Origin: Dimorphilus gyrociliatus
Taxonomy: Eukaryota > Animalia > Annelida
Assembly: GCA_904063045.1 (NCBI GenBank)
Contig: CAJFCJ010000030.1
Coordinates: 372,001 to 436,000, forward strand
DNA length: 64,000 nucleotides
Reading direction: 5' to 3'
Part shown: piece after piece, positions 1 to 64,000 of the stretch
How positions within the stretch are numbered: the first letter of the stretch is position 1
Layout: the number at the start of each line of letters is the position of its first letter
Made by a program: the position numbers and the translations under genes
Notes under the pieces: model-generated
Seen by the model: the letters and a program-made list of their open reading frames with translations, nothing else
The model's database searches: none
Told to the model about the DNA's origin: nothing

Positions 1-2284
1 GTAGTTTTGGGCCATTTTGAGAAGAATATAGAAAATTATTTGCGTACTTTCGGGTGGCTGGAGCGACAACAACGCTATGATTGACCAGGCGTAGTCAATG
101 GCAACGTTTTTTTTTCTATCCCTTAAAATATAGTTAGAACCCGATGATGGATACGAATAGATAGGTGAGAAATATGAAGAAAGAAGAAGAGAGAGGAGAG
201 AAAAGTACTCAATTCTTTCTAGAATCGAGTGTTGTGTCCGACATCAAACCTACAGCTGTGCGGTATTCGCGAGAAAGAGTGAAAGAACTTCCGGACCGCG
301 CCTAAATAAAGAACCCTTATAAGTCACTCATTTAGAAGAAAAATATTGTTGAGAGAGGGAGGGAAGCAGAGAAGTATAATGAAAGATAAAGAAAATAAAA
401 AAGAGCAAAAATTAAAAAGAGAGAAATAAAGTTAAAAGGGAAAAATTGGTCGAAAAAAGAAAATCATAATTCAGCATCTGTCGGTGTCAAACTGGTCAAA
501 TGGACGCTTCTGTACAACTCGCATCATTTTATAGTCAAAACGTCATTTGTCATTGTGCAAAGTAGATTTTCAAAGGGCTAGCGTGCGGGAGACGATTTTC
601 CGAGTCACTAGGTAATAGTCACTCTCTATATATGACGGTATTAAATTAGATTTACGGGGACGAGGACATCTACAACTGGACGTTGATTAATGGCAGCCAA
701 TTAGGAAAACTTTTTGTGAACCCTAAAAGGGTAGTCACACTGTTGTCAACCGACTGTATTTAATCTATGCGTGAAATCCTAATTAGATCGGGACATATGG
801 TTGTGTTTTTTTTTGGAAATATTATAATTGTTTTTAGGGGTATAGGGAAGCGTTTATGCGTTTTTAATGCTTAGCCCAGGGGCCGACTTGAAAATGAAAT
901 AGGCTGGAAAAAAACTATAATGATTTTAGCCTAGGGACTTTCACACTTGTTTTTCTATAGAATCATTCCGTTTGCCACTACCTGTTGGGCTGAAGATGAA
1001 TTGGTTAAAGATTCGTTACACCTTTAAATAAAAAATTACAGTTCTAAAGACGCGCATGCGTAAAAATTAAAATAGAAGGGGTATTTAAGAAAGGTAAAAA
1101 AATTGAGGAAGAAAAGAAAACTAGAAAGGGAATATTTATCTCCAAATAAGACCCTCGACCTAACCCTCCCAACCCCACCTATTCCCTTATCTTAACTAGG
1201 CCTTAGCCCGCTCCTGCGTTAAAGAACATAAAAAAAAAAGTAGGCCCTATTGGAATAAAAGAGTTATAACAGTTTAATTATCGGGGTAAAATGTTCCAAG
1301 TACTATAATTTAATTTTTTTTTACCGCCCCGAGACGGAATCCTTACGACTAGTCGACCTTTTGATACGCCCTTTTCCCTTGTTCCCCTTTGAGAAAATCG
1401 TGTCAACAAAAGAACGCCTAATAAACTACAGTCACTGCTTAATTAGAATCGTAGTGGCAAAACGAGATAAATGAAATGCCCTGCCCAACAAATAGGATTG
1501 TTCTAATGAAATTTCTGGCTGTGTCAAACCGACCAGTTAATCGGAAAAAGTCGACACTGCAAAAATGTATACGGACAGAAGGAAATAAAGAAAGGAAAAT
1601 GAGAAATATGATATTCAACCTCGACGTTACCTCTCCCACAAACCCAGAACTTTTCATCTGTTCTTCCCTATGCACCCTGCTCCCCACCCCCTGTCAAGCG
1701 TTATCGATAGATGCCACTTTTAAACGCTTCGAGTATGTTTTTGTTTGAAAATAAAAGAAAAATAAATTAGTTGATCCCACGAGCACTTTTATCGCAAACA
1801 ATTCGTTTCAAAACAAGGTGAAGAAAGAAATAAATCACCAATATGTAAAAGAAAAAGTTTGTCCGTAAAGGTCATTTATCAGCAACTAGTCATGCTGTAA
1901 ATTAAGTAGGCCTGCGAACAAAATAGGGATACGCGATTTTACTCTGAGAAATTAATTAGCATATACCAATACATTGAAACCCATAGAGACTTCCCCGTAA
2001 AATTCTTCTACCGTGTAATGATCAAAGTGAAAACCGGTTGGAAGAGAAGAATGCGTAAAAACAACTCGAAAGCAAATACTGTTCAAACATCAAAGGACTC
2101 TCGACGCAGCGTCGCCCATTTATTTTTTTTTCGCCTCTCTTTAACACTCTTCCTCGTTTTTTTACGTCTATATTCTTCTTTACAATGCTAGCGTATCTTA
2201 ATTTAAAAAAATAAACCACCTACGGTAATCACTTATCGTTATCTTTGAACTGATAGGAATAGAAATACAGACCAAAGTGTACAC

Positions 2285-3136
2285 AAAAATTTCGCCAACG
2301 ATCTAAAAAAAAAGTTTTGATTGCTAACCTTTCAAAAATTACTATCTTATCTACTATTTACTTTCTTACCAATTGTATGACGAAGAGGTAAATAACATAA
2401 CGATTATTTAAACAAAGAAGATGGGAGTCTCTCCCCTCTACTTGTTTCCTTTTTTATAAATTCTTAAGTAACTATTAGCAAAATAATAAAAAGAAGAAGA
2501 AGAAAGAGAAGAAAATAAACTAACAGAATGAAGGGAAAAAATGAAAGGATGGATAGGGAATAATAGAAAGAATGGAATAAGGATATTTTTCCTATCGCCC
2601 TCTCCTGTCCGCCTCCAAAACGTTCAAAAGAGACGTCGATGTATGATTGACGTGCAATTTACACTCGGTTGTTAACACAGATGACAAACGTGTATTTTAT
2701 ATGCAATTATAGGGCCCACCTTATTCCCTATTATTTTCTCAAGGTTCTTTTTGTTGTTCGCCTTGTTTTCTCAACTTTTAGTCTTGTCCAGTCAATAATT
2801 TTACTCTTTTTCTTTAAAGACACGTCTTTGCTATTTATACATTTAAAAAAAAAACAATTCTCGATTGGGAATTTATTTTAATGGATCCAAAGTTTCTTTG
2901 CTTTGTAAGAACCTTTTAAAACATGAGACCATTTTAACGGGTTTTCATAATTGAGCTATATAGAGACAAAACTAAGGATATAGAGGGATAAGGAACAACT
3001 TATCTAATCGATTCTCTATAGGGATTTCGTTTTCTCTTTTATAATAATAGACACTTTTAACGGATATGCCGTAAACTTTTAGTCAATATTTGATAAGAAT
3101 ATACAATATACATACGTCAAAAAATTGAAGGCCTAT
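2285..3136 (+). repeat. Dispersed repeat, copy 1 (copy 2 at about 22182-23030)
   Basis: 2285-3060 matches 22182-22957 almost base for base (one substitution noticed, visible as F versus S in the twin track ORFs 2669 and 22566). A more diverged tail continues to about 3136. Confidence 0.9.
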
Positions 3137-6100
3137 TAACCGGTTATCTCTTATATTCTGCTATTCCTTTTATAATTACTATTTACTGTAAAACATACGA
3201 TATATTTATATATTTTCTTTATAAAGTTCAAGCAAATTTTCCAATAGGAAATTGAATGGAAAAAATAATTGCTAGTCCGATAAACCTCATAGGTCTTTTT
3301 TTATAAAGAAAGTATTTAATTTACTCGTTTAGATTTATGGATAATATTAATGAACACTTAACACTTGTAGCCTATAGCATAATATCAATTTTAAAAGTAG
3401 AATCGATAAGTAAAAAATGATAACTTTCTGTGATAGTTATAAATGATACATATAAAGGTACTTACTAAATACATAATCCCAATCTTCGGTGTTACTCGAT
3501 TGAGCAGCCTTTAGAAAGCAGATGAACAGAAATGCTAAAAGTTCTCGCTTCATTATCATATTAATCCCTTATCTTTTTGAAGGTGTGAAAAGGTTTTACT
3601 TGACATGAGTACAAACGAATATGTTTCGTCCTTGAAATATTCTGTTTTCTATATATTTTATCTTCCTTCTCTTCCTATTATACGAGAATTAGGTTTAATA
3701 TTAAATAATTCTTCAACCAACAGTCTTTCTCTTATCTCAATTGGATGAAAACAGTTTGTTTATTAAGCTCAAATTGCAATTATATCTCCAATAGTTTGTC
3801 CGTTTCAACTACTGAAAAGCCAATAAAAAGAAATATAAAATGTAGGCAGAAAATCCTATGGCGACGCTTTTGCCCTTCTCTACTCGATATTATCTCAATC
3901 AGGGAACAGTTTGTCTGTCAGCAACTTCTTTTTCCTTTCCCTCGCGCCAAAATGAAGTAGGCGGTACGGCTGCGCCCTCTAGGGGATGAAATTCTTCTAC
4001 GCTGATAAAAAGTCAGAAGACTAGGCGATGAGAAAAGAACAAGAAATAGTAAAATAAAAAAACAGGAGATGAAAGAGGTTGAAGGAAAATTAGAAAGAAA
4101 TTTAGCTGGAAAAGTATAAACAAACAAATAGGCAAAGAGGAAAATAGGGATATAGAGGGTGTGGGGGAAAACTCGGCCTCTCTCGATAACATCTGTGAAA
4201 TGCATATATATGCAGGTTACGGAATTATTTCTTCTATTTATTGTACTAATTGCATTGGATTCGCATGGGTTAGGGAAGAGTTGGAAGAGAGGACGAGGAA
4301 TGTAGGCGAAAGCCGATTGCTAATTTATATTTTTTTCTAACCCTTCTCTATAATATATCTCACACAGCATGCTAGTATTGAGGAGGAAAGGGTAGAAGAG
4401 AGAGAGAGAGAGAGTGAAAATATATATTTTAAAGCATTATAGACCTACTCCAAAACTACATATACATTACAAATATTACCGTGTATGTACACATGCATAA
4501 ACAATTTATATCTAACGGCTTTTAATCGGATTGCTGCGTGCCTTCACAGCACGAAAAATAGTTTTAGTTTATCCGATAAGAAAATGTCACTGTTTGAATC
4601 GTTTCGATAAGAAACTGCCGTAATAATATTTTTTGTTATTAGTAGAGACATACTATCGTCTGACACGTACACTATACATGTAAAATTTCCGGTTTATTTT
4701 ACCCATATAATTTATATTCATGTACAGAAAAAAAATCACTATTTTCCCTCCTACTTCTCTTCCTCTTCCACTTATCCCTAATTAAATAAAACCAATCATT
4801 AACGACCCTACTTCTTCTCCTCCCACTTTCGTTCACGTGACTTTTGGCATCGTTATCCTATACAATCCATTCACTAATCTTCTTACGTTTTCCTATTCAA
4901 AAAGCTGTTATTATTGTTGTATTTATTTATTTAAGATTAATTAAGGGTTTTATTAGTTTTGATACTAAGCTTATATTTGACAGAGATAAGTAAGGTATAA
5001 GTTTGGAAGGCGTGAAAAGATCAATTTGAATATAAAGTAACCATTTTTGTTTAAATTCTAAAAGTAACTTATTTTGTTAAATGAAGGAGAAATATTACTT
5101 TATTTCTTTGACTTGAAAATCAATTGTAACGAATTGTCTTCTTTTTTCTTTATTATTTAATAGAGTGAAGAAGTGGAAAAGTCACATGATCAACTTACTC
5201 CAGTGGTATTAAGAGGGATTGTGTAGAGCTAATAAGAAGAAAGAAAACTGTGAAATCAATAAAAGACGATGTTTGATGAAAAAGACGCCATATTCTCTCA
5301 TTGTTCAATGCCTTTATCCACGAAGTAAATATATACATTGTACCCGTTAATGAATACATTTAGCGAATAAATGCGACGCTCGAGGCCAACCAACGGCATA
5401 CGAAAGGAAGAGTCAAAGAAGAGCGTATAGCTTGCCTCGGAGCTTATTTATATGTTTATCCCTACATAAATGATTCGGCCAGGTGCCGTAAATACAAACT
5501 GCAAAACAACTCAAGCATAAATCTGTTATTTTAATAACAATGTTTAAGCACTTGAAACTTGCTTTTTGCCCATAGCTAGACAACATCTGCCGATATACTG
5601 TAAGGAAGAAGGAAAACGAAAAAGATGAAGAGGACGGCGCTTGGTGGATGAAAAAAAACCCCCAGACGGCTAAGGAGGGATGAATATATGGATATCGACG
5701 ATCTTGTGATAAATATGTAAATGCATATTTAAACAATTCTTACAATTCCCTAAATCGTCGTTAATTAACGCGAGTAAATTGAGTAGAAATAAACGACACG
5801 AGATAAAAGACATGTTAATTAGTTTTTAACGACCGCCCGCTATTGTAACTCTTTTCTATTTTGACATCTTCATAATAGTAACGGAAGAATCGCTTTATAC
5901 GAATCGTACAAACAACTCTTGCCTCTTTAAGGCACGCAGATGGATTTATAAGAAAGAGAGAAAGGTTAAAGGATGATACTTGGTGAGTGAAAAAGTAGAA
6001 GATTGAAAGTAAAAGAAAAAAAAGAGCAAGAGTTGAGAGGGTAAAATCAACTTTGTTTATGTCTATGTGCCAAAGGTACGTATGTGCAGGGATTTATAGT

Positions 6101-7983
6101 TAAGTTCATTAATCACTCGTCTCTTTCACGGTCAAATACGCATGCGTAATGAGAATTCAGTTGAATTTTCTCAAATTAGGCGTTAAAACTGACAGAAAAA
6201 GAGATTCATATGCGAATTTTTCTCGAAAGTAACTGTTATTTTCTTTGTTAATGTTTACTTATTAATAGAATCGGATCCTTGTTCCAATATACTTTAACAT
6301 TTTTCTAGTTTACCTTAACCCTCTACGATTATTTAACTACGAATTATACAAGTAAGAAGAATTCCTCTGGGGGGCTAAAAAAAATACAGTATTATAAACT
6401 TGGCTATCCTTTTTTCCTAGTTTCTTATCGTTTATCTTTAAAATATTGGGGGGATGGAGAGGAGTAGATAGATATATTCCTTTCTTCTCGCTTTCACAGG
6501 AACAAACCCTAAGCGAATCGGATTACCGGAAAAGCAAACATAACAGCTGCCGATAAAACAACTAAAAGAAGAGGATTTTGACGAAAAGAGCCAAGATGTA
6601 AAGGGCTCAAAAGACTGTATTGAATGAAGGCTTTTCGCTTTTAATCAGGATCCTCGTTAAATAAATAGTTTTCCTTAATCAACAAAGCGATAACACGGTT
6701 TGATAAGAACGATTACATGGAGATTTTTGATGGGGTGGAGAAAGAGGAAGGGAGCTTAAGGGTTTGTTTCGAATTAGCGAATGAACGCTATCGGGTTTTC
6801 CTTGACAGTTTGAGTGGCTTCGCGTTCCACTAGCTTTCATAAGGCATAAATAAGAAAGGATTTCTAGAATGTAATTGGTCACATTTGTAGAAACTGTTAA
6901 GAGAGGAGAGGAGTTTCCAGAAAGCGGATAAAGATTACAAGGATTCTTTTTCCCTTTTGAAGTTGTATGCAAATGAATGGAAATCTGAATTACGTAAATA
7001 GAGGAATGAACTAGTTGAAATCTCTTTGTCGTACGACTTCAAAATTGAAATATATTGTATGTATTATATAAAATAATGTAAATATGAAAACGTATACTAC
7101 GATTGGCAAGTGCATTGTAAACAATAAAATTGCCAACACACGAAGAGTCAACAAAGGGGTTTCGGACATTTTCCCGGGGCGAATGATCATTTCAATTAAT
7201 AAAATAATCAGTGTTTAGTTTGCATCGTCTTGCATCATGAATACCCTTGTGTCTTTAGCAAGCTCCGAAACTGGATTATAAGATTACCCTTTTATATTTG
7301 CGCGCACGTCTAAAAAATGGGCGTTTTTATTCTCTGTCGTATTTACAAAAGTTCTGTTGGACGCTAACGCACTTCCTATTAATCTATATATTTTTACGTA
7401 CCGCCTCCTTTTTCAAGATTCATGAACGCCCCTTCCCCCTTTTCTACCGTTAGGGAACCTTTGCATAGTCTTGGGAAATGTCAAACTCTAATAATCTTCC
7501 CATTTCCCATTGTATGTTGTTCAGAAATTGAATTTTCATTATTCATAAAAATCCTCCCCTTTAGATCCGCCCCTCCTCCTTTTTCCTCCCAAAAAACCCC
7601 CCCAGACAAGTCCTTGACTTGATAGCGTGTTAGAAAAGGTTAAGAAAAGAAAAATAAAAAAATTGAAAACTGCCATCTTTTATATTCTTTCAAAAGTGCA
7701 AATGGAATTCGTTTGATAGTCGTCTTTTTAATTTTATGCTTTGGTGAACTCAGAAGTTTTATAGGTAGATTAATTTACAACACTTTTCAAACTGGGGACG
7801 TATAACTTTCAACCATGACGTCATTATAATATTTGTAACAGTTGACGTCCCAACTAATAAAAAGTAACGCTTCGGTAATTTTTATCTCTATTACCTCCTT
7901 TTTTCTTATTTTTTATTGTATATCAGTCATTTATTTATATATATTAACTTGTTTATAAAAAAATTATTTTTAGTGAGTGACAG

Positions 7984-8035
7984 ATAGAGAGAGAGAGAGA
8001 GACACAAACAGACACAGAGAAAGAGAGAGAAGGGA
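7984..8035. repeat. GA/CA-rich low-complexity microsatellite
   Basis: GATAGAGAGAGAGAGAGAGACACAAACAGACACAGAGAAAGAGAGAGAAGGGAG. Confidence 0.8.
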
Positions 8036-8704
8036 GCAGTGACAAAGAAAGAATAAAGTAACAAAATCACGAAAATACGAGTTTATTTCTTAAAGTGTAA
8101 GGGTGAATTTATTATCTCCGTTGGTTTATCATTAATTTAAAAAAATTGAATTATAGGAAATATTTATAGACCATTCAAGGAAAACGATTTATCCAAAATA
8201 GGCCAATACAAATCCCTTGCGTCTTTACCAGCTAACGGCTCTATTACGTTACAATACTGTCCTTCTACCTCCTTCTTTCCCTTTCCTGTCATTTCTCTTT
8301 TTTTTGTTTTGTTTTACCGCCTTTTTAACACAAATTAGGTACAGATGTTTTTTTTATAGATGTGATCAATCCTTGTGACGTCATAAAGACGTCGTTATAA
8401 GCGGCACTTTTTTTTAATTTACACAACATAGTTAAAGAGAGGTAATTGATGCGACGGCGGGACGCCGTCGTCTTGACGTTTAACCTACTTTTCGTTTTAC
8501 GGGGAATTGAAAAAGAATGCGTTCGCATAATAAATTGTTCATTGTAACTAATTTTTGGTCACACTTGAGATTTTACGATGGCACAATGTATATTGAATAA
8601 TATATTACGTATAAGCTATAATAATATAACTTGAATTTCATGCTGCAAACAAAGTACAGTCGTTAGTTAACAACACATAGGACAACGAGCTATTAGAAGA
8701 CAAG

Positions 8705-8755
<51 letters not shown>
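8705..8755. repeat. Compound microsatellite (CA)n(TA)n
   Basis: Direct reading: about 6 CA units followed by about 19 TA units. Confidence 0.95.
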
Positions 8756-8760
<5 letters not shown>

Positions 8761-11640
8761 CAGCACATCATAATATGTTTATTCTTGTTAATATTATCAA
8801 TTAGGTCAAAAGGTCGCCGCAAATATGTAATAATCAATTAAATACACTGTAATACTACAATTAAATATGTTAGAAATTGCTTCCATACTTTTTTAATAGT
8901 TTAGGTCTGACTATTATCTAAAACAGCCAGATTTCTTGCGGATTTTTGCCAAGTGTTTAGAAAATGCTAGACTCTTCTTCGAAGCTACTCTTTTCATAGT
9001 TTTCCATCTTCATAAAACTCTTATTCTATCAAAATCGTTTACGGACCAATAAAAGACCTTAGTTGGTGCAGAAAAACTCCCAAATCGATGGAAATTACTT
9101 GAAAAATGCCCACCAATTTCTATGAATAAAGCGTTCGGTCCGCGGAGGAATGAAACGCCAAGATGAAGTATGAAAAGACCATAACTAACTTTCTCTGGAG
9201 AATTAATAGAAATTACGTAATATATGCATTAATATTTTTAGAATCCAAAATCAACATGACATCGGAATGTTAGCTCCAACGAAAATAAAAAGAAAAGAGA
9301 AAACTAACATCTTCTTTTAAATGTTGTCAAAAATAGCGAAAAGGAAAGGACAAAAAGAGAGAAATCAAAAGGAGCTTAACAGCTGCTAACCACATGTGAC
9401 TTCCAAGAAAGATCCTAGAACCCAATTAGCATCGAGCCCCTTCAAATCCAAAAGAGATTCTTTGTACCTCATCACCCCGCAAATTACCCTAATTGATGTT
9501 CAATTCATTTCTACTTTTGCCTCAATACATATTACGCATCAACAAGATGAGGGGCGGTGACAGAAGGCCATCTGTGTAGGTGGTATACATTTTCTTACTA
9601 TAAACAGGTAAAAATTCCAACAAGTAAAAAGCGTAGATGGAAAAATTCTATCAAATAGAAAAAAGGATAAAGAAACGTGTTAAAAAGTAAGAAAAGCCGC
9701 TTATATTTTCTCACACTATGTTCAAAATGGCGGTATTGTCGACTTTAAATAATAAACTCATAAACTATAAAAATGATATGGAAAAAAGGGTCAAAGAGAA
9801 AAAAATCTGTCGTAAAACGAGACAAAGAGCTGTGTTTTAAAAAGGAAAAAAAACCTGTGCAATATGGCTTCACTTACAGGGAAAAAAAGAAAAGGGAAAA
9901 GAGAAGGGTAGGAAGGGGGTTAAAAGTGTCCAAAAATCGAAACCCCGGTAGCCTTATAGCCTAAAAAAATTCCGCTTTGTTCGTAAAAGTTGAATATTGG
10001 GTTACGGACGCTGGATCCTATTTACAATGTACTTTTTTTTATAGGTATTAAACATTTTTTCCTGTTTGAAGTCATGTGTATATAGTAATAGTATACTTTG
10101 TTATTATTAGCGCTATGTACCAGTATTGAGTATCACCCATAATTTTTCATCATCTTAATTACAGTGTAGACCAAAAAAAGTGTAGAAGAAGGAGAAACGT
10201 TTCTCTTCAAGATAAACGTACTCTGTTGGGAAATAAATATACATAGTATATAGATATATGTCTGTTTATACACAGTGATATATATATATATAACTGTATT
10301 TACGGTAGGAAGTCTCATATATACTTTACATGTTTTTCTTTACAATGCGAATAAGAAGGAAAGGATAGTATTCATAGTATAAAGAAAAAAATCAACAATA
10401 ACAACAACAAGAACAACAGCTCAAGGGCTATAAATTAATTTGCATATTATTTGTTTATATCTTATTAATTGTTTACGAAATTTGATAACATTTAATTTAA
10501 AATTAATAAAAAAATCAAAGATTTAAAGTAGAAAGCAAAGCAAACAAACGTTGATTGAATCTAAAGAACAATGTAAAGAAAACAATATAAAGAATAAAGA
10601 ATTAAAAAAAAATCTTTTAATTGATTTGGCGGGAAAAGATAGAAGTAAAGAGATAAATTTAATTGAATGGGATATGAGTAAATAGGTGCAAATTTATGAA
10701 TGAATTATTAAACGTTTAAGTATAATTTCTCATTCTGTCATCTCGTTTGTTAATTAGCTGCGATTCTATAAAAATTGACAGTCAAATGAATTATTCAAAA
10801 AAGACGAAAGGTAATTTTTATTCCTTTTATATAATTAGAACACGAGGGTATACTTAAAGCTTTTGTTATATTATTTGGATAATAGAAGCACTGAGCTTGT
10901 ATGCAAATTAGCTATTGCGGCGTAAATCACGTTCGTGAACGCCGAAAGAACTTATAAAGGCATGAGTCGATTATGTAACGGCAATAGAACACCGGTCGAG
11001 TTGTGCAGCATGCACATGCCGTAATCTTGACCATGACGTCATAAAGTGTTAATAACGAGTGTCCAACACCTTAGCTGAGAACGCCCTCACGGCGGGAATT
11101 TTGATTTTTTCTATTCTTTCTAACAGACAGCCGGACGCTCGTTAAAGAATGTAATAACTTCCTTCGACACTACGCCATCTGTTGATTTTTGTTGACTGGT
11201 ATTTTCGGTTTACTTGCTTGAAAACGTTAATTAAGCGCTTTTTGAAAGGTGAAGCGTCCTCTATATTGAAAGTAAATGAAAATCTTTTCAACCATAAGCG
11301 TAATGCCACACGCGCAATCTAAAAATAGATTTTAAAAAGACGCCAAACGACGCCCAAAAATTCCAAAGGTCTCAGTATCTGATAGTTTATCGCGAGAAAA
11401 ATACATCATACTCATTTTTAGTACATTTTTTAAAAGAAATCCGACAACCGAGAGAGCGGATTATCCTAAATTTAAATATTTAAATTAGACTATGTAAATT
11501 AGTATAAACAATAGTCAAGAGTTCAAAATAATCTTTACATTGTTACCCAATTTATAGATTCGTTGGTATTACATTACTTCGTATTTTATTTGAATATAAT
11601 AACGTTACGCAAAATATTATAAAAATGATAAAACTCAATT

Positions 11641-12604
11641 ATGATTGTTTATAGAAGCAGTAAACGTCAATTATTATCGGTTGGTGCATTTCTTTCTATA
11701 TTAGTGATATATTATGGCGGAAAAAGTATATTAACGACAATACAACGTAACAAATATAGACCGGATTCCTTAGCTATACATTTGATACTGAATAAATATT
11801 TTCATAAACCGGCCTTTGGTCTACCCTTAAACCTTACAAATCCTTATAAGTACGATTATTCTGAGTATGGTCAATCAATTTACGTTGACGAAATTTTTGA
11901 TGGGAAAGAAAATGGAACTTATATAGAATGCGGTGCTGGTGATGGAGAAACCTACTCTAATAGTTTATTTTTTGAAATTAGACGAAAATGGACGGGTGTA
12001 CTAATTGAAGCAGGTATAAAGACTTATTATTATTATTATTAAGAAATTCCCAAGCTATATAAGACTTAATTTTTGCTTAAAAAAAGGAAGGAAAAATTAC
12101 GATTTATTGAAAATGAAAAAAAGGAAAGCCATATTGATTAATGCCGCTTTAGGGAATAAAACTGAATTGGTTAAATTCATAGAAGCTGGTTTTACTGGTG
12201 GAATTGATAAAAATATGGAGAAATCACATAAAAAATGGATTTTCCAAAATTTTCCTTATAATTTGACAAATTCTAAGCAGCTTATTCAATCTTTTAGATT
12301 TATTGATATAATTGAAGCGGTTGGAATGAAAGTTGTAGATTATTTGATCTTAGATGTTGAAGGATCCGAGATAACTATATTGGAAACTATTCCATTAAGC
12401 CTATACGTTATAAATATTATACAGGTAGAATTTCTAGTTAAAATGGATGTTGAGAAAACCTCAAGAAAACTTGATAAGATCAAAGATATAATTCTGTCAA
12501 CGAATTTATATATATATTTTGATATTATTAAAAATACTGATGCTCTCTTCATCCGAAAAGATATATTCTATGATTTTGAGAAGCGTTCAACCAAACCCTT
12601 ATAA
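11641..12604 (+). CDS. FkbM-family (Methyltransf_21, Drosophila Star-like) SAM-dependent methyltransferase with N-terminal membrane anchor; 2 exons: 11641-12013, 12087-12604
   Basis: Two track ORFs are joined in frame by a 73-nt GT..AG intron (12014-12086, phase 1), giving ...WTGVLIEAG-RKNYDLLKMKKRKAILINAALG. Family motifs: YSEYGQ, TYIECGAGDGETYSNSLFFE..WTGVLIE, DYLILDVEGSEITIL, IIQVEF. Hydrophobic segment LLSVGAFLSILVIYY near the N-terminus. Confidence 0.9.
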
Positions 12605-14673
12605 TTTCATTTCTAGCTGAATACTACTTATGTAAAGTACAAAAAATAGTGAAATAAGTTGTAAATATTGTGTTCTATCAATAGATGGCGTTTTGTTGCT
12701 TTAAACAATTTTCCTTTTCAAATATTTAATGGGACAGCCTTTTTACTGCTCCTGCAAAAGCTGTTGCATAGTTAGATTAAAAACCGAAAATTATACAATG
12801 AAGCGATTGTATAATCACCATGGGAACGTAAATTTTGTTCTTTCATCTCATCTAAATGATTGAAAGGAAAAAGAAGGGAATGCGTAACTACAAAGGTACA
12901 AATTATCTTTGGAATGCTACTTATTACAATAAAGCGTTTTAAGTAACAGATAATGAAAATTTGTTTGGAAAATAAAATAAAATACTATTAAAAGCTACTA
13001 ATTGAAAGAGGAGAAGCAGAGAGAATGAAGAAAACATTCCTGGAATAGTATTACCATATTACGCAATTGCATCAAACTATCTTCCTTTTCTTCTCCTGCA
13101 AGTTGAATAGAGCATAATTAATTAAGATGAAATCGTAAAAAAAAAATCAATATCGAAGCTTAAACTGAACTCAATTTCGATTGAATCTCTTTCATTCGTG
13201 CAAGCTATCAAGAATAAGGATTTCTATAGTAATTGAATAACCTTGTGACATGAGCTGACGTAATAGTTCTTTAAAAGTATACTTTTATTGGAGATACCGT
13301 GACAATAGTTGCTGATTTATTTAAATATTTTTCTATTACAGTCTCCTTCTCTAACTAATCAAGTTTTGATCATTTTAGAATATTCGTATACTAATTTATT
13401 CATAATATTTAAAATTTAAATTCATTATAACGATTTTAAACAGTATAATGAAAATAACCTTCCTTTGTTCAGTCTCTTTATTTTTTTCGGCTTAGACGTT
13501 AAATGATGGAATTAGTCAAACACTGGTCTGATTAGAATAATGAATTATTGCTAAAACGGTAATGGTTGAAGACACTGGTTCTTTATATCTGCCAATATGA
13601 CATCAATAACGGAATACTTCAAACATAAAATCATGATAGAAATAGGTTCTCACTCATAGATAAACAAACTACAACTATGTGTTAAAATTGTTTGCATCAG
13701 TAATATCGAAATTTAAAGAATCCTAATTAAGTGATGTAAATACGCTTATCAGAATGGGAAAATATTCTAAAGAAACTTCTTTGCTGTACTACTTTGTTAT
13801 ACGTGAAAAGCGAGTTTACTTTCAATTTTTATATAAGTTAAATATGTAATACGTTTTGAAGCAAAATCTATAAGTTAATAAAGTTATTCATTAAAAATAA
13901 CTATATATATAAGGTCAAATGTTAAGTTAAAAAGAAAAAAGAGTCTTTTTTCAGAAATTGCCCTTTTCTCTTGTCATAAAATCAAGGATTCGTAAAATTT
14001 AGTTTCATCAATTTTTTACTGAGAAAAATTTTATAATAAACCCATGTTTCAGCATATTACAGAATATCTTTAAAATATTGAATTTGCAGTCTTTTCAGAG
14101 TCCAATACTTGCATATTTCAATAATGAGTTCAAAAGTTTAATAAAAGTGCTTTATTTGTAAATTATATTTTAATTTTTATATTATAGTCTTATATATTAC
14201 CCAATTTAATCTCTTTTAACATATTTATTATAATCTTCAAATATGTTGTCTGAGATAATACTTTTTAAGCTATTTTATTTGTACCCTATAACACTCAAGA
14301 TGGCGTTAGCATACGATTAGTTTGTTATACTAGTTTTGTATTTCAGAACCTTTTTTTTGGATTGTTTTTGTATTGTTTTTTTTCTTTCTAGTAAAGTATT
14401 TTGTCAACAATTTGTCATACAAAGTTGAAAATATAAAAATAACTTTTTTCAATCAAAATTGTTTCATATAACCAAAAAAGAATATCAATTATTCACAGAT
14501 ATAAATTTTATACTGTAGCATAAAATCATCAACAGTCTCTTCAATGTCATTAACATTGAAAGATAAAATAATCTTTTTTTTATTTAAATAATATGAGAAA
14601 TGTAAAAAAATAAAAAAAGTCATATAAAAGAAACAAATATAGCAACCATAATTTGCTAATTGATTAGTGGTGT

Positions 14674-16415
14674 TCAATGGAAAAGTAGACAAGGGATAGA
14701 CGATGATATAGCTAGAAGGAAAATGCTAAATTTTGTTTGGGTGCCTGATACTTCTGTGGTTGTCAAAATGGTTGGTTCAGTGGTTGGTTTAGTAGTTGGT
14801 ACAGTGATTGGTTCAGTGATCAGAGTGATGGTTGATTTCGCAGTTAGTTCCGTTGTTGGTTTGGTAGTTGGTTTAGTTGTCGGAGTGATGGTTGTTGGTT
14901 CAGGAGCAATGTTAAAAAAGTCTTCGCATTTCGTCATAATCCAGTCGGGAACTTTAAAAAATTAGACAAGTCATTAGGTTACAATATCTAATCAAATATG
15001 TAGTTAACCCTACTGGAAGGCAATCCGTCACTTGATGTACAAGTTTCTGGGGATTCATTGAGTTCACTTCGATCTGTAATAAAATCTTTTACTAAGGCTT
15101 CTGGAGGAGCTCCGAACTTCATCGCGCATTTGAAGCTATCAAGAACATCATCGGTTACAATAGCACATGCTCCAATTCTTGAAGCTGGAGCGGAAAAAGT
15201 GATCCTTGGCTCGTCAAAGGTTCCAAAGGTTAACGCCTTGTCGTCCTTATCAGTCATAATACCTTTAGGTGCCCAGTTTCCGCTGTAGTCGTTAAAGCAA
15301 AAAGCAAGATTTTGGTTGTTACCTAAGTTTGCATGAGTTTTTCTTTTACAGTTTGGTATAGCTATTGAGAAACAAATTAAAGTGAAAATGTGTGTTTTAA
15401 AAACATATTGATATATACCCATAGCAACGACAAAAGCCGAATACGAATCAGTTAAATTGCCATTTTTAAAACCAGAGCAAGAATATTTGCCGGTAAGGTA
15501 AGTTGCTGTTACCAGAACAGTAAGATCAAAAACGTTTGGCGTTGCGAATCGAAAAAGGTGTTTTAAGAAACTATAGACTTTAAATGAGTCTGAAACAACC
15601 ACACCTATCCCAGTCTGACTTTGAATAAGTGAATAAATGACGGCGTCGTGATCATTTTCGTTAATATCGTTGCATCTTAATACTATTGATGTGTTAAGTC
15701 TGGCAACAGTATTGGCTAGTCTCGTATTCTTATCGGGAAGTTTTAAAAATTCCAGACAGCATTTCTTTAAATAAGCTGGTACATTGGTGTCCCCATTAGC
15801 ATGATTGTCACAAGTAGTTCCAGAAAATTCTGGAGGCTTAGCATGATAGCTTTTATCATGAACAAGATCATATGGGGGAGATTCAAAATCAAAAGCACAT
15901 TTGAACGACGCGTTCTTATCAATGAGAGCACAGGCTCCTACAGCTAAAATAAATAACAATCAATTAGTTAAAACCTTTCTATTAAACTGATTTTATATAC
16001 TCGAATATTTAGCGTTTGAACGACCAGCATTATCATCATGACTTGTAAATTGAACGAAATTCATGAGATTGTCAACTGTCTCTATCTTTACTCTTGGTGC
16101 CCAATTTCCAGCATATTACGTATGGCAATAGCGATATCTTTATTTAGTTCATAGTCTTGATTCGGTACATCAACCTTCGCACACTTAGGAGTTTCATCTT
16201 AAAAATGAAAAAGTTTTAAACTTGTCAATACAGAACTGTCTTTGAATACAGCTGTGTTTACTGGGCGATAGCGCAGTTTAGCCCCATCACATATTACAAT
16301 AACTGAAAAGCAAAGTTTTTAACTTTCATTTTAAAGTTAGAAATATAATAAAACTTAATAAAAACTCACTGGAGAAAGTAATAAAAATCCATTGAAATGC
16401 TTGGAACTTGAACAT
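14674..16415 (-). pseudogene. Ig-superfamily GPI-anchored protein, copy A; 5' half disrupted, 3' half intact. Exons: 16370-16415, remnant exon 2 from 16302, 16001-16197, 15419-15943, 15014-15361, 14674-14951
   Basis: Aligns exon for exon with copy C. Relative to C it has a 299-bp deletion (junction at CAG 16231-16233) removing most of the first Ig exon and its donor, a GAA>TAA stop at 16116-16118, and a 1-bp deletion (exon 3 is 197 nt versus 198). Exons 4-6 keep open frames and GT/AG sites. Confidence 0.75.
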
Positions 16416-17506
16416 TTTGTCGAGTTTCGTTCGAAAGTCTAGCTCCTTATGGTGCAACACAATAAATTGTGAAAGAATTAGTTAATTTGTAGTTGTTTTT
16501 AGTTGGCTTTATATTTACTTCCTAAATTACAACTTAGATTAGATATTTTAATGACCCGATGGTTAAGATTACTTAAGTAGTGCGAAATAGATACAGTGAT
16601 GAATAATTTACAATTTTGTATTCTCTTTTTATAAAGACACTTTTAGAACTGATAATAGGGAATAATCAAAAAAAAGAAACTAAGTAAAGAAGTATTTATA
16701 ACTAATTTACGAATAATTGAATACAAAACAATGAAAAAGTCAAGAGAAGGATGAAATTTTATTGCAACGTCAAGAGATTTTACTATATTAGTATCATCAT
16801 CATAATTTAAAAGTAGTTTCGATATAATTTTAAATTATTGTTTAACAAGTCTGTCTATACAGTAAAATAATAAATTCAATATATATAATGCTAAATGAAA
16901 ACTGCCAAGGTGAATAAAAAAATAGTATTAGAAGAGAAGGTGTATTTGAAAATATTCTTCTGAAAGAGATCAATTTAAATTTCGAAGAACCTAAATAATT
17001 TTAAAAAGAAGAAATCTCAACCTTTAAGGGGTAACTTTGAAATCAGATAACATTTGAACTTTTCAAACAGATTTAATATAATCTTCAAATATATTGTCTG
17101 AGATAATACTTTTCAAGCTATTTTAATTACACGATAAAAGACTTAAGATTTTGTTAGCATACGATTAGTTTTTTATAATATTTAAGAATCTTTTTTCGGA
17201 TTTATTTTTTTATTTTCTTTTTTCTTTCAAGTAAAGTATTTTGTCAACAATTTGTCATACAGGAGTTGAAAATATAAAAACAACTTTTTTCAATCAAAAT
17301 TGTTTCATATAGCCATAAAGGAATATCAATTATTCACAGATATATGGTATAAAGTCACCAACAATCTATTCAATGTCATTAATATTGAAAGAGAAAATCA
17401 TCTTTTTTATATTTAAACAATTTGAGAAATTGTAAAAAAATAAAAATAAGAGTCATGTAAAAAAAGCAAATATAGCAATCATAATTTGCTAAATAATTAG
17501 TTGTTT

Positions 17507-20500
17507 TCAATGGAAAAGTAAACAAGTGACAGAAGAAAATATTGCTAGAACGAAAATACTAAATTTTGTTTGGGTAGCTGATGCTTCTGTGGTTGTCGAA
17601 ATGGTTAGTTCGGTGGTTCCTTTGGTAGATAGTTTGGTGATAGATATGGTTGTTGGTTCGGTAGTTTGCTTGGTGGTTGGTTTAGAAGGTTGTTTGACAG
17701 TTGGTTTGGTAGTCGGTTTCGTAGTCAGAGTGATGGTTGGTTTAGTAGTTGGTACAGTGATTGGTTCAGTGGTCAGAGTGATGGTTGATTTCGCAGTTAG
17801 TTCCGTTGTTGGTTTGGTAGTTGGTTTAGTTGTCGGAGTGATGGTTGTTGGTTCAGGAGCAATGTTAAAAAAGTCTTCGCATTTCGTCATAATCCAGTCG
17901 GGAACTATAAAAAATTACATAACAAATTAAGTTACAATACTTACTCCAATATGTAGTTAAACATACTTGAAGGCAATCCGTCACTTGATGTACAAGTTTC
18001 TGGAGATACATTAGGTTCACTCCTATCTGTAATAAAATCTTTAATTAAGGCTTCTGGAGGGGCTCCAAATTTCATTGAGCACTTGAAGCTATCAAGAACA
18101 TCATCAGTTACAATAGCACATGCTCCGATTCTTGAAACTGGAGCGAAACTGCCGATCCTTGGCTCGTCAAAAGTACCCAAGGTTAACACCTTGTCGTCCT
18201 TATCAGTCATAGTAACTTTAGGTGCCCAGTTTCCACTGTAGTCGTTGAAGCAAAAAGCAAGATTTTGGTTATTACCCAAGTTTGCATGAGTTTTTCTTTT
18301 ACAGTTTGGTATAGCTATTGAGAAAAAAATTAAAGTGAAAACGTTGTTTCAATAACATATTGATATATACCCATAGCAACGACAAAAGCTGAATAAGAAT
18401 CAGTTAAATTGCCATTTTTAAAACCAGAGCAAGAATATTTGCCAGTGAGCTGAGTTGTTGTATCCAGAACAGTAAGATCAAAAACGTTTGGCGTTTCGAA
18501 TCGAAATAGGTTTTTTAAGTGATCATAAACTTCAAATGAGTTTGTAAGAATCCAACCTTCACCAGTTTGACTTTGAGTAAGTGTATAAGCGCCAGCGTCG
18601 TGTTCATTTTCGTTAATATCGTTGCATTTTAATACTGTTGATGCGTCAAGTCTGGCAACAGTATTGGTTAGTCTTGTATTCTTATCGGGAAGTTTAAGAA
18701 ATTCCAGACACTTCTCCTTCAAATAAGCTGGTACATTGGTGTCTACACTAGCAGGATTCTCACAAATAGTTCCAGAAAATTCTGGAGGCTCATCATGATA
18801 ACTTTTGTCAAAAACAAGATCATATGGGGGAGCTTCAAAATCAAAAGCACATTTGAACGACGCGCCCTTATCAATGAGAGCACAGGCTCCTACAGCTAAA
18901 ATAAATAACAATCAATTAGTCAAAACCTTTCTATTAAACTTATTTTATATACTCGAATATTTAGCGTTTGAAGGACCAGCATTATCATCATGACTTGTAA
19001 ATTGAGCGAAATTCATGAGATTGTTAGCTGTCTCTATCTTTACTCTTGGTGCCCAATTTCCAGCGTATTCCGTATGGCAATAAGCAATATCTTTATTTTG
19101 TACATAGTCTTGATTCGGTACATCAACCTTCGCACACTTAGGAGTTTCATCTTAAAAAAGAAAAATTTTTAAATTTGTCAATACAGTAGTGAAAAACTGG
19201 AAGAATACACACCAATTGCTGAAAGATATGCATGATAGTAAGTGTCTCTGCTGCCATTACGGAACCCTACACATTCATACAATCCAGTTGTATATTCATC
19301 TACTTTTGTATTGAGAAGGTGATAGTTGTCGTCATCCGGTAGTTTAAATCTGCTTTGAAGGTGTATCAAGATTTCGTAGTTGTTGGCAATAATATAATGA
19401 TCACTGGTTTGACTTGCTTTAAATACCCAATTTGTATATTCGTAATAACCTGGTGCATCTATAGCTGAGCAATTTAAAAGTGCAGAACTGTCTTTGAATA
19501 CAGCTGTGTTTACTGGGCGATAGCGAAATTTCAGAGGTTGAGTGGTTGGTTTGGTAGTTAGTTTGGTGGTCGGAGTGATGGTTGTCGATTCATGAGCAAT
19601 GTTGAAAAAGTCCTCGCATTTCGTCATAATCCAGTCAGGAACTATAAAATATTAGACAAGAAATTAAGTTACAATACTTACTCCAATATGTAGTTAAACA
19701 TACTTGAAGGCAATCCGTCACTTGATGTACAAGTTTCTGGAGCTTCATTAGGTTCACTCCGATCAGTAATAAAATCTTTAATTAAGGCTTCTGGAGGGGC
19801 TCCAAATTTCATTGAGCACTTGAAGCTATCAAGAACATCATCAGTTACAATAGCACATGCTCCGATTCTTGAAACTGGAGCGAAACTGCCGATCCTTGGC
19901 TCGTCAAAAGTACCCAAGGTTAACACCTTGTCGTCCTTATCAGTCATAGTAACTTTAGGTGCCCAGTTTCCACTGTAGTCGTTGAAGCAAAAAGCAAGAT
20001 TTTGGTTATTACCCAAGTTTGCATGCGTTTTTCTTTTACAGTTTGGTGTAGCTATTGAGATAATAATTAAAGTGAAAACGTTGTTTCAATAACATATTGA
20101 TATATATACCCATGGCAACGACAAAAGCTGAATAAGAATCAGTCAAATTGCCGTTTTTAAAACCAGAGCAAGAATATTTGCCTGTCAGCTGAGTTGTTGT
20201 ATCCAGAACAGTAAGATCAAAAATGTTTGGCGTTGCGAATCGAAAGATATTTTTTAAATGCTCAACAACCTCAAATGAGTTTGTAAGAATCCAACCTTCA
20301 CCAGTTTGACTTTGAGTAAGAGTATAAACGCCAGCGTCGTGTTCATTTTCGTTAATATCGTTGCATTTTAATACTGTTGAAGCGTTAAATCTGGCAACAG
20401 TGTTGGTTAGTCTCGTATTCTTATCAGGAAGTTTAAGAAATTCCAGACACTTCTCCTTCAAATAAGCTGGTACATTGGTGTCTACACTGGCAGGATTCTC

Positions 20501-21406
20501 ACAAGTAGTTCCAGAAAATTCTGGAGGCTCATCATGATAACTTTTGTCAAAAACAAGATCATATGGGGGAGCTTCAAAATCAAAAGCACATTTGAACGAC
20601 GCGCCCTTATCAATGAGAGCACAGGCTCCTACAGCTAAAATAAATAACAATCAATTAGTTGAAATCTTTCTATTAAACTTATTTTACATACTCGAATATT
20701 TAGCTTTGGAAGAACCAGGATTATCATCATGACTTGTAAATTGAGCGAAATTCATGAGATTGTTAGCTGTCTCTATCTTTACACTTGGTGCCCAATTTCC
20801 AGCGTATTCCGTATGGCAATAAGCGATATCTTTATTTTGTTCATAATCTTGATTTGGTACATCAACCTTCGCACAATTAGGAGTTTCGTCTTAAAAATAA
20901 AAAAGTTTTAAACTTGTCAATAGAGAATTAAAAAACTTTAAGAAGACACACCAATTGCTGAAAGATATGCATGATAGTAAGTGTCTCTGCTGCCATTACG
21001 GAACCCTACACATTCATACAATCCAGTTGTATATTCATCTACTTTTGTATTGAGAAGGTGATACGTGTCGTCATCCGGTAGTTTAAATCTGCTTTGATGG
21101 TGTGGCAAGATGTCGTAGTTGTTGGCAATAATATAATGATCACTGATTTGACTTGCTTTAAATACCCAATTTGTATATTCGTAATAACCTGGTGCATCTA
21201 TAGCTGAGCAATTTAAAAGTGCAGAACTGTCTTTGAATACAGCTGTGTTTACTGGGCGATAGCGAAGTTTAGCCCCATCGCATATTACAATAACTGAAAA
21301 ACAAAGTTTTTAACTTTCATTTTAAAATTAGAAATATAATAAAACTTAATAAAAACTCACTGGAGAAAGTAATAAAAGCCCATTGAAATGTTTGGAACTT
21401 GAACAT
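17507..21406 (-). CDS. Ig-superfamily GPI-anchored protein, copy B, a double-length fusion gene (about 1118 aa). Exons: 21361-21406, 20952-21293, 20692-20889, 20110-20634, 19704-20051, 19213-19641 (chimeric), 18953-19150, 18371-18895, 17967-18314, 17507-17904
   Basis: All ten exons have GT/AG boundaries, all introns are phase 1, and the spliced frame (3357 nt) is open. Architecture: signal peptide MFKFQTFQWAFITFSIIVICDG, four [Ig V/I-like + six-Cys GNWAP domain] modules, Thr/Pro stalk, hydrophobic C-terminal tail (KFSIFVLAIFSSVTCLLFH). Confidence 0.85.
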
Positions 21407-22181
21407 TTTATCGAGTTCCGTTTGAAAGTCAAGCTGCTTCTGGTCTAACACGACAAGTTGTGAAAGAATTCCTTAATTTGTAGTTGTTTCTAGGTGGCTA
21501 TAAATTTACTTCCTAAATTACAACTTAGATTAGATATTTTAATGACCCGATGGTTAAGATTACTTAAGTACTGCGAAATAGATAAAGTGATGAATAATTA
21601 ACAATTTTGTATTCTCTTTTTATAAAATTACTGTTTTAACAGACACATTTATAACTGATAATAGGGAATAATCAAAAAGAGAGGCTAAGTAAAGAAGTAT
21701 TTATAACTAATTTACGAATAATTGAATATAAAACAATGAAAAAGTTAAGAGAAAGATGAAATTTTATTGCAACGTCGAGTGATTTTACTACATGAGTGTC
21801 ATCATAAGAATTTAAAAGTATTTTCTATATATTTTTAACTTATTGTTTAACAAGTCTGTTATACGGTAAAATAATAAATTCAATATTGTTTATGCTAAAT
21901 GAATACTGCCAAGGTCAATAAAAAAATATTATTAAAAGAGAAGGTGTATTTGAAAATATTCATCTTAAAGAGATCAATTTAAATTTCGAAGAGCCTTAAT
22001 AATTTTAAAAGAAGAAATCTCAACCTTTAAGGGGTAACTTTGAAATCAGATAACATTTGAATGTTTCCTCTATAAACAGCTTTTATAGCTAATATTTTAA
22101 TGTTACCTTTTATCTATTAGATTCCGTTCTTTGGCATTTTATTATAAATATTTAAATTATATGTTTTTTAATTAAAATTAA

Positions 22182-23030
22182 AAAAATTTCGCCAACGATC
22201 TAAAAAAAAAGTTTTGATTGCTAACCTTTCAAAAATTACTATCTTATCTACTATTTACTTTCTTACCAATTGTATGACGAAGAGGTAAATAACATAACGA
22301 TTATTTAAACAAAGAAGATGGGAGTCTCTCCCCTCTACTTGTTTCCTTTTTTATAAATTCTTAAGTAACTATTAGCAAAATAATAAAAAGAAGAAGAAGA
22401 AAGAGAAGAAAATAAACTAACAGAATGAAGGGAAAAAATGAAAGGATGGATAGGGAATAATAGAAAGAATGGAATAAGGATATTTTTCCTATCGCCCTCT
22501 CCTGTCCGCCTCCAAAACGTTCAAAAGAGACGTCGATGTATGATTGACGTGCAATTTACACTCGGTTGTTAACACAGATGACAAACGTGTATTTTATATG
22601 CAATTATAGGGCCCACCTTATTCCCTATTATTTTCTCAAGGTTCTTTTTGTTGTTCGCCTTGTTTCCTCAACTTTTAGTCTTGTCCAGTCAATAATTTTA
22701 CTCTTTTTCTTTAAAGACACGTCTTTGCTATTTATACATTTAAAAAAAAAACAATTCTCGATTGGGAATTTATTTTAATGGATCCAAAGTTTCTTTGCTT
22801 TGTAAGAACCTTTTAAAACATGAGACCATTTTAACGGGTTTTCATAATTGAGCTATATAGAGACAAAACTAAGGATATAGAGGGATAAGGAACAACTTAT
22901 CTAATCGATTCTCTATAGGGATTTCGTTTTCTCTTTTATAATAATAGACACTTTTAATATGCCGTAAACTTTTAGTCAATATTTGAAAACAGTATACAAT
23001 ATAGACACATCGAAAAATTAAAGGACCATT
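22182..23030 (+). repeat. Dispersed repeat, copy 2, located between Ig copies B and C
   Basis: Same sequence as 2285-3136 at offset 19897. No TIR, TSD or coding capacity recognised. Confidence 0.9.
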
Positions 23031-24433
23031 AGAATATTCACATACTAATTTATTCATAATCTTTAAAATTTTAATTCATTATAACGATATTAAATAGTAT
23101 ATTAATAATTATACACAACTTTGCTTTGTTCAATCTTTTTAATTTTTTTTTGGCTTATACGTTACATGATGGAATAAGTCAAACAGTAGTGATCTTAATA
23201 GAATAATGAATCATTACTAACACGGAAATGGTTGAAGCCACTGGTTCTTTATATCTATCAATATGAAATCAATAATGGACTACTTCAAAGATAAAATCAT
23301 GATAGAAATAGGTTCTCACTCAGAGATAAACAAACTAGAACTCTGCGTTAAAATTGTTGGTATCAGTAATATCCAAAATGTAAAGAATCCAACTTAAATG
23401 ATGTAAATACCCTTATCAGAATGAGAAAATATTTTAAAGAAACTTCTTTGTTATACTTAAAGTGTTTATTTGACTAGAAATCAAAGAAAAAAGCTTTTTC
23501 TATTTCAATTGAATCAAGTTGAAAAGAATTTATTGTTAAAAGCATAGAATTCAACGAGTTCCTACTATTAGACTGGGTGAAAAGCGAGTTTACTTCCAAT
23601 TTTTATATAAGTTAAATATGTAATAGTTTTGAAACGAAATCTAAAAGTTAATAAAGTTTAATAGTTATTAAAAAAAACTATATATATAAGGTCAAATGCT
23701 AAGTTAAAGAGGATAAAGAGTCTTTATTGAGAAATTGCTCTTTTCCTTTTGTCATAAAATCAAGGATTCGTAAGATTTTGTTTCATCAATTTTTTTCTGA
23801 GATAAGTTTAATCATTAATCACCAATGTTTCAGTACATTACAGAATATATTAAAAATATTGTATTTGCAGTCTTTTCAGAGTCAAATACTTGCAAATTTC
23901 AATAATAAGTAAAAAAGTTTGACAGAAATGTAAATTATCTTTTAATTTTTATATTATACTCTTATTTTATATCCAATTAAATCTCTTTCAACTTTTCGAA
24001 CAGATTTATTATAATCTTCAAATATATTGTCCGAGATAATAATTTTCAAGCTCTTTCAATGATACCATAAAACACTTAAGATGGCGTTAGCATACGATTA
24101 GTTTTTTATAATATTTAAGAATCTTTTTTCGGATTTATTTTTTTATTTTCGTTTTTCTTTCAAGTAAAGTATTTTGTCAACAATTTGTCATACAAAGTTG
24201 AAAATATAAAAACAACTTTTTTCAATCAAAATTGTTTCATATAACCAGAAAAGAATATCAATTATTCACAGATATATAGTATAAAATCATCAGCAGTCTA
24301 TTCAATAGCATTGACAGTGAAAGAGAAAATCATCTTTTTTTTAGTTAAATAACTAGAAAAGTAGTAAAAAAAATAAAAGTCATGTAAAAGAAACAAATCT
24401 AGCAACCATAATTAGTCAATTAATTAGTTGTGT
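23030..24433. repeat. Duplicated 3' flank of the Ig genes (paralogous to about 13377-14673 and, in part, 17057-17506)
   Basis: Colinear blocks, e.g. AGAATATTC..TACTAATTTATTCATAAT at 13377 and 23030, and CAACAATTTGTCATAC in all three flanks. Confidence 0.85.
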
Positions 24434-26426
24434 TCAATGGAAAAGTACACATGTGATAGATGAAAATATAGCAAGTAGGAAAATACTAAATTTTGTTTGG
24501 GTAGCTGATGCTTCTGTGGCTGTCAGAGTGGTTGCTTTAGTGGTTGCTTTGGTAGTTGGTTTGGTGGTTGCTTTGGTAGTTGGTTTAGTTGTCGGAGTGA
24601 TGGTTGTTGGTTCAGGAGCAATGTTAAAAAAGTCTTCGCATTTCGTCATAATCCAGTCGGGAACTATAAAAAATTACATAACAAATTAAGTTACAATACT
24701 TACTCCAATATGTAGTTAAACATACTTGAAGGCAATCCGTCACTTGATGTACAAGTTTCTGGAGATACATTAGGTTCACTCCGATCTGTAATAAAATCTT
24801 TAATTAAGGCTTCTGGAGGGGCTCCAAATTTCATTGAGCACTTGAAGCTATCAAGAACATCATCAGTTACAATAGCACATGCTCCTATTCTTGAAGCTGG
24901 AGCAGAACTGCCGATCATTGGCTCGTCAAAAGTGCCAAAGGTTAACGCCTTGTCGTCCTTATCAGTCATATTAACTTTAGGTGCCCAGTTTCCACTGTAG
25001 TCGTTGAAGCAAAAAGCGAGATTTTGGTTAATACCTAAGTTTGCATGAGTTTTTCTTTTACAGTTTGGTATAGCTATTGAGAAACAAATTAAAGTGAAAA
25101 CGTTGTTTCAATAACATATTGATATATACCCATAGCAACGACAAAAGCTGAATAAGAATCAGTTAAATTGCCGTTTTTAAAACCAGAGCAAGAATATTTG
25201 CCTGTCAGCTGAGTTGTTGTATCCAGAACAGTAAGATCAAAAACGTTTGGCGTTTCGAATCGAAATAGGCTTTTTAAGTGATCATAAACTTCAAATGAGT
25301 TTGTAAGAATCCAACCTTCACCAGTTTGACTTTGAGTAAGTGTATAAGCGCCAGCGTCGTGTTCATTTTCGTTAATATCGTTGCATTTTAATACTGTTGA
25401 TGCGTCAAGTCTGGCAACACTATTGGTTAGTCTCGTATTCTTATCGGGAAGTTTAAGAAATTCCAGACACTTCTCCTTCAAATAAGCTGGTACATTGGTG
25501 TCTACACTGGCGGGATTCTCACAAGTAGTTCCAGAAAATTCTGGAGGCTCATCATGATAACTTTTGTCAAAAACAAGATCATATGGGGGAGCTTCAAAAT
25601 CAAAAGCACATTTGAACGACTCGCCCTTATCAATGAGAGCACAGGCTCCTACAGCTAAAATAAATAACAATCAATTAGTTGAAATCTTTCTATTAAACTT
25701 ATTTTATATACTCGAATATTTAGCGTTTGAAGGACCAGCATTATCATCATGACTTGTAAATTGAGCGAAATTCATGAGATTGTTAGCTGTCTCTATCTTT
25801 ACTCTTGGTGCCCAATTTCCAGCGTATTCCGTATGGCAATAAGCAATATCTTTATTTTGTACATAGTCTTGATTCGGTACATCAACCTTCGCACACTTAG
25901 GAGTTTCATCTTAAAAAAGAAAAATTTTTAAATTTGTCAATACAGTAGTGAAAAACTGGAAGAATACACACCAATTGCTGAAAGATATGCATGATAGTAA
26001 GTGTCTCTGCTGCCATTACGGAACCCTACACATTCATACAATCCAGTTGTATATTCATCTACTTTTGTATTGAGAAGGTGATACGTGTCGTCATCCGGTA
26101 GTTTAAATCTGCTTTGAAGGTGTATCAAGATTTCGTAGTTGTTGGCAATAATATAAGTATCACTGGTTTGACTTGCTTTAAATACCCAATTTGTATATTC
26201 GTAATAACCTGGTGCATCTATAGCTGAGCAATTTAAAAGTGCAGAACTGTCTTTGAATACAGCTGTGTTTACTGGGCGATAGCGAAATTTAGCCCCATCG
26301 CATATTACAATAACTGAAAAACAAAGTTTTTAACTTTCATTTTAAAGTTAGAAATATAATAAAACTTAATAAAAACTCACTGGAGAAAGTAATAAAAATC
26401 CATTGAAATGCTTGGAACTTGAACAT
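24434..26426 (-). CDS. Ig-superfamily GPI-anchored protein, copy C (about 562 aa). Exons: 26381-26426, 25972-26313, 25712-25909, 25130-25654, 24726-25073, 24434-24663
   Basis: Spliced frame is open (1689 nt) with five phase-1 GT-AG introns of 56-67 nt. Ig hallmarks: LLNCSA..TNWVF..YHLLNTKV..TGLYEC and VLKCND..FDLTV..TGKYSC. Two paralogous Cys-rich domains carry YAGNWAP and YSGNWAP. Thr-rich stalk followed by a hydrophobic tail with no cytoplasmic domain (GPI signal inferred). Confidence 0.87.
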
Positions 26427-27190
26427 TTTATCGAGTTCCGTTTGAAAGTCAAGCTGCTTCTGGTCTAACACGACAAATTGTGAAAGAACTGCTTAATTTG
26501 TAGTTGTTTCTAGGTGGCTATAAATTTACATCTTAAATTTACAACTTAGATTAGAACCTTTAATAACCCTATTGTTAAGATTACTTAGCTACTTCAAAAT
26601 AGATAAAATGATGAATAATTAACAATTTTGTATTCTCTTTTTATAAAATTACTATTTTTATATAGATATTGAAAATTGCCAATAGGCAATAATCAAAAAG
26701 AGAGGCTAAGTAAAGAAGTATTTATAACTAAGTCACGAATAAATGAATACAAAACAATGAAAGAGTTAAGAGAAGGATGAAATTTTATTGCAACTTCAAG
26801 TGATGTTACTATGGAAATGTCATCATCATAATTTAAAAGTATTTTCGATATAATTTTAACTTATTGTTTAACAAGTATGTCTATACGGTAAAATAAAAAA
26901 TTCAATATAGTTAAGGTTAAATGAAAACTGCCAAGGTCAATAAAAAAATATTATGAAAGGGGAGGGGGTTTTTGAAAATGTTCAACTTAAAGAGATCAAT
27001 TTAAATTTCGAAGAACCTTAAAAATTTTAAAAAGTAGAAATGTGAACCTATAGGTGGTTAGCTTTGAAATCAGATATCATTTGAATGTTTCCTCTATAAA
27101 CAGCTTTTATGGCAAAAATTTTAGTGTTACCTTTTATCTATTAGATTCCGTTCTTTTGCATTTTATTATAAATATTTAAATTAAGTGTTC
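26427..27190. repeat. Duplicated 5'/promoter flank of the Ig genes (paralogous to about 21407-22170 and 16416-17057)
   Basis: Colinear blocks, e.g. TAAGTAAAGAAGTATTTATAACTAA, AACTGCCAAGG and AAAGAGATCAATTTAAATTTCGAAG, upstream of all three start codons. Confidence 0.85.
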
Positions 27191-28279
27191 TAATTATAGA
27201 TGAACTTCATTCATTGTCTAAAAAAAGATATTTTTTAGCAATGAACTAAAGTTATGATGTCTAATAGAGCTGTTTTTAACGTTACCTTGGAATTAAGTCA
27301 TAAAACTTGCATCATATATTTAGATTTTAAATGTCAAGTACTGGATATATAGAAATGATATCAATTGAAAACTGTTTTTTAAAATATCCTTCTAGTTCTT
27401 TCATCAACAAAATTCATATTTATCTGCAAGTGTTTAATTGTTGAATTGTCTTTAGAAGTTAAGTAATGGACAGTAAGAAATTAATAGAAGTCGGATGAAA
27501 GGTTGTTAAAGTTATTTGATTAATAGTTTTTAAAGAAAAACATGGCTCAGCCTGATGAACTGGAGGCTAGTTAAGCGAGGAAAGTCGTATGACTATTTTG
27601 TCTGCAGTAATAATTATAAATATCTATTTAACGTATTTAATTATTAATAAATATATAGATATATAAAATAATAAGGAATTTATCTGGACATATATGGTGT
27701 ATATATTAATATATACATACAATACATATAACGGAAACATAATGTTCTTAATCAACTACGTACAACATTAATAACAACAAGTTATGTTTTTATATGAAAT
27801 ATATATAAATGTATATATAATTTTATATATATTCATAATTTTGTGTCTTGAAAACTGAGGAATATTTGCAGATACAAAGAAATAGTAAAAGGAGCTTTTT
27901 CCTTTACAGTTGATGTAAAAAAAAATGCAAACGGGAAAAATAAAGAAGAATCAAACACGAGATAAAACTTTTGAAAGTCTATTTTATCAATGTTAAAACG
28001 AAAAGAGGAAAAATAAGAAACAAGAAGAATAGTTTTATATATATATACATAAAAAAGATTGTTTGATCGTTCTTTTCAAATACTTTAGTATCTTAAAACA
28101 AATTTTTCTCACTTAGTCACCAATGAATGAGTATCTGTTCAATTTAAAAAAAGAAACTGAACATATTTCTTTTAAGAGTAGTCTCTCTTTTAATTGAAAA
28201 TAAAGAAAAAAAACAAAATATGTAAATAGGAAAAAAAAGAATTTTTGAACGTTGCTACAAGCATTTTTTCCCCAATTTT

Positions 28280-31200
28280 TTAAGCATTACTAGCTCCTCC
28301 TTGGCTGAGATTAATATAATCATGATTGACATCGTCATGTTTTAAGCTAGGTGGAATTGTAATTGACTTTCGTATTCTGTGGGCAATATCAATAAAAGCA
28401 GGTCTCTTATCGGGATCGAAATTCCAACATTCTCTCATCAATTCATAACTAAGAATAGAAAAAATTCATAAGATAATTTCAAATAAAACAGATAAAAATA
28501 TAAAACTAAAGAAAAGCGGCTGTAAAGAGCCAATTAAATTATAAAGTCATAAAAAATTCTCACATATCATTGGGACAGACTTTCGGTCTAGCTAATTGCT
28601 TTCCAGTAGCAATATGATCATATAAATTTTTATTCTCTATATCTTTATAAGGTATTTGACCCCTTTGAAGTACTTCCCATAGTAATACGCCAAAAGACCA
28701 CTAAAAATATTTCAATTTTAGAGAGTAACCAAAAATAAATAAAGATACTCACAACGTCCGATTTCGATGTGAATTCCATACGTTCTAAAACTTCGATGGC
28801 CATCCACTTAACAGGTAACTTCAATTCTCCTGACTAGTGATTTTATCAAAAATTATAATTATTAATAACTTTTCTTTCAAATTAAAAAACGTAATGTTTC
28901 ACGCTACCGAATTATCTTTTCTCTTCTTTTTGGGATTCTTATATATTTCTTCAGAAAGACCAAAATCAGCTACTTTAACTACTTCGTCCATATCAATCCT
29001 ATAGTATTTTTATAAAATTTTAAATGTTTTAATTAATCATACTATTAAATATTGCTATTTTAATTTTACATACATGCAATTTCTAGCTGCTAAATCTCTA
29101 TGAACAAATCTTAAACTAGAGATATAGGCCATACCATTTGCTATTTGTTCGCCATAGCCTAATAATTGGTTTAAATAGAACGTCTGTAAATTAATTTAGA
29201 GACTATTAAATTATATTTAACTTTGTTATTTCATAAGCTTACTCGATCTTTATGCTTGATATAATTTTTTAAATTTCCTAATTCCATAAAAGGCATAATA
29301 ATCATTGGTGTATCGTAATCCCAAAAAGATACTCCTATTAAAGACAAAACATTCTGATGATGAAACTGGCTCATTATGGCTCCTTCTCTCAATAAACTTT
29401 GCGATAGTGAATCCTCTTTCTCAAAATCACCAAACAACATTTTTATTGCAACTTTTCTCATCTTTTTTTCATTATCCTGATCATCTTTATCTTTTAACTC
29501 GGCAACGTAGACAACACCGTAGTGACCTCTTCCAATTTCATCTTTTAAATTAATTAATTCTTTTGGAACTTGTACATTTTTAATCATTTCTTGCATTCGT
29601 TTTTGAGAATTAGATATTTCTAAAAAAGAGATGTAAAAAGAATATTATTATTCATTACTTATTGTTGGTTTTATTAAGATTAATGTTATTCATGTAGTTT
29701 GTACCTTTTAACCCTTTTTAGGGTATGAATAATAAAAGAGTTAAGTGTTTTATGACTCATTTAGTAAGTATGTTATATACTATATAAATATATACGATAT
29801 ATAATATTTCAATCTTTTTTATGCGCAATTTGATTAAAAAAACACAAAAAAGGGCAAAGAATAAAAAGGAAAGAAGAGACAGGAAATACGAAGTTAATAT
29901 GCTTAGGACGTGTATGTGTGTACTTAGAGATATTCTAACAAAAGAGATTAAGAACGTGTAGGTGGAAAAAATAAAGATAGGAGAGCACACACAATCAAAA
30001 ATAGGCGCAGATTATTTAAATAAATATATAAAATATATATAAATATATATATTTTAGTATATATTAGTATATATATATATATATATAAAAAGGCTATCCA
30101 AACACTAAATATCAGAAATATTCCAATATCTTTTTTATGGCTTATAAGCTATAAAGATAAGAAAAAAATAAATCTAATTTACCCGAAATGTAACCTGGAT
30201 CGTCATCAATATCGTCCATCAAAGGTGGTAATAAGTTAGGTTTCATTAAGGGATGTTGTTGTTCTGAATAGTTTGGATTTTGAAATCTTGTTTCTCGTCT
30301 TGAATTACGATTATAAATATCCAAATCTGCCAAACCAGGTATCTTAGGTTTATTAATATAATGTCTCTTTTTCGGAGAAGGTTTCCTGTACGAAGGTCTA
30401 CGTTTGAATAAAAAACTGATAATTAAAGAGATTTTATATCTACTTTTGACGCTTTCGTAATAAAATAACAGCAGCTATTACAATAGCTAATATAACTGGA
30501 AAACCAACACTTAGACCAACTATTAGACCAATCTTACTTGAACTTTGATTAATAGGCTGTTTCGTTTGTATTTTTATTACTCTGATAGTTTGTAATTTAC
30601 TTTTATATCTTCCCCAAGATATCTGCAAATACAGATTTTATATATTCGAAATATTAAGATTTATAATAAGAGAAGTAAAATTAAATTACCAAAAAAAAGC
30701 AAGCGTTTAAGGCTGTTCTATTTAAAGTATTTTTCTCCAAATCGACAGAACAAAAAGGTAATTCTTCGTTGTAATTAAAGTCACAATTTACATCGCAAAC
30801 TTTAAACTTTACAAGCTTATATTCTTGGTCGGCTTTGAGCATTTTAAGTGAATTACCATCCAACTATTTTAATAAATTATTAAATATAACTGCTTTAAAA
30901 CAAAACATCGTTTTAAACCTACCTTCATATTAAAGTTGAATGATTTTGAAGTATCAGGAATGTCAAATTCTTGCATATGAAGAGTAGTTTTATTTGCTTT
31001 CAGTTGAATTGCTTTTTCTGGAAGTTTATAGAAGCGTAACATAAAATTCTCATTAACAATAACTTTTTCATCGAATTTAAGAACGAATTTTAGTTGTTTT
31101 ATGTCTGATCTTCCTGGTCTTCCGGGCCTTCCTGGTGCTGTAAAAATGATAGAGAAAAAAATTGATTATTAATTTTTCAACAGAAATTATACTTCAACAA

Positions 31201-34200
31201 AAATAGTTTACGTCTAATGTCAAGATTTCTCTTTCCTCTGCTTAAAGGGCTTTTAATACCACCACCAATATCTTTTCTAGAGTCTCTGTCAGGACCACCA
31301 CGAGGAATCAATATTTTTCTATCGAGTATCGGAGTTTTACATTCAACTAATAGGGATGATTGTATTTTACATGTCTAAAGAAAAAAATTAAATATTTTTT
31401 ATTAGACTGTCAGCTATTACAACTGAAAAGAAGATTAACTTACTTCATTGCTTTTAAAATCGGATGAAAGAGATGAAATAATAATATAAGCTGTTTTATA
31501 TAAATCGAAATTGTTTCCATGCAATTTAAGGCTTAATCCACCTCTATAGAGAGAAGAAGAAAAGGAAAAATTAAAACATTTTTCTTTTGCTTATCTACAT
31601 AAAAAACACTGATAATTACTCAAAGGGTGAATAAAATCCAACTGGAAATTGTAAATCTTTAAAAGGTCTAACAATCTTTAAAACTTTTTCAAATGAAAGA
31701 TCAGACTTTACATCAATTTTTATAAAAATTTTGTAATTTCCAGGAACATTAGTATAACCAGTTTCAAATATTATGCAAGTATTGTTGCGGCTAAGTACAT
31801 TAACTGAACTACTATTTAAGTAAACTTCAAGAATTGAACCAGTATCTAAATTCTCTCCAAGGAGAAATACTTTTGAAGGCGCTATAGAGATTTTTTCAGG
31901 ATATACTGATGTTATTGTAACACTTTTTGGTGAGAGAACGTCCAAATAGATATTACTTTCAGTATTTCCCGTAATTTTAATCTTTTCCTTAGACGGTCCA
32001 AAGCTGCTTATGTTAACCGTACAATTAAATCTAAATAAAACAAAGAAAAAGTTTAATTTAAGCAAAATTGAAATTCTAATACTTACGAATAGAAATTAAT
32101 CGAGTTTTGATCAACAATACAACGAAACTGGCCAAATTTAATCGAATTTAACAATTTCATAAAATTTAATCTGTATCCATGTACTTTTACACTCAGTTTA
32201 GTGCTTGCTAATGCCTTAGAAGGTTGGACCTACATATAAGAAAACAAGAGAATTTATAAGTTAATAAAAACTATTAAAACTTGATAACTTACGCCAGTAA
32301 TATTATAACTACAATTATAAGATTCATCAAAATCTTCATCAACGCATTCGCTATCTTCCGTCATAAAGCATTGTCTTTTTAAACAATTATCGCATCCTTT
32401 CATAAATGAACACATGTATAGTTCAACTGTAAAAAAAAAAGAATAATTACTTATTAATTGTGTTTAAATAATAAAAGATACGAAAACTAAATGACTTACT
32501 TATTGACGAAACTTTAAATTCAGTTTTTGAGAAAAAGATTTCCAATTTATAATCAGACATTATATCTTCAACATTTGCGTTAATACTCATATAATCTTCC
32601 TAATGAGATTTAATGTTGTTAGTCTTGGTTTAAATAATTATTAATAATAAAAATTACCTTAATTTTCTTTGAGTTAAATTTGCAACCATTGTGAAAGTCA
32701 CTTCCAACTTCGCTTCGATAAATGTTAGCTTTAATACTTAATTTGCAAAAGTCGACTACTTGATGCTAAATAAGGCAATTATTTTTAAGTTAATAAAAAT
32801 CTATAGATATATAAACAAACCAAAGCTAAATATAAAGGTATTCGTAAAATATCCTCATTTGGTTTTAATATGAAGGATTTGTTCTTTAGCATTACAGATT
32901 CTTCTAGTATAGGGCAAACTTTTAAATTTGGCTGTTTCTGTTTTATGAATAGAATATTATTATACTCGTAAATAATGATAGAAATATTCCTAGCATTAAC
33001 CTCAGGAACAAGTTGACCTTTAGTACATCCGCGTGAATCTTCAACTTTTCCAATGCAATAAGATTTATCAGCATAGGAGCACCAAGAACATAATTCTTGA
33101 TACTGAATACATTCTTCACATGTTCTATTTAAATGTGAAATTAGATAGTTAGATAGTAAAAAATAATTTATACTTCAATATTCCACATGAAAAGATTGGT
33201 ATATTAAATTTCTTAACAATTTCTCCCGTTTTTGAAATATGCAATGTCAAAGTGAAATTATAATAAACTGAAAAAATTAGACAGATTATTAAAACTAAAT
33301 GTATTTATCATAGTAGTTTAATTATGAATAATACACTTACAAATAGAATTGAACTGAGGTAGTCTATAAAATTGACTTCTTCTCCTAAATCTACATTTTT
33401 GAATATTTTTATCAAAGATAAAAGTTCCATTAAATTCACTTAACCACCAGCTCTTTATATTACAGAATATTCCTTTTAAATGATTTTTAGACTTTATCTT
33501 AGAAATAAAAATTGGAATAAGTTAGCATTTATTAAAATTTGAAAAATTTAACCTACTTTATAAATCATTTCCCTCTGTCGACCAAAACTTATTCGAGGTA
33601 CCCTCAAAGAAATTTCACTTGGTATAACAGCTGCATCTTTAACGCAATCCTTAGGAGATTTTGCGAAAGTTTTGTCAATTGAGTTTTTCGAAGTTATCCC
33701 AACACACTTGTGTCTAAATAAGAAAGGAAATATGGAAAAAAAAACAAACATTGATAATCATAATATAAAGAGGCGAGAATGAAAGAGAAAATACTTGTAT
33801 CTTCTCAATGAAACACTAACTCTGGTGGTACGCTAGGATTATCATTCCAATGGCAAAATGCTTGTATACAACTTATGCACATTTTTTCTTGTTGACAATC
33901 AGGAAATGGTATTATCATTGGCTGAAAATATTTGTATATACAACTAAAGATATTTATAAAGATAGTATGTATAGCTTACAGAAAATATACATGGTTCCGA
34001 TTGACAATCAAATATTGATGCAGACAAGTAAATAGTATTTCTATTGTTAAATACTCTCAAACCAGTTGCTTTAAAAGTATGAGTCTTCAAGTTTTTTTTG
34101 TATCCTTTGAGTTGCTTTGACTTTCCATTGTAAAGATACTATTAAAAAACAGATGTAGTTTATGACAAGTATAAAAAAAAATAAATATATATACTACCAT

Positions 34201-35436
34201 GTTAATAAAGCTCTTTTCATTTGCAATAGCTAAATAGTAGTTATCACGAAATCCAGTTATATTTAAGGCAGCTATAGATGTTGGTCTGAAATTTTCCTCC
34301 AGAATGAACACATCATCTGCTTTTTGCTTAGGCAAAAGTAAAAAGTGATTTTTTTTACTAGTCTTTGCGGTAGCTGATTCAAACATTGCTTCTTTCGTTT
34401 TTACCTTTAAAGAAAGATAATAAATCTTATTCGAGTAGAATTTGTGAATCTTTTAACTAATACTCACACAATTCTCCTTATCTACCCTTTCAATATGTCT
34501 TAATTTTGAAATACTTTCTCCTCGATCACATTTACTATTAGTATCCGTTATTATTTTGAATAAATCAGATAAATGAAATATGCAAAGGGCCATTGTTCCT
34601 GATGAACTTTTTGATACCATAAATACAGTTGCTGAATTCTTTTCCTTGGGAAAGAAGATTTGTTCAGCAATGATAGCTTCGTTGAAAGTTTCCAATCCAT
34701 TTATTGTTTCACCTTGACATTCCAATGGCATTTCATTGTAAGAAGTTAAACCGTGGTGGGGTAATATAGTTGATAAAACTGTAACAGTTCTATTACTGTT
34801 ATCAATTAAATTTCTATTTATAATAAAATTAATCAAATTCTCCCCAAATTTTCCAGAAAAAATGGGATTCAATTTAAATCCTTCGAGATTCTTAGCTGGT
34901 CTAATTGAACCACAGTCAGTATAATCAATGGGCGACACAAATGGTATTATATTCTTGATGCAATTGATCAACGACTGATTCGTTGATAAAGGAACATAAG
35001 ATTTATAGTTGTAAACCCTTTCATCATCAGCTTGTAAAAGACTTACAACAGAAACTGAAAATCCTTCAGGTGGGACAAAATCCAAATCTCTGCTAAGATT
35101 CTTATGTACTTTTTTACAAGACAGATGGTCTAATTTATAAACTATGCAATTTTGTTGACTTTGATTAGTTTGTGATCGACCACATATTAAAATATAACTG
35201 GTACTAAAGACCGTTGCTGTTATAGTTGCTTTTGGTAAATTACTATTTTGTCCTTCACAAAAGTTATCGCCATAGTTTCTTGCTTCAAAATTGGCTTTAC
35301 TAAAATATATATCTTTATCGAACACAAAAAGTGTACGATCTTTCTTCGAAATATCGTAAAAGTTACGAATATAGGTTTTTTGGCAGTAGCAAGTGTGACA
35401 GAGAACAATACTTATCCAGAATAATAACTTTATCAT
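28280..35436 (-). CDS. Met-family receptor tyrosine kinase with complete plexin-type ectodomain (Met-LP-like): signal peptide, Sema, 3 PSI, multiple IPT/TIG, TM, tyrosine kinase
   Basis: ATG at 35436 ([18 protein letters not shown]). Sema exons 34468-35436, 34198-34404, 33980-34138. PSI motifs [17 protein letters not shown] (33821-33921), [15 protein letters not shown] (33001-33124), [18 protein letters not shown] (32293-32426). [32 protein letters not shown] (30444-30622). Kinase exons 29243-29619 ([14 protein letters not shown]), 29074-29183 (HRDLAARNC), 28908-28998 (KVADFGL), 28753-28833 ([14 protein letters not shown]), 28564-28700 (WSFGVLLWE), 28280-28448 ([15 protein letters not shown], stop). 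Some IPT exon boundaries at 30680-31560 were not fully resolved. Confidence 0.9.
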
Positions 35437-36067
35437 CCCTATCAAAAGATAAAAATAGTGTAATTAGTAATTTAATGCATCAAGTAAGTCTTCACTACAA
35501 AAAAATATACTTTGGATAACTTTTTTTGTTCTTAAAACTAAATAAAAAGTAAAATAATATGTAGTCAGGCGTTCGCACACTGATAAACTCAATAATGTAT
35601 TTATGAACATTCGATAAGTGTATATAATAGCTGCCAATTAGTCCATTAGACTATGTTGGTCCACCTTCATTATGACTCATTGAATGATTCAAGCTTATTC
35701 TATATAGCTTAAACAGCAAACACAAGTAAGGAAAAACAAAAGTGGAATTCGACCGTTCTACAAGCTGTCGGCCAATTTTGTTTGACGGTCGCTGATATCT
35801 TATCTCTTAACGGTCAACCGGTACTGTTCTGTTCACGAATTATCAGAACCGCACGAAATTGTCAAAGAGTTTGTGAATAAGCACTCAATCAAGTAGTATT
35901 TACAGTTTTCACTTACCGACTAGCAATATTTTTCAATTCAAAACTATTAAAATATTTTCAATCCTCTAAAAAGTTGTTTTCATATCTAAATTAATTATGA
36001 ATAAGGGTAAAATCGTATTAAAACATGACATCCGCTTTAAAAACACAAAAGATTAAGTTCTATATGT

Positions 36068-36080
36068 CCACTAGATGGCA
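36068..36080 (+). promoter_or_regulatory. Candidate CTCF-type motif in the RTK-plexin intergenic region
   Basis: CCACTAGATGGCA matches the CCASYAGRKGGCR core. Motif match only. Confidence 0.35.
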
Positions 36081-38039
36081 TAAATTATCGTAAATTTTTT
36101 AATCCTTGTTTATTTCAATATTTGTTATTGAATTAATCTTTAAAAGTTTTCGATGGATCAGAATATAGTTGACATGATAAATTGGTTTAAGAAAATTCAA
36201 TGCATATACCTAGATTTAAGACAAAGAGCATTAAAAATATTTGCGAGTTGTACCCATATCTTGGTGGTAGGGTGCTAATAAACATCTCAAAAGTTAATAA
36301 TAATATCAATTACTCATTTAATATTAGAATAAAATGATATTATGTATGTCATTTATGTTTAATAAACAATAAACATTTATTTTGAATAGAAATAAGAAAT
36401 CTAGATTTTCTTTATGACGGTTTTAAATTCTAGCCGGAAGAGGCGCTGTGTTTTTGCGATAGTTTTTCACTATTCACCCGACCACAGACAATGTCATTCA
36501 CAATCTCCTGTCGGCGAAGCCGCAATTACACAGGCTGCTCGTGACGGTTTAAGCGTCGAAAATTTCATTTACTCGTACCACCTTGGCCGTTTATTTTCTT
36601 ATTTACTTTTCTACGGATATTTAGCCTCATTCTTTGAATATTTTGAACTTTTTTTAAAGAAGAAAGCACTATTATTGGAGATAGAAAACAAGTGGCGTTT
36701 TATTTGCCGCTTATATCGTTCAACTTCTTCATTGACAGAAAACTAGGCCATTTTAAGGTCTAACTAGAAAATGTTTTACCGTGAGTATAGAATTCTCAAA
36801 ATATTTCAAATCTTACGTAAGGCCTAGAAATTACGTTTTGACTCACCGGTCCATCTTCAACTTCGAATTGAATACACCTGTACGATAGTATGCTTTTGGC
36901 CTATACTAATATTACGCAAGATCCTTTATTTTTTTATTTTCTTTTTTTAAAAAAAATACATAGTTGTTAACTGCTTAATCCTTTTTGTATATTGCCCCCT
37001 TATCTGTTTAAGGTGACCAGAAGAATTTATAGATGAGCATTTCTCTCATCAAAAGTAGTTTATTTACGACGATAACAGCCGTCAAATTGTTTAAATAGCG
37101 ATTCTGTAATGTGTATTTTGTCTTAAATTTTCTAAAGTTTTTCATCCCTTTTTTTAAATTTTTTCCAAAAGATAAATATTTCACATTTTTACTTTCAGTT
37201 TAAGTTTATATCTTGTTTTTTTAAAAAAAAAAATATTCATGAAATTTGAACAATTTGTAAATGGGCGGAGAGGTACGGAAAATTGTTGATAAAATATCTT
37301 GAAATTTACATAAGTCAACAGTCTCATAAACTATACGTCGTTTCATTAACTGAATAAACAAGAGTCGAAATCCATTAGTAAATAATGCGTTTAATAAGAT
37401 CAAAGAAGGAAATCGTATCGTAAATCTGCCTTTAATCCTGACAAGATTTTTTGTTAATAGTCTAACAAAGCGAGAACAAGTTATAATAGGAGAGTTTCAA
37501 TGAAGAATTCGTTTAAAGAGATTTTTAATGCCGTATTCAACGGTTGTTTATATAGTGAGAACGCTTCAACATTTTGCATCCTGTCGCTAGATTTCATAAG
37601 TAAATAACATATTTCATAGGCCGAGAGGATTAGTATTACACCATATATTTGGGGGCTTGTTTAATGGGATTTCCTACTAAGTTTCCCGTTTTATCTTTTC
37701 GTATGAGCAAGATATCAGTATTTGTATAATGTTAGGAAAACATTGTAACTTTTCTTTTGGCTTTTGCATCTCTTCCTCCTTAACTTTCGCTCTTCTATTT
37801 AGATATTTCCCAGTCCACTAATTAAAGGATTAATCAGTAAACTTTCATTTTTTATCATCAATGTTGTGTAGTCTAAAATAAGAAGATGGGTGGACAGGAT
37901 TGAACTGTCATTAAACACTTCATACTGGTTCCAATTGTGTATATCTTTTTCGTAATTTAAGACGGCTATATGTTGGAATTTAGATGAAAATCTCTTTTTT
38001 TCAGATCTACAACCGGGCGAGTGCAATCGGCAATAAAAG

Positions 38040-41000
38040 ATGAAGAAACGTTTTTATATAGGCCTTTTCTTTCTAATTGAATCGGCTTTCAACGATCAAC
38101 AACTAAGGGCGCCCTCCTACAATTACGTAAATGGAATCTTCAAAGCCGAAAGTGAAATTGTCAAACATGTTGTCTACAAAGACAAAATCCTATTGGGCTT
38201 GGAAGGTAATATTACAGTCATAGACCAAAAACTACGGTACAGTTATAGCGTCCGATCGAACCCGGATAGTACATCGTCAGAAGAATGCTATCCGAAAAGC
38301 ATGATCGTTTATAGTGAAGGGAGAGAATTGATCTTATGTTGTACATCTAATAAGGGTAGTTGTCACAAGAGGAAATTGAACGGCAGATTGTCGTTGAGCG
38401 ATGACTACGCTAAGAGCGAGGGTGAAATTGTACCCTGGACTAAAAATAGTAGCTGTTTAATGGTTATAGCAAAAGGACCTGGTTCACGAACGTACGCTTA
38501 TGTAGCTAACACGTTACCACAAGATACTGATGTTCAACTCTCAGTTGTCAGCCGTAGGAATTTGGAAAACTTTCAAATAGTCTCCGGCAGCTTTTTCTTT
38601 GATCGCCCCGTTCTGCAAGCAAAGAAATACAATGATCCCAATGCCGATACATTCGAAGAACGTAATATACACTTCTGGTACATTAAAACCTTTACAGCCT
38701 TTAATTTTGTGCATTTTTTGGTTGTGGAACCTCTTCGATTATCTAGCTATAATGTGTTCGTCACTAGAATACAAAGGATTTGTATGCAGAATAAAAACTT
38801 TAATACACACGCTGAATTGGACTTAAAGTGTTATTATAATGGAACGGAACATAATATTGTAACATCTGCCTATATTGGCCGTGGAGGTGAAAAGCTTCAA
38901 AAGTATCTAGAACTACCTCATGTAGAACCGTTCTCAGATGATGCCCTTGTATTGTTTGCCACATTTTCTAGAAGTGCACCTTTCTCTGCTGTCGAACAAC
39001 CTGGTAGTGCCGTTTGTGCCTACAGACTAAGGGATATTCGTAAATCTTTTACAAAAAATATAAAGGAGTGTTACAATGGGATAGGAACATGGGGTCCTGA
39101 TTATTTTACAAGTCAACCTCAAAATTGTATAGAGCATCCAGAAAAAATTGACGATACGTCTTGTCCTAACAAGAACAAGCACATACTTGGAACTCAACCC
39201 TTAGTTTCTACTACTCAACTTTACATTCCCAATCACATCGTCTCCTCAATCGCCGTAACAACCGTTGACAAACATACAATAGCTTTCATGGGAACTAAAG
39301 CTGGCATAATTCTAAAGGTAAGCATATAGTTTCCCAACAGGATTTTCAGCGCATTACTAGTGTTAGTCAATATAGATATTGATGACTAAAAGCTGATGAG
39401 CTTCAACCGTTCTATAAATCCTCATTGACCATAGCGTATAAAAGGGCGTCTAATCTATTTACTCTAGCCGACCACTGTTTTTTATTCAATAATTTTTTAT
39501 ACGGTGGCTGTGCAAAGTTTGTCTTTATAAAGAATGTTAGCAATTTTCAAAGTACCGTCCCCTTTATTACATTCATTGAACACCGGAACTCGGAAAGGTC
39601 CGAAGCCGTTATCGACCTCCGAACTTCCGGTACTTATTGTCTCTGCCTTTTGATCGATGAATAAAAGAGCGGCTGTCTCCAAAATTTTTTATTTATATAA
39701 ATATACCAAGTTTTTAATTAGTGGAATAATCTCTACACTTATCGCAGTAGTTAGAGATCTATTTTACACTTTGAACGAGGAGAATATCCTAGTTAATCCC
39801 TTTCCAACTTAATTAGCTATCCTGTAACTGGTTGCGAACTCTTTTAAATATGTATCAATTAACCGTACCCGATTATATTAGTCATAACTTGACTATTACT
39901 TTCATTGTTGAAAGGATGTTGTGAGAGGATAAAAAATATAAACGAATCAATCATGCAAAAAATGAAAAGAAAAGAATGAATGATAGAGTTATTATCCTCC
40001 ATGATAGTAGTATATACAGATAAAAAAACATAGAATACACTATAGTTGAAGAAAGTACGAAATTTCTCTTATTTCCTTAACTTTTATAGAGCGTCATCTC
40101 GAGCAAAAATAGTGGCGAATTATATGAAACGATAATGATGGAAGAGAAGAGGGAGCCTATTCTCAGCGACGCCTTCTTCTCAGACGATAATCAGTATTAT
40201 TATGCAGCCAAAGGAAATACGGTGAGTGGTCTTTTTCTTTACTTAACTAATCTCTCTGCTATCTGCTTCTTTTTAACCCTTGTCGAAAAAAGGCCTAGAA
40301 CGTATAAATGTTTTTATCTCCTAGAATGGTTGAAATAGAGAGAATGCGTATATACTTGGCATATGCAGCTCTTTCCAGAGCAGACAAGGCGTTCTCTGGG
40401 TGTGTTGTGTATTTAATGGCATCGAGCAGTTGCTTAATGTAAACAACATTTTTAGGTTACTAAGCCTAAAAGTGAGAAAAAAGGGGGTGAAGGTGTGGGA
40501 GGAGTATGTTAGGTAAAAAAAATTAACTGTAAATGAATTCCTACACATTGAATGACAAGGGAACAGAAAAAGGTGAATGTAGTTGGCAATGATCTCGTAC
40601 ATGCGTATCGAATGTTTCTCTTAGCACAAAGGAGACTTTTGTTTGTGCAGGCACGTACATCCTCGTTTTGTCATATTTTTCTAACTCGGTCGTCCAATAC
40701 ATTGTCTCTTCCTTTATTAATACCTATATTAATTGGTTGCTTTCATTCTATAAAGTTCATTGAGTCATTTCTATAAAATTATGATATATTTCTATAAATC
40801 TATTTTGAGATATAGTTCGTTAGCTATAACTCACTTAACAATAAACTCGACTGTAACCGGTAGTCAATATAGGGCCTATAACGTCTGACCTTGATTGTAT
40901 ACCTATAAAACTCCCTAGCCTTATAGGCCTCATTTAAGGCTTAAGGGAAAATATGCGATGGCGTATTGAACTTGTTTGCTAACGTTTATTTTTCTTCTGC

Positions 41001-44000
41001 GGCTTGTTTTTGTTATATTCCAAGGATTATTGTTTATTCAACGTATCCCTTTGCCCTTATTAAGTATTCGGCAAGCGTCCCTACTTACGTAAAAATATTG
41101 TTTGCTTTATTCCTATTTAAAACATATCGGATAATAGACGCTTTTATTTAAGCGTTTAAAAACTTTGAAAAGAGAGGAAGTGGTTGAAGGATGTAGAGAA
41201 TAACATTTGCATTTTGTCGTATTCCCTAACTCTGTATTCTCAATTGATTTTCTCCGTCCTCACTTTATTTTGTTTATTGTTTTTCCTAGTCGTTCATCCT
41301 CATTCGTTCTCCTTTCTTATTGAGTGTTTCGTGAAGCGCATAGTTACGTTACTATAGCAACACAAAACCAGCCCCCGTACTTAAAGGAAAACTGCCGAAA
41401 TCTGTCGACATTTTCACACTAGAGACCTTTTATTGACTTGCATATTTTTAACATTGGCGCCACTTTTACATTATCTATACATGCACCAAATCATCACAGA
41501 CAATGAAAAGTATTGTATATCCGTTCATATGTTGAATAATATATCAATAGAAATCCCCCATCCCAGTTTTTTGCCCATGTTTTGTTGTCCCTTAGCCGCG
41601 ATCCGTCTGGTAAAAAAGGATTATGTAATACTTAAAAGGGTGAGGGAGACTAAAAGCCATAAAACACTATACGGGATAAGGAAAAGATCCTCGATTCAAG
41701 CGAATGTATAATTAATTAGAGAACGTGCCGAACAGTGTAGAAAACGAGAATGCTGTGCAATTGTATGTATAAAAACCGTTCTTAGTTAGACAAACAAACG
41801 CCGTACGACTTTTAACGTTTGTCAATAGTTGCACGTGCAAAAAATTTTTTTCGGCATTTCCCCTTGTTCATATTATTGCGGAAGTGAAACAGTAGAAGAA
41901 TTTCTTAATTAGAAATCTCAACTGTATTTAACACAGTTCCTAAAGTGGTTTTCATGGTTAAGATATCAAAGAAATAGCAATTAATAGTACAATGATAAAG
42001 AAATATATACTGTATACAGTAGATATAAGTATATACATATATATATAAACAATGTATGTTGTAAAGTTACATATTTATATAAATATATCAAGATATTGTG
42101 TTTATTGTATACAATATATAGATTAGTAAATACATGTATATAAATAATAAAGAGAGATAAAAATGTACATTATGATTCACCTGAGAAAAATAGCGCAGTT
42201 GTTGAAAAAAAAACAAGAAAACTACAAGAATAAAAGAAGAAAATTGGTTATTCTATACTTCTTCTATATTTCAACGTGGAAATTTTCTATCGTAGAACTT
42301 AAGTATAAACTATTCTATCCGAACTAATGTTACGTATATCGTATTCACTTATATAGTCTTTTATGAAAGCCGACTTCTATTATTATTCAACAAGCTAAAT
42401 TTATTTACAAAACTGAAATAATTATAAGGTATTTTATTAGCTTCATAGAATGACATTTTACGCTCGATTAATATATCTTAGATGTTTATTATCTTATAGA
42501 AAACTTTTGTACGAAATATTCCTACTAATGTTCTTTGAACTATTAGATAATTTCATTTATGAATTAACTATAATTCAATTTTTCATTATGAATTTTTCTA
42601 TTTTTAGAACGATTATTTACTGTGTTATATAAGAGAACTAGACGAAAAAAACAACCTATTTACAATGTATATTTGTATATATATATTCAATAATGTTAAC
42701 TTTAATGATTTTTACAAAAAGTAATAGTTTCTAAAGGGAAACAATACAATATAAATCTAATTAATTTCAGAATAGAAATCAACAAATGATTTCGCAGTTT
42801 AACAGAGCAAAGAGTAACTCTATAGTAGTTTTTATCAATAAACTATAAAAAAAAACCTTACGTTTCCTGCAACAGTGATTTCTCCTTCTAACAAAGTACT
42901 ATATATAAATATTAGTATTTATACGCGCACAATCTATAGAATATACCGTACTTTACTTTAGAATATATATATAAATGTGTCTAATGATTTCGGAGAAGTA
43001 GTTCTTATTATTATCGCTTCGTTTCTTCTTGTACTTATATATAAGAAATATTATGTGCTGTTTTCTCTTTTTTGTATGGTGAACGACTTACGAGTATAAT
43101 TATGGAGAGTAAAAAAGATACGTTTAGTCTAGGTTAGCTCTGTTATTTCACCTAGGAATGCGAAATTTTGAGAAATGAACCGCCAGTTAATGGCATTTTG
43201 GCTCCTCCACCTCTCCCAAAAGAAAGATTGTATCCAGAATAGTAAAAGAGGTTACGAGAAGGAAAGTGAGAGTAGAGTTTTTTTTTGCAGATAATATTAA
43301 CGCTGTCTGTCTGATTTGGTAAGCCGGCTCGTAAGTTTTCTTAGCTTACTCAATGAGTGGCAGAGGAGAAGATGAGTTTTAGGGCGTGAAAAAAAAGGAA
43401 ATGGACGATTTGTTGATCTAAGTTAGTGCTGGGAGATTTTTTCTTCAAGCTTGCTTTCTTTGAAAGAATTATGAAGCGAAGAAGAGAGAAATCGAGTAAA
43501 ATCGTTAACGAGAATTTAAACGCTCCAAGTACTCTTCATAAAGAAATAATGTATATAGAACGTTGAACACCGGAATCGTTCTTAATATGGGCATTGGAAT
43601 TTCTCGTAGCGTAAAAAATTCCCCCTATCCGCAGCTCGAATAATGTATTAGACGCCCTCCTCCCCCTTTAACGGCCGGCTAGCTATACAGTAGCAAAGTA
43701 TAAGAAATCACGTGATCGGTGCTGAAGAAAGTAAGTAACCGATACCCATTAATATCAGTCGTCACCCAGCTGTTGTATTCGGACAACTGAGCTTGATGAA
43801 CGGAGTCTGAGAAACTATCCCCAACGCTCAGCGCGATTAGTCTAATGAGTTGAAGCACGACTTGATAAAGCTAACAAAAACAATACGGAATCTAATTACA
43901 AGCCGCTAAAAGATTATTATCGGATTGAGAGGAAAAAACGATTTTAAGGCGAAAAAAGATTTTGATTGTCGAAGAAGGCACGTAATTAAACTAATCACTT

Positions 44001-47000
44001 TTCCGATTTGTGAGGCTTTCCTAATTACGATGATTGCGTCACCGACAGTCATTACTGGCGATTGATTGCGTAATGTGCCTAATTCGATCTGCTTCTGAAA
44101 GTAAAATATATAAAAAAGAGAAATTTAGAGGAAAGGAAGAAAGACAGGCTGACGTACTCTTCGTGCGATTCATATCTCGTTTCATCCGGCATAATTACAA
44201 CAATTATTCATTTGGTTTGAACGTCCTATTGATTTTTACTGATAATTACACAAAACGTATAAAATTTCGATTCGATATGAGCCGATCTATATAGAAAAGG
44301 CACGAAATTTTGCAAGCCGGACATCCGCCTACAAGCTTTGAGCGTCTATCGTCCATTTCCGGTTGGAACGTTTGATTCTTGAGCCATTTCAGGGTGTTTC
44401 TGCCATTTTTTTTACTGTCGTAATCGAAATAGTTGATTCATTGCGGTCGAGCGAGTTTGAACTCGTTCGGATTACTTTTCCGAATAAGGGAGGAAAAAAA
44501 AGAAGAGTATAGCCGGATCGCGTTTTGTCCGCCTAATTAGCCGTATAAATTTGCTGGTGGGGTTATTTAGAGTTCATGAGACTCCGTGTTCGATATTACA
44601 TTATGCAAAGTGTCTCCTAGAATATTTTGTAAAACAGTAACCTCAAAACTTTTCAAAGAGATGCTAAATTTACCCCCAAGTCTCTTTCTGACGCATAGTG
44701 TTTATAAGCGGAAAAAAAAACACTGTTGTTTTGAAAGAGTCTAGGGAATGTTTCAAAGGGTACTTATGAAAGGTATTAAGTGAAAAACCATTGGCTGAGA
44801 CTTAGGAACAAAATATACCATGGAATAAACATCATATTTTCCCTAGTCGACAAAATTCTTATCCTCCTTTTACTGAGCTAAGTGTTAAACGCCTGTGAAA
44901 TTCGAATTGGGAGAGAAAAAAAAAGGAAAGAAACGCTCACGAATGTTAAAATCAATAAAAAATCGGCGTGTACGTGAAGTGATATATACAACAGAGAGAA
45001 AAGTTGAACAAGAATCCAATAAAATTCCTTCGCTTGGGAAAAAAACATGACAAGTGCAGAAGGGAACCCTGTCATAGGCTCGCCTGTTTTTTACACAATA
45101 TATATACAGTATATATACAGCCGCGGTCATAAATATCTATACATGAAAAAAAAAATTTTTTTTTTCTATAAAATAATTTTTTTTTGGATTTCTTCAACAA
45201 AATTGTTTGTTCTTTTTTTAAATATTTGTTGAAGAATATGTTATAAACCAGAAAATGGATTTAGTTTACTGAAAAAAATATTCTTATATAAAAAAAAGAA
45301 TGTTTTTTAATTCTATGTTTATTTATCATTAAAAATAGTCCCAAAAAAAATGGCCAAAAATATTTATATAAATTTAATTACATAGTTTGTCAAGGTTTTT
45401 TTTCTAAATTTTTGCGTTTTGTCTCAGTCTAAAAACTACTTTTTAATTCTGTTTCCTTTATTGATAATAACTTGCCAAACTCTCTCCCCGATTCCTCTAT
45501 ATAAATTTTTCACAAAATCTCTATTGCTTGTATTGATTTTGTCCACCTCTTCCTGTATCCTGTCCCATAAATGGTCAAGGGTTTTTGGTGTTTGAATTTC
45601 ATACACTTTAATTTTTAAATAACCCCACAAATTCTCTATGGGGTTGAGGTCTGGAGAGTATGGAGGCCAATCAAGGACTTGAATTCCATTCTCCTCCAGG
45701 ATATCCATTGTTACTCTGGCAGTGTGTGGGGGTGCATTATCCTGCTGAAAGGTGAAGTTTTCTCCAAATTTTTCCCTCAAAATTGGGAAAACTGTTCCCT
45801 GAAGAAATTCGGCATAAATCTCTCCAGAGATGTTGGAGGGAAGTCTTTGGATAAAAACTTCACCATCTGAGGATATACACCCCCACACCATCACTCCTCC
45901 TCCACCAACTGGAAGCTTATCTCTAAAGAGCCTTGGCCTGTCATTGAGCTGCCAGGTTAACAGATGATCGGGACCATCCAGCGAAAACCTGGACTCATCT
46001 GTGAAGACCACATTTTTATATTCAACTTGGCTCTGAATCCATCCACCCAGTATATTTAATCATGTGGTTTTTGCTCTTGCTGACAAAGGGCATACCTTCA
46101 AAATGGGCAGATACTTTGCTCCATTTTTATTTAGAATCCTTCTAATGGTTCTTTCAGAAAGATCCAGGCTTAAGTTATCCTTAATTTTTTTAGCAGTTGC
46201 CAACTCTCTTTTTTCCTGCAATCTTATGCATTCTCTTTTAATTAGTGACTTCAGTCTTTCACTGGCTTTGGATGGTCTTCCCCTTTTGTCAGGTTTTCCT
46301 GCTCTTTTGTTCTCACAGATATACTGGAGTGAAGGTTTTGGGATATTTAAGTCCGCCTCAAGTTCTTTATAGGTCATTTCAGCTTTTTTCGCCCTTGCTA
46401 GCTCTCTAATTTGAGAATGATATTTCATTTTGACAAAGAAATGTAAGTAATTATCTGAGGAGTCAGATTTGTTCTAAATTCAAATGTTCTAAAAACTATT
46501 TAGACAAAAAACATGTTTTTATAGATATTTATGGCCATTTTTAAATTATATAATTTAATTGCAAAAAGCACTTGTTGTCTAAAATTAAAAAAAAAAAGTA
46601 CTTTTAAAAGCTGAAAAAAACAAATGTTGTATGAAATTACATAAAATACCCTTTAAACAACATCATTCTATTTAAGAAAAATAATTTTATTTCTCAAAAT
46701 TAGAGAAAAATGAGTTTTTAAAAAAAATATTTTCTTTTTTTTCATGTATAAACATTTTTGACCGCGGCTGTATATATATATCTTTTTCTCCTCTTTACCC
46801 ACATTCCCCCAGCGATTATACAAAGAGAAATTTAACTAAATTTGAATGAGTCTGTTTTCATGGCGAAAGACTGCAAAAATAGAAAACTGTGGAAAATGAA
46901 AAAAAAACAGCTATTTAATGGACGGAATCTATCATCAGTTGTTATTTTTTTTTTTGAATTAACTGAACTATATGGCTAGGATACGAGAGAAATTTAGTCC

Positions 47001-50000
47001 CTATCTATTAATATAATGGAAATAGGCCTAAGATTGTTTGTAATTGATATATAGGAATGTCAGTAAAAGTCCTGAACAAAGAACAAAATTTATGCATCGG
47101 AAAGACAATAGGAATTCTTTTAAAAACTACAGATAATGAAGATAGTATTAATACATAAGAATAGTTCTTGTTTCACACTTGACTAATAGAGCACTTGTTC
47201 GGTATTTTCAAGGACCAAGCGCAACCAAATACCTCAAGGAAGACATATAGTATACATTTTTTTGTATAAAATCGTAACAAATCATTTTGCAACTACATTA
47301 AGCCCCTCCCATCCACTTACGAATTATTAGCGATCTAAATGATTTTTTTAAAGAACCATGAAATACAATACGAAATATAGTGTATGTATTGAAAGGCATC
47401 GAGTTGTAAAACAGAGAGAGAGAGAGAGAGAGTAAAGTTGTTCCAACAGCGAAGAATAAAATTAAGAGTCAAAGGGAAAGTTTTTAAGTAATGACCCTAA
47501 AAGGAAGTATTTAGCGGAAGAGAACTAAAATGAAAGAAAGAATCAGAAAAAATCTTTTACCAAACGATTAATATCATTTATATAGTTTATTGATTCTGGA
47601 AACTAAAATTCTCTTTATCTGGTCGATAACTACTTTTTGTTAGTTTCCTTTTATTCGGGTTAAAGCTTTTTGACCGAATTTACTTGTTTTTTCCATTTGA
47701 ACTATGCGGGTAAGCGTCTCTTAGCCTATCTGTATCTCTCACTCCTCACCGAAACAGTTTCTTATTAGTCGCTCTTTGTGACTGAATCTAGCCAAATAGG
47801 GCGGGGGTTGGTGGGAAGAAGGCAACTGAAAGTGAGGCTAAAAAATTCGAGGTGTTTAACGAACGTTGCGTGATACCTTGATGGTAGGAAAGGTTATTGA
47901 TAAATGGCGCAGTTAATAACAGTCATTAACCTGAATTTAAGCGATGCGAAGGTGGCCCAGAAAGACCCGTAGCCCCCTTCACAATCTGTACCCCCCCCTT
48001 CTCTCCCCCTCGATCCGACGTTGCATTTAGTATCCTTCATCGCATCTGTTCCTTTGATCCGTCTCGCTTCTTTTATTCAGATAAAGTTCGAGTGGCTATA
48101 CTGGAAGAATTTAATAAATCTAGCGCCTTATTCGTTTATTGTGCAACCGACTTTCCTGACTAACTTTTTTTCTTCTACACTTTTCCGCTTAATGGAAAGT
48201 TTATCGGCTTAGAAAAAATACGCACGTGGACAAGATGAGGAAAGGCGTAAAAGGGTGGAGAAGGAGGGGGTAGGAAGTAGAGTAGGGGGTGGTTGCAAAT
48301 AAGACTGTTGTAAGCTTCATAAGGATCATGGGTTAAAAGTACAGAGGAAGGGATGAATACAATTAGAAAAAAACGATAAGGATTCCTTGTACCAACTATG
48401 ACATTAGCGTGTCGCAGGAGTGAAGGGATCTTACGCATGACTTTGCACGTGTCATAAAATTTCTCGTTGCAGTCTCGTCTCGAGATATCAGGTCAAAGGT
48501 CACGTCACTGAGCTTCTCATTACAGATACTAACGGCGTTCAGGTCGATTAAGGTCGTGTTCCGATAAGCAGATGGGAAGTGTCTCCTGATTTCTTGTTTG
48601 AAATGTAGAAGACTAACAGGTGTTGACCCGATAAAGAAGTTTAGATATTTTGACGTTCTAAGAAAGAAATGGGTCAGATAAGACGCCCGATCAGAATCTC
48701 TAACCTCGTTTTTTTTTGTCCCCCCACCTTTTCTTGTATTCCCTTTCAACCAAGCGCTTTGGACAGGACCAGAGAGACCGTCTTTCATCTCATTAAACAA
48801 ATGGATTGGGGTTAGATCCGCATCGACCTCGAAATTCTCGTTGTTGCCTTTTTCTAGTAAAGGCTTAAGGGATATTAGCCTATATACTTCCATAATATTC
48901 GGGTAGATTAGGACAATAAATTGACGCACCGCCAATTTTTTTACCCGACGGCGATCTTTCGTTATTTCAATTTTTGTTGCTATTCAGATTTTTGACGACA
49001 AGTTTTGTTGCTCTCTGCAAGTTATTGATCCGTCTCGATATTTGTACACTGGTCGCGAAATTGCTGTTTAATTTGCATAATTCTCTCTGAATTTGACACC
49101 CTCCGGAATTACGAGCCTATTGAGGCATTTCATAAACGTCATGTGATCATATATTTGTACAGTACTTGTACATTGAATATTTCTTTCACGTAATAGCTAT
49201 TTATAAGCATATTTTATCAATTTTTTTTATAAATAGTCCTTATTACTACAACCAAGTGGGATAAATAATCAATGTAGAAGATTCCATAGCCAGAAGCATT
49301 TTTGAGGGACAGGAACACGTCATCAGTTTATCGTCGAATTTTAATTGCGTAATAATTTGGTAGATGGACGGGACGTCGCCATCGGCGTCGCTCTCAATCA
49401 CGTCCGAGTATCGTTTTGCTACGCATTTCGAGAGTCGAAGCGTGATTTTGACAGCTTTTCTACTTCCCTTTCCCCCTAACTGTCCATGTGAAATTAAAAA
49501 AAAAAGTGAAAGTTACTCATTAGTGGAGCGTTGCCCCATCCCAACAAGAAAGAAGCGGCGGATGCCGTTACGACGAATCCTTCGTCCTCAGGGCATCATT
49601 AAGTATGCAAATGACCAATAGGCCTACTTTTCCACGTTCCCTTTCGTGCTCTTGTTTCGTCAGCCGTAACATTCTATATCAAGGTTTTTATGTCCTTACT
49701 TCAATTTTTTACCGTTTCCGAGTTGACCGTTTCGTTGCGTATTGCATAAATAACGATAAAATGCTAATCGATTCCGCCCACCGGAGAGCCAGGGAATGTA
49801 AGAGAAAAAAGAGGAAAAAAGGAAAAAGAATGAGAAAACAAACATATTTGTGCAAATACAAAGAGAGTAGACAGATGAAGGGGATGGAGTTAGGAGTAGC
49901 AGGGTGGTGAATTTTACGCCTAAAAAAAAGATTGGAATATATGTATGTCAGCGACACTGCCACCTTTATACACACTTGAACAGAGCTGCGCCGCCGGCTA

Positions 50001-53000
50001 GGCAACTCTATTTCCGCGTCGAATTGCCATTGATGTTGGAAAGACTAGACGACGGCAAGAGAGGGATAAAAAAAAAATACAAACGAAACAGATTCGCCGC
50101 CGATTTGTTGTTATTCCTATTTCTCTTTGTTGTTTTGTTTTTAAGCTTTGTTTTTCTATTCTGTTTCTTTTCTTTTTGTTTTTTAGTATTTCAAATAGAA
50201 AAGTTAAATTTCTATTTGTTCCCTTACCTATTGATTCTCAGTTTTGTATAATCAAAAGAAAAATGATTTTTTTAAAGAGAATTTTCTAAATTATTTCTTA
50301 ATTGATTAAGAAAAAGCTAACTGAAAGTAACTTCGTTAAGAGGCGCCCGTGGTTACTTGAGGCCACTCGCGAAGACGTCTAAACGAATATAGATACAAAA
50401 TAGTTGTATGGCAACATCTTTGTTTTTTGTCTTTATATGACATTTACTTTATGCGTCTTATTACTTTTATATCCTAAGTCTAATCATAGAAAAGATAATG
50501 AATTGAACTTTAAAGAGAGAAAATCAAACTTATTATTGTTGAGTACATTTATAGCAGCTGAACACGCCTACATTCTATGTTTTAACGTTGAGAGGGGACA
50601 AGAAAGACGGGGAAAACAAACTACAAATAATCGTTATTTAAAAGGTGAAAACTATGTCAAACATTAGCTGGCTAACAAAAATGTATTCTCTCTTTGTATA
50701 CTATAATTTTTTTATGTACGAGAGTTTTAACTCCCGTCGGGCGATTGTCTCTTGTTTCAGATTGATCTTTGTGCAAAAAAAAGGCGTCTAACGTGTACTG
50801 CTGTCGATGAACATGAATCGATGCAGCTTGTACCTGCTCCCTACGTCGCATAGTATTAACTCCAGTTTATCCGTGATTAACTAATCGATACAAGGGAAAG
50901 ACCGCTAATTTTCCCTAGTAAATTTCATAGGGAATAAAAAGAGTAGTAGTGGGGTCAAGGGTTCAACTAGCCGCAATTGCGCAACAAAATTGCCTATCGG
51001 CTCAAAATACATCTCAATGGTTTGATAATGATGCTTCTTGCTAGTAAAATTGCCTGATCTCATTGCTGTTCAAGTGTTTGAATTTGTTTTAGCGATTGCC
51101 AATATGCTGCACTCGGAATTTCCAATATGAAACTAATCATTTGTTAATACTATACACACAATGTGATCGTATAAAATATACACCATGTATATATTGTATA
51201 CATAGGAACTCAGTGGTAGCCAGTTAATACAGACTGACAGCCGATCCTTAATTCATTAGCAGGCGAGCTTGGTATATGCGTAAAAACATCTTTGTAACTG
51301 TACTCCATTGTTCTAAGTTTGTATATATAAGAGAGACGGCAAACTGCTTTCGACGCTTCTGTTATCCGTTTTGATGTTGATTTATAATGTATAACCTAGA
51401 CACGAACAGGGAACGTTAGTCAACGCTATCGAATCATTTGACGTTGTTTTTTTTACCCCTACTCCGTCAATCTATCCCATTCTTTTATTACCTTTAGGGA
51501 TTAGGAGAGATTAGGACCGGTAGAAAGAATTTAGAGAAAAAAGGGAATATCACCCTAACTCATACCCGGTTTTCTGTTTTATTGATAATAGTCAAAAGTA
51601 AAAGCAAGCATATAGCTTGTATTATAGGCATGCAATTGACCATTTTTATCTATACTGTCCCTACAAAGGCTAAACGTTCGCATGATGGCTTTTTTTGTAC
51701 GCTTCGTAGAATATCGAGCGTTTGCACGCGCAGCCTTCAATCTTTCTACCCCTGCAGTTTTGTAATTTGTTTTTGCTTTCCATTCTTTTGTCTGTAGTCG
51801 AAAGCAGTTGCTACACACCCGCTAAATGTATAACTCATTGTCCAGTCCCTTCCTCGGGGCCTTTGACAGCGACCGAATTGCCTCCTGTCAACTGACTAAC
51901 GGTTGTGATGGATACCCGCCGGTTTCCCCTTTGCCTTCCTTATTTCGCAGTTAGCGATAATTTTTCTTGGTAGCTTCATATTTTTCTTACTTTTTTTCAC
52001 CCCCCGTCGTTGTTTTGTTTCATGCATCGCCAACAGCGTTTGTTGATCGATGATGTACGACTTGTTATCTCTTCTGTATACAACCAGATTTTTTTTTGCT
52101 TTCATTCTAAAAAAAATAGGAATTTATCAATTTCTTTCACTCGTGCTAAACTTCCATCCATAATTTGGAGTAACAAAGTATATAACTGAATAAGCAACGT
52201 ACAATTGGAGTTCGCTTGATTGCCTAAATCATTTTTCTCTTCCCAAGACGATTTTTTCTCCTTCTCTTTTATGCGTTTCTACCCTCCTACTCCAGGCGCC
52301 AGAAAGTAGATTAGCGCGCCCTAAAATGTGCAATTCGGCGCCGAGTACTCTACATGTCCGTTGGGAAATGGTAGGGCAAGTGCGAACTCGTCCCACAACG
52401 GTTCACTATTCATCATAAATTGTAGAGTAAAAATATACACAAATATGTTTTATTAGACAATCTAAGGTTACAATTCCCGGTCCTACTCTAATTTACAATT
52501 CTGACACAATTCCTATATACGTCTTTCGTTTCGAGATCGTTAATCGTTAAGTTTCTGATAGAATGGGGGTAAAAGAAAGAAAGAAAGACATAGTGAGTGA
52601 GTGAGAAAGGGAAAGAGGGAGAATGAAAGAAAGAAAATGGGAGTGAAAGGGATTGATCGATGTTCATCAACGGCTAGAGGAAAAAGGTCATTCTCTCTAA
52701 GCCGATTTGAGAGTTATTTTTTTTTTCATCACTTAACGACCATTTTCCTTAAGTCCTGCGACGATAAATTTCCGGTTTTGATCCGTTAGTGTTAATTAAA
52801 AGAAGTGAGGGGAAAAAGCTAGTTTTCTTTTTTCACCTAGTTTTCCCTTTCACTAATTAAACTGTTAGGGTTCGATTCGAGGGGGCATGATCGCCGACCA
52901 GGGTAAACAAATCTTGTTTGCATACTAAACAATTGTTAGACCCGAAAAGAACCTGGTACTGTTTTTAACTCAGACTGGCACGAGTTGTATTTCGGCATAT

Positions 53001-56000
53001 GTTTCGTTTAGGCATGCGAACAGGGAAAGGAAGCTGTTATTACTACATCGCTTCTACCCTTATAACATTCCCACAGGTTAGAAAATTGAGTAGCATTCAT
53101 AGTCATGCACGTCATCCTCCTTAAAACTGACAGTATTTGCATTTACTACGGTAGTAGACACTTGGTCAATCAAATTCCTTATTCTCGGTTCAAACCGACA
53201 GGATTTGAAATTGGATATCACATAATTCGAATAAAAAAGTAATATTAAGCTTTTATCGGATAATCAAGGTGAAAGGTCATTCCAACCGGTTCTGTCGATG
53301 TGAAAATATATTCGACGCTGACTGTATAAGCGTCCTTTGTAACTATACGATCTTATTTTTATTCCATCAGTTTGTATAGCTATACATGCTTCCTGAGGGC
53401 GAATTGCTTCTATATTATGTCCACTATACGATGCCATTAATTATTTTTCTGCACCTATATATCTTGCAATTCCATAACCACCTGTTGCCTTCGGACTTTC
53501 CTAAGAAATGTTTCTAATAAACTTTTCTGCGCATTCTCCATTATAACATCTAATAGTTTATTTATAGTGAGATATTTTTATAATATACACATACATACGT
53601 TGCTATAATCTATTAAAATTACGCAAGTTCCCCTTTTTTTTTGTTCCTACAAGTGCCAATTTTTAAATAATTAATCATGTTCAATTTCCTTATCTTGTCT
53701 TATTTCTTATACAGATGTTCAAAATTGAAACGCAAAAGTGCTCACAATACGACAGCTGTCAAACTTGTTTGGAATCGAACGATCCTTTTTGCGGCTGGTG
53801 TTCATTAGAAAACAAATGTTCTGTTAGATCAAAATGCTTAAACAATGATGATGAAACAAGATGGTTAAGCTCTCACGGTGATGCAAGATGTTCGAAAATT
53901 ATTAGTATGCTACCATCAAAAATCCAGAAGGGTCAAAGTGTAAAGGTAAGTTAAACAACTAAACATTATAACTAAAGCTAAAAAGCCTACTGAAAAAAAA
54001 AGCAAACGTTATTTCCTAAAAGAAGACCTAGAAAATGTTTAATTAGGCAGAGCGAATATATACGATTTTATTCAAAAAAGAGAAAATAAAGAAATAGAAA
54101 CTCGGATAAATTTCCTCTCTTTTTTAAATAAAAGTTGCTCTTCTACGGTTTTAAATGAACTAGGAACGAATCTAACATTAACTCTATCTTACTGCAATAT
54201 TTAAGAGAATCCTTTGAAATAGTTTCTTCCTTTCCGGAAAAATCCGCTTAAGAAGTTTTCTAGTTTGTTTTTCTTTTTCCCCTTATACTTTCTCTTGTGA
54301 TAGAATTACATATTTAATCGTAAGGAGAAGGATTATCTTGAAATAATTATCTTATTTAATTTCTTTCATATAGAAAAATACATCTAAGAAGTAATTATAT
54401 ATATATAAATTTATATATCTATATTAGATATAGATATGGATATATAATTACGTTTAAAAAAGAAAATAAATGAAAATCCATCTAATTTGACAAGCATGAT
54501 TTAAAACGAATATAAATTTTTACTGTCGAAACAGGGTTCAATTAGTGTAGTGCACTTCTGGTGCTATTTTAATTTACATACTTTATATTTGTTTATATAC
54601 GTATTATGGAAATATAATAGAAATAGAGTACTGGATAATGCAATTATCTATATAATTATTATATAATAATTGTTTTTAGATTTATTATCAATAGATCTAT
54701 CTATATTATTATATTTTTCCTAACAGATTAAATTGGAAGTTGAAAATCTACCGAATGTTAGAAATGAAACTTATAAATGTGTATTTAGAGATGCATCCGA
54801 TCCTAAATCTCCATCCAGACAAACAGTAGCAGAAAAGAATGGTAAAAGCGTCTCTTGCCTTACACCAGAACCGAATTTAATGCCCGACTTCCCGACCGGA
54901 TCTGGTTAGTATCTTTTCATTTTTTTATCCACTGCTACGACGTCTAGTCTTTATTTACTTGTCTTCCATGTCACTGTCTTCCTACTCAATTTCCATTTTA
55001 CTAGATTCGAACTGAACGAAATGAATGCTTGTAACTCGAGATAAGCAATTTACTTTTCGATTTCGACCCCTATAGCATTATTTATATACTCGTCTTTTCT
55101 TACTGTTACAGTAAGCCTTAAGGCTCGAATGTTTTCTCCCCGGTTAACAATATTTCTCACTTTTCCTTAATTTTTCTTTTTCATACTTTCGCTTTTGTCT
55201 TTCTTCTATTTTAGCCATTTCTTTTACTTCAGTACCTTTGTTCCCTTTCAACCATTTGTCTAGTTTATTTATTCAAGTTATTATTCACTATTATACTTTT
55301 TCGTAGTCTCGACAGTTTCCATCTCACTCTGTCAAAGGCTAACGACTCAGGTTAAGTGCCGCATCTATTTACTGTATAGGGCTTCTGTAATTCGCCCCGT
55401 TTATTCTCATTTTACGTAATAAGAGAACGACAAAGTTGAGTGGATGTGACAGTCTGGAAATATCGAGTTAGTGCAGCTTTTTGTAGTATTGAGATGTTTT
55501 ATCAAAGTCACATGACTCCAGACGTATGCTACCCACAATTGTTTTTCTTTTCCCGTTTCTAATTCGATATATAGCAAGCCGAACTATTCAACTTACCTAT
55601 AAGAAATCTCGAGTCATGTGATAAGATTTATCACGTGATATTTGTTTACTATTTCCGTTTCGTGCTTTCTTTATCAGTTTCCATTTAATTTTAGGAAGCT
55701 TACTAGCAAATTACTAATTTAGGTAACAGAATCATTATACAAAGACTAAAGTACATGCAAAGAAAATACATAATATATATAAACATGTAAAGTATATAGA
55801 GTATGTTGCAGTACATTATATATTTATATGGACATGTTTTATACAAAAGTAAATAGTACTTATATTTTAATATACGTTATTTTCCATGTTTTAATAGAAA
55901 TAAGAGTTTAGAACGACATTCTATGTTGTTATTAAGCTTGTTGAATTATATATCAAATATGACAAACGTGATTACTAAGCCAGTCTGAAAGAATACTACC

Positions 56001-59000
56001 CAAAATCTATATATCTAGAATTCTTCCATACAATATAGTGACAAAATTAATAGGATTGTTTAACTATATCTTTCAATTTTTATAGGGATTAACAAAATCT
56101 AAATTAAAGCTTTACGTTTTAATATAATAGCTTTTTTCTTCTTTTTTCTAATTCGTCTTTCTCAGCCGTAATAGAAAAAAAAAGCTTTATTTTATTTTCG
56201 ATTCAAACAATTTTCTATAAGCTTAACTTGCTTTAGACATAACTATATAAATATGATAAATGAGAGCTTAGATGTAAGAGAGATATTGCCTCTTGACCGT
56301 CTCGAAAATTTACCGATAATAAATCAGTAAAAGCAAAAAAAAAAAGAACCCCCACTGTTCTAGACAATAAAAATCAATTAGGTAAATAAAATTTTCGGTT
56401 GGCCAGGAATGTCAAAATGGATGGAGAGTGTGCATGAGAGAGCCAGAGAGGATTGAATAGAGAATTTTTTTTTTCGAGCGCGTGTACAGTTGATCGAGGC
56501 TTTAGCTATGCTCGACTGCACCGTTCCCATTTCGTTTAGTCATGCGTGACTGCATTGAAAAAGTTTCGTTCGATGCTTGTTTGCCGTACGGCAGATGATA
56601 AAAAAGAAATGAAATTATGGAACGCACGCTTTTTTATTGGTTTTGGACTTATTCCGTTCGCTCCCCCTCGCTCTTACTCTCTCTTTTATATACTGATAGC
56701 TAGGGAGATAAATATATAGATATTTGTATACTATCTGTACTTAATATTTATCCGTATCAATCTATCCAGCTATTACTCTCTCCCTCCCTCTCTTCATAGT
56801 AAGAGTGTTATATACATATCATGTTTTTATCATAAACTGACGCTTTTATGTTAAGAGAGCAGATTGACAATGCAAAAATGGGATTATATAATATGGACAC
56901 CTGGTACAACTTTTCAATGCTTCCTATACATTCATCTTCCTTCCCCAAAAAAAATTGCTCTTGGTTCGTAATATTATCCCTAAGGAGTATTTTATAAATC
57001 TGCTATACGTGTGTCACTTTTGTTCGCCCAACTTTACTAAGCGTATGCAGAGGGCAAGTACGAGGGAGGGGAAAGTAAAATTACCTTTGAAACTTGTCAA
57101 TAGAAATTCAAAACGAACCTTTAAAATTGTGCCACTGAGAGGTTAAGGGCTAAGAGCAGTAAGGTTTTGAACTGTTGATGAAGAATATATATTTTATTTC
57201 GTTCTTTTTTTATTTTGACAATAATTGAGTTTAGTTAGGAAAAAGGAGAGGAAAGGACTTGATATATTTTTTTTCTTTCTTATTTTAAAACGTCTCAAAA
57301 AATTAACTTCCAATAATGAAATATATTATTTTCCCTGCTACTCTTAGTACTACGGCTAATTTAGAGATTTATAAATTTTTTATATTCTACTATTTGTTGA
57401 ACTTTTTTCAAGATGATTGATTAAAGTACCCTTGAGATTTTTAGGGTCACCGGCTATGTTTACCTTAAAATACTGAACTTTACGCATTGGGATGATCGAG
57501 TATAGATAATTTAAAAATACTTAAAATGATATATAAAGGCTTATACATGTTAATATAGAGTTTGTTGTAAATTTTAATAAGTAGTTTTATTGTTTGATAA
57601 ATGAGAAGGAAAGAAGTTGTATTACTTTTAATTTTAATATAATTTAAATGTCCTTGTCAAACACTGTAATTTCTACATAGTTTTATTAAAAGGTACAGTC
57701 AAAAGCCCATTCATGCTTGTCTGAACATATTGGAAATTTAACCGCATATGCTATCCACCATTAATAATTCAACCTGAACTGTTCAAGAAAGCATCGTTTT
57801 TACCGCCTCTATTATTATTAGAATTATTATTTATTTAATGAAACGAGTTCTTAGTAAACTTTATAATTGAAGAATGAAACTATAGTGAACTTTTAGCCTT
57901 TTAACTTGAAATATTTAAATAAATGGATAAAAAGCAATAAAAGGACAGAAAAGAGCAATAAAGCAAAAAAAAAAACACATACATACTGGAAAAAAAGAGT
58001 AAAAGAGAAAAGAATAAAAGAAATGAAAGAACTGAAAAAAAATTACAGTATATGAATAGTAAATTACATATGAACAGCTTATATTAATGTAATAGATATA
58101 TTTTAATATAAAACTATTATTTCCAACGGGAATTGCTTTTGACCGTTTAGATAAACTTATACAAGCTGCGAAGCCTTTATCTCAATTTAAAAGAAAAAAA
58201 AGGTAAAATTGCCTGCGGGGTTGTTTTCTTTATTCCCTTTAGTAGTTTACAACTTTTTAATAGTTCTTTTTCCATAACAATCTCTAAGGGGGTTTGTTGG
58301 AAAAGTTGAAAAGTGTCAATTTGGTCAAAATTCAAAAGAAAGTTATCTAGTATCTAGGTCAAATTTGCTTTTTTTTTATTCCCTTCCATTATTCAAATAG
58401 TTTTAAATAAAGATTTTTAAATTGCGATAATGTAAAATATTTTACAAAGGTTAAAGGTTATTGATTAAAGTTTAGCGTTTGTAGTAAAAATAAATATAGT
58501 TAAATTTGCAATGTTTTATGTAAATGTACACATGGTCGATATATAATACAATACGCTGCTGTATATGGTACTATGCGTTTAAATGGATGGACTTGGCGTG
58601 TTGGCGTGTTTGCGTGTGACTAGTTCTATTACCTAGGTAATACGCGAAATATTTTCATAGAATTTGACATGGCCCTTGTTTTCTCATGTGTTCCGTCTAC
58701 GCTTCTGGAAACGTCAATTTTCATTCCTACGCAGACGAGGATAATGAAAGCTTGTCGGCGTGTGCGTGCGCTTTTAATCATATCCTCTTTGATTACGTGT
58801 TCTTGTGCTAACATACTAACATTTGAACTCGGCTTCAACGCGTCGCAGAAATCGTATCTGATGTATAATAAAACTTAGATTATTAGAGTAACGCCTCTTT
58901 ATACTTTATGGTTGTATCTTCTTCTCATTATGCTAACAATCATGGTCAATTTAAATAGTTTGTAAGAAAGTTGGTAAGAGAATAAAAGAATATTTTTCTC

Positions 59001-62000
59001 GACATGGGCGTCGTTAAAAACGCCATATTCACCATCTCGGCATGATGTCGGAAATTCTAAGCGCGTCATCTCTCTTAACAATAAACGTGACGACCGCTTT
59101 ATGCCCAAAATTTGCCCGTATTGTACGAAAAATTGTGACAGTTTGTCGGCCCTATGACGCCCCTTACAAGAGCGTCTATACTCCCCTTCGATTTCCCTAT
59201 AAATTCATTAAGTTTGTTCAATCAACGGCGGGCTTTACCAGACTCGGCAGGTGCCCGATTAGTTGCGTGCAAAGACATCAAAGCTGAAAGAGAGGAATGT
59301 GACGTAATTCCTTTCTTACGGGATGTCAGCTTCCCACTTTTGTTCCGCTTAATTCTATTACGCAACCAGGGGGACGTGTGTCATACTAACATTGTTCTTC
59401 AAGTTCAACTCCAATTTTTCTGTCTATCCGGTTTAAAGCCATCCCAGCTTAGGCGAATGGAGCAACTTAGGTGGCATCCATAATTACGGTCATTACTCTT
59501 AATCTGACTCGAAGGCTTCATTACCTTAAGAAACGAACACGTGCCGGACGAGAGATAATGTTGAGTTTGGTGGTTTAAATAAGCTAATTTTTTGTCACAG
59601 CTTGGATATAAAGTAACTAAAAATGTCCATATTCGTTAATAAGGGAAAGAATATACTAATATATCAAGTAAACTAAACTGGGTACCTTTATAGAATTGAT
59701 TTATCTCAATTACTTGCTAAATACTCTAAATTGCCAAATAGAACGGAAGAATAACTTATTATAGTAAAATGGAAAATTTATTTCACTAAAAATGTTAACG
59801 CTTTTAGTTACATAACAACTATAGTTAATTACGTAACACCGGTAATACATAGTTTTTAACGATTGACGATTAGGAAATGGTATTATGTTAAAAATGGATA
59901 GTTAATGTACGTAGGTGTGCACGTTGTTTGTATGTACGTGTATCGTATATACTATCACAAAATAGACGCTTATTATACCTATTTGTATGTGTATACTATA
60001 TCTTTCCTCTATTTCTTTTCTTTCTTTTCTTTCTTTATTACTTTTGTTTATATTCACTGAAATGGAAGGGGAACAAATAGAAGGAAAATAGGGAAAAAAA
60101 AGCAGAGTATATCCACTAAATCTCGATTCAGCTGTCTACTTAGAAAGCTCAAGAGCCATAGCAATCAAGTGCTTACGAATATTGCCTTAAAGAACCAATG
60201 TATGCTTATAAACAAAGAAGTATAGGTTCTGCAAATAGCATGTAAACTATTTTATGTGCATATATTAGTGTATATTAGTAAACATTATATGTAAACAAAT
60301 ATATATATGCATATATATATATTTGTTTACATTTAGTGTTTACTTTCAACTAATTATATGAATTAGTACTATTTACATAGAAGTAATAATTTGTTTATCT
60401 AGCGAATAAGTAAATAACATTTTACAAGGAGTAGAAACGTATTTAAATATTTATTTAAATTAAGCAAATTCTCAATAAGTCATCCATTAATTTGTGTTTG
60501 TTTGTATTTTATTTATTTTTTCCCCCCATTCTATCATTATTTAATAACAATTTTAAATATTACTCCTTCCTTATTCCCTTCTCTTGCTGTTTCTAATCTT
60601 CACTATTTTCTTTCTTCATTTCTCCCTTTCCTTCCCAGACACATACACATGCACATACGCACCATTCTTTTTTTGTTTATAAATACCTTTTCTATGAAAT
60701 ATAATAACATAATAACCCAATATCAGAGATAAAATTTTTCTTACCTGAGAGGTTAGCGGTTTAGATCTAAAAGAAAAATTATTAAAACTCATCAGTTTTA
60801 TCTTTTAATTATTTACAATTAAAAGGAAATTTATATAAATTTATACATCATAGATTGCATAAATAGATATATATATATATATGCCTAATGTACAGTACAC
60901 TGTGTACTATACGTAAGCTTATTATATCGATACATAAGGTACATGTTTTTTTAAATGAGAAAAAACATTACTATAAGTATATATAGTAAGAGGAGAGTAT
61001 CGGGTTATTATAGTGAATTTATATGGTAATTTAGCTTTTACGTGACTGTCCCATTCATTTCGTTCACCGCCCAGTATTGGTATAAATGCGAAAATGTCAT
61101 GAGCGTCTAGTCGATTGTTTTATCTATAATATATGACGTTTCTAGTAATTTCTTGTGCCGATGACTTTTTTTATATAATATATTGTATATATATATATAT
61201 ATATTTATAAATATATATTTTTTACCCTAACAGACAGCGTAGTCGTTCGATTGTCAATTCGATTACAGGAGAAGGATTTCGTGTCTACGAATTTTACTTT
61301 CTACGATTGTTCTGTACATAATTCGTGAGTAGTCTAATTTAATTTATCTTTTAAATAAGTAGTTGAATTTCTTTATTCTTGTCTTTTATTGTAAAAGAGG
61401 AAAGTTAGAGGAAGTTTAGTTTTATAGTTTTATTTAATGAAATATCCTCTTCCTTTCACTTTCTATCTTTGTTCTTTAAAGATTTATCTTAGATTATGTA
61501 GTAGTCTTATTTTCGGCGGGAAGTTAGATTTATGATAAAATTAGCGACTCCTTCCGATAAAGGAAATTCTAGAAATTGCCCTAGGATTTACCTTCCCTAA
61601 GGGATTAGGAATAGAAAATGTTTTTTAGTTTTCTTTCTTGATCAATTCCACTTCTTACATTCTCCTTCTGTAAACAGATGCACTCAATGTACCACTAGTA
61701 GCCATCCGTGTACTTGGTGCGTTAAACAGCATACTTGTACTGGCAGAAGTGAAATTTGTGGTAGAAATGCTGTTCTTGTTACTGGAAAAGCGGTAAGAAA
61801 CCATACAATTATTTATTATCATTGATATTTAAAGCCCTTTCATATTTTAAATATAGCTTTTAAAGTCTACAATTTTAATGTTTTCTTTTTCCTCTTTTTT
61901 CTCCAATTATAATCTTTAGATACCCAACTCCGATAGAGAAGGACCAGCAAATTGTCCGAGTTTTAAATATACAGGCTCATTAACAAATGGTAATATAATG

Positions 62001-63958
62001 ATAGCGTCTACCCAACAAATCAGAATTGAAGTTGAAGCAAATAAATTATTGGTAAGTTCTATAAATAAAATTAAATACAAATATCTAAAACGATGATTTA
62101 TTATTAATTTTTTTATTTTACCCCTACTAAAACCTTCTACTTAGGATTTTCAAACGGATTTGCGTTGTGTTTTTATGGAAGAAGGGAGAAATGAGTATTT
62201 AAAAGCTCGTAGAAAAGGCAATAAAATCGAATGCGATACCAAAAGAGTATGTATTGCACATTTAATATATCTATATATACCATGTATTTACAGTATATAA
62301 AAATACTCATGTATCAAACGTAGATTGTACTTAAAAATTCTAAGAAGATTTACTGTTTATAGTAGTTTTAATGTCTGTTACGCAAGAGATTAGGTAACGC
62401 TTTGGCGATTGTGTTCGGTTGACTTATCTCTTCGTAAATAACTATTTACTAAGTTAAGTAGAAAGAAATTGATAAATTCTAACAAAAATACAAAAAATAC
62501 AAAGACAAAAATCAATAGCAATCATCTTAAAAGAATGTAATATAAACAAGTGTATATTAAAAAGAATACAGCTTTGCAGTCTCTTGAAATATGAATACAT
62601 AGCTTAAAGATTAGAACAAGTTGCGTGATGCTCTACTTTTCGCTTTTACAGTTTATATATAGACAAACTTTCATAGTTATATAGTTTCTTTTATCTTTTT
62701 ACCTATAATATCTCTTTCTCCTATTTATTAGTTCTCGTATAAAGAAGTCGTAGCCGAAATGCACATTCCTTTCAAAATTGTTTGGGGAAGGGATAAATAT
62801 CCTATCGACAATCCACAAAATATACAAGGTTAGCATACAAAGATTCTTATCTTTGAGTTATTAAGCTCCTATATATGAAATTGTTTTCATTCATCAAGTC
62901 AATAAATTTCTATCGTATTTTAAATAAATAAATTTTTCAACTTGCTCCTTTTCTCCTACAGTAACAATATACAAATGTTCATTGTCGGTAAATTGTGGTG
63001 AATGTCTCGCTCTATCTTTACAAAACAAATTATGTGGTTGGTGCGTAAGAGAGAAACGTTGTTCAACTAAAACAAAATGTTCAGAAGGGAGAGGAGAGTT
63101 TTTAAACAGCGAACAAACTTGCGACAATCCTAAGGTAAATATAAAAAAATTTGATATATTCGATTGTCACTAGATAGTATCCTATTTCGTAAAGTATTAA
63201 CCTTCGCTAAAGATTATCCTACCGCTTTACTCAATATTTTTCCCCTATACTATCCGTCTTCCTTTTCATTTTCTATTTATCTCCTTCTGATTTTCTTTCC
63301 AACGTCTATCTTAATTTCTATTTATATACTTATAGACTATTAATAATTTTATTCATCTCTTTTATAGATATTAGACTTTGAGCCAAAATACGGCCCGTTT
63401 GGAGGAGATACCAGTATTGTTATAACTGGTATGAATTTGGGTAAAAGCATTGATGAAATAGAAGTGTTCGTTGCTGGTAAAAGATGCAATGTGATCGATT
63501 ACAAAAGACCCAGTACGATTACTTGTAAAAATGCTCCTTCAGTTAAGGATAACGAAAGTGGACCAGTATTGGTAAAAGTAGCCGGAAAATACAAGGCAAA
63601 ATCAAAAAATCCCTTCACGTACGTGGTAAGTATTAGCTCCTTTTTTACACTCTTGTAAATAACAGAGGTGAAAGGGAAATGAAAAAAAAATTAAAAGTGG
63701 AAAGAGAAAAGGGCGGTAGGTAGGAGGGTAGTGGGTGGGTAGATAGGTTGGTTGGTGTGAAAAAAATTAGGTGTTAAGATATTGACTACTTTATTAGTTA
63801 CTAACTGTGTTTTTTTCCTAGACACCTACTGTGAATAAAGTGGAACCATCGATTGGGCCTCGCTCAGGTGGTACGAAAGTAAAAATCTCTGGAGAATACT
63901 TAAATATCGGAACAAAGAAGACTGTGAAAATTGGTGATCGTCTTTGCGAAATAATCAG
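38040..63958 (+). CDS. Plexin (plexin-B-like), 5' part only; gene continues past the window end. Exons: 38040-39317, 40090-40221, 53715-53945, 54727-54904, 61234-61324, 61678-61792, 61920-62051, 62145-62246, 62732-62828, 62962-63134, 63368-63625, 63822-63958
   Basis: Signal peptide plus Sema domain (LILCCTSNKGSCHKR, FVTRIQRIC, HAELDLKC, SAVCAYRLRDIRKSFTKNIKECY). PSI1 CSQYDSCQTCLESNDPFCGWCSLENKCS, PSI2 CTQCTTSSHPCTWC, PSI3 IYKCSLSVNCGECL..CGWC, then IPT domains (FEPKYGPFGGDTSIVITGMNLG; VEPSIGPRSGGTKVKISGEYL). All junctions are GT-AG and phase-compatible. The B-type call rests on the remembered similarity of VLVTG...GPANCP after PSI2 and is less certain. Confidence 0.93.
41348..41361. promoter_or_regulatory. 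Candidate RFX X-box in plexin intron 2
   Basis: GTTACTATAGCAAC fits GTHNYY-AT-RRNAAC. Single motif match with no functional support. Confidence 0.2.
45118..46770 (-). mobile_element. Tc1/mariner superfamily DNA transposon (Tc1 family, DD34E), full length 1653 bp, inside plexin intron 2
   Basis: Imperfect TIRs of about 36 bp (left CAGCCGCGGTCATAAATATCTATACATGAAAAAAAA from 45118; right end reverse-complements to CAGCCGCGGTCAAAAATGTTTATACATGAAAAAAAA, ending 46770). TA on both flanks. Internal transposase present. Confidence 0.95.
45436..46428 (-). pseudogene. Tc1-family transposase interrupted by one in-frame TGA (46060-46062)
   Basis: The two track ORFs (46060-46428 and 45436-46011) are in the same frame, separated only by a TGA plus 16 codons. 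N-terminal HTH region (GRP motif, LSERTIRRIL). Catalytic motifs VFTDESRF, FQQDNAPPH, WPPYSPDLNPIENLW, with 34 residues between the second D and the E by hand count. Confidence 0.9.
48396..48893 (-). CDS. Hypothetical 165-aa protein nested antisense in plexin intron 2
   Basis: Longest track ORF not explained by any other feature (179 codons from TTG, 165 from ATG 48893), in a locally less AT-rich segment. No family recognised with confidence. Confidence 0.35.
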   Translation of the reverse strand: MEVYRLISLKPLLEKGNNENFEVDADLTPIHLFNEMKDGLSGPVQSAWLKGNTRKGGGTKKNEVRDSDRASYLTHFFLRTSKYLNFFIGSTPVSLLHFKQEIRRHFPSAYRNTTLIDLNAVSICNEKLSDVTFDLISRDETATRNFMTRAKSCVRSLHSCDTLMS

Positions 63959-64000
63959 GTAAGGATCAAACGAATATTTGTTCATTTGTTTACGTGTTTT

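Follow-up and report, generated by a model that had tools for sequence, protein, structure and literature searches.

The gene cluster on the minus strand at positions 14674-26426 of the window (the whole stretch of 64,000 nucleotides of DNA from the tiny marine annelid Dimorphilus gyrociliatus that was analysed) is, in the reading that we favor with moderate confidence, a recently duplicated annelid cluster of a small immunoglobulin superfamily (IgSF) family, whose members are built of V plus constant-type repeats, are probably GPI-anchored, and are so far known from two related worms. Four tandem units of one gene, each ~4 kb long, make up the cluster. The original prediction described each standard gene as encoding a signal peptide, two modules of an Ig domain followed by a six-cysteine (six-Cys) domain, a Thr/Pro stalk and a hydrophobic tail, and all these elements are present in the intact gene, unit C:

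24434..26426, minus strand: unit C, intact gene (public DgyrCDS14160 = P0004, 562 aa)
26426-26381, minus strand: unit C exon 1
25972..26313, minus strand: unit C exon 2, end of the signal peptide and V-set Ig domain 1
25712..25909, minus strand: unit C exon 3, first half of six-Cys domain 1 (Cys1, Cys2, GNWAP; profile E 1.9e-14)
25130..25654, minus strand: unit C exon 4, second half of six-Cys domain 1 (Cys3 to Cys6) and V-set Ig domain 2
24726..25073, minus strand: unit C exon 5, six-Cys domain 2 up to Cys5 (profile E 4.5e-45)
24434..24663, minus strand: unit C exon 6, Cys6 helix, Thr/Pro (TTKP/TTKA) stalk, 17-aa hydrophobic C-terminus and stop

From the N- to the C-terminus, the product thus consists of a signal peptide, V1, six-Cys 1, V2, six-Cys 2, the Thr/Pro stalk and the hydrophobic tail. 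In this 6-exon model, every intron has GT-AG ends, is of phase 1 and spans 56-67 nt. The borders of domains and exons do not coincide, exon 4 running from the second half of six-Cys domain 1 through the whole of Ig 2. P0004 contains all six exon translations in order; exact look-up of P0004 in assemblies yielded no record and no transcript-like match.

The other units were located by blastn with the unit C exons. As had been proposed, the four units are in different states, with C intact, B2 and B1 fused in frame, and A disrupted:

17507..21406, minus strand: B2 + B1, in-frame fusion, four-module gene (~1,118 aa if B1's own stop is used)
21406-19213, minus strand: B2
19150-17507, minus strand: B1
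19213..19641, minus strand: hybrid exon, B2 exon 6 into B1 exon 2 (one open frame, 142 codons, present in P0022)
14674..16415, minus strand: unit A, pseudogene or gene remnant
13375..27189: whole tandem duplication by self-blastn (A 13375-17078, B1 17052-19531, B2 19536-22165, C 23029-27189)
22182..23031, plus strand: 850-bp insert that separates B2 from C and copies window 2285-3138 at 98%

The hybrid exon is composed of nt 1-106 of B2 exon 6, then 4 nt, then nt 24-342 of B1 exon 2; the fusion removed the remainder of the stalk along with the tail, spacer, exon 1 and intron 1. The public model DgyrCDS14159 (P0022, 1510 aa) covers all B2/B1 exon translations, the last of them, B1 exon 6, for 114 of its 131 residues, and is probably a chain of two genes and a pseudogene. 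In unit A, 72 nt of exon 2 are kept (16302-16231) with no donor, there is a 296-bp deletion relative to C, and exon 3 (16197-16001) has 197 nt where 198 are expected, a frameshift that brings stops into frame; pN/pS in exon 4 of this unit is 0.5-0.8. Self-blastn blocks of 1.7-2.6 kb (85.6-97.8% identity) include flanks and introns. A transposon origin of the 850-bp insert was rejected because the genome holds only two copies, both within the window.

Duplication, fusion, a pseudogene and mosaic exchange are all seen at this one locus, which would have grown by tandem duplication of ~4 kb, with a deletion joining two units, decay breaking another, and gene conversion producing the mosaic copies. 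In a compact and datable form, the locus illustrates the duplication of domain pairs, the in-frame fusion of genes and gene conversion. It is extremely improbable that the cluster is instead an assembly artefact, in which alleles or collapsed repeats were set in tandem. The units are indeed 86-98% identical, and the 5-kb contig of the related species holds one copy only; however, they differ in structure (deletion, fusion, stalk length) and in their flanks, unlike a simple allelic pattern, B2 and C are parted by the 850-bp insert, and the same layout underlies the public annotation.

The assignment of the first domain of the module to the Ig V/I-like type, made originally from the sequence, is borne out by sequence motifs, profile matches and the predicted fold of a paralog. 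In the alignment of 22 V domain copies, the first Cys and a Gly are invariant, and the Trp and the second Cys are present in at least 90%; the B- and F-strand cysteines, the C-strand Trp and the G-x-Y-x-C motif are all found. When the family profile was compared with known Ig domains, matches spanned Robo1/2, DIP, Dpr and IgLON at 1.6e-14 to 1e-9 (Robo1 Ig, 1.6e-14; DIP-alpha, 8.8e-11; OBCAM, 9.5e-10). Pfam V-set and Ig_3 score above cutoff in the paralogs P0001 and P0002. Unit C exon 2 alone reached E 0.028 against V-set (15.1 bits, below the curated cutoff of 26), and P0004 gave no Pfam match at E<=0.1. The V domain in the AF2 model of a paralog has RIG-5 IG1 as the best match (Z 14.3, rmsd 1.9, 100 aligned); JAM-A D1 (Z 14.2) and DIP-alpha (13.8) also matched over ~100 residues (rmsd 1.9-2.2), and Dpr, Kirrel2, Neph1, Necl-1/2 and SYG-1 are further structural neighbours.

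The second domain is an orphan by sequence. Its six cysteines and motif pattern align in both modules and in ~31 domain copies genome-wide (most at E 1e-25 to 1e-33), so this part of the original description stands; GNWAP, named there in the module, is how the broader motif of the family, G-x-[YW]-x-P, reads at this locus. Comparison of 23 copies with Pfam returned nothing at E<=10, PF07654 and PF08205 included, and the Pfam analysis of every unit C exon, of the unit A read-through frame and of the public proteins likewise returned nothing for this domain. An hhalign comparison of the six-Cys profile with the V profile of the same family indicated no relation (probability 0.2%), and a PDB sequence-profile search produced a single chance match (E 0.61). 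A word-index search of proteins, queried with a 335-aa piece of a paralog, gave no match, although length limits may have excluded true relatives. The candidates considered for the six-Cys domain, namely SRCR, CUB, PAN/apple, C-type lectin and chitin-binding, found no support from Pfam or from the predicted fold.

The predicted structure points to a different classification from the original one, in which the six-Cys domain was a separate kind of domain: by its modelled fold and structural neighbours, it is most likely itself a constant-type Ig domain in disguise, not a new fold. Because introns split the window's own six-Cys domains, both AF2 models represent the single-exon paralog L001, which is 24-36% identical to the window's copies. 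The pLDDT of the six-Cys domain was 91.8 when modelled with the V domain and 84.3 alone, and both runs gave the same seven-strand sandwich with a C-terminal helix. Strands 4 (residues 50-54) and 5 (residues 57-65) of the model are parted by a 2-residue turn, which fits a D-E hairpin and hence the C1-type layout. The best Foldseek matches were TCR C-beta and IgNAR C3 (E 4e-4, TM 0.5). In the VIA alignment against all of PDB, IgM C-mu (Z 8.1), PD-L2 D2 (8.0) and FcRn alpha3 (7.8) led the list, with the C domains of TCR, MHC alpha3, beta2m, butyrophilin and B7-1 next, and nearly all of the top 50 were of this kind; a second neighbour search gave PD-L1 D2 (Z 8.1), beta2m and MHC-I alpha3. The second domains of ICOS-L and Necl-4 were also among the neighbours. 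Language-model (Atlas) neighbours of unit C exon 5 and of module 2 fell in C1-set and CD80-like C2-set clusters (0.86-0.88), which we treat as a lead only.

We consider it very unlikely that the domain is a truly new fold or a non-Ig sandwich and its Ig-like model an AlphaFold artefact. Such a reading could appeal to the silence of all sequence methods on any link to an Ig family, to structural Z scores of only 7.4-8.1, the 'middling' range of the tool, and to the shallow alignments behind the models (23-45 paralogous rows); moreover, AlphaFold2 may lean to Ig constant domains because these are so common in its training data. Against it, two independent runs agreed fully in secondary structure and with high confidence, the top 50 neighbours from both searches belonged almost uniformly to one Ig subtype rather than to a mix of sandwiches, a Cys pair lies on the same strands as in Ig domains, and the independent language-model lead is to C1 and C2-set_2. 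In the constant-type arrangement, Cys2-Cys4 would be the canonical B-F disulfide of the seven-strand sandwich, and two extra disulfides would join Cys1 to Cys5 and Cys3 to Cys6, the latter tying on the C-terminal helix. Cys1 and Cys5 are lost jointly in module 1 of C23 (P0002) and in the relative's counterpart P0014. If the six-Cys domain is constant-type, each module pairs V with C, the arrangement of B7, nectin and Kirrel proteins.

Unit C begins with what is by inspection a hydrophobic leader and ends with 17 residues of mean Kyte-Doolittle 2.09 and no residues after them. The same ending recurs in all nine gene units of the family, with a terminal hydrophobic stretch of ~13-18 residues, small residues before it and nothing after. 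The sequence signs of the GPI type (signal peptide, hydrophobic end without cytoplasmic residues, short polar spacer) are present by inspection only, and from the tail alone the proteins are probably GPI-anchored. The originally proposed surface protein, with signal peptide, Ig domains, Thr/Pro stalk and hydrophobic tail, is thus upheld, with the addition that it lacks cytoplasmic residues. We infer a role in adhesion or recognition. The proteins would be secreted via the N-terminal signal peptide, and the stalk, probably O-glycosylated, would set the ectodomain off the membrane; the membrane-distal V domain may, as in nectin, Kirrel, JAM, IgLON or B7 proteins, engage a binding partner carried by another cell or surface, with the disulfide-braced C-type domains serving as putative rigid spacers. 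Any signalling would need a co-receptor because there is no cytoplasmic tail.

The genome-wide paralog count suggested by the original prediction came to ~31 six-Cys domains in nine gene units at five loci, with two modules per protein in the standard gene, four in the fused gene and 2-7 in the paralogs. Among 1.84e9 representative proteins, 21 matched the six-Cys profile, all from D. gyrociliatus or one related species, presumably another dinophilid, and none from cnidarians. With no Pfam match for the six-Cys domain, these 21 matches and public records limited to DgyrCDS entries, the family corresponds to no named one, and the original prediction had not recognised it as such; a literature search on DgyrCDS names or on Dimorphilus with immunoglobulin found nothing relevant. 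For copy C, the searches took single exons or the public protein P0004 as query.

Sequences of the related species (runs SRR23372228, SRR23372229, SRR23372231 and SRR31984834) include a full counterpart, L006, with the same exon layout. Eleven clades each unite one domain of D. gyrociliatus with one related-species fragment (SH-aLRT 84-100), the window's four near-identical copies counting as one side. One family gene keeps its neighbours in the related species, and divergence between the species is 55-63% identity for the family gene and 58-62% for the neighbouring genes. As judged from these comparisons, recent turnover appears confined to the window locus, and domains elsewhere mostly correspond 1:1 to those of the relative. 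The original prediction proposed birth-and-death evolution. The family as a whole does not appear to change rapidly, given the 1:1 clades, the kept neighbours and the divergence equal to that of neighbouring genes; the features of birth-and-death evolution are seen at this one locus (four units, one broken), and elsewhere domains pair 1:1 with the relative, whose copy number is covered by one 5-kb contig.

The same observations weigh against the idea that these are immune or allorecognition receptors comparable to Hydractinia Alr or amphioxus VCBP, with birth-and-death evolution and diversifying selection acting on them. There is a precedent in Alr, with its clustered Ig genes and cryptic domains (PMC9546547), and the tandem cluster with its pseudogene, fusion and mosaic copies fits the pattern. 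In addition, between C and B2, Ig 1 differs by 8 nonsynonymous and 0 synonymous changes, 5 of them in the C'-C''-D stretch (p = 0.019 vs. exons 3-5, Fisher's test), but the numbers are low and a conversion event could account for them, and pN/pS in other exons is 0.16-0.38. D. gyrociliatus is solitary, not colonial. ITAM and ITIM are absent because there is no cytoplasmic tail, and Pfam showed no chitin-binding or other immune-linked domain; none of the features examined in sequence and models points to immunity or allorecognition. On the whole, we regard an immune role as quite improbable.

A different surface role in place of general cell adhesion, such as recognition between gametes or between dwarf males and females, or attachment at the epidermis, cilia or cuticle, is unlikely. 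The mucin stalk, the GPI-like tail and the 2-7 Ig pairs suit any extended surface binder, and recent copy gain with replacement changes in the outermost V domain, as found here, is also typical of reproductive proteins; however, the V neighbours are mostly neural or epithelial adhesion molecules, even if the resemblance is generic.

Returning to the favored reading of a small IgSF family, the worm proteins share with B7, butyrophilin, nectin and Kirrel proteins an N-terminal V domain paired with a membrane-proximal domain of constant type (probable in the worm), and whole V-C pairs are duplicated in both groups, 4Ig-B7-H3 being a V-C-V-C form. The B7-type proteins are transmembrane with cytoplasmic tails, whereas the worm family has a GPI-like tail and a mucin stalk, up to seven V-C pairs per chain, and a probable constant-type domain with two putative extra disulfides, a predicted C-terminal helix and no PF07654 or PF08205 match. 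IgLON, RIG-5 and DIP proteins resemble the worm family in an all-Ig ectodomain and a lipid anchor (both putative in the worm) and in first-domain binding (proposed in the worm), but have three I-set-like domains with no V-C alternation or stalk, and are conserved across bilaterians, as opposed to two worms.

The family is new by sequence but most likely ordinary in kind, because its mystery six-Cys domain is most likely a constant-type domain of antibodies in disguise. More tentatively, the worm may have, in a protostome, a genuine pairing of V with a C1-type Ig domain, with 2-7 such pairs in each chain. C1-set domains had not been reported outside vertebrates according to PMC11926128 (2025). 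That work describes a sponge tandem (SAML / RTK, EV-set + C1-set) in which, likewise outside vertebrates, a C1-type domain comes after a V-like one, and it gives PD-L2 as a look-alike of the sponge C domain. The sponge domains have solved structures and canonical B, C, E and F strand motifs (PMC11926128), whereas the worm domain has a predicted fold and lacks these motifs. Were the tentative reading true, vertebrates would have invented neither the seven-strand ABED/CFG constant domain nor the pairing of it with V, constant-type domains could drift past all sequence recognition yet keep the fold, and the worm module would be the annelid counterpart of the sponge EV-C1 tandem; a constant-type call that held experimentally would bear on the debate about an origin of C1-type domains and of V-C pairing before the vertebrates. 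The six-Cys domains, as a sequence-orphan domain family, merit an Ig clan entry of their own, and their nine gene units add an undescribed annelid surface-protein family.

Like the worm family, the IgSF family Hydractinia Alr has its genes in a cluster, includes pseudogenes and keeps invariant cysteines, and the Ig nature of its domains was shown mainly by structure prediction, the sequence motifs being missing (PMC9546547). The worm domains would be a further case of Ig domains seen only via structure prediction and invisible to sequence profiles, and invertebrate IgSF repertoires may therefore be undercounted. The Alr complex comprises 41 genes, is highly polymorphic and has a demonstrated allorecognition role; its proteins are transmembrane, with V- and I-set domains and, in many cases, ITAM/ITIM (PMC9546547), in contrast to worm proteins that have no residues past the hydrophobic tail. 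In the worm family exons and public proteins, we detected no chitin-binding or other non-Ig Pfam domain. Amphioxus VCBP likewise combines, in an invertebrate, V-type Ig domains with a cysteine-rich C-terminal domain, but is secreted and has the order V-V plus chitin-binding domain, whereas the order in the worm is V-C-V-C.

Four copies of one gene unit lie on the minus strand of the window between 26426 and 14674 (genome size 77.9 Mb, GC about 31%), and the tandem Ig and six-cysteine gene units described in the original prediction were recovered in the three states claimed, with unit C intact, units B2 and B1 fused and unit A broken. Units B2, B1 and A were located by blastn with the exons of unit C, combined with translation. 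Self-comparison of the window shows that the duplicated blocks take in introns and flanks, with 85.6–97.8% identity.

Gene units and duplicated blocks in the window
26426-24434, minus strand: unit C, intact, six exons
26426-26381, 26313-25972, 25909-25712, 25654-25130, 25073-24726, 24663-24434, minus strand: exon model of unit C
From 21406, minus strand: unit B2, exons 1–5 normal, exon 6 hybrid
19641-19213, minus strand: hybrid sixth exon of B2 (in a single frame: exon 6 nucleotides 1–106, 4 nt, and the following unit's exon 2 starting at nucleotide 24)
19150-17507, minus strand: unit B1, in-frame continuation of B2
16415-14674, minus strand: unit A, broken by an exon 2 deletion and an exon 3 frameshift
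23029-27189, 19536-22165, 17052-19531 and 13375-17078: duplicated extents of C, B2, B1 and A, respectively (self-comparison)
22182-23031: 850-bp insert between B2 and C, with its other copy at 2285-3138

All five introns of unit C are GT-AG, in phase 1 and 56–67 nt long. The six exon translations occur in order in the public protein P0004 (DgyrCDS14160, CAD5125979.1, 562 aa), and the agreement between exon translations and the public D. gyrociliatus proteins from the profile search is letter for letter. Because the hybrid exon keeps one frame, B2 runs directly into B1; the resulting gene has four modules and, provided that B1's own stop is used, encodes about 1,118 aa. In unit A, exon 2 has been cut to 72 nt by a 296-bp deletion and lacks a donor site, and exon 3 has lost one base, with stops following. 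The public model DgyrCDS14159 (P0022, 1510 aa; 14674-21406) strings B2 and B1 together with those exons of A that escaped damage, linking B1 to A by splicing away the hydrophobic tail of B1, 17 codons ahead of the B1 stop. This link is unproven, and DgyrCDS14159 has probably been over-merged in annotation; should the model be correct, the 3′ half of pseudogene A remains in use.

The encoded protein consists of a signal peptide, a first V-set Ig domain, a first six-Cys domain, a second V-set Ig and six-Cys pair, a Thr/Pro stalk and a hydrophobic end. The stalk is made of TTKP/TTKA-like repeats and varies in length among units (exon 6 of 230, 398 and 278 nt). The hydrophobic end comprises 17 residues with none following; ahead of it come small residues (Ala, Ser) and a short polar spacer, an arrangement that, judged by inspection, looks typical of a GPI signal.

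The first domain of the module is clearly a V-set Ig, despite its near-invisibility to Pfam in the window's protein, where V-set matches exon 2 of unit C with an E-value of only 0.028 and full-length P0004 has no Pfam match. A profile of the family's Ig copies matches Ig domains of Robo, DIP, Dpr and IgLON (E 1.6e-14 and weaker), and the paralogs P0001 and P0002 exceed the Pfam cutoffs for V-set and Ig_3. The AlphaFold2 model of a paralog V domain matches RIG-5 IG1 with Z 14.3, as well as the first domains of JAM-A (D1), DIP/Dpr, Kirrel2, Necl and SYG-1.

The six-Cys domain is an orphan by sequence, but not by predicted structure. None of the 23 copies searched matched a Pfam family at E ≤ 10, and no paper naming these genes was found in the published literature, in line with the earlier statement that it was not recognised as a named family. 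A search of PDB sequences with the six-Cys profile found nothing, and hhalign gave no sign of kinship with the V domain of this same family. The copies in the window are interrupted by introns, so the domain was modelled from a paralog in which it lies within a single exon (L001, C6:1870001-1880000). AlphaFold2 gave a pLDDT of 91.8 for this domain together with the following V domain and 84.3 alone, with an identical set of seven strands and a C-terminal helix in both runs. The best Foldseek matches of the model were TCR C-beta and IgNAR C3 (E 4e-4, TM 0.5). Structure alignment against 48,161 PDB representatives gave IgM C-mu (Z 8.1), PD-L2 D2 (8.0) and FcRn alpha3 (7.8), and these, along with TCR C, MHC alpha3, beta2-microglobulin, butyrophilin and B7-1 C domains, fill nearly all of the top 50 places; a second structural comparison returned PD-L1 D2 (8.1), beta2m and MHC-I alpha3. 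For this predicted structure the Z values are modest, and the signal lies in the uniformity of the neighbour list. The named language-model neighbours of the window's module 2 are C1-set and CD80-like C2-set clusters (0.86–0.88), a neighbourhood that serves as a lead only.

In the model, strand 4 (residues 50–54) connects to strand 5 (57–65) through two residues, a turn that fits a D-E hairpin of the C1-type ABED/CFG layout rather than a C2-type C′ strand. Cys2 on strand B and Cys4 on strand F occupy the positions of the usual Ig disulfide, and Cys1 and Cys5 are jointly absent in one module of P0002 and in P0014, its counterpart in a related species; from these strand positions and this joint loss, we infer the pairs Cys1-Cys5, Cys2-Cys4 and Cys3-Cys6, the last of which would tie on the helix. 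Across the family, the motif located after the B-strand cysteine reads G-x-[YW]-x-P, with GNWAP as its local version; we take this motif to resemble the G-F-Y-P of C1 domains. Intron positions within the six-Cys domain vary among modules and genes.

A search of the genome with the six-Cys profile identified about 31 domains at five loci: C30, the window (8), C6 (15, spread over three neighbouring genes with 7, 6 and 2 modules), C12 (3), C23 (2) and C1 (2). The same sort of stalk and hydrophobic tail ends every gene unit. P0002, P0001 and P0003, the public proteins of the single-locus paralogs on C23, C12 and C1 (segments L003, C23:545001-553000; L004, C12:2304001-2313000; and L005, C1:3430001-3439000), begin at internal methionines within the first V domain, and the signal-peptide exons of their genes seem to have been overlooked by annotation. 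At C12, an intron of about 60 nt inside the third six-Cys domain (L004:6250-6330) stays open in frame and is spliced out in P0001.

Among 1.84 billion representative proteins, the profile had 21 matches at E ≤ 0.001, five of which are D. gyrociliatus proteins (P0001–P0004 and P0022, which clusters with P0004). The remaining matches with a source looked up all came from Logan assemblies, and those traced further belong to runs of the related species (SRR23372228, SRR23372229, SRR23372231 and SRR31984834). This species has a full counterpart of the window gene (L006) with the same coding exons and 55–63% identity in exons 2–5. The C12 gene also has a counterpart there, flanked by the same neighbours, which are themselves 58–62% identical. 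In the tree of six-Cys domains, eleven clades, with SH-aLRT of 84–100, each pair one domain of D. gyrociliatus (or the four near-identical copies in the window) with a single fragment of the relative. Given these paired clades and an identity similar to that of the neighbours, the family is old relative to the species split: it predates the divergence of the two species and evolves no faster than neighbouring genes, and recent gain is confined to this window. Thus, of the proposed lineage-specific recognition or adhesion family under birth-and-death evolution, an Ig surface-protein family with recent tandem gain at this locus holds, but family-wide fast turnover is not supported, given that domains elsewhere mostly pair one to one with the relative.

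Within the locus, the units form a mosaic: exon 3 has the same sequence in B1 and C, and exon 5 of B1 is closer to B2, with 6 differences, than to C, with 13. Among the intact units, pN/pS in exons 3–5 is 0.16–0.38. In the exon of the first V domain, comparison of C with B2 shows 8 replacement changes, 5 of them within the C′-C″-D stretch, and 0 silent ones (8:0, p = 0.019, Fisher's test against the other exons, with small counts). This pattern, on such counts, suggests either that the outer V domain is under selection or that a conversion event was followed by change. In unit A, pN/pS is relaxed in exon 4 (0.5–0.8) but not in exon 5 (0.16–0.19), so that decay or selection is uneven within an otherwise broken unit. 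Compared with C, exon 4 of A (15420-15941) carries about 49 replacement and 18 silent changes, concentrated in the C-C′-C″ part of the second V domain; exon 5, with 12 replacement and 20 silent changes, looks constrained.

The architecture suggests lipid-anchored surface proteins on a mucin stalk, with a function in binding or adhesion. The membrane-distal V domain would bind a partner, by analogy with nectin, Kirrel, JAM, IgLON and B7 molecules, and the putative constant-type domains, braced by disulfides, could act as rigid spacers, with reach determined by module number (2–7) and stalk length. Because there is no cytoplasmic tail, signalling, if any, would require a partner protein. Immune, allorecognition and reproductive roles may each be considered candidates, on which the present data are neutral.

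The closest known kinds are the V plus CD80-like-C pair of B7, butyrophilin, nectin and Kirrel and the GPI-anchored Ig adhesion molecules. Compared with these, the putative constant-type domain of the D. gyrociliatus family is unrecognisable by sequence and is predicted to have two extra disulfides and a helix; moreover, a single chain can contain up to seven alternating V-C pairs, the ectodomain stands on a mucin stalk, and the family is found in two related species only. In Hydractinia Alr, a clustered IgSF family, the Ig nature was established through structure prediction (PMC9546547). Sponge SAML/RTK structures contain a V-like domain in tandem with a C1-set domain, which that study describes as the first C1-set from a non-vertebrate (PMC11926128); the D. 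gyrociliatus family, if its fold is confirmed, would parallel this in a protostome.

The 850-bp insert has two copies genome-wide, both in the window, 98% identical and 20 kb apart, and carries a 70-aa frame without a Pfam match. It was considered as a transposon family but, with no further copies in the genome, looks instead like a local segmental copy. Immediately upstream of the cluster, two adjoining open frames (11641-12604, plus strand) probably belong to a single gene split by a short intron; the second (12107-12601, plus strand) has a match at E 2e-9 to PF05050, the FkbM-type methyltransferase domain, whose family is more familiar from bacteria.

Follow-up and report, generated by a model that had tools for sequence, protein, structure and literature searches.

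An in-frame join between the head of a last exon and the body of an exon 2 was identified inside the gene DgyrCDS14159 of Dimorphilus gyrociliatus. Its structure, its reading frame, the uniqueness of its junction and its presence in the public gene model are established, and the join is very probably a real feature of the genome. The gene lies in a stretch of 64,000 nt (C30:372001-436000, hereafter the window) of the 77.9-Mb assembly, in AT-rich eukaryotic DNA with introns of 56-62 nt. It belongs to a cluster of three genes for Ig-like surface proteins, all on the minus strand, the other two being an intact paralog and a pseudogene (Table 1). In a normal gene of this cluster two modules are followed by a Thr-rich stalk, which consists of 12-nt repeats, and by a hydrophobic C-terminus that lacks a cytoplasmic tail; the fused gene codes for four modules. 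The event is of a known kind, and this recent, clean case of it comes from an Ig family that is unstudied.

Table 1. Features of the fused gene and its two neighbours (positions in the window)
Feature	Position	Strand	Description
Fused gene (DgyrCDS14159)	21406-17507	-	10 exons, 1118 aa
Exon 1	21361..21406	-	Start codon and most of signal peptide; one of only 3 such gene starts genome-wide
Exon 2	20952..21293	-	End of signal peptide and V-set-like Ig domain, module 1
Exon 3	20692..20889	-	First part of second, Cys-rich domain, probably of Ig fold (GNWAP motif), module 1
Exon 4	20110..20634	-	Remainder of Cys-rich domain, internal tail motif, then Ig domain of module 2
Exon 5	19704..20051	-	Cys-rich domain, probably of Ig fold, module 2
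Fusion exon (exon 6)	19213..19641	-	Last-exon head 19641-19542; junction-specific 19541-19532; exon-2 body 19531-19213 (V-set Ig, module 3)
Exon 7	18953..19150	-	Copy of exon 3
Exon 8	18371..18895	-	Copy of exon 4
Exon 9	17967..18314	-	Copy of exon 5
Last exon	17507..17904	-	Tail motif, long Thr-rich stalk (12-nt repeat, ~17 copies), GPI-signal-like hydrophobic C-terminus without cytoplasmic tail, stop; one of only 3 such gene ends genome-wide
5' repeat unit	19542..21270	-	1729 nt; 95.2% identity to 17805-19531
3' repeat unit	17805..19531	-	1727 nt; 97.8% identity to neighbouring gene at 24541-26290
Intact single-length paralog	24434..26426	-	6 exons, 562 aa; CAD5125979.1 (DgyrCDS14160), translation identical
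Pseudogene paralog	14674..16415	-	Most of exon 2 deleted; 1-nt deletion in exon 3 leading to a stop ending at 16088

The fusion exon (429 nt) has AG ahead of 19641 and GT after 19213 and is in phase 1 at both ends. Its first part, 19641-19542, aligned to the first 100 nt of the three intact last exons (starting at 17904, 24663 and 14951) with 89-90% identity and encodes the conserved tail motif and the first Thr-rich stalk repeats. The part from 19531 to 19213 corresponds to exon 2 from base 24 onward, with 97-100% identity to the other exon 2 copies. Approximately 10 nt (19541-19532) fell outside both alignments. BLAST E values for each part were between 1e-31 and 1e-41, which rules out chance resemblance. 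The switch between 19532 and 19531 coincides with a codon boundary (CTG followed by AAA) and the frame is kept. In normal genes the signal peptide reads ...CDG-A-K, and the downstream half of the fused gene starts at the K of the mature N-terminus. The join is thus placed one residue past the likely signal-peptide cleavage site, with one presumed mature N-terminal residue missing. Absent between the two parts are the remainder of the stalk, the hydrophobic tail, the stop, the intergenic DNA, exon 1 and intron 1. The initial annotation had described an exon that begins as a last exon and turns in frame into exon 2 at about 19531, with the upstream GPI tail and stop, the intergenic DNA and the downstream promoter and signal peptide all gone, and the alignments agree with it on both counts.

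The 10-exon model of the fused gene has GT-AG boundaries in 9/9 introns and zero internal stops. Its translation of 1118 aa, with four modules and a Thr-rich linker of ~20 residues, reproduces the product first proposed from the sequence (about 1118 aa with a short Thr linker). The gene is an in-frame multi-exon tandem repeat within one transcription unit, with units at the identity given in Table 1, an open frame and intact splice sites. No degraded remnants of the family were detected by tblastn elsewhere in the window, including the 3-kb spacer at 21.7-24.2 kb, and Rfam returned no match over 14-27.5 kb of the window. A block of ~110 nt, 150-260 nt past each stop, was almost invariant in the three genes (17250-17360, 24180-24290 and 14410-14520, minus strand); the sequence directly after the stop was ~85% identical among them. 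The block may be an element of the 3' UTR or the product of gene conversion.

The assembly was produced from PacBio data (PBcR, Quiver, Pilon) and then processed with HaploMerger2 and SSPACE-LongRead (PMC7854359). The junction sequence has a single occurrence in it, with zero Ns at the junction. Near-identical repeats are present in the region, and an assembly that has been haplotype-merged and scaffolded could in principle carry a junction made by a chimeric read, by HaploMerger2 or by a scaffolding error; such an artefact is considered very improbable here. The two parts of the junction are non-homologous, in the same orientation, in frame and joined at a codon boundary, whereas collapse, repeat mis-joining or haplotype merging would switch between copies at aligned positions. 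The ~33 private substitutions of the 5' half mark it as a real separate copy. Counted across the whole genome, the segment of promoter, exon 1 and intron 1 is present three times, the hydrophobic tail with its 3' flank three times and the ectodomain unit four times. Neither an orphan gene start nor an orphan gene end of this cluster was found anywhere in the 77.9 Mb, so that no stalk and 3' end is left over for the 5' half and no promoter and exon 1 for the 3' half. Three starts and three ends against four units, together with the non-homology of the joined parts, make a repeat mis-join unlikely.

The fusion exon is not new as a sequence; the public gene set already includes it without comment. 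The protein CAD5125978.1 (DgyrCDS14159, P0009, 1510 aa) contains the junction and is identical to the 10-exon model over 1101 residues. After these residues it exits the last exon at 17559, skips 1361 nt as an intron to resume at 16197 and reads through the pseudogene, with the hydrophobic tail spliced out. Inside the pseudogene it uses a donor at ~16120, just ahead of the frameshift. The pseudogene has lost ~270 nt of exon 2, of which an exon remnant remains at 16302-16231; conservation is still good in its promoter region, later exons and 3' flank. The gene models were built with Augustus, Exonerate and PASA and combined through EVidenceModeler, and the median intron of D. gyrociliatus is 66 nt (PMC7854359). 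Given the 1361-nt intron against this median, a donor placed in conserved coding sequence and a broken domain, the extension past 17559 is probably an annotation over-extension in which the predictor rescued a pseudogene.

That the public model runs into the pseudogene rather than ending at 17507 does count against the 1118-aa product and the deletion origin proposed below. The locus could be real and the product different, either because the gene is silent or decaying or because transcripts do splice from 17559 into the pseudogene at 16197, exactly as the public model has it and next to a copy that has in fact become a pseudogene. We regard this as improbable. The 3.3-kb coding sequence is intact with nine canonical introns, and the two halves, 95% identical, differ by 22.5 synonymous against 26.5 replacement differences. 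The resulting dN/dS of 0.31 shows, as an estimate from the sequence, past purifying selection, and gives no date for it relative to the join. The additional intron is far longer than the species median, its donor lies inside the conserved coding sequence of the hydrophobic tail, and the extension utilizes a truncated domain that skips the frameshift, as is typical of pseudogene rescue by a predictor. The 1118-aa product is predicted from the gene structure, and its expression is presumed.

Pfam searches with every exon matched the fusion exon only, to the V-set family PF07686 (E 0.011; 16.4 bits, below the gathering cut-off of 26). By predicted fold the same domain was classed as V-set, a type defined by a beta-sandwich with the B-F Cys pair, the core Trp and G-x-Y-x-C; the Cys pair and the G-x-Y-x-C motif were invariant in 13 family domains. 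An AF2 model of the fusion exon, built on an alignment of these 13 domains, gave pLDDT values of 87-97 for the Ig part and under 50 for the tail motif and Thr linker (residues 1-33), and the ~20-residue linker of the fused protein is predicted to be disordered. In Foldseek the Ig part was led by antibody V, CAR D1, JAML, RAGE V and Kirrel3 D1 (E ~1e-5), with more than 500 matches at E ≤ 1e-3 and all of the best 50 at E ≤ 1e-4. The Cys-rich (GNWAP) domain of exon 5 had no Pfam match and nothing usable in the ESM Atlas. Its AF2 model, from an alignment of 10 sequences, was all-beta (pLDDT 80.7), and the best Foldseek matches were MHC alpha-3, TCR constant and PD-L1 domains (best E 1.3e-3, TM 0.5-0.6). 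On these models each module is composed of a V-like Ig domain and, probably, a C-like domain of Ig fold.

The translations show an N-terminal signal peptide and a C-terminal hydrophobic stretch with small residues before it and no cytoplasmic tail, from which the fused protein would be expected to lose its signal peptide by cleavage and to be GPI-anchored. The initial annotation had called it a receptor, a label that is unsupported: neither a ligand nor a signalling part nor a homolog with a known function turned up. The stalk is a 12-nt (PTTK) minisatellite of ~17, 5 and 4.5 copies at 17621-17827, 24527-24606 and 14769-14877, respectively. Since the copy number differs among the genes, stalk length varies independently of module number.

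Sequence relationships among the copies were mosaic. The three intact copies of the unit (5' unit, 3' unit and neighbouring gene) differ at 101 variable sites, at 68 of which the 3' unit pairs with the neighbour, leaving the 5' half as the odd one out and the most divergent copy. The two halves of the fused gene pair at 20 sites, 14 of them in one run within exon 5 (20063-19864), and the 5' unit pairs with the neighbour at the remaining 13. When changes were polarised with the pseudogene, 33 unique derived changes fell in the 5' half and 4 in the 3' half, many of them synonymous or intronic. Over ~600 nt (neighbour 26285-25686) the 3' unit matches the neighbouring gene at 99-100% identity, and the head of its last exon (17904-17734) matches the pseudogene's at 99.4%. 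Copy-to-copy divergence was 7-21% in the flanks and 2-5% in the gene bodies, introns included. Near-identical tracts, shared runs and bodies closer than their flanks indicate that gene conversion has been active among the copies, and sequence relationships therefore need not mirror origin. A simple tree as a means of separating the possible origins of the join was rejected on these grounds. In a separate comparison, the N-terminal V-like exon of the 5' half (20953-21270) differed from that of the neighbouring gene (25973-26290, minus strand) by replacements at 8/8 differences, with 0 synonymous, clustered at ~21146-21064; these are too few for significance.

The most likely origin of the join, which we favour with moderate confidence, is a non-homologous deletion that brought together two adjacent paralogs lying head to tail. 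About 1.4 kb or more would have been lost, with one breakpoint in the 12-nt PTTK stalk repeat of the upstream gene and the other at base 24 of exon 2 of the downstream gene. An in-frame microhomology of 3-4 nt, AAA(T), may have been used at the join; every stalk has AAA codons repeated in frame, and the exon 2 sequence at the break is GCT AAA T. Four modules rather than two would then be placed under a single promoter and behind a single signal peptide, and a single Thr-rich stalk and GPI-type C-terminus would end the product. Within the fusion exon, the last-exon fragment is 10% different from all intact last-exon heads, and this, with the ~8-fold excess of private changes in the 5' unit, fits two distinct parent genes. 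The history is blurred, to judge from the alignments, by the conversion tracts described above (the 600 nt shared with the neighbour, the 14-site run of exon 5 and the 99.4% identical head shared with the pseudogene).

An intragenic tandem duplication of 1.74 kb, from base 24 of exon 2 to approximately base 105 of the last exon, with most of the 3' copy later overwritten by conversion from the neighbouring genes, would yield the same product structure. Tandem duplications of about this size are common mutations, the conversion tracts that it calls for are demonstrable, and the derived exon 5 tract is common to both halves. It would nevertheless need conversion of ~85% of the 3' copy, or a rate asymmetry of ~8-fold (33 against 4 unique changes), and would leave a duplicated last-exon head 10% different from the gene's own, and we consider it the less likely origin. 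Of the deletion between tandem copies first put forward for this locus, the head-to-tail, in-frame join stands; deletion as its cause is less secure, as duplication gives the same structure and conversion has scrambled the relationships that might have told the two apart.

The family appears to be narrow. An exhaustive HMMER search with exon 4 returned only 8 relatives, 4 from D. gyrociliatus and 4 others, one of which came from the Logan collection. The fusion exon (142 aa) had no match among proteins of 78-248 aa, an uninformative result, as D. gyrociliatus transcript fragments seem to be absent from that collection. No published mention of these genes, or of any Ig/GPI family in Dimorphilus, was found. 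Six-frame searches of the genome located distant paralogs on C1, C12 and C23 and in a 14-kb array at C6:1871.5-1885.3 kb.

A scan of these loci for the tail motif separated two classes of exon. In terminal exons the tail motif is followed by a long Thr/Pro stalk and a hydrophobic end. Internal exons use the same phase-1 acceptor as last exons and continue through the tail motif and a short linker into the next Ig domain. Thr/Pro-rich internal linkers were found at four positions, three on C6 (1874668, 1875487 and 1881396) and one on C12 (2309627). In the C12 gene, DgyrCDS9127 (CAD5120561.1), the 20-residue linker is similar to the first part of the terminal stalk of the same gene, and the fragmentary relative P0008 has the C12-type linker in common with it. 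The C6 array (1871500-1885300) is dense, with ~15 alternating V-like and Cys-rich domains, and terminal exons with stalk and hydrophobic end were found only at 1877081 and 1883040. By motif order it looks like genes of ~7, 6 and 2 modules. Family members would on this count carry 2 to about 7 modules, a range that shows a four-module member to be unexceptional in length.

Because the internal exons of C12 and C6 have the same build and retain Thr/Pro relics, the joining of stalk to Ig domain looks recurrent, and the proposal that ectodomain length changes in this family is upheld. The two modules within one gene of the window are 25-35% identical, and there module 1 is followed by a diverged tail motif that runs straight into the second Ig domain, which indicates that the old doubling used the same module boundary. 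The earlier view of the join as a repeat of the module-doubling step is therefore sound as regards the boundary, after the tail motif and before an Ig domain; the support does not reach as far as deletion as the cause.

The locus gives a nucleotide-resolution view of a surface protein gaining a whole block of domains in one step, with both parent-like copies alongside. What was once a membrane stalk now serves as a linker between domains, and relics of such a step survive in older paralogs of this genome. Attention is also drawn to a public gene model (1510 aa) that is likely over-extended, and to an Ig family, restricted to its lineage and so far unstudied, in a miniature annelid used as a model. 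A broader and speculative reading, to which we give little weight, is that fusion of a stalk exon's beginning with the Ig exon of the following copy is a general and repeated route to 2 to ~7 modules in a dinophilid-restricted (V-C)n family, that the join in the window is the youngest and perhaps polymorphic, and that the family is a fast-evolving recognition system. The last part is suggested by gene conversion together with the excess of replacement changes in the N-terminal V domain, for which counts are small. If true, selection would act on how far this recognition system (self/non-self, gamete or microbe) reaches from the membrane.

General concepts are unchanged, since domain-block duplication and the fusion of tandem paralogs are well known. 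The human haptoglobin Hp2 allele and the long-homologous-repeat size variants of complement receptor 1 are in-frame, head-to-tail repeats of multi-exon blocks. As in the fused gene, a block of ~1.7 kb or larger is repeated within one transcription unit and adds whole domains to a secreted or surface protein. Their junctions are in introns or at homologous positions, whereas that of the fused gene is exon-to-exon, from stalk to Ig domain, with a relic of the stalk as linker. Lepore-type hybrids (delta/beta globin, opsins, CYP11B1/B2, KIR hybrids) arise by unequal crossing-over of tandem paralogs. They resemble the favoured deletion route in that a deletion between tandem neighbours leaves one gene's 5' part attached to the 3' part of the next. 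Such crossovers are at homologous positions and keep length. The fused gene is not a homologous hybrid of this type, as approximately position 105 of a last exon is joined to position 24 of an exon 2, end to start and non-homologously, and length is doubled.

The GPI-anchored IgSF proteins of the CEACAM5/PSG type form a tandem family with a variable number of two-domain units and gene conversion. The family in the window is similar in its tandem Ig genes of putative GPI type, its varying number of two-domain units and gene conversion among its copies. No sequence relationship between the two was detected, and the unit here is composed of a V-like domain, a probable C-like domain and a Cys-containing tail motif. 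Closest in build are the distant paralogs of the same genome, DgyrCDS9127 on C12 and the genes at C6:1871.5-1885.3 kb, with ~30% identity, internal exons of the same build and a Thr/Pro stretch of 10-20 residues. Their joins appear old, with modules that seem far less alike, whereas the join in the window is young and the two halves that it connects are 95% identical.

Follow-up and report, generated by a model that had tools for sequence, protein, structure and literature searches.

The 64,000-nucleotide stretch of Dimorphilus gyrociliatus DNA analysed here (the window) carries on its minus strand a predicted receptor tyrosine kinase (RTK) gene, which we read, at a probability of roughly 0.8, as a receptor of the Met-LP type, i.e. 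a divergent plexin-type ectodomain from a Plexin-A-like gene, followed by a transmembrane segment (TM) and a Met-family kinase. The intron map points to a plexin origin of the entire ectodomain up to and including the TM exon, with a structure matching the Plexin-A-like gene next to it (PLX1) rather than a second plexin (PLX2) or the semaphorins.

Gene model and domain architecture of the receptor

The predicted RTK gene comprises 26 exons (28280..35436, minus strand) and about 1,621 codons. Its domains follow in the order signal peptide, Sema-like region, PSI1, IPT1, PSI2, IPT2, PSI3, four IPT, TM, juxtamembrane region, tyrosine kinase and C-terminal tail. They are distributed over the exons as listed, with start and end phases given after the lengths.

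Exon 1, 34468..35436, minus strand: 969 nt, end phase 0; signal peptide and most of a very divergent Sema-like domain
Exon 2, 34198..34404, minus strand: 207 nt, 0-0; Sema blades 6/7; the intron downstream of it is the partner of plexin intron 1
Exon 3, 33980..34138, minus strand: 159 nt, 0-0; Sema end; pairs with the plexin 132-nt exon
Exon 4, 33821..33921, minus strand: 101 nt; with exon 5, PSI1 and IPT1 start
Exon 5, 33557..33713, minus strand: 157 nt; exons 4 and 5 together 258 nt, 0-0, pairing with the plexin 231-nt exon
Exon 6, 33341..33497, minus strand: 157 nt, 0-1; IPT1; pairs with the plexin 178-nt exon
Exon 7, 33174..33267, minus strand: 94 nt, 1-2; IPT1 end and PSI2 Cys1; pairs with the plexin 91-nt exon
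Exon 8, 33001..33124, minus strand: 124 nt, 2-0; PSI2; pairs with the plexin 115-nt exon
Exon 9, 32821..32937, minus strand: 117 nt, 0-0; IPT2; pairs with the plexin 132-nt exon
Exon 10, 32658..32765, minus strand: 108 nt, 0-0; IPT2; pairs with the plexin 102-nt exon
Exon 11, 32500..32599, minus strand: 100 nt, 0-1; IPT2; pairs with the plexin 97-nt exon
Exon 12, 32293..32426, minus strand: 134 nt, 1-0; PSI3; pairs with the plexin 173-nt exon
Exons 13-19, 30444..32229, minus strand: 143, 411, 100, 73, 191, 174 and 179 nt; IPT3-6 and TM
Exons 20-26, 28280..30385, minus strand: juxtamembrane region, tyrosine kinase domain, tail with YxN motif

The TM lies in exon 19 (30622-30444), where a hydrophobic run of about 23 residues precedes RKRQ; this segment aligns with the plexin TM and is conserved in a related species. 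Splice junctions were judged by cross-species exon conservation, with this one related species for comparison. Every one of the 26 exons is open and bounded by AG/GT, and has in the relative (contig L001) an orthologous counterpart of equal phase; the exons are conserved between the two species, whereas the introns cannot be aligned with those of the window. Indels between the two species come in multiples of three, purifying selection acts on every segment, and in both species the start ATG, the TM and the stop codon of the kinase are joined by a single frame. All of this speaks against a gene-model artefact, in which short exons would have been picked to fit or the ectodomain and the kinase would belong to two genes; several RTK exons lack Pfam support, as such an artefact would have it, and we regard it as improbable in the extreme. 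The least certain junction is that of exons 16 and 17 (about 31302/31113).

Pfam, structure prediction and database searches used single exons as queries, and the joined RTK and plexin models were submitted to MAFFT, hhalign and BLAST only. Pfam makes no Sema and no PSI call on the RTK exons; exon 8 (PSI2) has a weak PSI_integrin match (E 0.0035), and a TIG match occurs in exon 14. Exon 1 has neither a Pfam nor a PDB match, and in a phmmer search against 1.84 billion representative proteins its sole match is the ortholog of the relative, at 46% identity. The AF2 model of this exon, computed from a two-sequence alignment, has a pLDDT of 33. Because Pfam, phmmer and PDB recognise neither Sema nor PSI and the AF2 model is unusable, both domains are called from cysteine patterns, from profile-profile alignment and from a lead given by a language model. 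In language-model features, exon 1 lies nearest to Sema clusters (score 0.94). Residues 2-445 are collinear with the plexin Sema region inside an hhalign match of 91.5% probability, and Sema blade 6/7 contains a plexin-like SIA motif. Three Cys-rich PSI-type segments are found at the places of plexin PSI1-3, separated by spacers of IPT size. The CxWC pattern is complete in PSI2, which also matches plexin PSI2 in BLASTP (exon 8, E 0.002), and lacks one Cys each in PSI1 and PSI3. Three PSI domains interleaved with IPT domains, as claimed in an earlier note on this DNA, are thus upheld by the cysteine patterns and the collinear match to plexins, at a level below the Pfam thresholds for PSI.

The kinase half is recognised by Pfam as PK_Tyr_Ser-Thr (E 9e-20 and 2.6e-12). 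Its best PDB match is MET (E 1.7e-14), followed by Mer/Tyro3 (about 1e-11) and RON (1e-10), so that the kinase, in its N-lobe, appears closest to MET among solved structures, with a modest margin over the TAM kinases. Amino-acid identity to the relative is 86% and dN/dS is about 0.06. The frame ends about 50 codons past the kinase domain. A RasGAP domain (Plexin_cytopl) is absent from the RTK, where kinase exons come after the TM; genome-wide, Plexin_cytopl matches are confined to the neighbouring plexin and one gene on contig C6.

The neighbouring plexin

PLX1 lies head-to-head with the RTK gene at a distance of 2.6 kb, an arrangement kept in the relative. Eighteen exons were modelled, 12 of which are matched exon for exon and in the same phases in the relative: exons 1-2 are confirmed in its contig L006, and the exons from the 97-nt exon through the TM exon in L010.

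Exon 1, 38040..39317, plus strand: 1278 nt; signal peptide and most of Sema; Pfam Sema E 1.6e-19
Exon 2, 40090..40221, plus strand: 132 nt, 0-0; Sema end
Exon 3, 53715..53945, plus strand: 231 nt, 0-0; with exon 4, PSI1 and IPT1
Exon 4, 54727..54904, plus strand: 178 nt, 0-1; exons 3 and 4 with Pfam PSI E 1.7e-11, TIG_plexin E 9e-10
Exon 5, 61234..61324, plus strand: 91 nt, 1-2; exons 5-10 cover IPT1 end, PSI2, IPT2 and PSI3
Exon 6, 61678..61792, plus strand: 115 nt, 2-0
Exon 7, 61920..62051, plus strand: 132 nt, 0-0
Exon 8, 62145..62246, plus strand: 102 nt, 0-0
Exon 9, 62732..62828, plus strand: 97 nt, 0-1; confirmed in the relative
Exon 10, 62962..63134, plus strand: 173 nt, 1-0; confirmed in the relative
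Exons 11-12, 63368..63958, plus strand: 258 and 137 nt; IPT3 and IPT4 start; Pfam TIG

Exon 1 is 85% identical in the relative, and exon 2 is 95% identical there with an unchanged acceptor site. Exons 5-10 match Pfam PSI_PlexinA-B, TIG_2 and PSI, and the 91-nt exon has a counterpart of 94 nt in the second plexin. The gene continues past the window with IPT4-6, TM and a RasGAP domain (Plexin_cytopl, E 4.6e-82); these downstream exons were modelled and are confirmed in the relative. Introns of PLX1 are very long (13.5 kb, 6.3 kb), those of the RTK mostly about 50-110 nt. The domain matches identify the neighbour as a true plexin, and a Plexin-A-like one. A Plexin-B-like assignment was rejected: the best PDB match of exon 1 is Plexin-A1 (E 2.8e-26), versus E 2.7e-7 for Plexin-B1.

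Shared intron positions

The earlier note had paired nine exon units of the two genes in order. All lengths and phases are as it claimed, and in both genes the exons are AG/GT-bounded and the joined frames open. The additional intron that it placed in the 258-nt unit of the RTK is likewise present, as an RTK-specific phase-2 intron dividing the unit into exons 4 and 5 (101 and 157 nt); the introns after exons 1 and 13 are also specific to the RTK. In hhalign (RTK pair against plexin pair), the ectodomains align collinearly in one piece over 750 columns (probability 91.5%, E 8.8e-7, 20% identity), and intron positions were compared on a MAFFT alignment blind to introns. For each of the 10 plexin introns in the stretch covered by the earlier note, the RTK has an intron of the same phase. 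Four of these pairs lie within 2 alignment columns, nine within 6 and all ten within 12 (permutation P 0.0006, <5e-5 and <5e-5, respectively).

Aligning both proteins and mapping the introns, as the earlier note had proposed, places three of the ten pairs exactly at Cys or strand anchors. The pair in PSI2 departs from this, the intron after RTK exon 7 lying one codon upstream of its position in both plexins, and the remaining pairs are 1-12 columns apart in indel-rich loops that defy alignment. Exactly anchored along the ectodomain are a phase-0 intron 8 residues before PSI1 Cys1 in both genes, a phase-1 intron splitting the codon 5 residues before PSI3 Cys1 in the RTK, PLX1 and PLX2, the phase-1 intron of IPT1, which is in register with the strand after it, a phase-2 intron immediately before the GG of IPT5, and a phase-0 intron one residue before the next Cys. 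Exact coincidence is demonstrable for only about a third of the paired introns.

New in the present analysis are four further shared introns, after RTK exons 14, 15, 17 and 18 (plexin introns 13, 14, 16 and 17), in the same phases and columns of the intron-blind alignment, which carry the map to the exon preceding the TM exon and bring the total to 14 of the 17 ectodomain introns of the plexin. Three plexin introns and four RTK introns are without a partner, and the phases of RTK intron 16 and plexin intron 15 differ. Over the whole ectodomain, 3, 6 and 11 of the 17 introns coincide at tolerances of 0, 2 and 6 columns, with null means of 0.12, 0.57 and 1.40; for the exact matches, the permutation P is 0.00025. 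Past the TM exon the genes differ, with GAP exons in the plexin and kinase exons in the RTK. A non-exhaustive literature search found no prior comparison of intron positions between plexins and Met or Met-LP.

The correspondence could in principle have arisen by chance or convergence, if genes of the same domain order had acquired introns at domain borders or preferred insertion sites with no common ancestry of their structure. Residue-level alignment fails for most pairs, one is off by a codon and the sequences are only about 20% identical, all of which would suit such an origin. Against it stand the agreement of all ten phases, the permutation values at 6 columns and for exact matches, and the position of many shared introns inside domains instead of at their borders. 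The second plexin and three semaphorins, which possess the same Sema-PSI junction, also lack these introns. Coincidence is thus very improbable; the intron correspondence between RTK and plexin is real and non-random, far beyond chance.

Distribution of the introns among Sema-domain genes

PLX2, the gene on contig C6, lacks five of the ten introns of the earlier note and, of the 14 shared ones, at least six. The three semaphorin genes, which can be checked for two of the shared introns only, have the Sema end and PSI in one exon, and both introns flanking the last Sema exon are absent. Of the Sema-domain genes that were checked in the genome, only the RTK and PLX1 have the intron series. Intron loss has been documented in D. 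gyrociliatus (PMC7854359) and could account for PLX2 being so poor in introns. When plexin exon 1 and the IPT3 exon were used as queries in word searches, the matches were the ORF of this genome itself and that of the relative, within a length window that excludes full-length plexins and Met-LP.

Evolutionary rates and age of the gene pair

Compared with the relative, dN is 0.42-0.51 in the RTK ectodomain and 0.084 in plexin exon 1, while dS is saturated (1.3-1.8). Nucleotide identity on the plexin side is 85.6%, while the RTK introns are unalignable. The RTK as a hyper-divergent haplotype was considered and set aside, plexin exon 1 itself having a pS of 0.44; because of this value, the conserved non-coding block of the plexin is better read as constrained sequence.

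These rates bear on a second account of the gene pair, under which the RTK would be a recent inverted tandem copy of the adjacent plexin, made in the dinophilid lineage, that captured a kinase, diverged fast and is not orthologous to other lophotrochozoan Met-LP. The fast ectodomain agrees with this, as do the close head-to-head arrangement and its retention in the relative, the at least six introns common to the RTK and its neighbour and absent from PLX2, and the lack of any ortholog detectable by sequence beyond the one relative. However, the RTK is about equally distant from PLX1 and PLX2 (20.3% and 19.3% identity), the two plexins sharing 23.7%, and the gene pair predates a split with saturated dS. 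Met-LP of the same architecture occur in another annelid and a mollusc (PMC6374515), and the introns missing from the second plexin may have been lost, as noted above. On balance we consider a recent copy unlikely.

Origin of the receptor and comparison with known families

Under the preferred reading as a Met-LP-type receptor, the ectodomain exons would descend from an intron-rich, Plexin-A-like plexin gene, and of the 17 introns in the ectodomain of the head-to-head plexin, the RTK would have retained 14 in position and phase. Since the shared map stops at the TM exon and is followed by juxtamembrane/RasGAP exons in one gene and juxtamembrane/kinase exons in the other, plexin and kinase were probably joined within that exon or directly behind it. 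The position of this break, together with the shared map, is the pattern expected for a plexin segment of ectodomain plus TM joined to a kinase. The inference of the earlier note, a plexin duplication with an added kinase, accordingly finds support in the non-random series, in its specificity and in the point where the map ends. The duplication would be old, preceding the split from the related species and probably much older. At non-synonymous sites, the RTK ectodomain has since changed about five times as fast as the plexin, yet under purifying selection. If plexins and MET are a guide, the ectodomain may bind a semaphorin-like or other ligand, dimerisation may switch on the kinase, and the conserved C-terminal YxN motif may recruit adaptors.

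In vertebrate MET and RON, a single PSI domain is combined with four IPT domains. The RTK differs in having about six IPT and three segments of PSI type, and its activation loop contains a single Tyr and a basic KKKRK run in place of the YY pair. Like MET and RON, it has intact catalytic motifs and a C-terminal YxN motif, and its N-terminus appears to be of the Sema-PSI type. The domain order of the ectodomain appears identical to that of Plexin-A (Plexin-A1/A2/A4, Drosophila PlexA), from which the RTK differs in its cytoplasmic part, a kinase and not a RasGAP, and in an ectodomain identity of about 20%.

Met-LP receptors combine a complete plexin-type ectodomain (Sema, three PSI, six IPT), a single TM and an intracellular Met-like tyrosine kinase, and a scenario of a plexin acquiring a kinase has been published (Junqueira Alves et al. 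2019, Sci Rep 9:1970; PMC6374515). They are reported from Lophotrochozoa and Echinodermata, as the earlier note had stated (PMC6374515). With a Sema-like region, three PSI, six IPT, a single TM, a Met-like kinase and a lophotrochozoan host, the RTK appears to fit this class by architecture, in comparison with the published description; unlike Met-LP, its ectodomain is too divergent for Pfam calls of Sema and PSI. In Acanthaster, Met-LP1 adjoins Plexin-B1 (PMC6374515). The RTK likewise adjoins a plexin, but here the neighbour is Plexin-A-like and head-to-head.

So far, Met-LP have been described only by the architecture of their proteins and by a Sema/PSI tree of weak support, in a paper in which the words 'intron' and 'exon' are absent and which contains no intron analysis (PMC6374515). 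Intron positions are characters independent of the fast-evolving protein sequence, and the intron map may bear on how, and how often, a plexin ectodomain and a kinase were joined. For this genome alone the result is confirmatory and not surprising. More speculatively, and in our view doubtfully, the head-to-head pair may still mark the place where the lophotrochozoan Met-LP arose, an inverted tandem copy of an intron-rich Plexin-A-type gene having captured a Met-type kinase directly behind the TM exon. Taken with the starfish adjacency, the pairing could go back to the ancestor of Bilateria. If so, this would oppose the published view of two independent origins of Met-LP, and the intron map, with 14 shared introns of which at least six are absent from the other plexin, would provide characters for tracing the event. 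Extended to the genes of Capitella, Aplysia and Acanthaster, this map could decide between a single and a double origin of Met-LP.

Gene models of the receptor kinase and the adjacent plexin

The Met-LP-type receptor tyrosine kinase gene (RTK) and its Plexin-A-like neighbour (PLX1) are arranged head-to-head in the window. All exon lengths and phases listed in the earlier note were found as AG/GT-bounded open segments in both genes:

RTK gene, ATG 35436 to stop 28280, minus strand: open spliced frame, 26 exons
RTK exons of 159, 101+157 (= 258), 157, 94, 124, 117, 108, 100 and 134 nt, 34138 to 32293, minus strand
PLX1 gene, start 38040, plus strand: runs off the window; its continuation (L005) adds IPT4-6, the TM exon and the Plexin_cytopl RasGAP exons
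PLX1 exons of 132, 231, 178, 91, 115, 132, 102, 97 and 173 nt, 40090 to 63134, plus strand

The phase series common to both is 0-0, 0-0, 0-1, 1-2, 2-0, 0-0, 0-0, 0-1 and 1-0. Junctions are supported by cross-species exon conservation, using the 14.7-kb Logan contig L001 of a related species (the relative), which also carries the head-to-head pair. Orthologous, AG/GT-bounded exons of the same phase are present in L001 for 26 of the 26 RTK exons, with length differences in multiples of three only and unalignable introns. For PLX1, exons 1-2 (relative contig L006) and all exons from the 97-nt one to that with the TM (L010) are confirmed with identical lengths; exons 3-8 are based on Pfam matches (PSI, TIG_plexin, PSI_PlexinA-B, TIG_2), frame continuity and the corresponding exons of the second plexin, PLX2.

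PLX1 exon 2 and the PSI1 exon are separated by a 13.5-kb intron, odd for a compact genome with a reported median intron of 66 bp; it holds two adjoining minus-strand ORFs (45436-46428; 191 and 122 aa) that seem to represent a Tc1/mariner transposase with a DDE-type motif region. Tandem Cys-rich/Ig-like ORFs and Thr/Pro-rich stalk ORFs occupy 14660-26430, upstream of the RTK 3' end.

A single 4.7-kb block (37228-41922 versus L006 9189-13914; 85.6% nucleotide identity between the species) covers sequence upstream of PLX1, exons 1 and 2 with intron 1 between them, and the first part of the 13.5-kb intron. Between the species, PLX1 exon 1 shows a synonymous difference (pS) of 0.44, and RTK introns are wholly unalignable. 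The block looks like constrained non-coding sequence, and the large plexin introns possibly contain regulatory elements. The RTK-side intergenic stretch 35522-37131 has 73.7% identity to the relative, a level between those of the plexin side and the RTK, and may hold a shared or bidirectional promoter.

Plexin likeness of the RTK ectodomain

The likeness is almost invisible to standard sequence searches and emerges with more sensitive comparisons. In the RTK exons Pfam detects only one TIG domain and one sub-threshold PSI match. Exon 1 has no match in the PDB and a single one in a set of 1.84 billion representative proteins, namely the ortholog in the relative (46% identity); its nearest clusters in a language-model feature search are Sema clusters (score 0.94), which we take as a lead only. 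When the profile of the two RTK orthologs is compared with that of the two plexins of this genome, a single collinear alignment results, 750 columns long and running from signal peptide to IPT3 (probability 91.5%, E 8.8e-7, 20% identity). Three Cys-rich PSI-type segments lie at the plexin PSI1-3 positions, and beyond PSI3 about 390 residues align with plexin IPT3-6, followed by a TM helix. The three PSI domains proposed earlier are supported by Cys patterns and by the collinear alignment: PSI2 has the full Cys pattern, whereas PSI1 and PSI3 each lack one CxWC Cys in both species.

Intron positions shared with PLX1

Spliced models were aligned blind to introns, by four-sequence MAFFT and by hhalign. 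Between the last Sema blade and the end of PSI3, a same-phase RTK intron accompanies 10 of 10 plexin introns in the MAFFT alignment, at offsets of 1, 12, 6, 2, 1, 4, 5, 4, 0 and 3 columns (hhalign: 12, 3, 4, 2, 1, 4, 4, 4, 0 and 3).

Table. Intron matches observed and expected with RTK introns placed at random and phases shuffled
Tolerance 2 columns: 4 observed, null mean 0.50, P 0.0006
Tolerance 6 columns: 9 observed, null mean 1.19, P <5e-5
Tolerance 12 columns: 10 observed, null mean 2.26, P <5e-5

At unambiguous landmarks the agreement is closer than these offsets imply. The phase 0 intron before PSI1 lies 8 residues ahead of Cys1 in RTK and PLX1, the phase 1 intron before PSI3 splits a codon 5 residues ahead of Cys1 in RTK, PLX1 and PLX2, and the phase 1 intron of IPT1 keeps register with the strand that follows it. 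Within this stretch, coincidence to the residue is shown at PSI1, PSI3 and IPT1. The phase 2 intron of PSI2 interrupts a codon that lies two residues ahead of Cys2 in both RTK orthologs, against one residue ahead in PLX1 and PLX2; as Cys spacing is equal, this one-codon displacement is a true exception. The other pairs fall in indel-bearing loops, where residue-level coincidence cannot be judged.

With PLX1 exons 12-18 (confirmed in the relative) and RTK exons 13-19, an intron-blind three-sequence alignment places four more intron pairs in identical columns and phases:

Immediately ahead of the IPT5 GG: phase 2
One residue ahead of the next Cys after the IPT5 GG intron: phase 0
Within IPT6: phase 0
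Ahead of the stalk/TM exon: phase 0

The last two are alignment-dependent, moving by 7 and 19 columns, respectively, in the four-sequence alignment. Altogether, RTK introns of the same phase pair with 14 of the 17 introns in the plexin ectodomain. The unpaired ones are PLX1 introns 11, 12 and 15, the last being 3 columns from RTK intron 16 in another phase, where the RTK junction is least certain; unpartnered RTK introns are 1 (Sema), 4 (PSI1), 13 (IPT3) and 16. The PLX1 TM exon (253 nt) also encodes the juxtamembrane helix and has a phase 1 end, the RTK TM exon (179 nt) ends in phase 2, and no corresponding gene structure was found downstream of them. Consequently, the boundary between plexin-like and kinase-like parts falls within the TM exon or directly behind it.

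The second plexin and the semaphorins

Genome-wide scans (77.9 Mb, 349 contigs) reveal one plexin besides PLX1, namely PLX2 (G000:C6:5516700-5524600, L008/L009, minus strand), of much sparser intron structure. Its highly divergent Sema was missed by the Pfam Sema scan, and only residues 322-492 of the first large exon match PDB plexins. PSI1, together with the end of Sema and half of IPT1, is encoded by a single 1.5-kb exon; PSI2 with part of IPT2, and PSI3 with IPT3, form one exon each. PLX2 possesses 5 of the 10 introns (mid-IPT1, inside PSI2, two in IPT2, pre-PSI3) and lacks the other five, as well as, judging from open frames, at least the intron ahead of the IPT5 GG. In three semaphorin genes the Sema end and PSI share one exon. 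Since PLX2 and these semaphorins do without some of the shared introns, the positions are not generic hot spots. As intron loss is documented for D. gyrociliatus (PMC7854359), the contrast with PLX2 is no proof that RTK is sister to PLX1.

Kinase and assignment to Met-LP

Pfam identifies the cytoplasmic part as a tyrosine kinase (PK_Tyr_Ser-Thr), whose N-lobe matches MET best among solved structures (E 1.7e-14), followed by Mer/Tyro3 and then RON. The nearest kinase paralogs of this N-lobe in the genome are only 34-36% identical (C21:456238-456558, C12:915398-915763, C4:345316-345633). The genome showed no Met gene of canonical type (Sema, one PSI, four IPT, kinase), in that no Sema match shares a contig with these three kinase matches. 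The C-terminal tail (28283-28330; L001 about 14440-14496), otherwise poorly conserved, keeps a Tyr-x-Asn motif (YINL; YVNL in the relative) that resembles the docking Tyr by which MET binds Grb2. The activation loop (28908-28998) has a single Tyr and a basic run (KKKRK; KKKKK in the relative), unlike the YY pair of MET; conservation between two species shows that this is not a sequencing error.

The Met-LP class, named in the earlier note, is published (Junqueira Alves et al. 2019, PMC6374515), and RTK has the same architecture. It adds a new and very divergent gene to this already described class. By sequence comparison, PLX1 is Plexin-A-like, closer to Plexin-A1 (E 2.8e-26) than to Plexin-B1 (E 2.7e-7).

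Age and origin of the ectodomain

Pairwise identity is 20.3% for RTK-PLX1, 19.3% for RTK-PLX2 and 23.7% for PLX1-PLX2; at about 20%, RTK did not arise by recent copying of PLX1. Against the relative, RTK synonymous sites are saturated (dS 1.3-1.8), and the RTK/plexin pair predates the split of the two species. The RTK ectodomain (dN 0.42-0.51, omega about 0.25-0.4) is fast-evolving yet constrained, compared with its kinase (dN 0.088, omega about 0.06) and PLX1 exon 1 (dN 0.084).

Lophotrochozoan Met-LP genes grouped with lophotrochozoan plexins on a branch also holding the Plexin-A clade, and separate Met-LP origins in Lophotrochozoa and Echinodermata have been proposed; in Acanthaster, Plexin-B1 adjoins Met-LP1 (PMC6374515). 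Our intron map is compatible with that placement and has no bearing on the number of origins. The derivation of the ectodomain from a plexin, joined to a kinase, is supported by the shared intron map, which extends beyond the exons originally compared; it neither pins the donor to the adjacent PLX1 nor sets a date. The map adds a modest new supporting detail.
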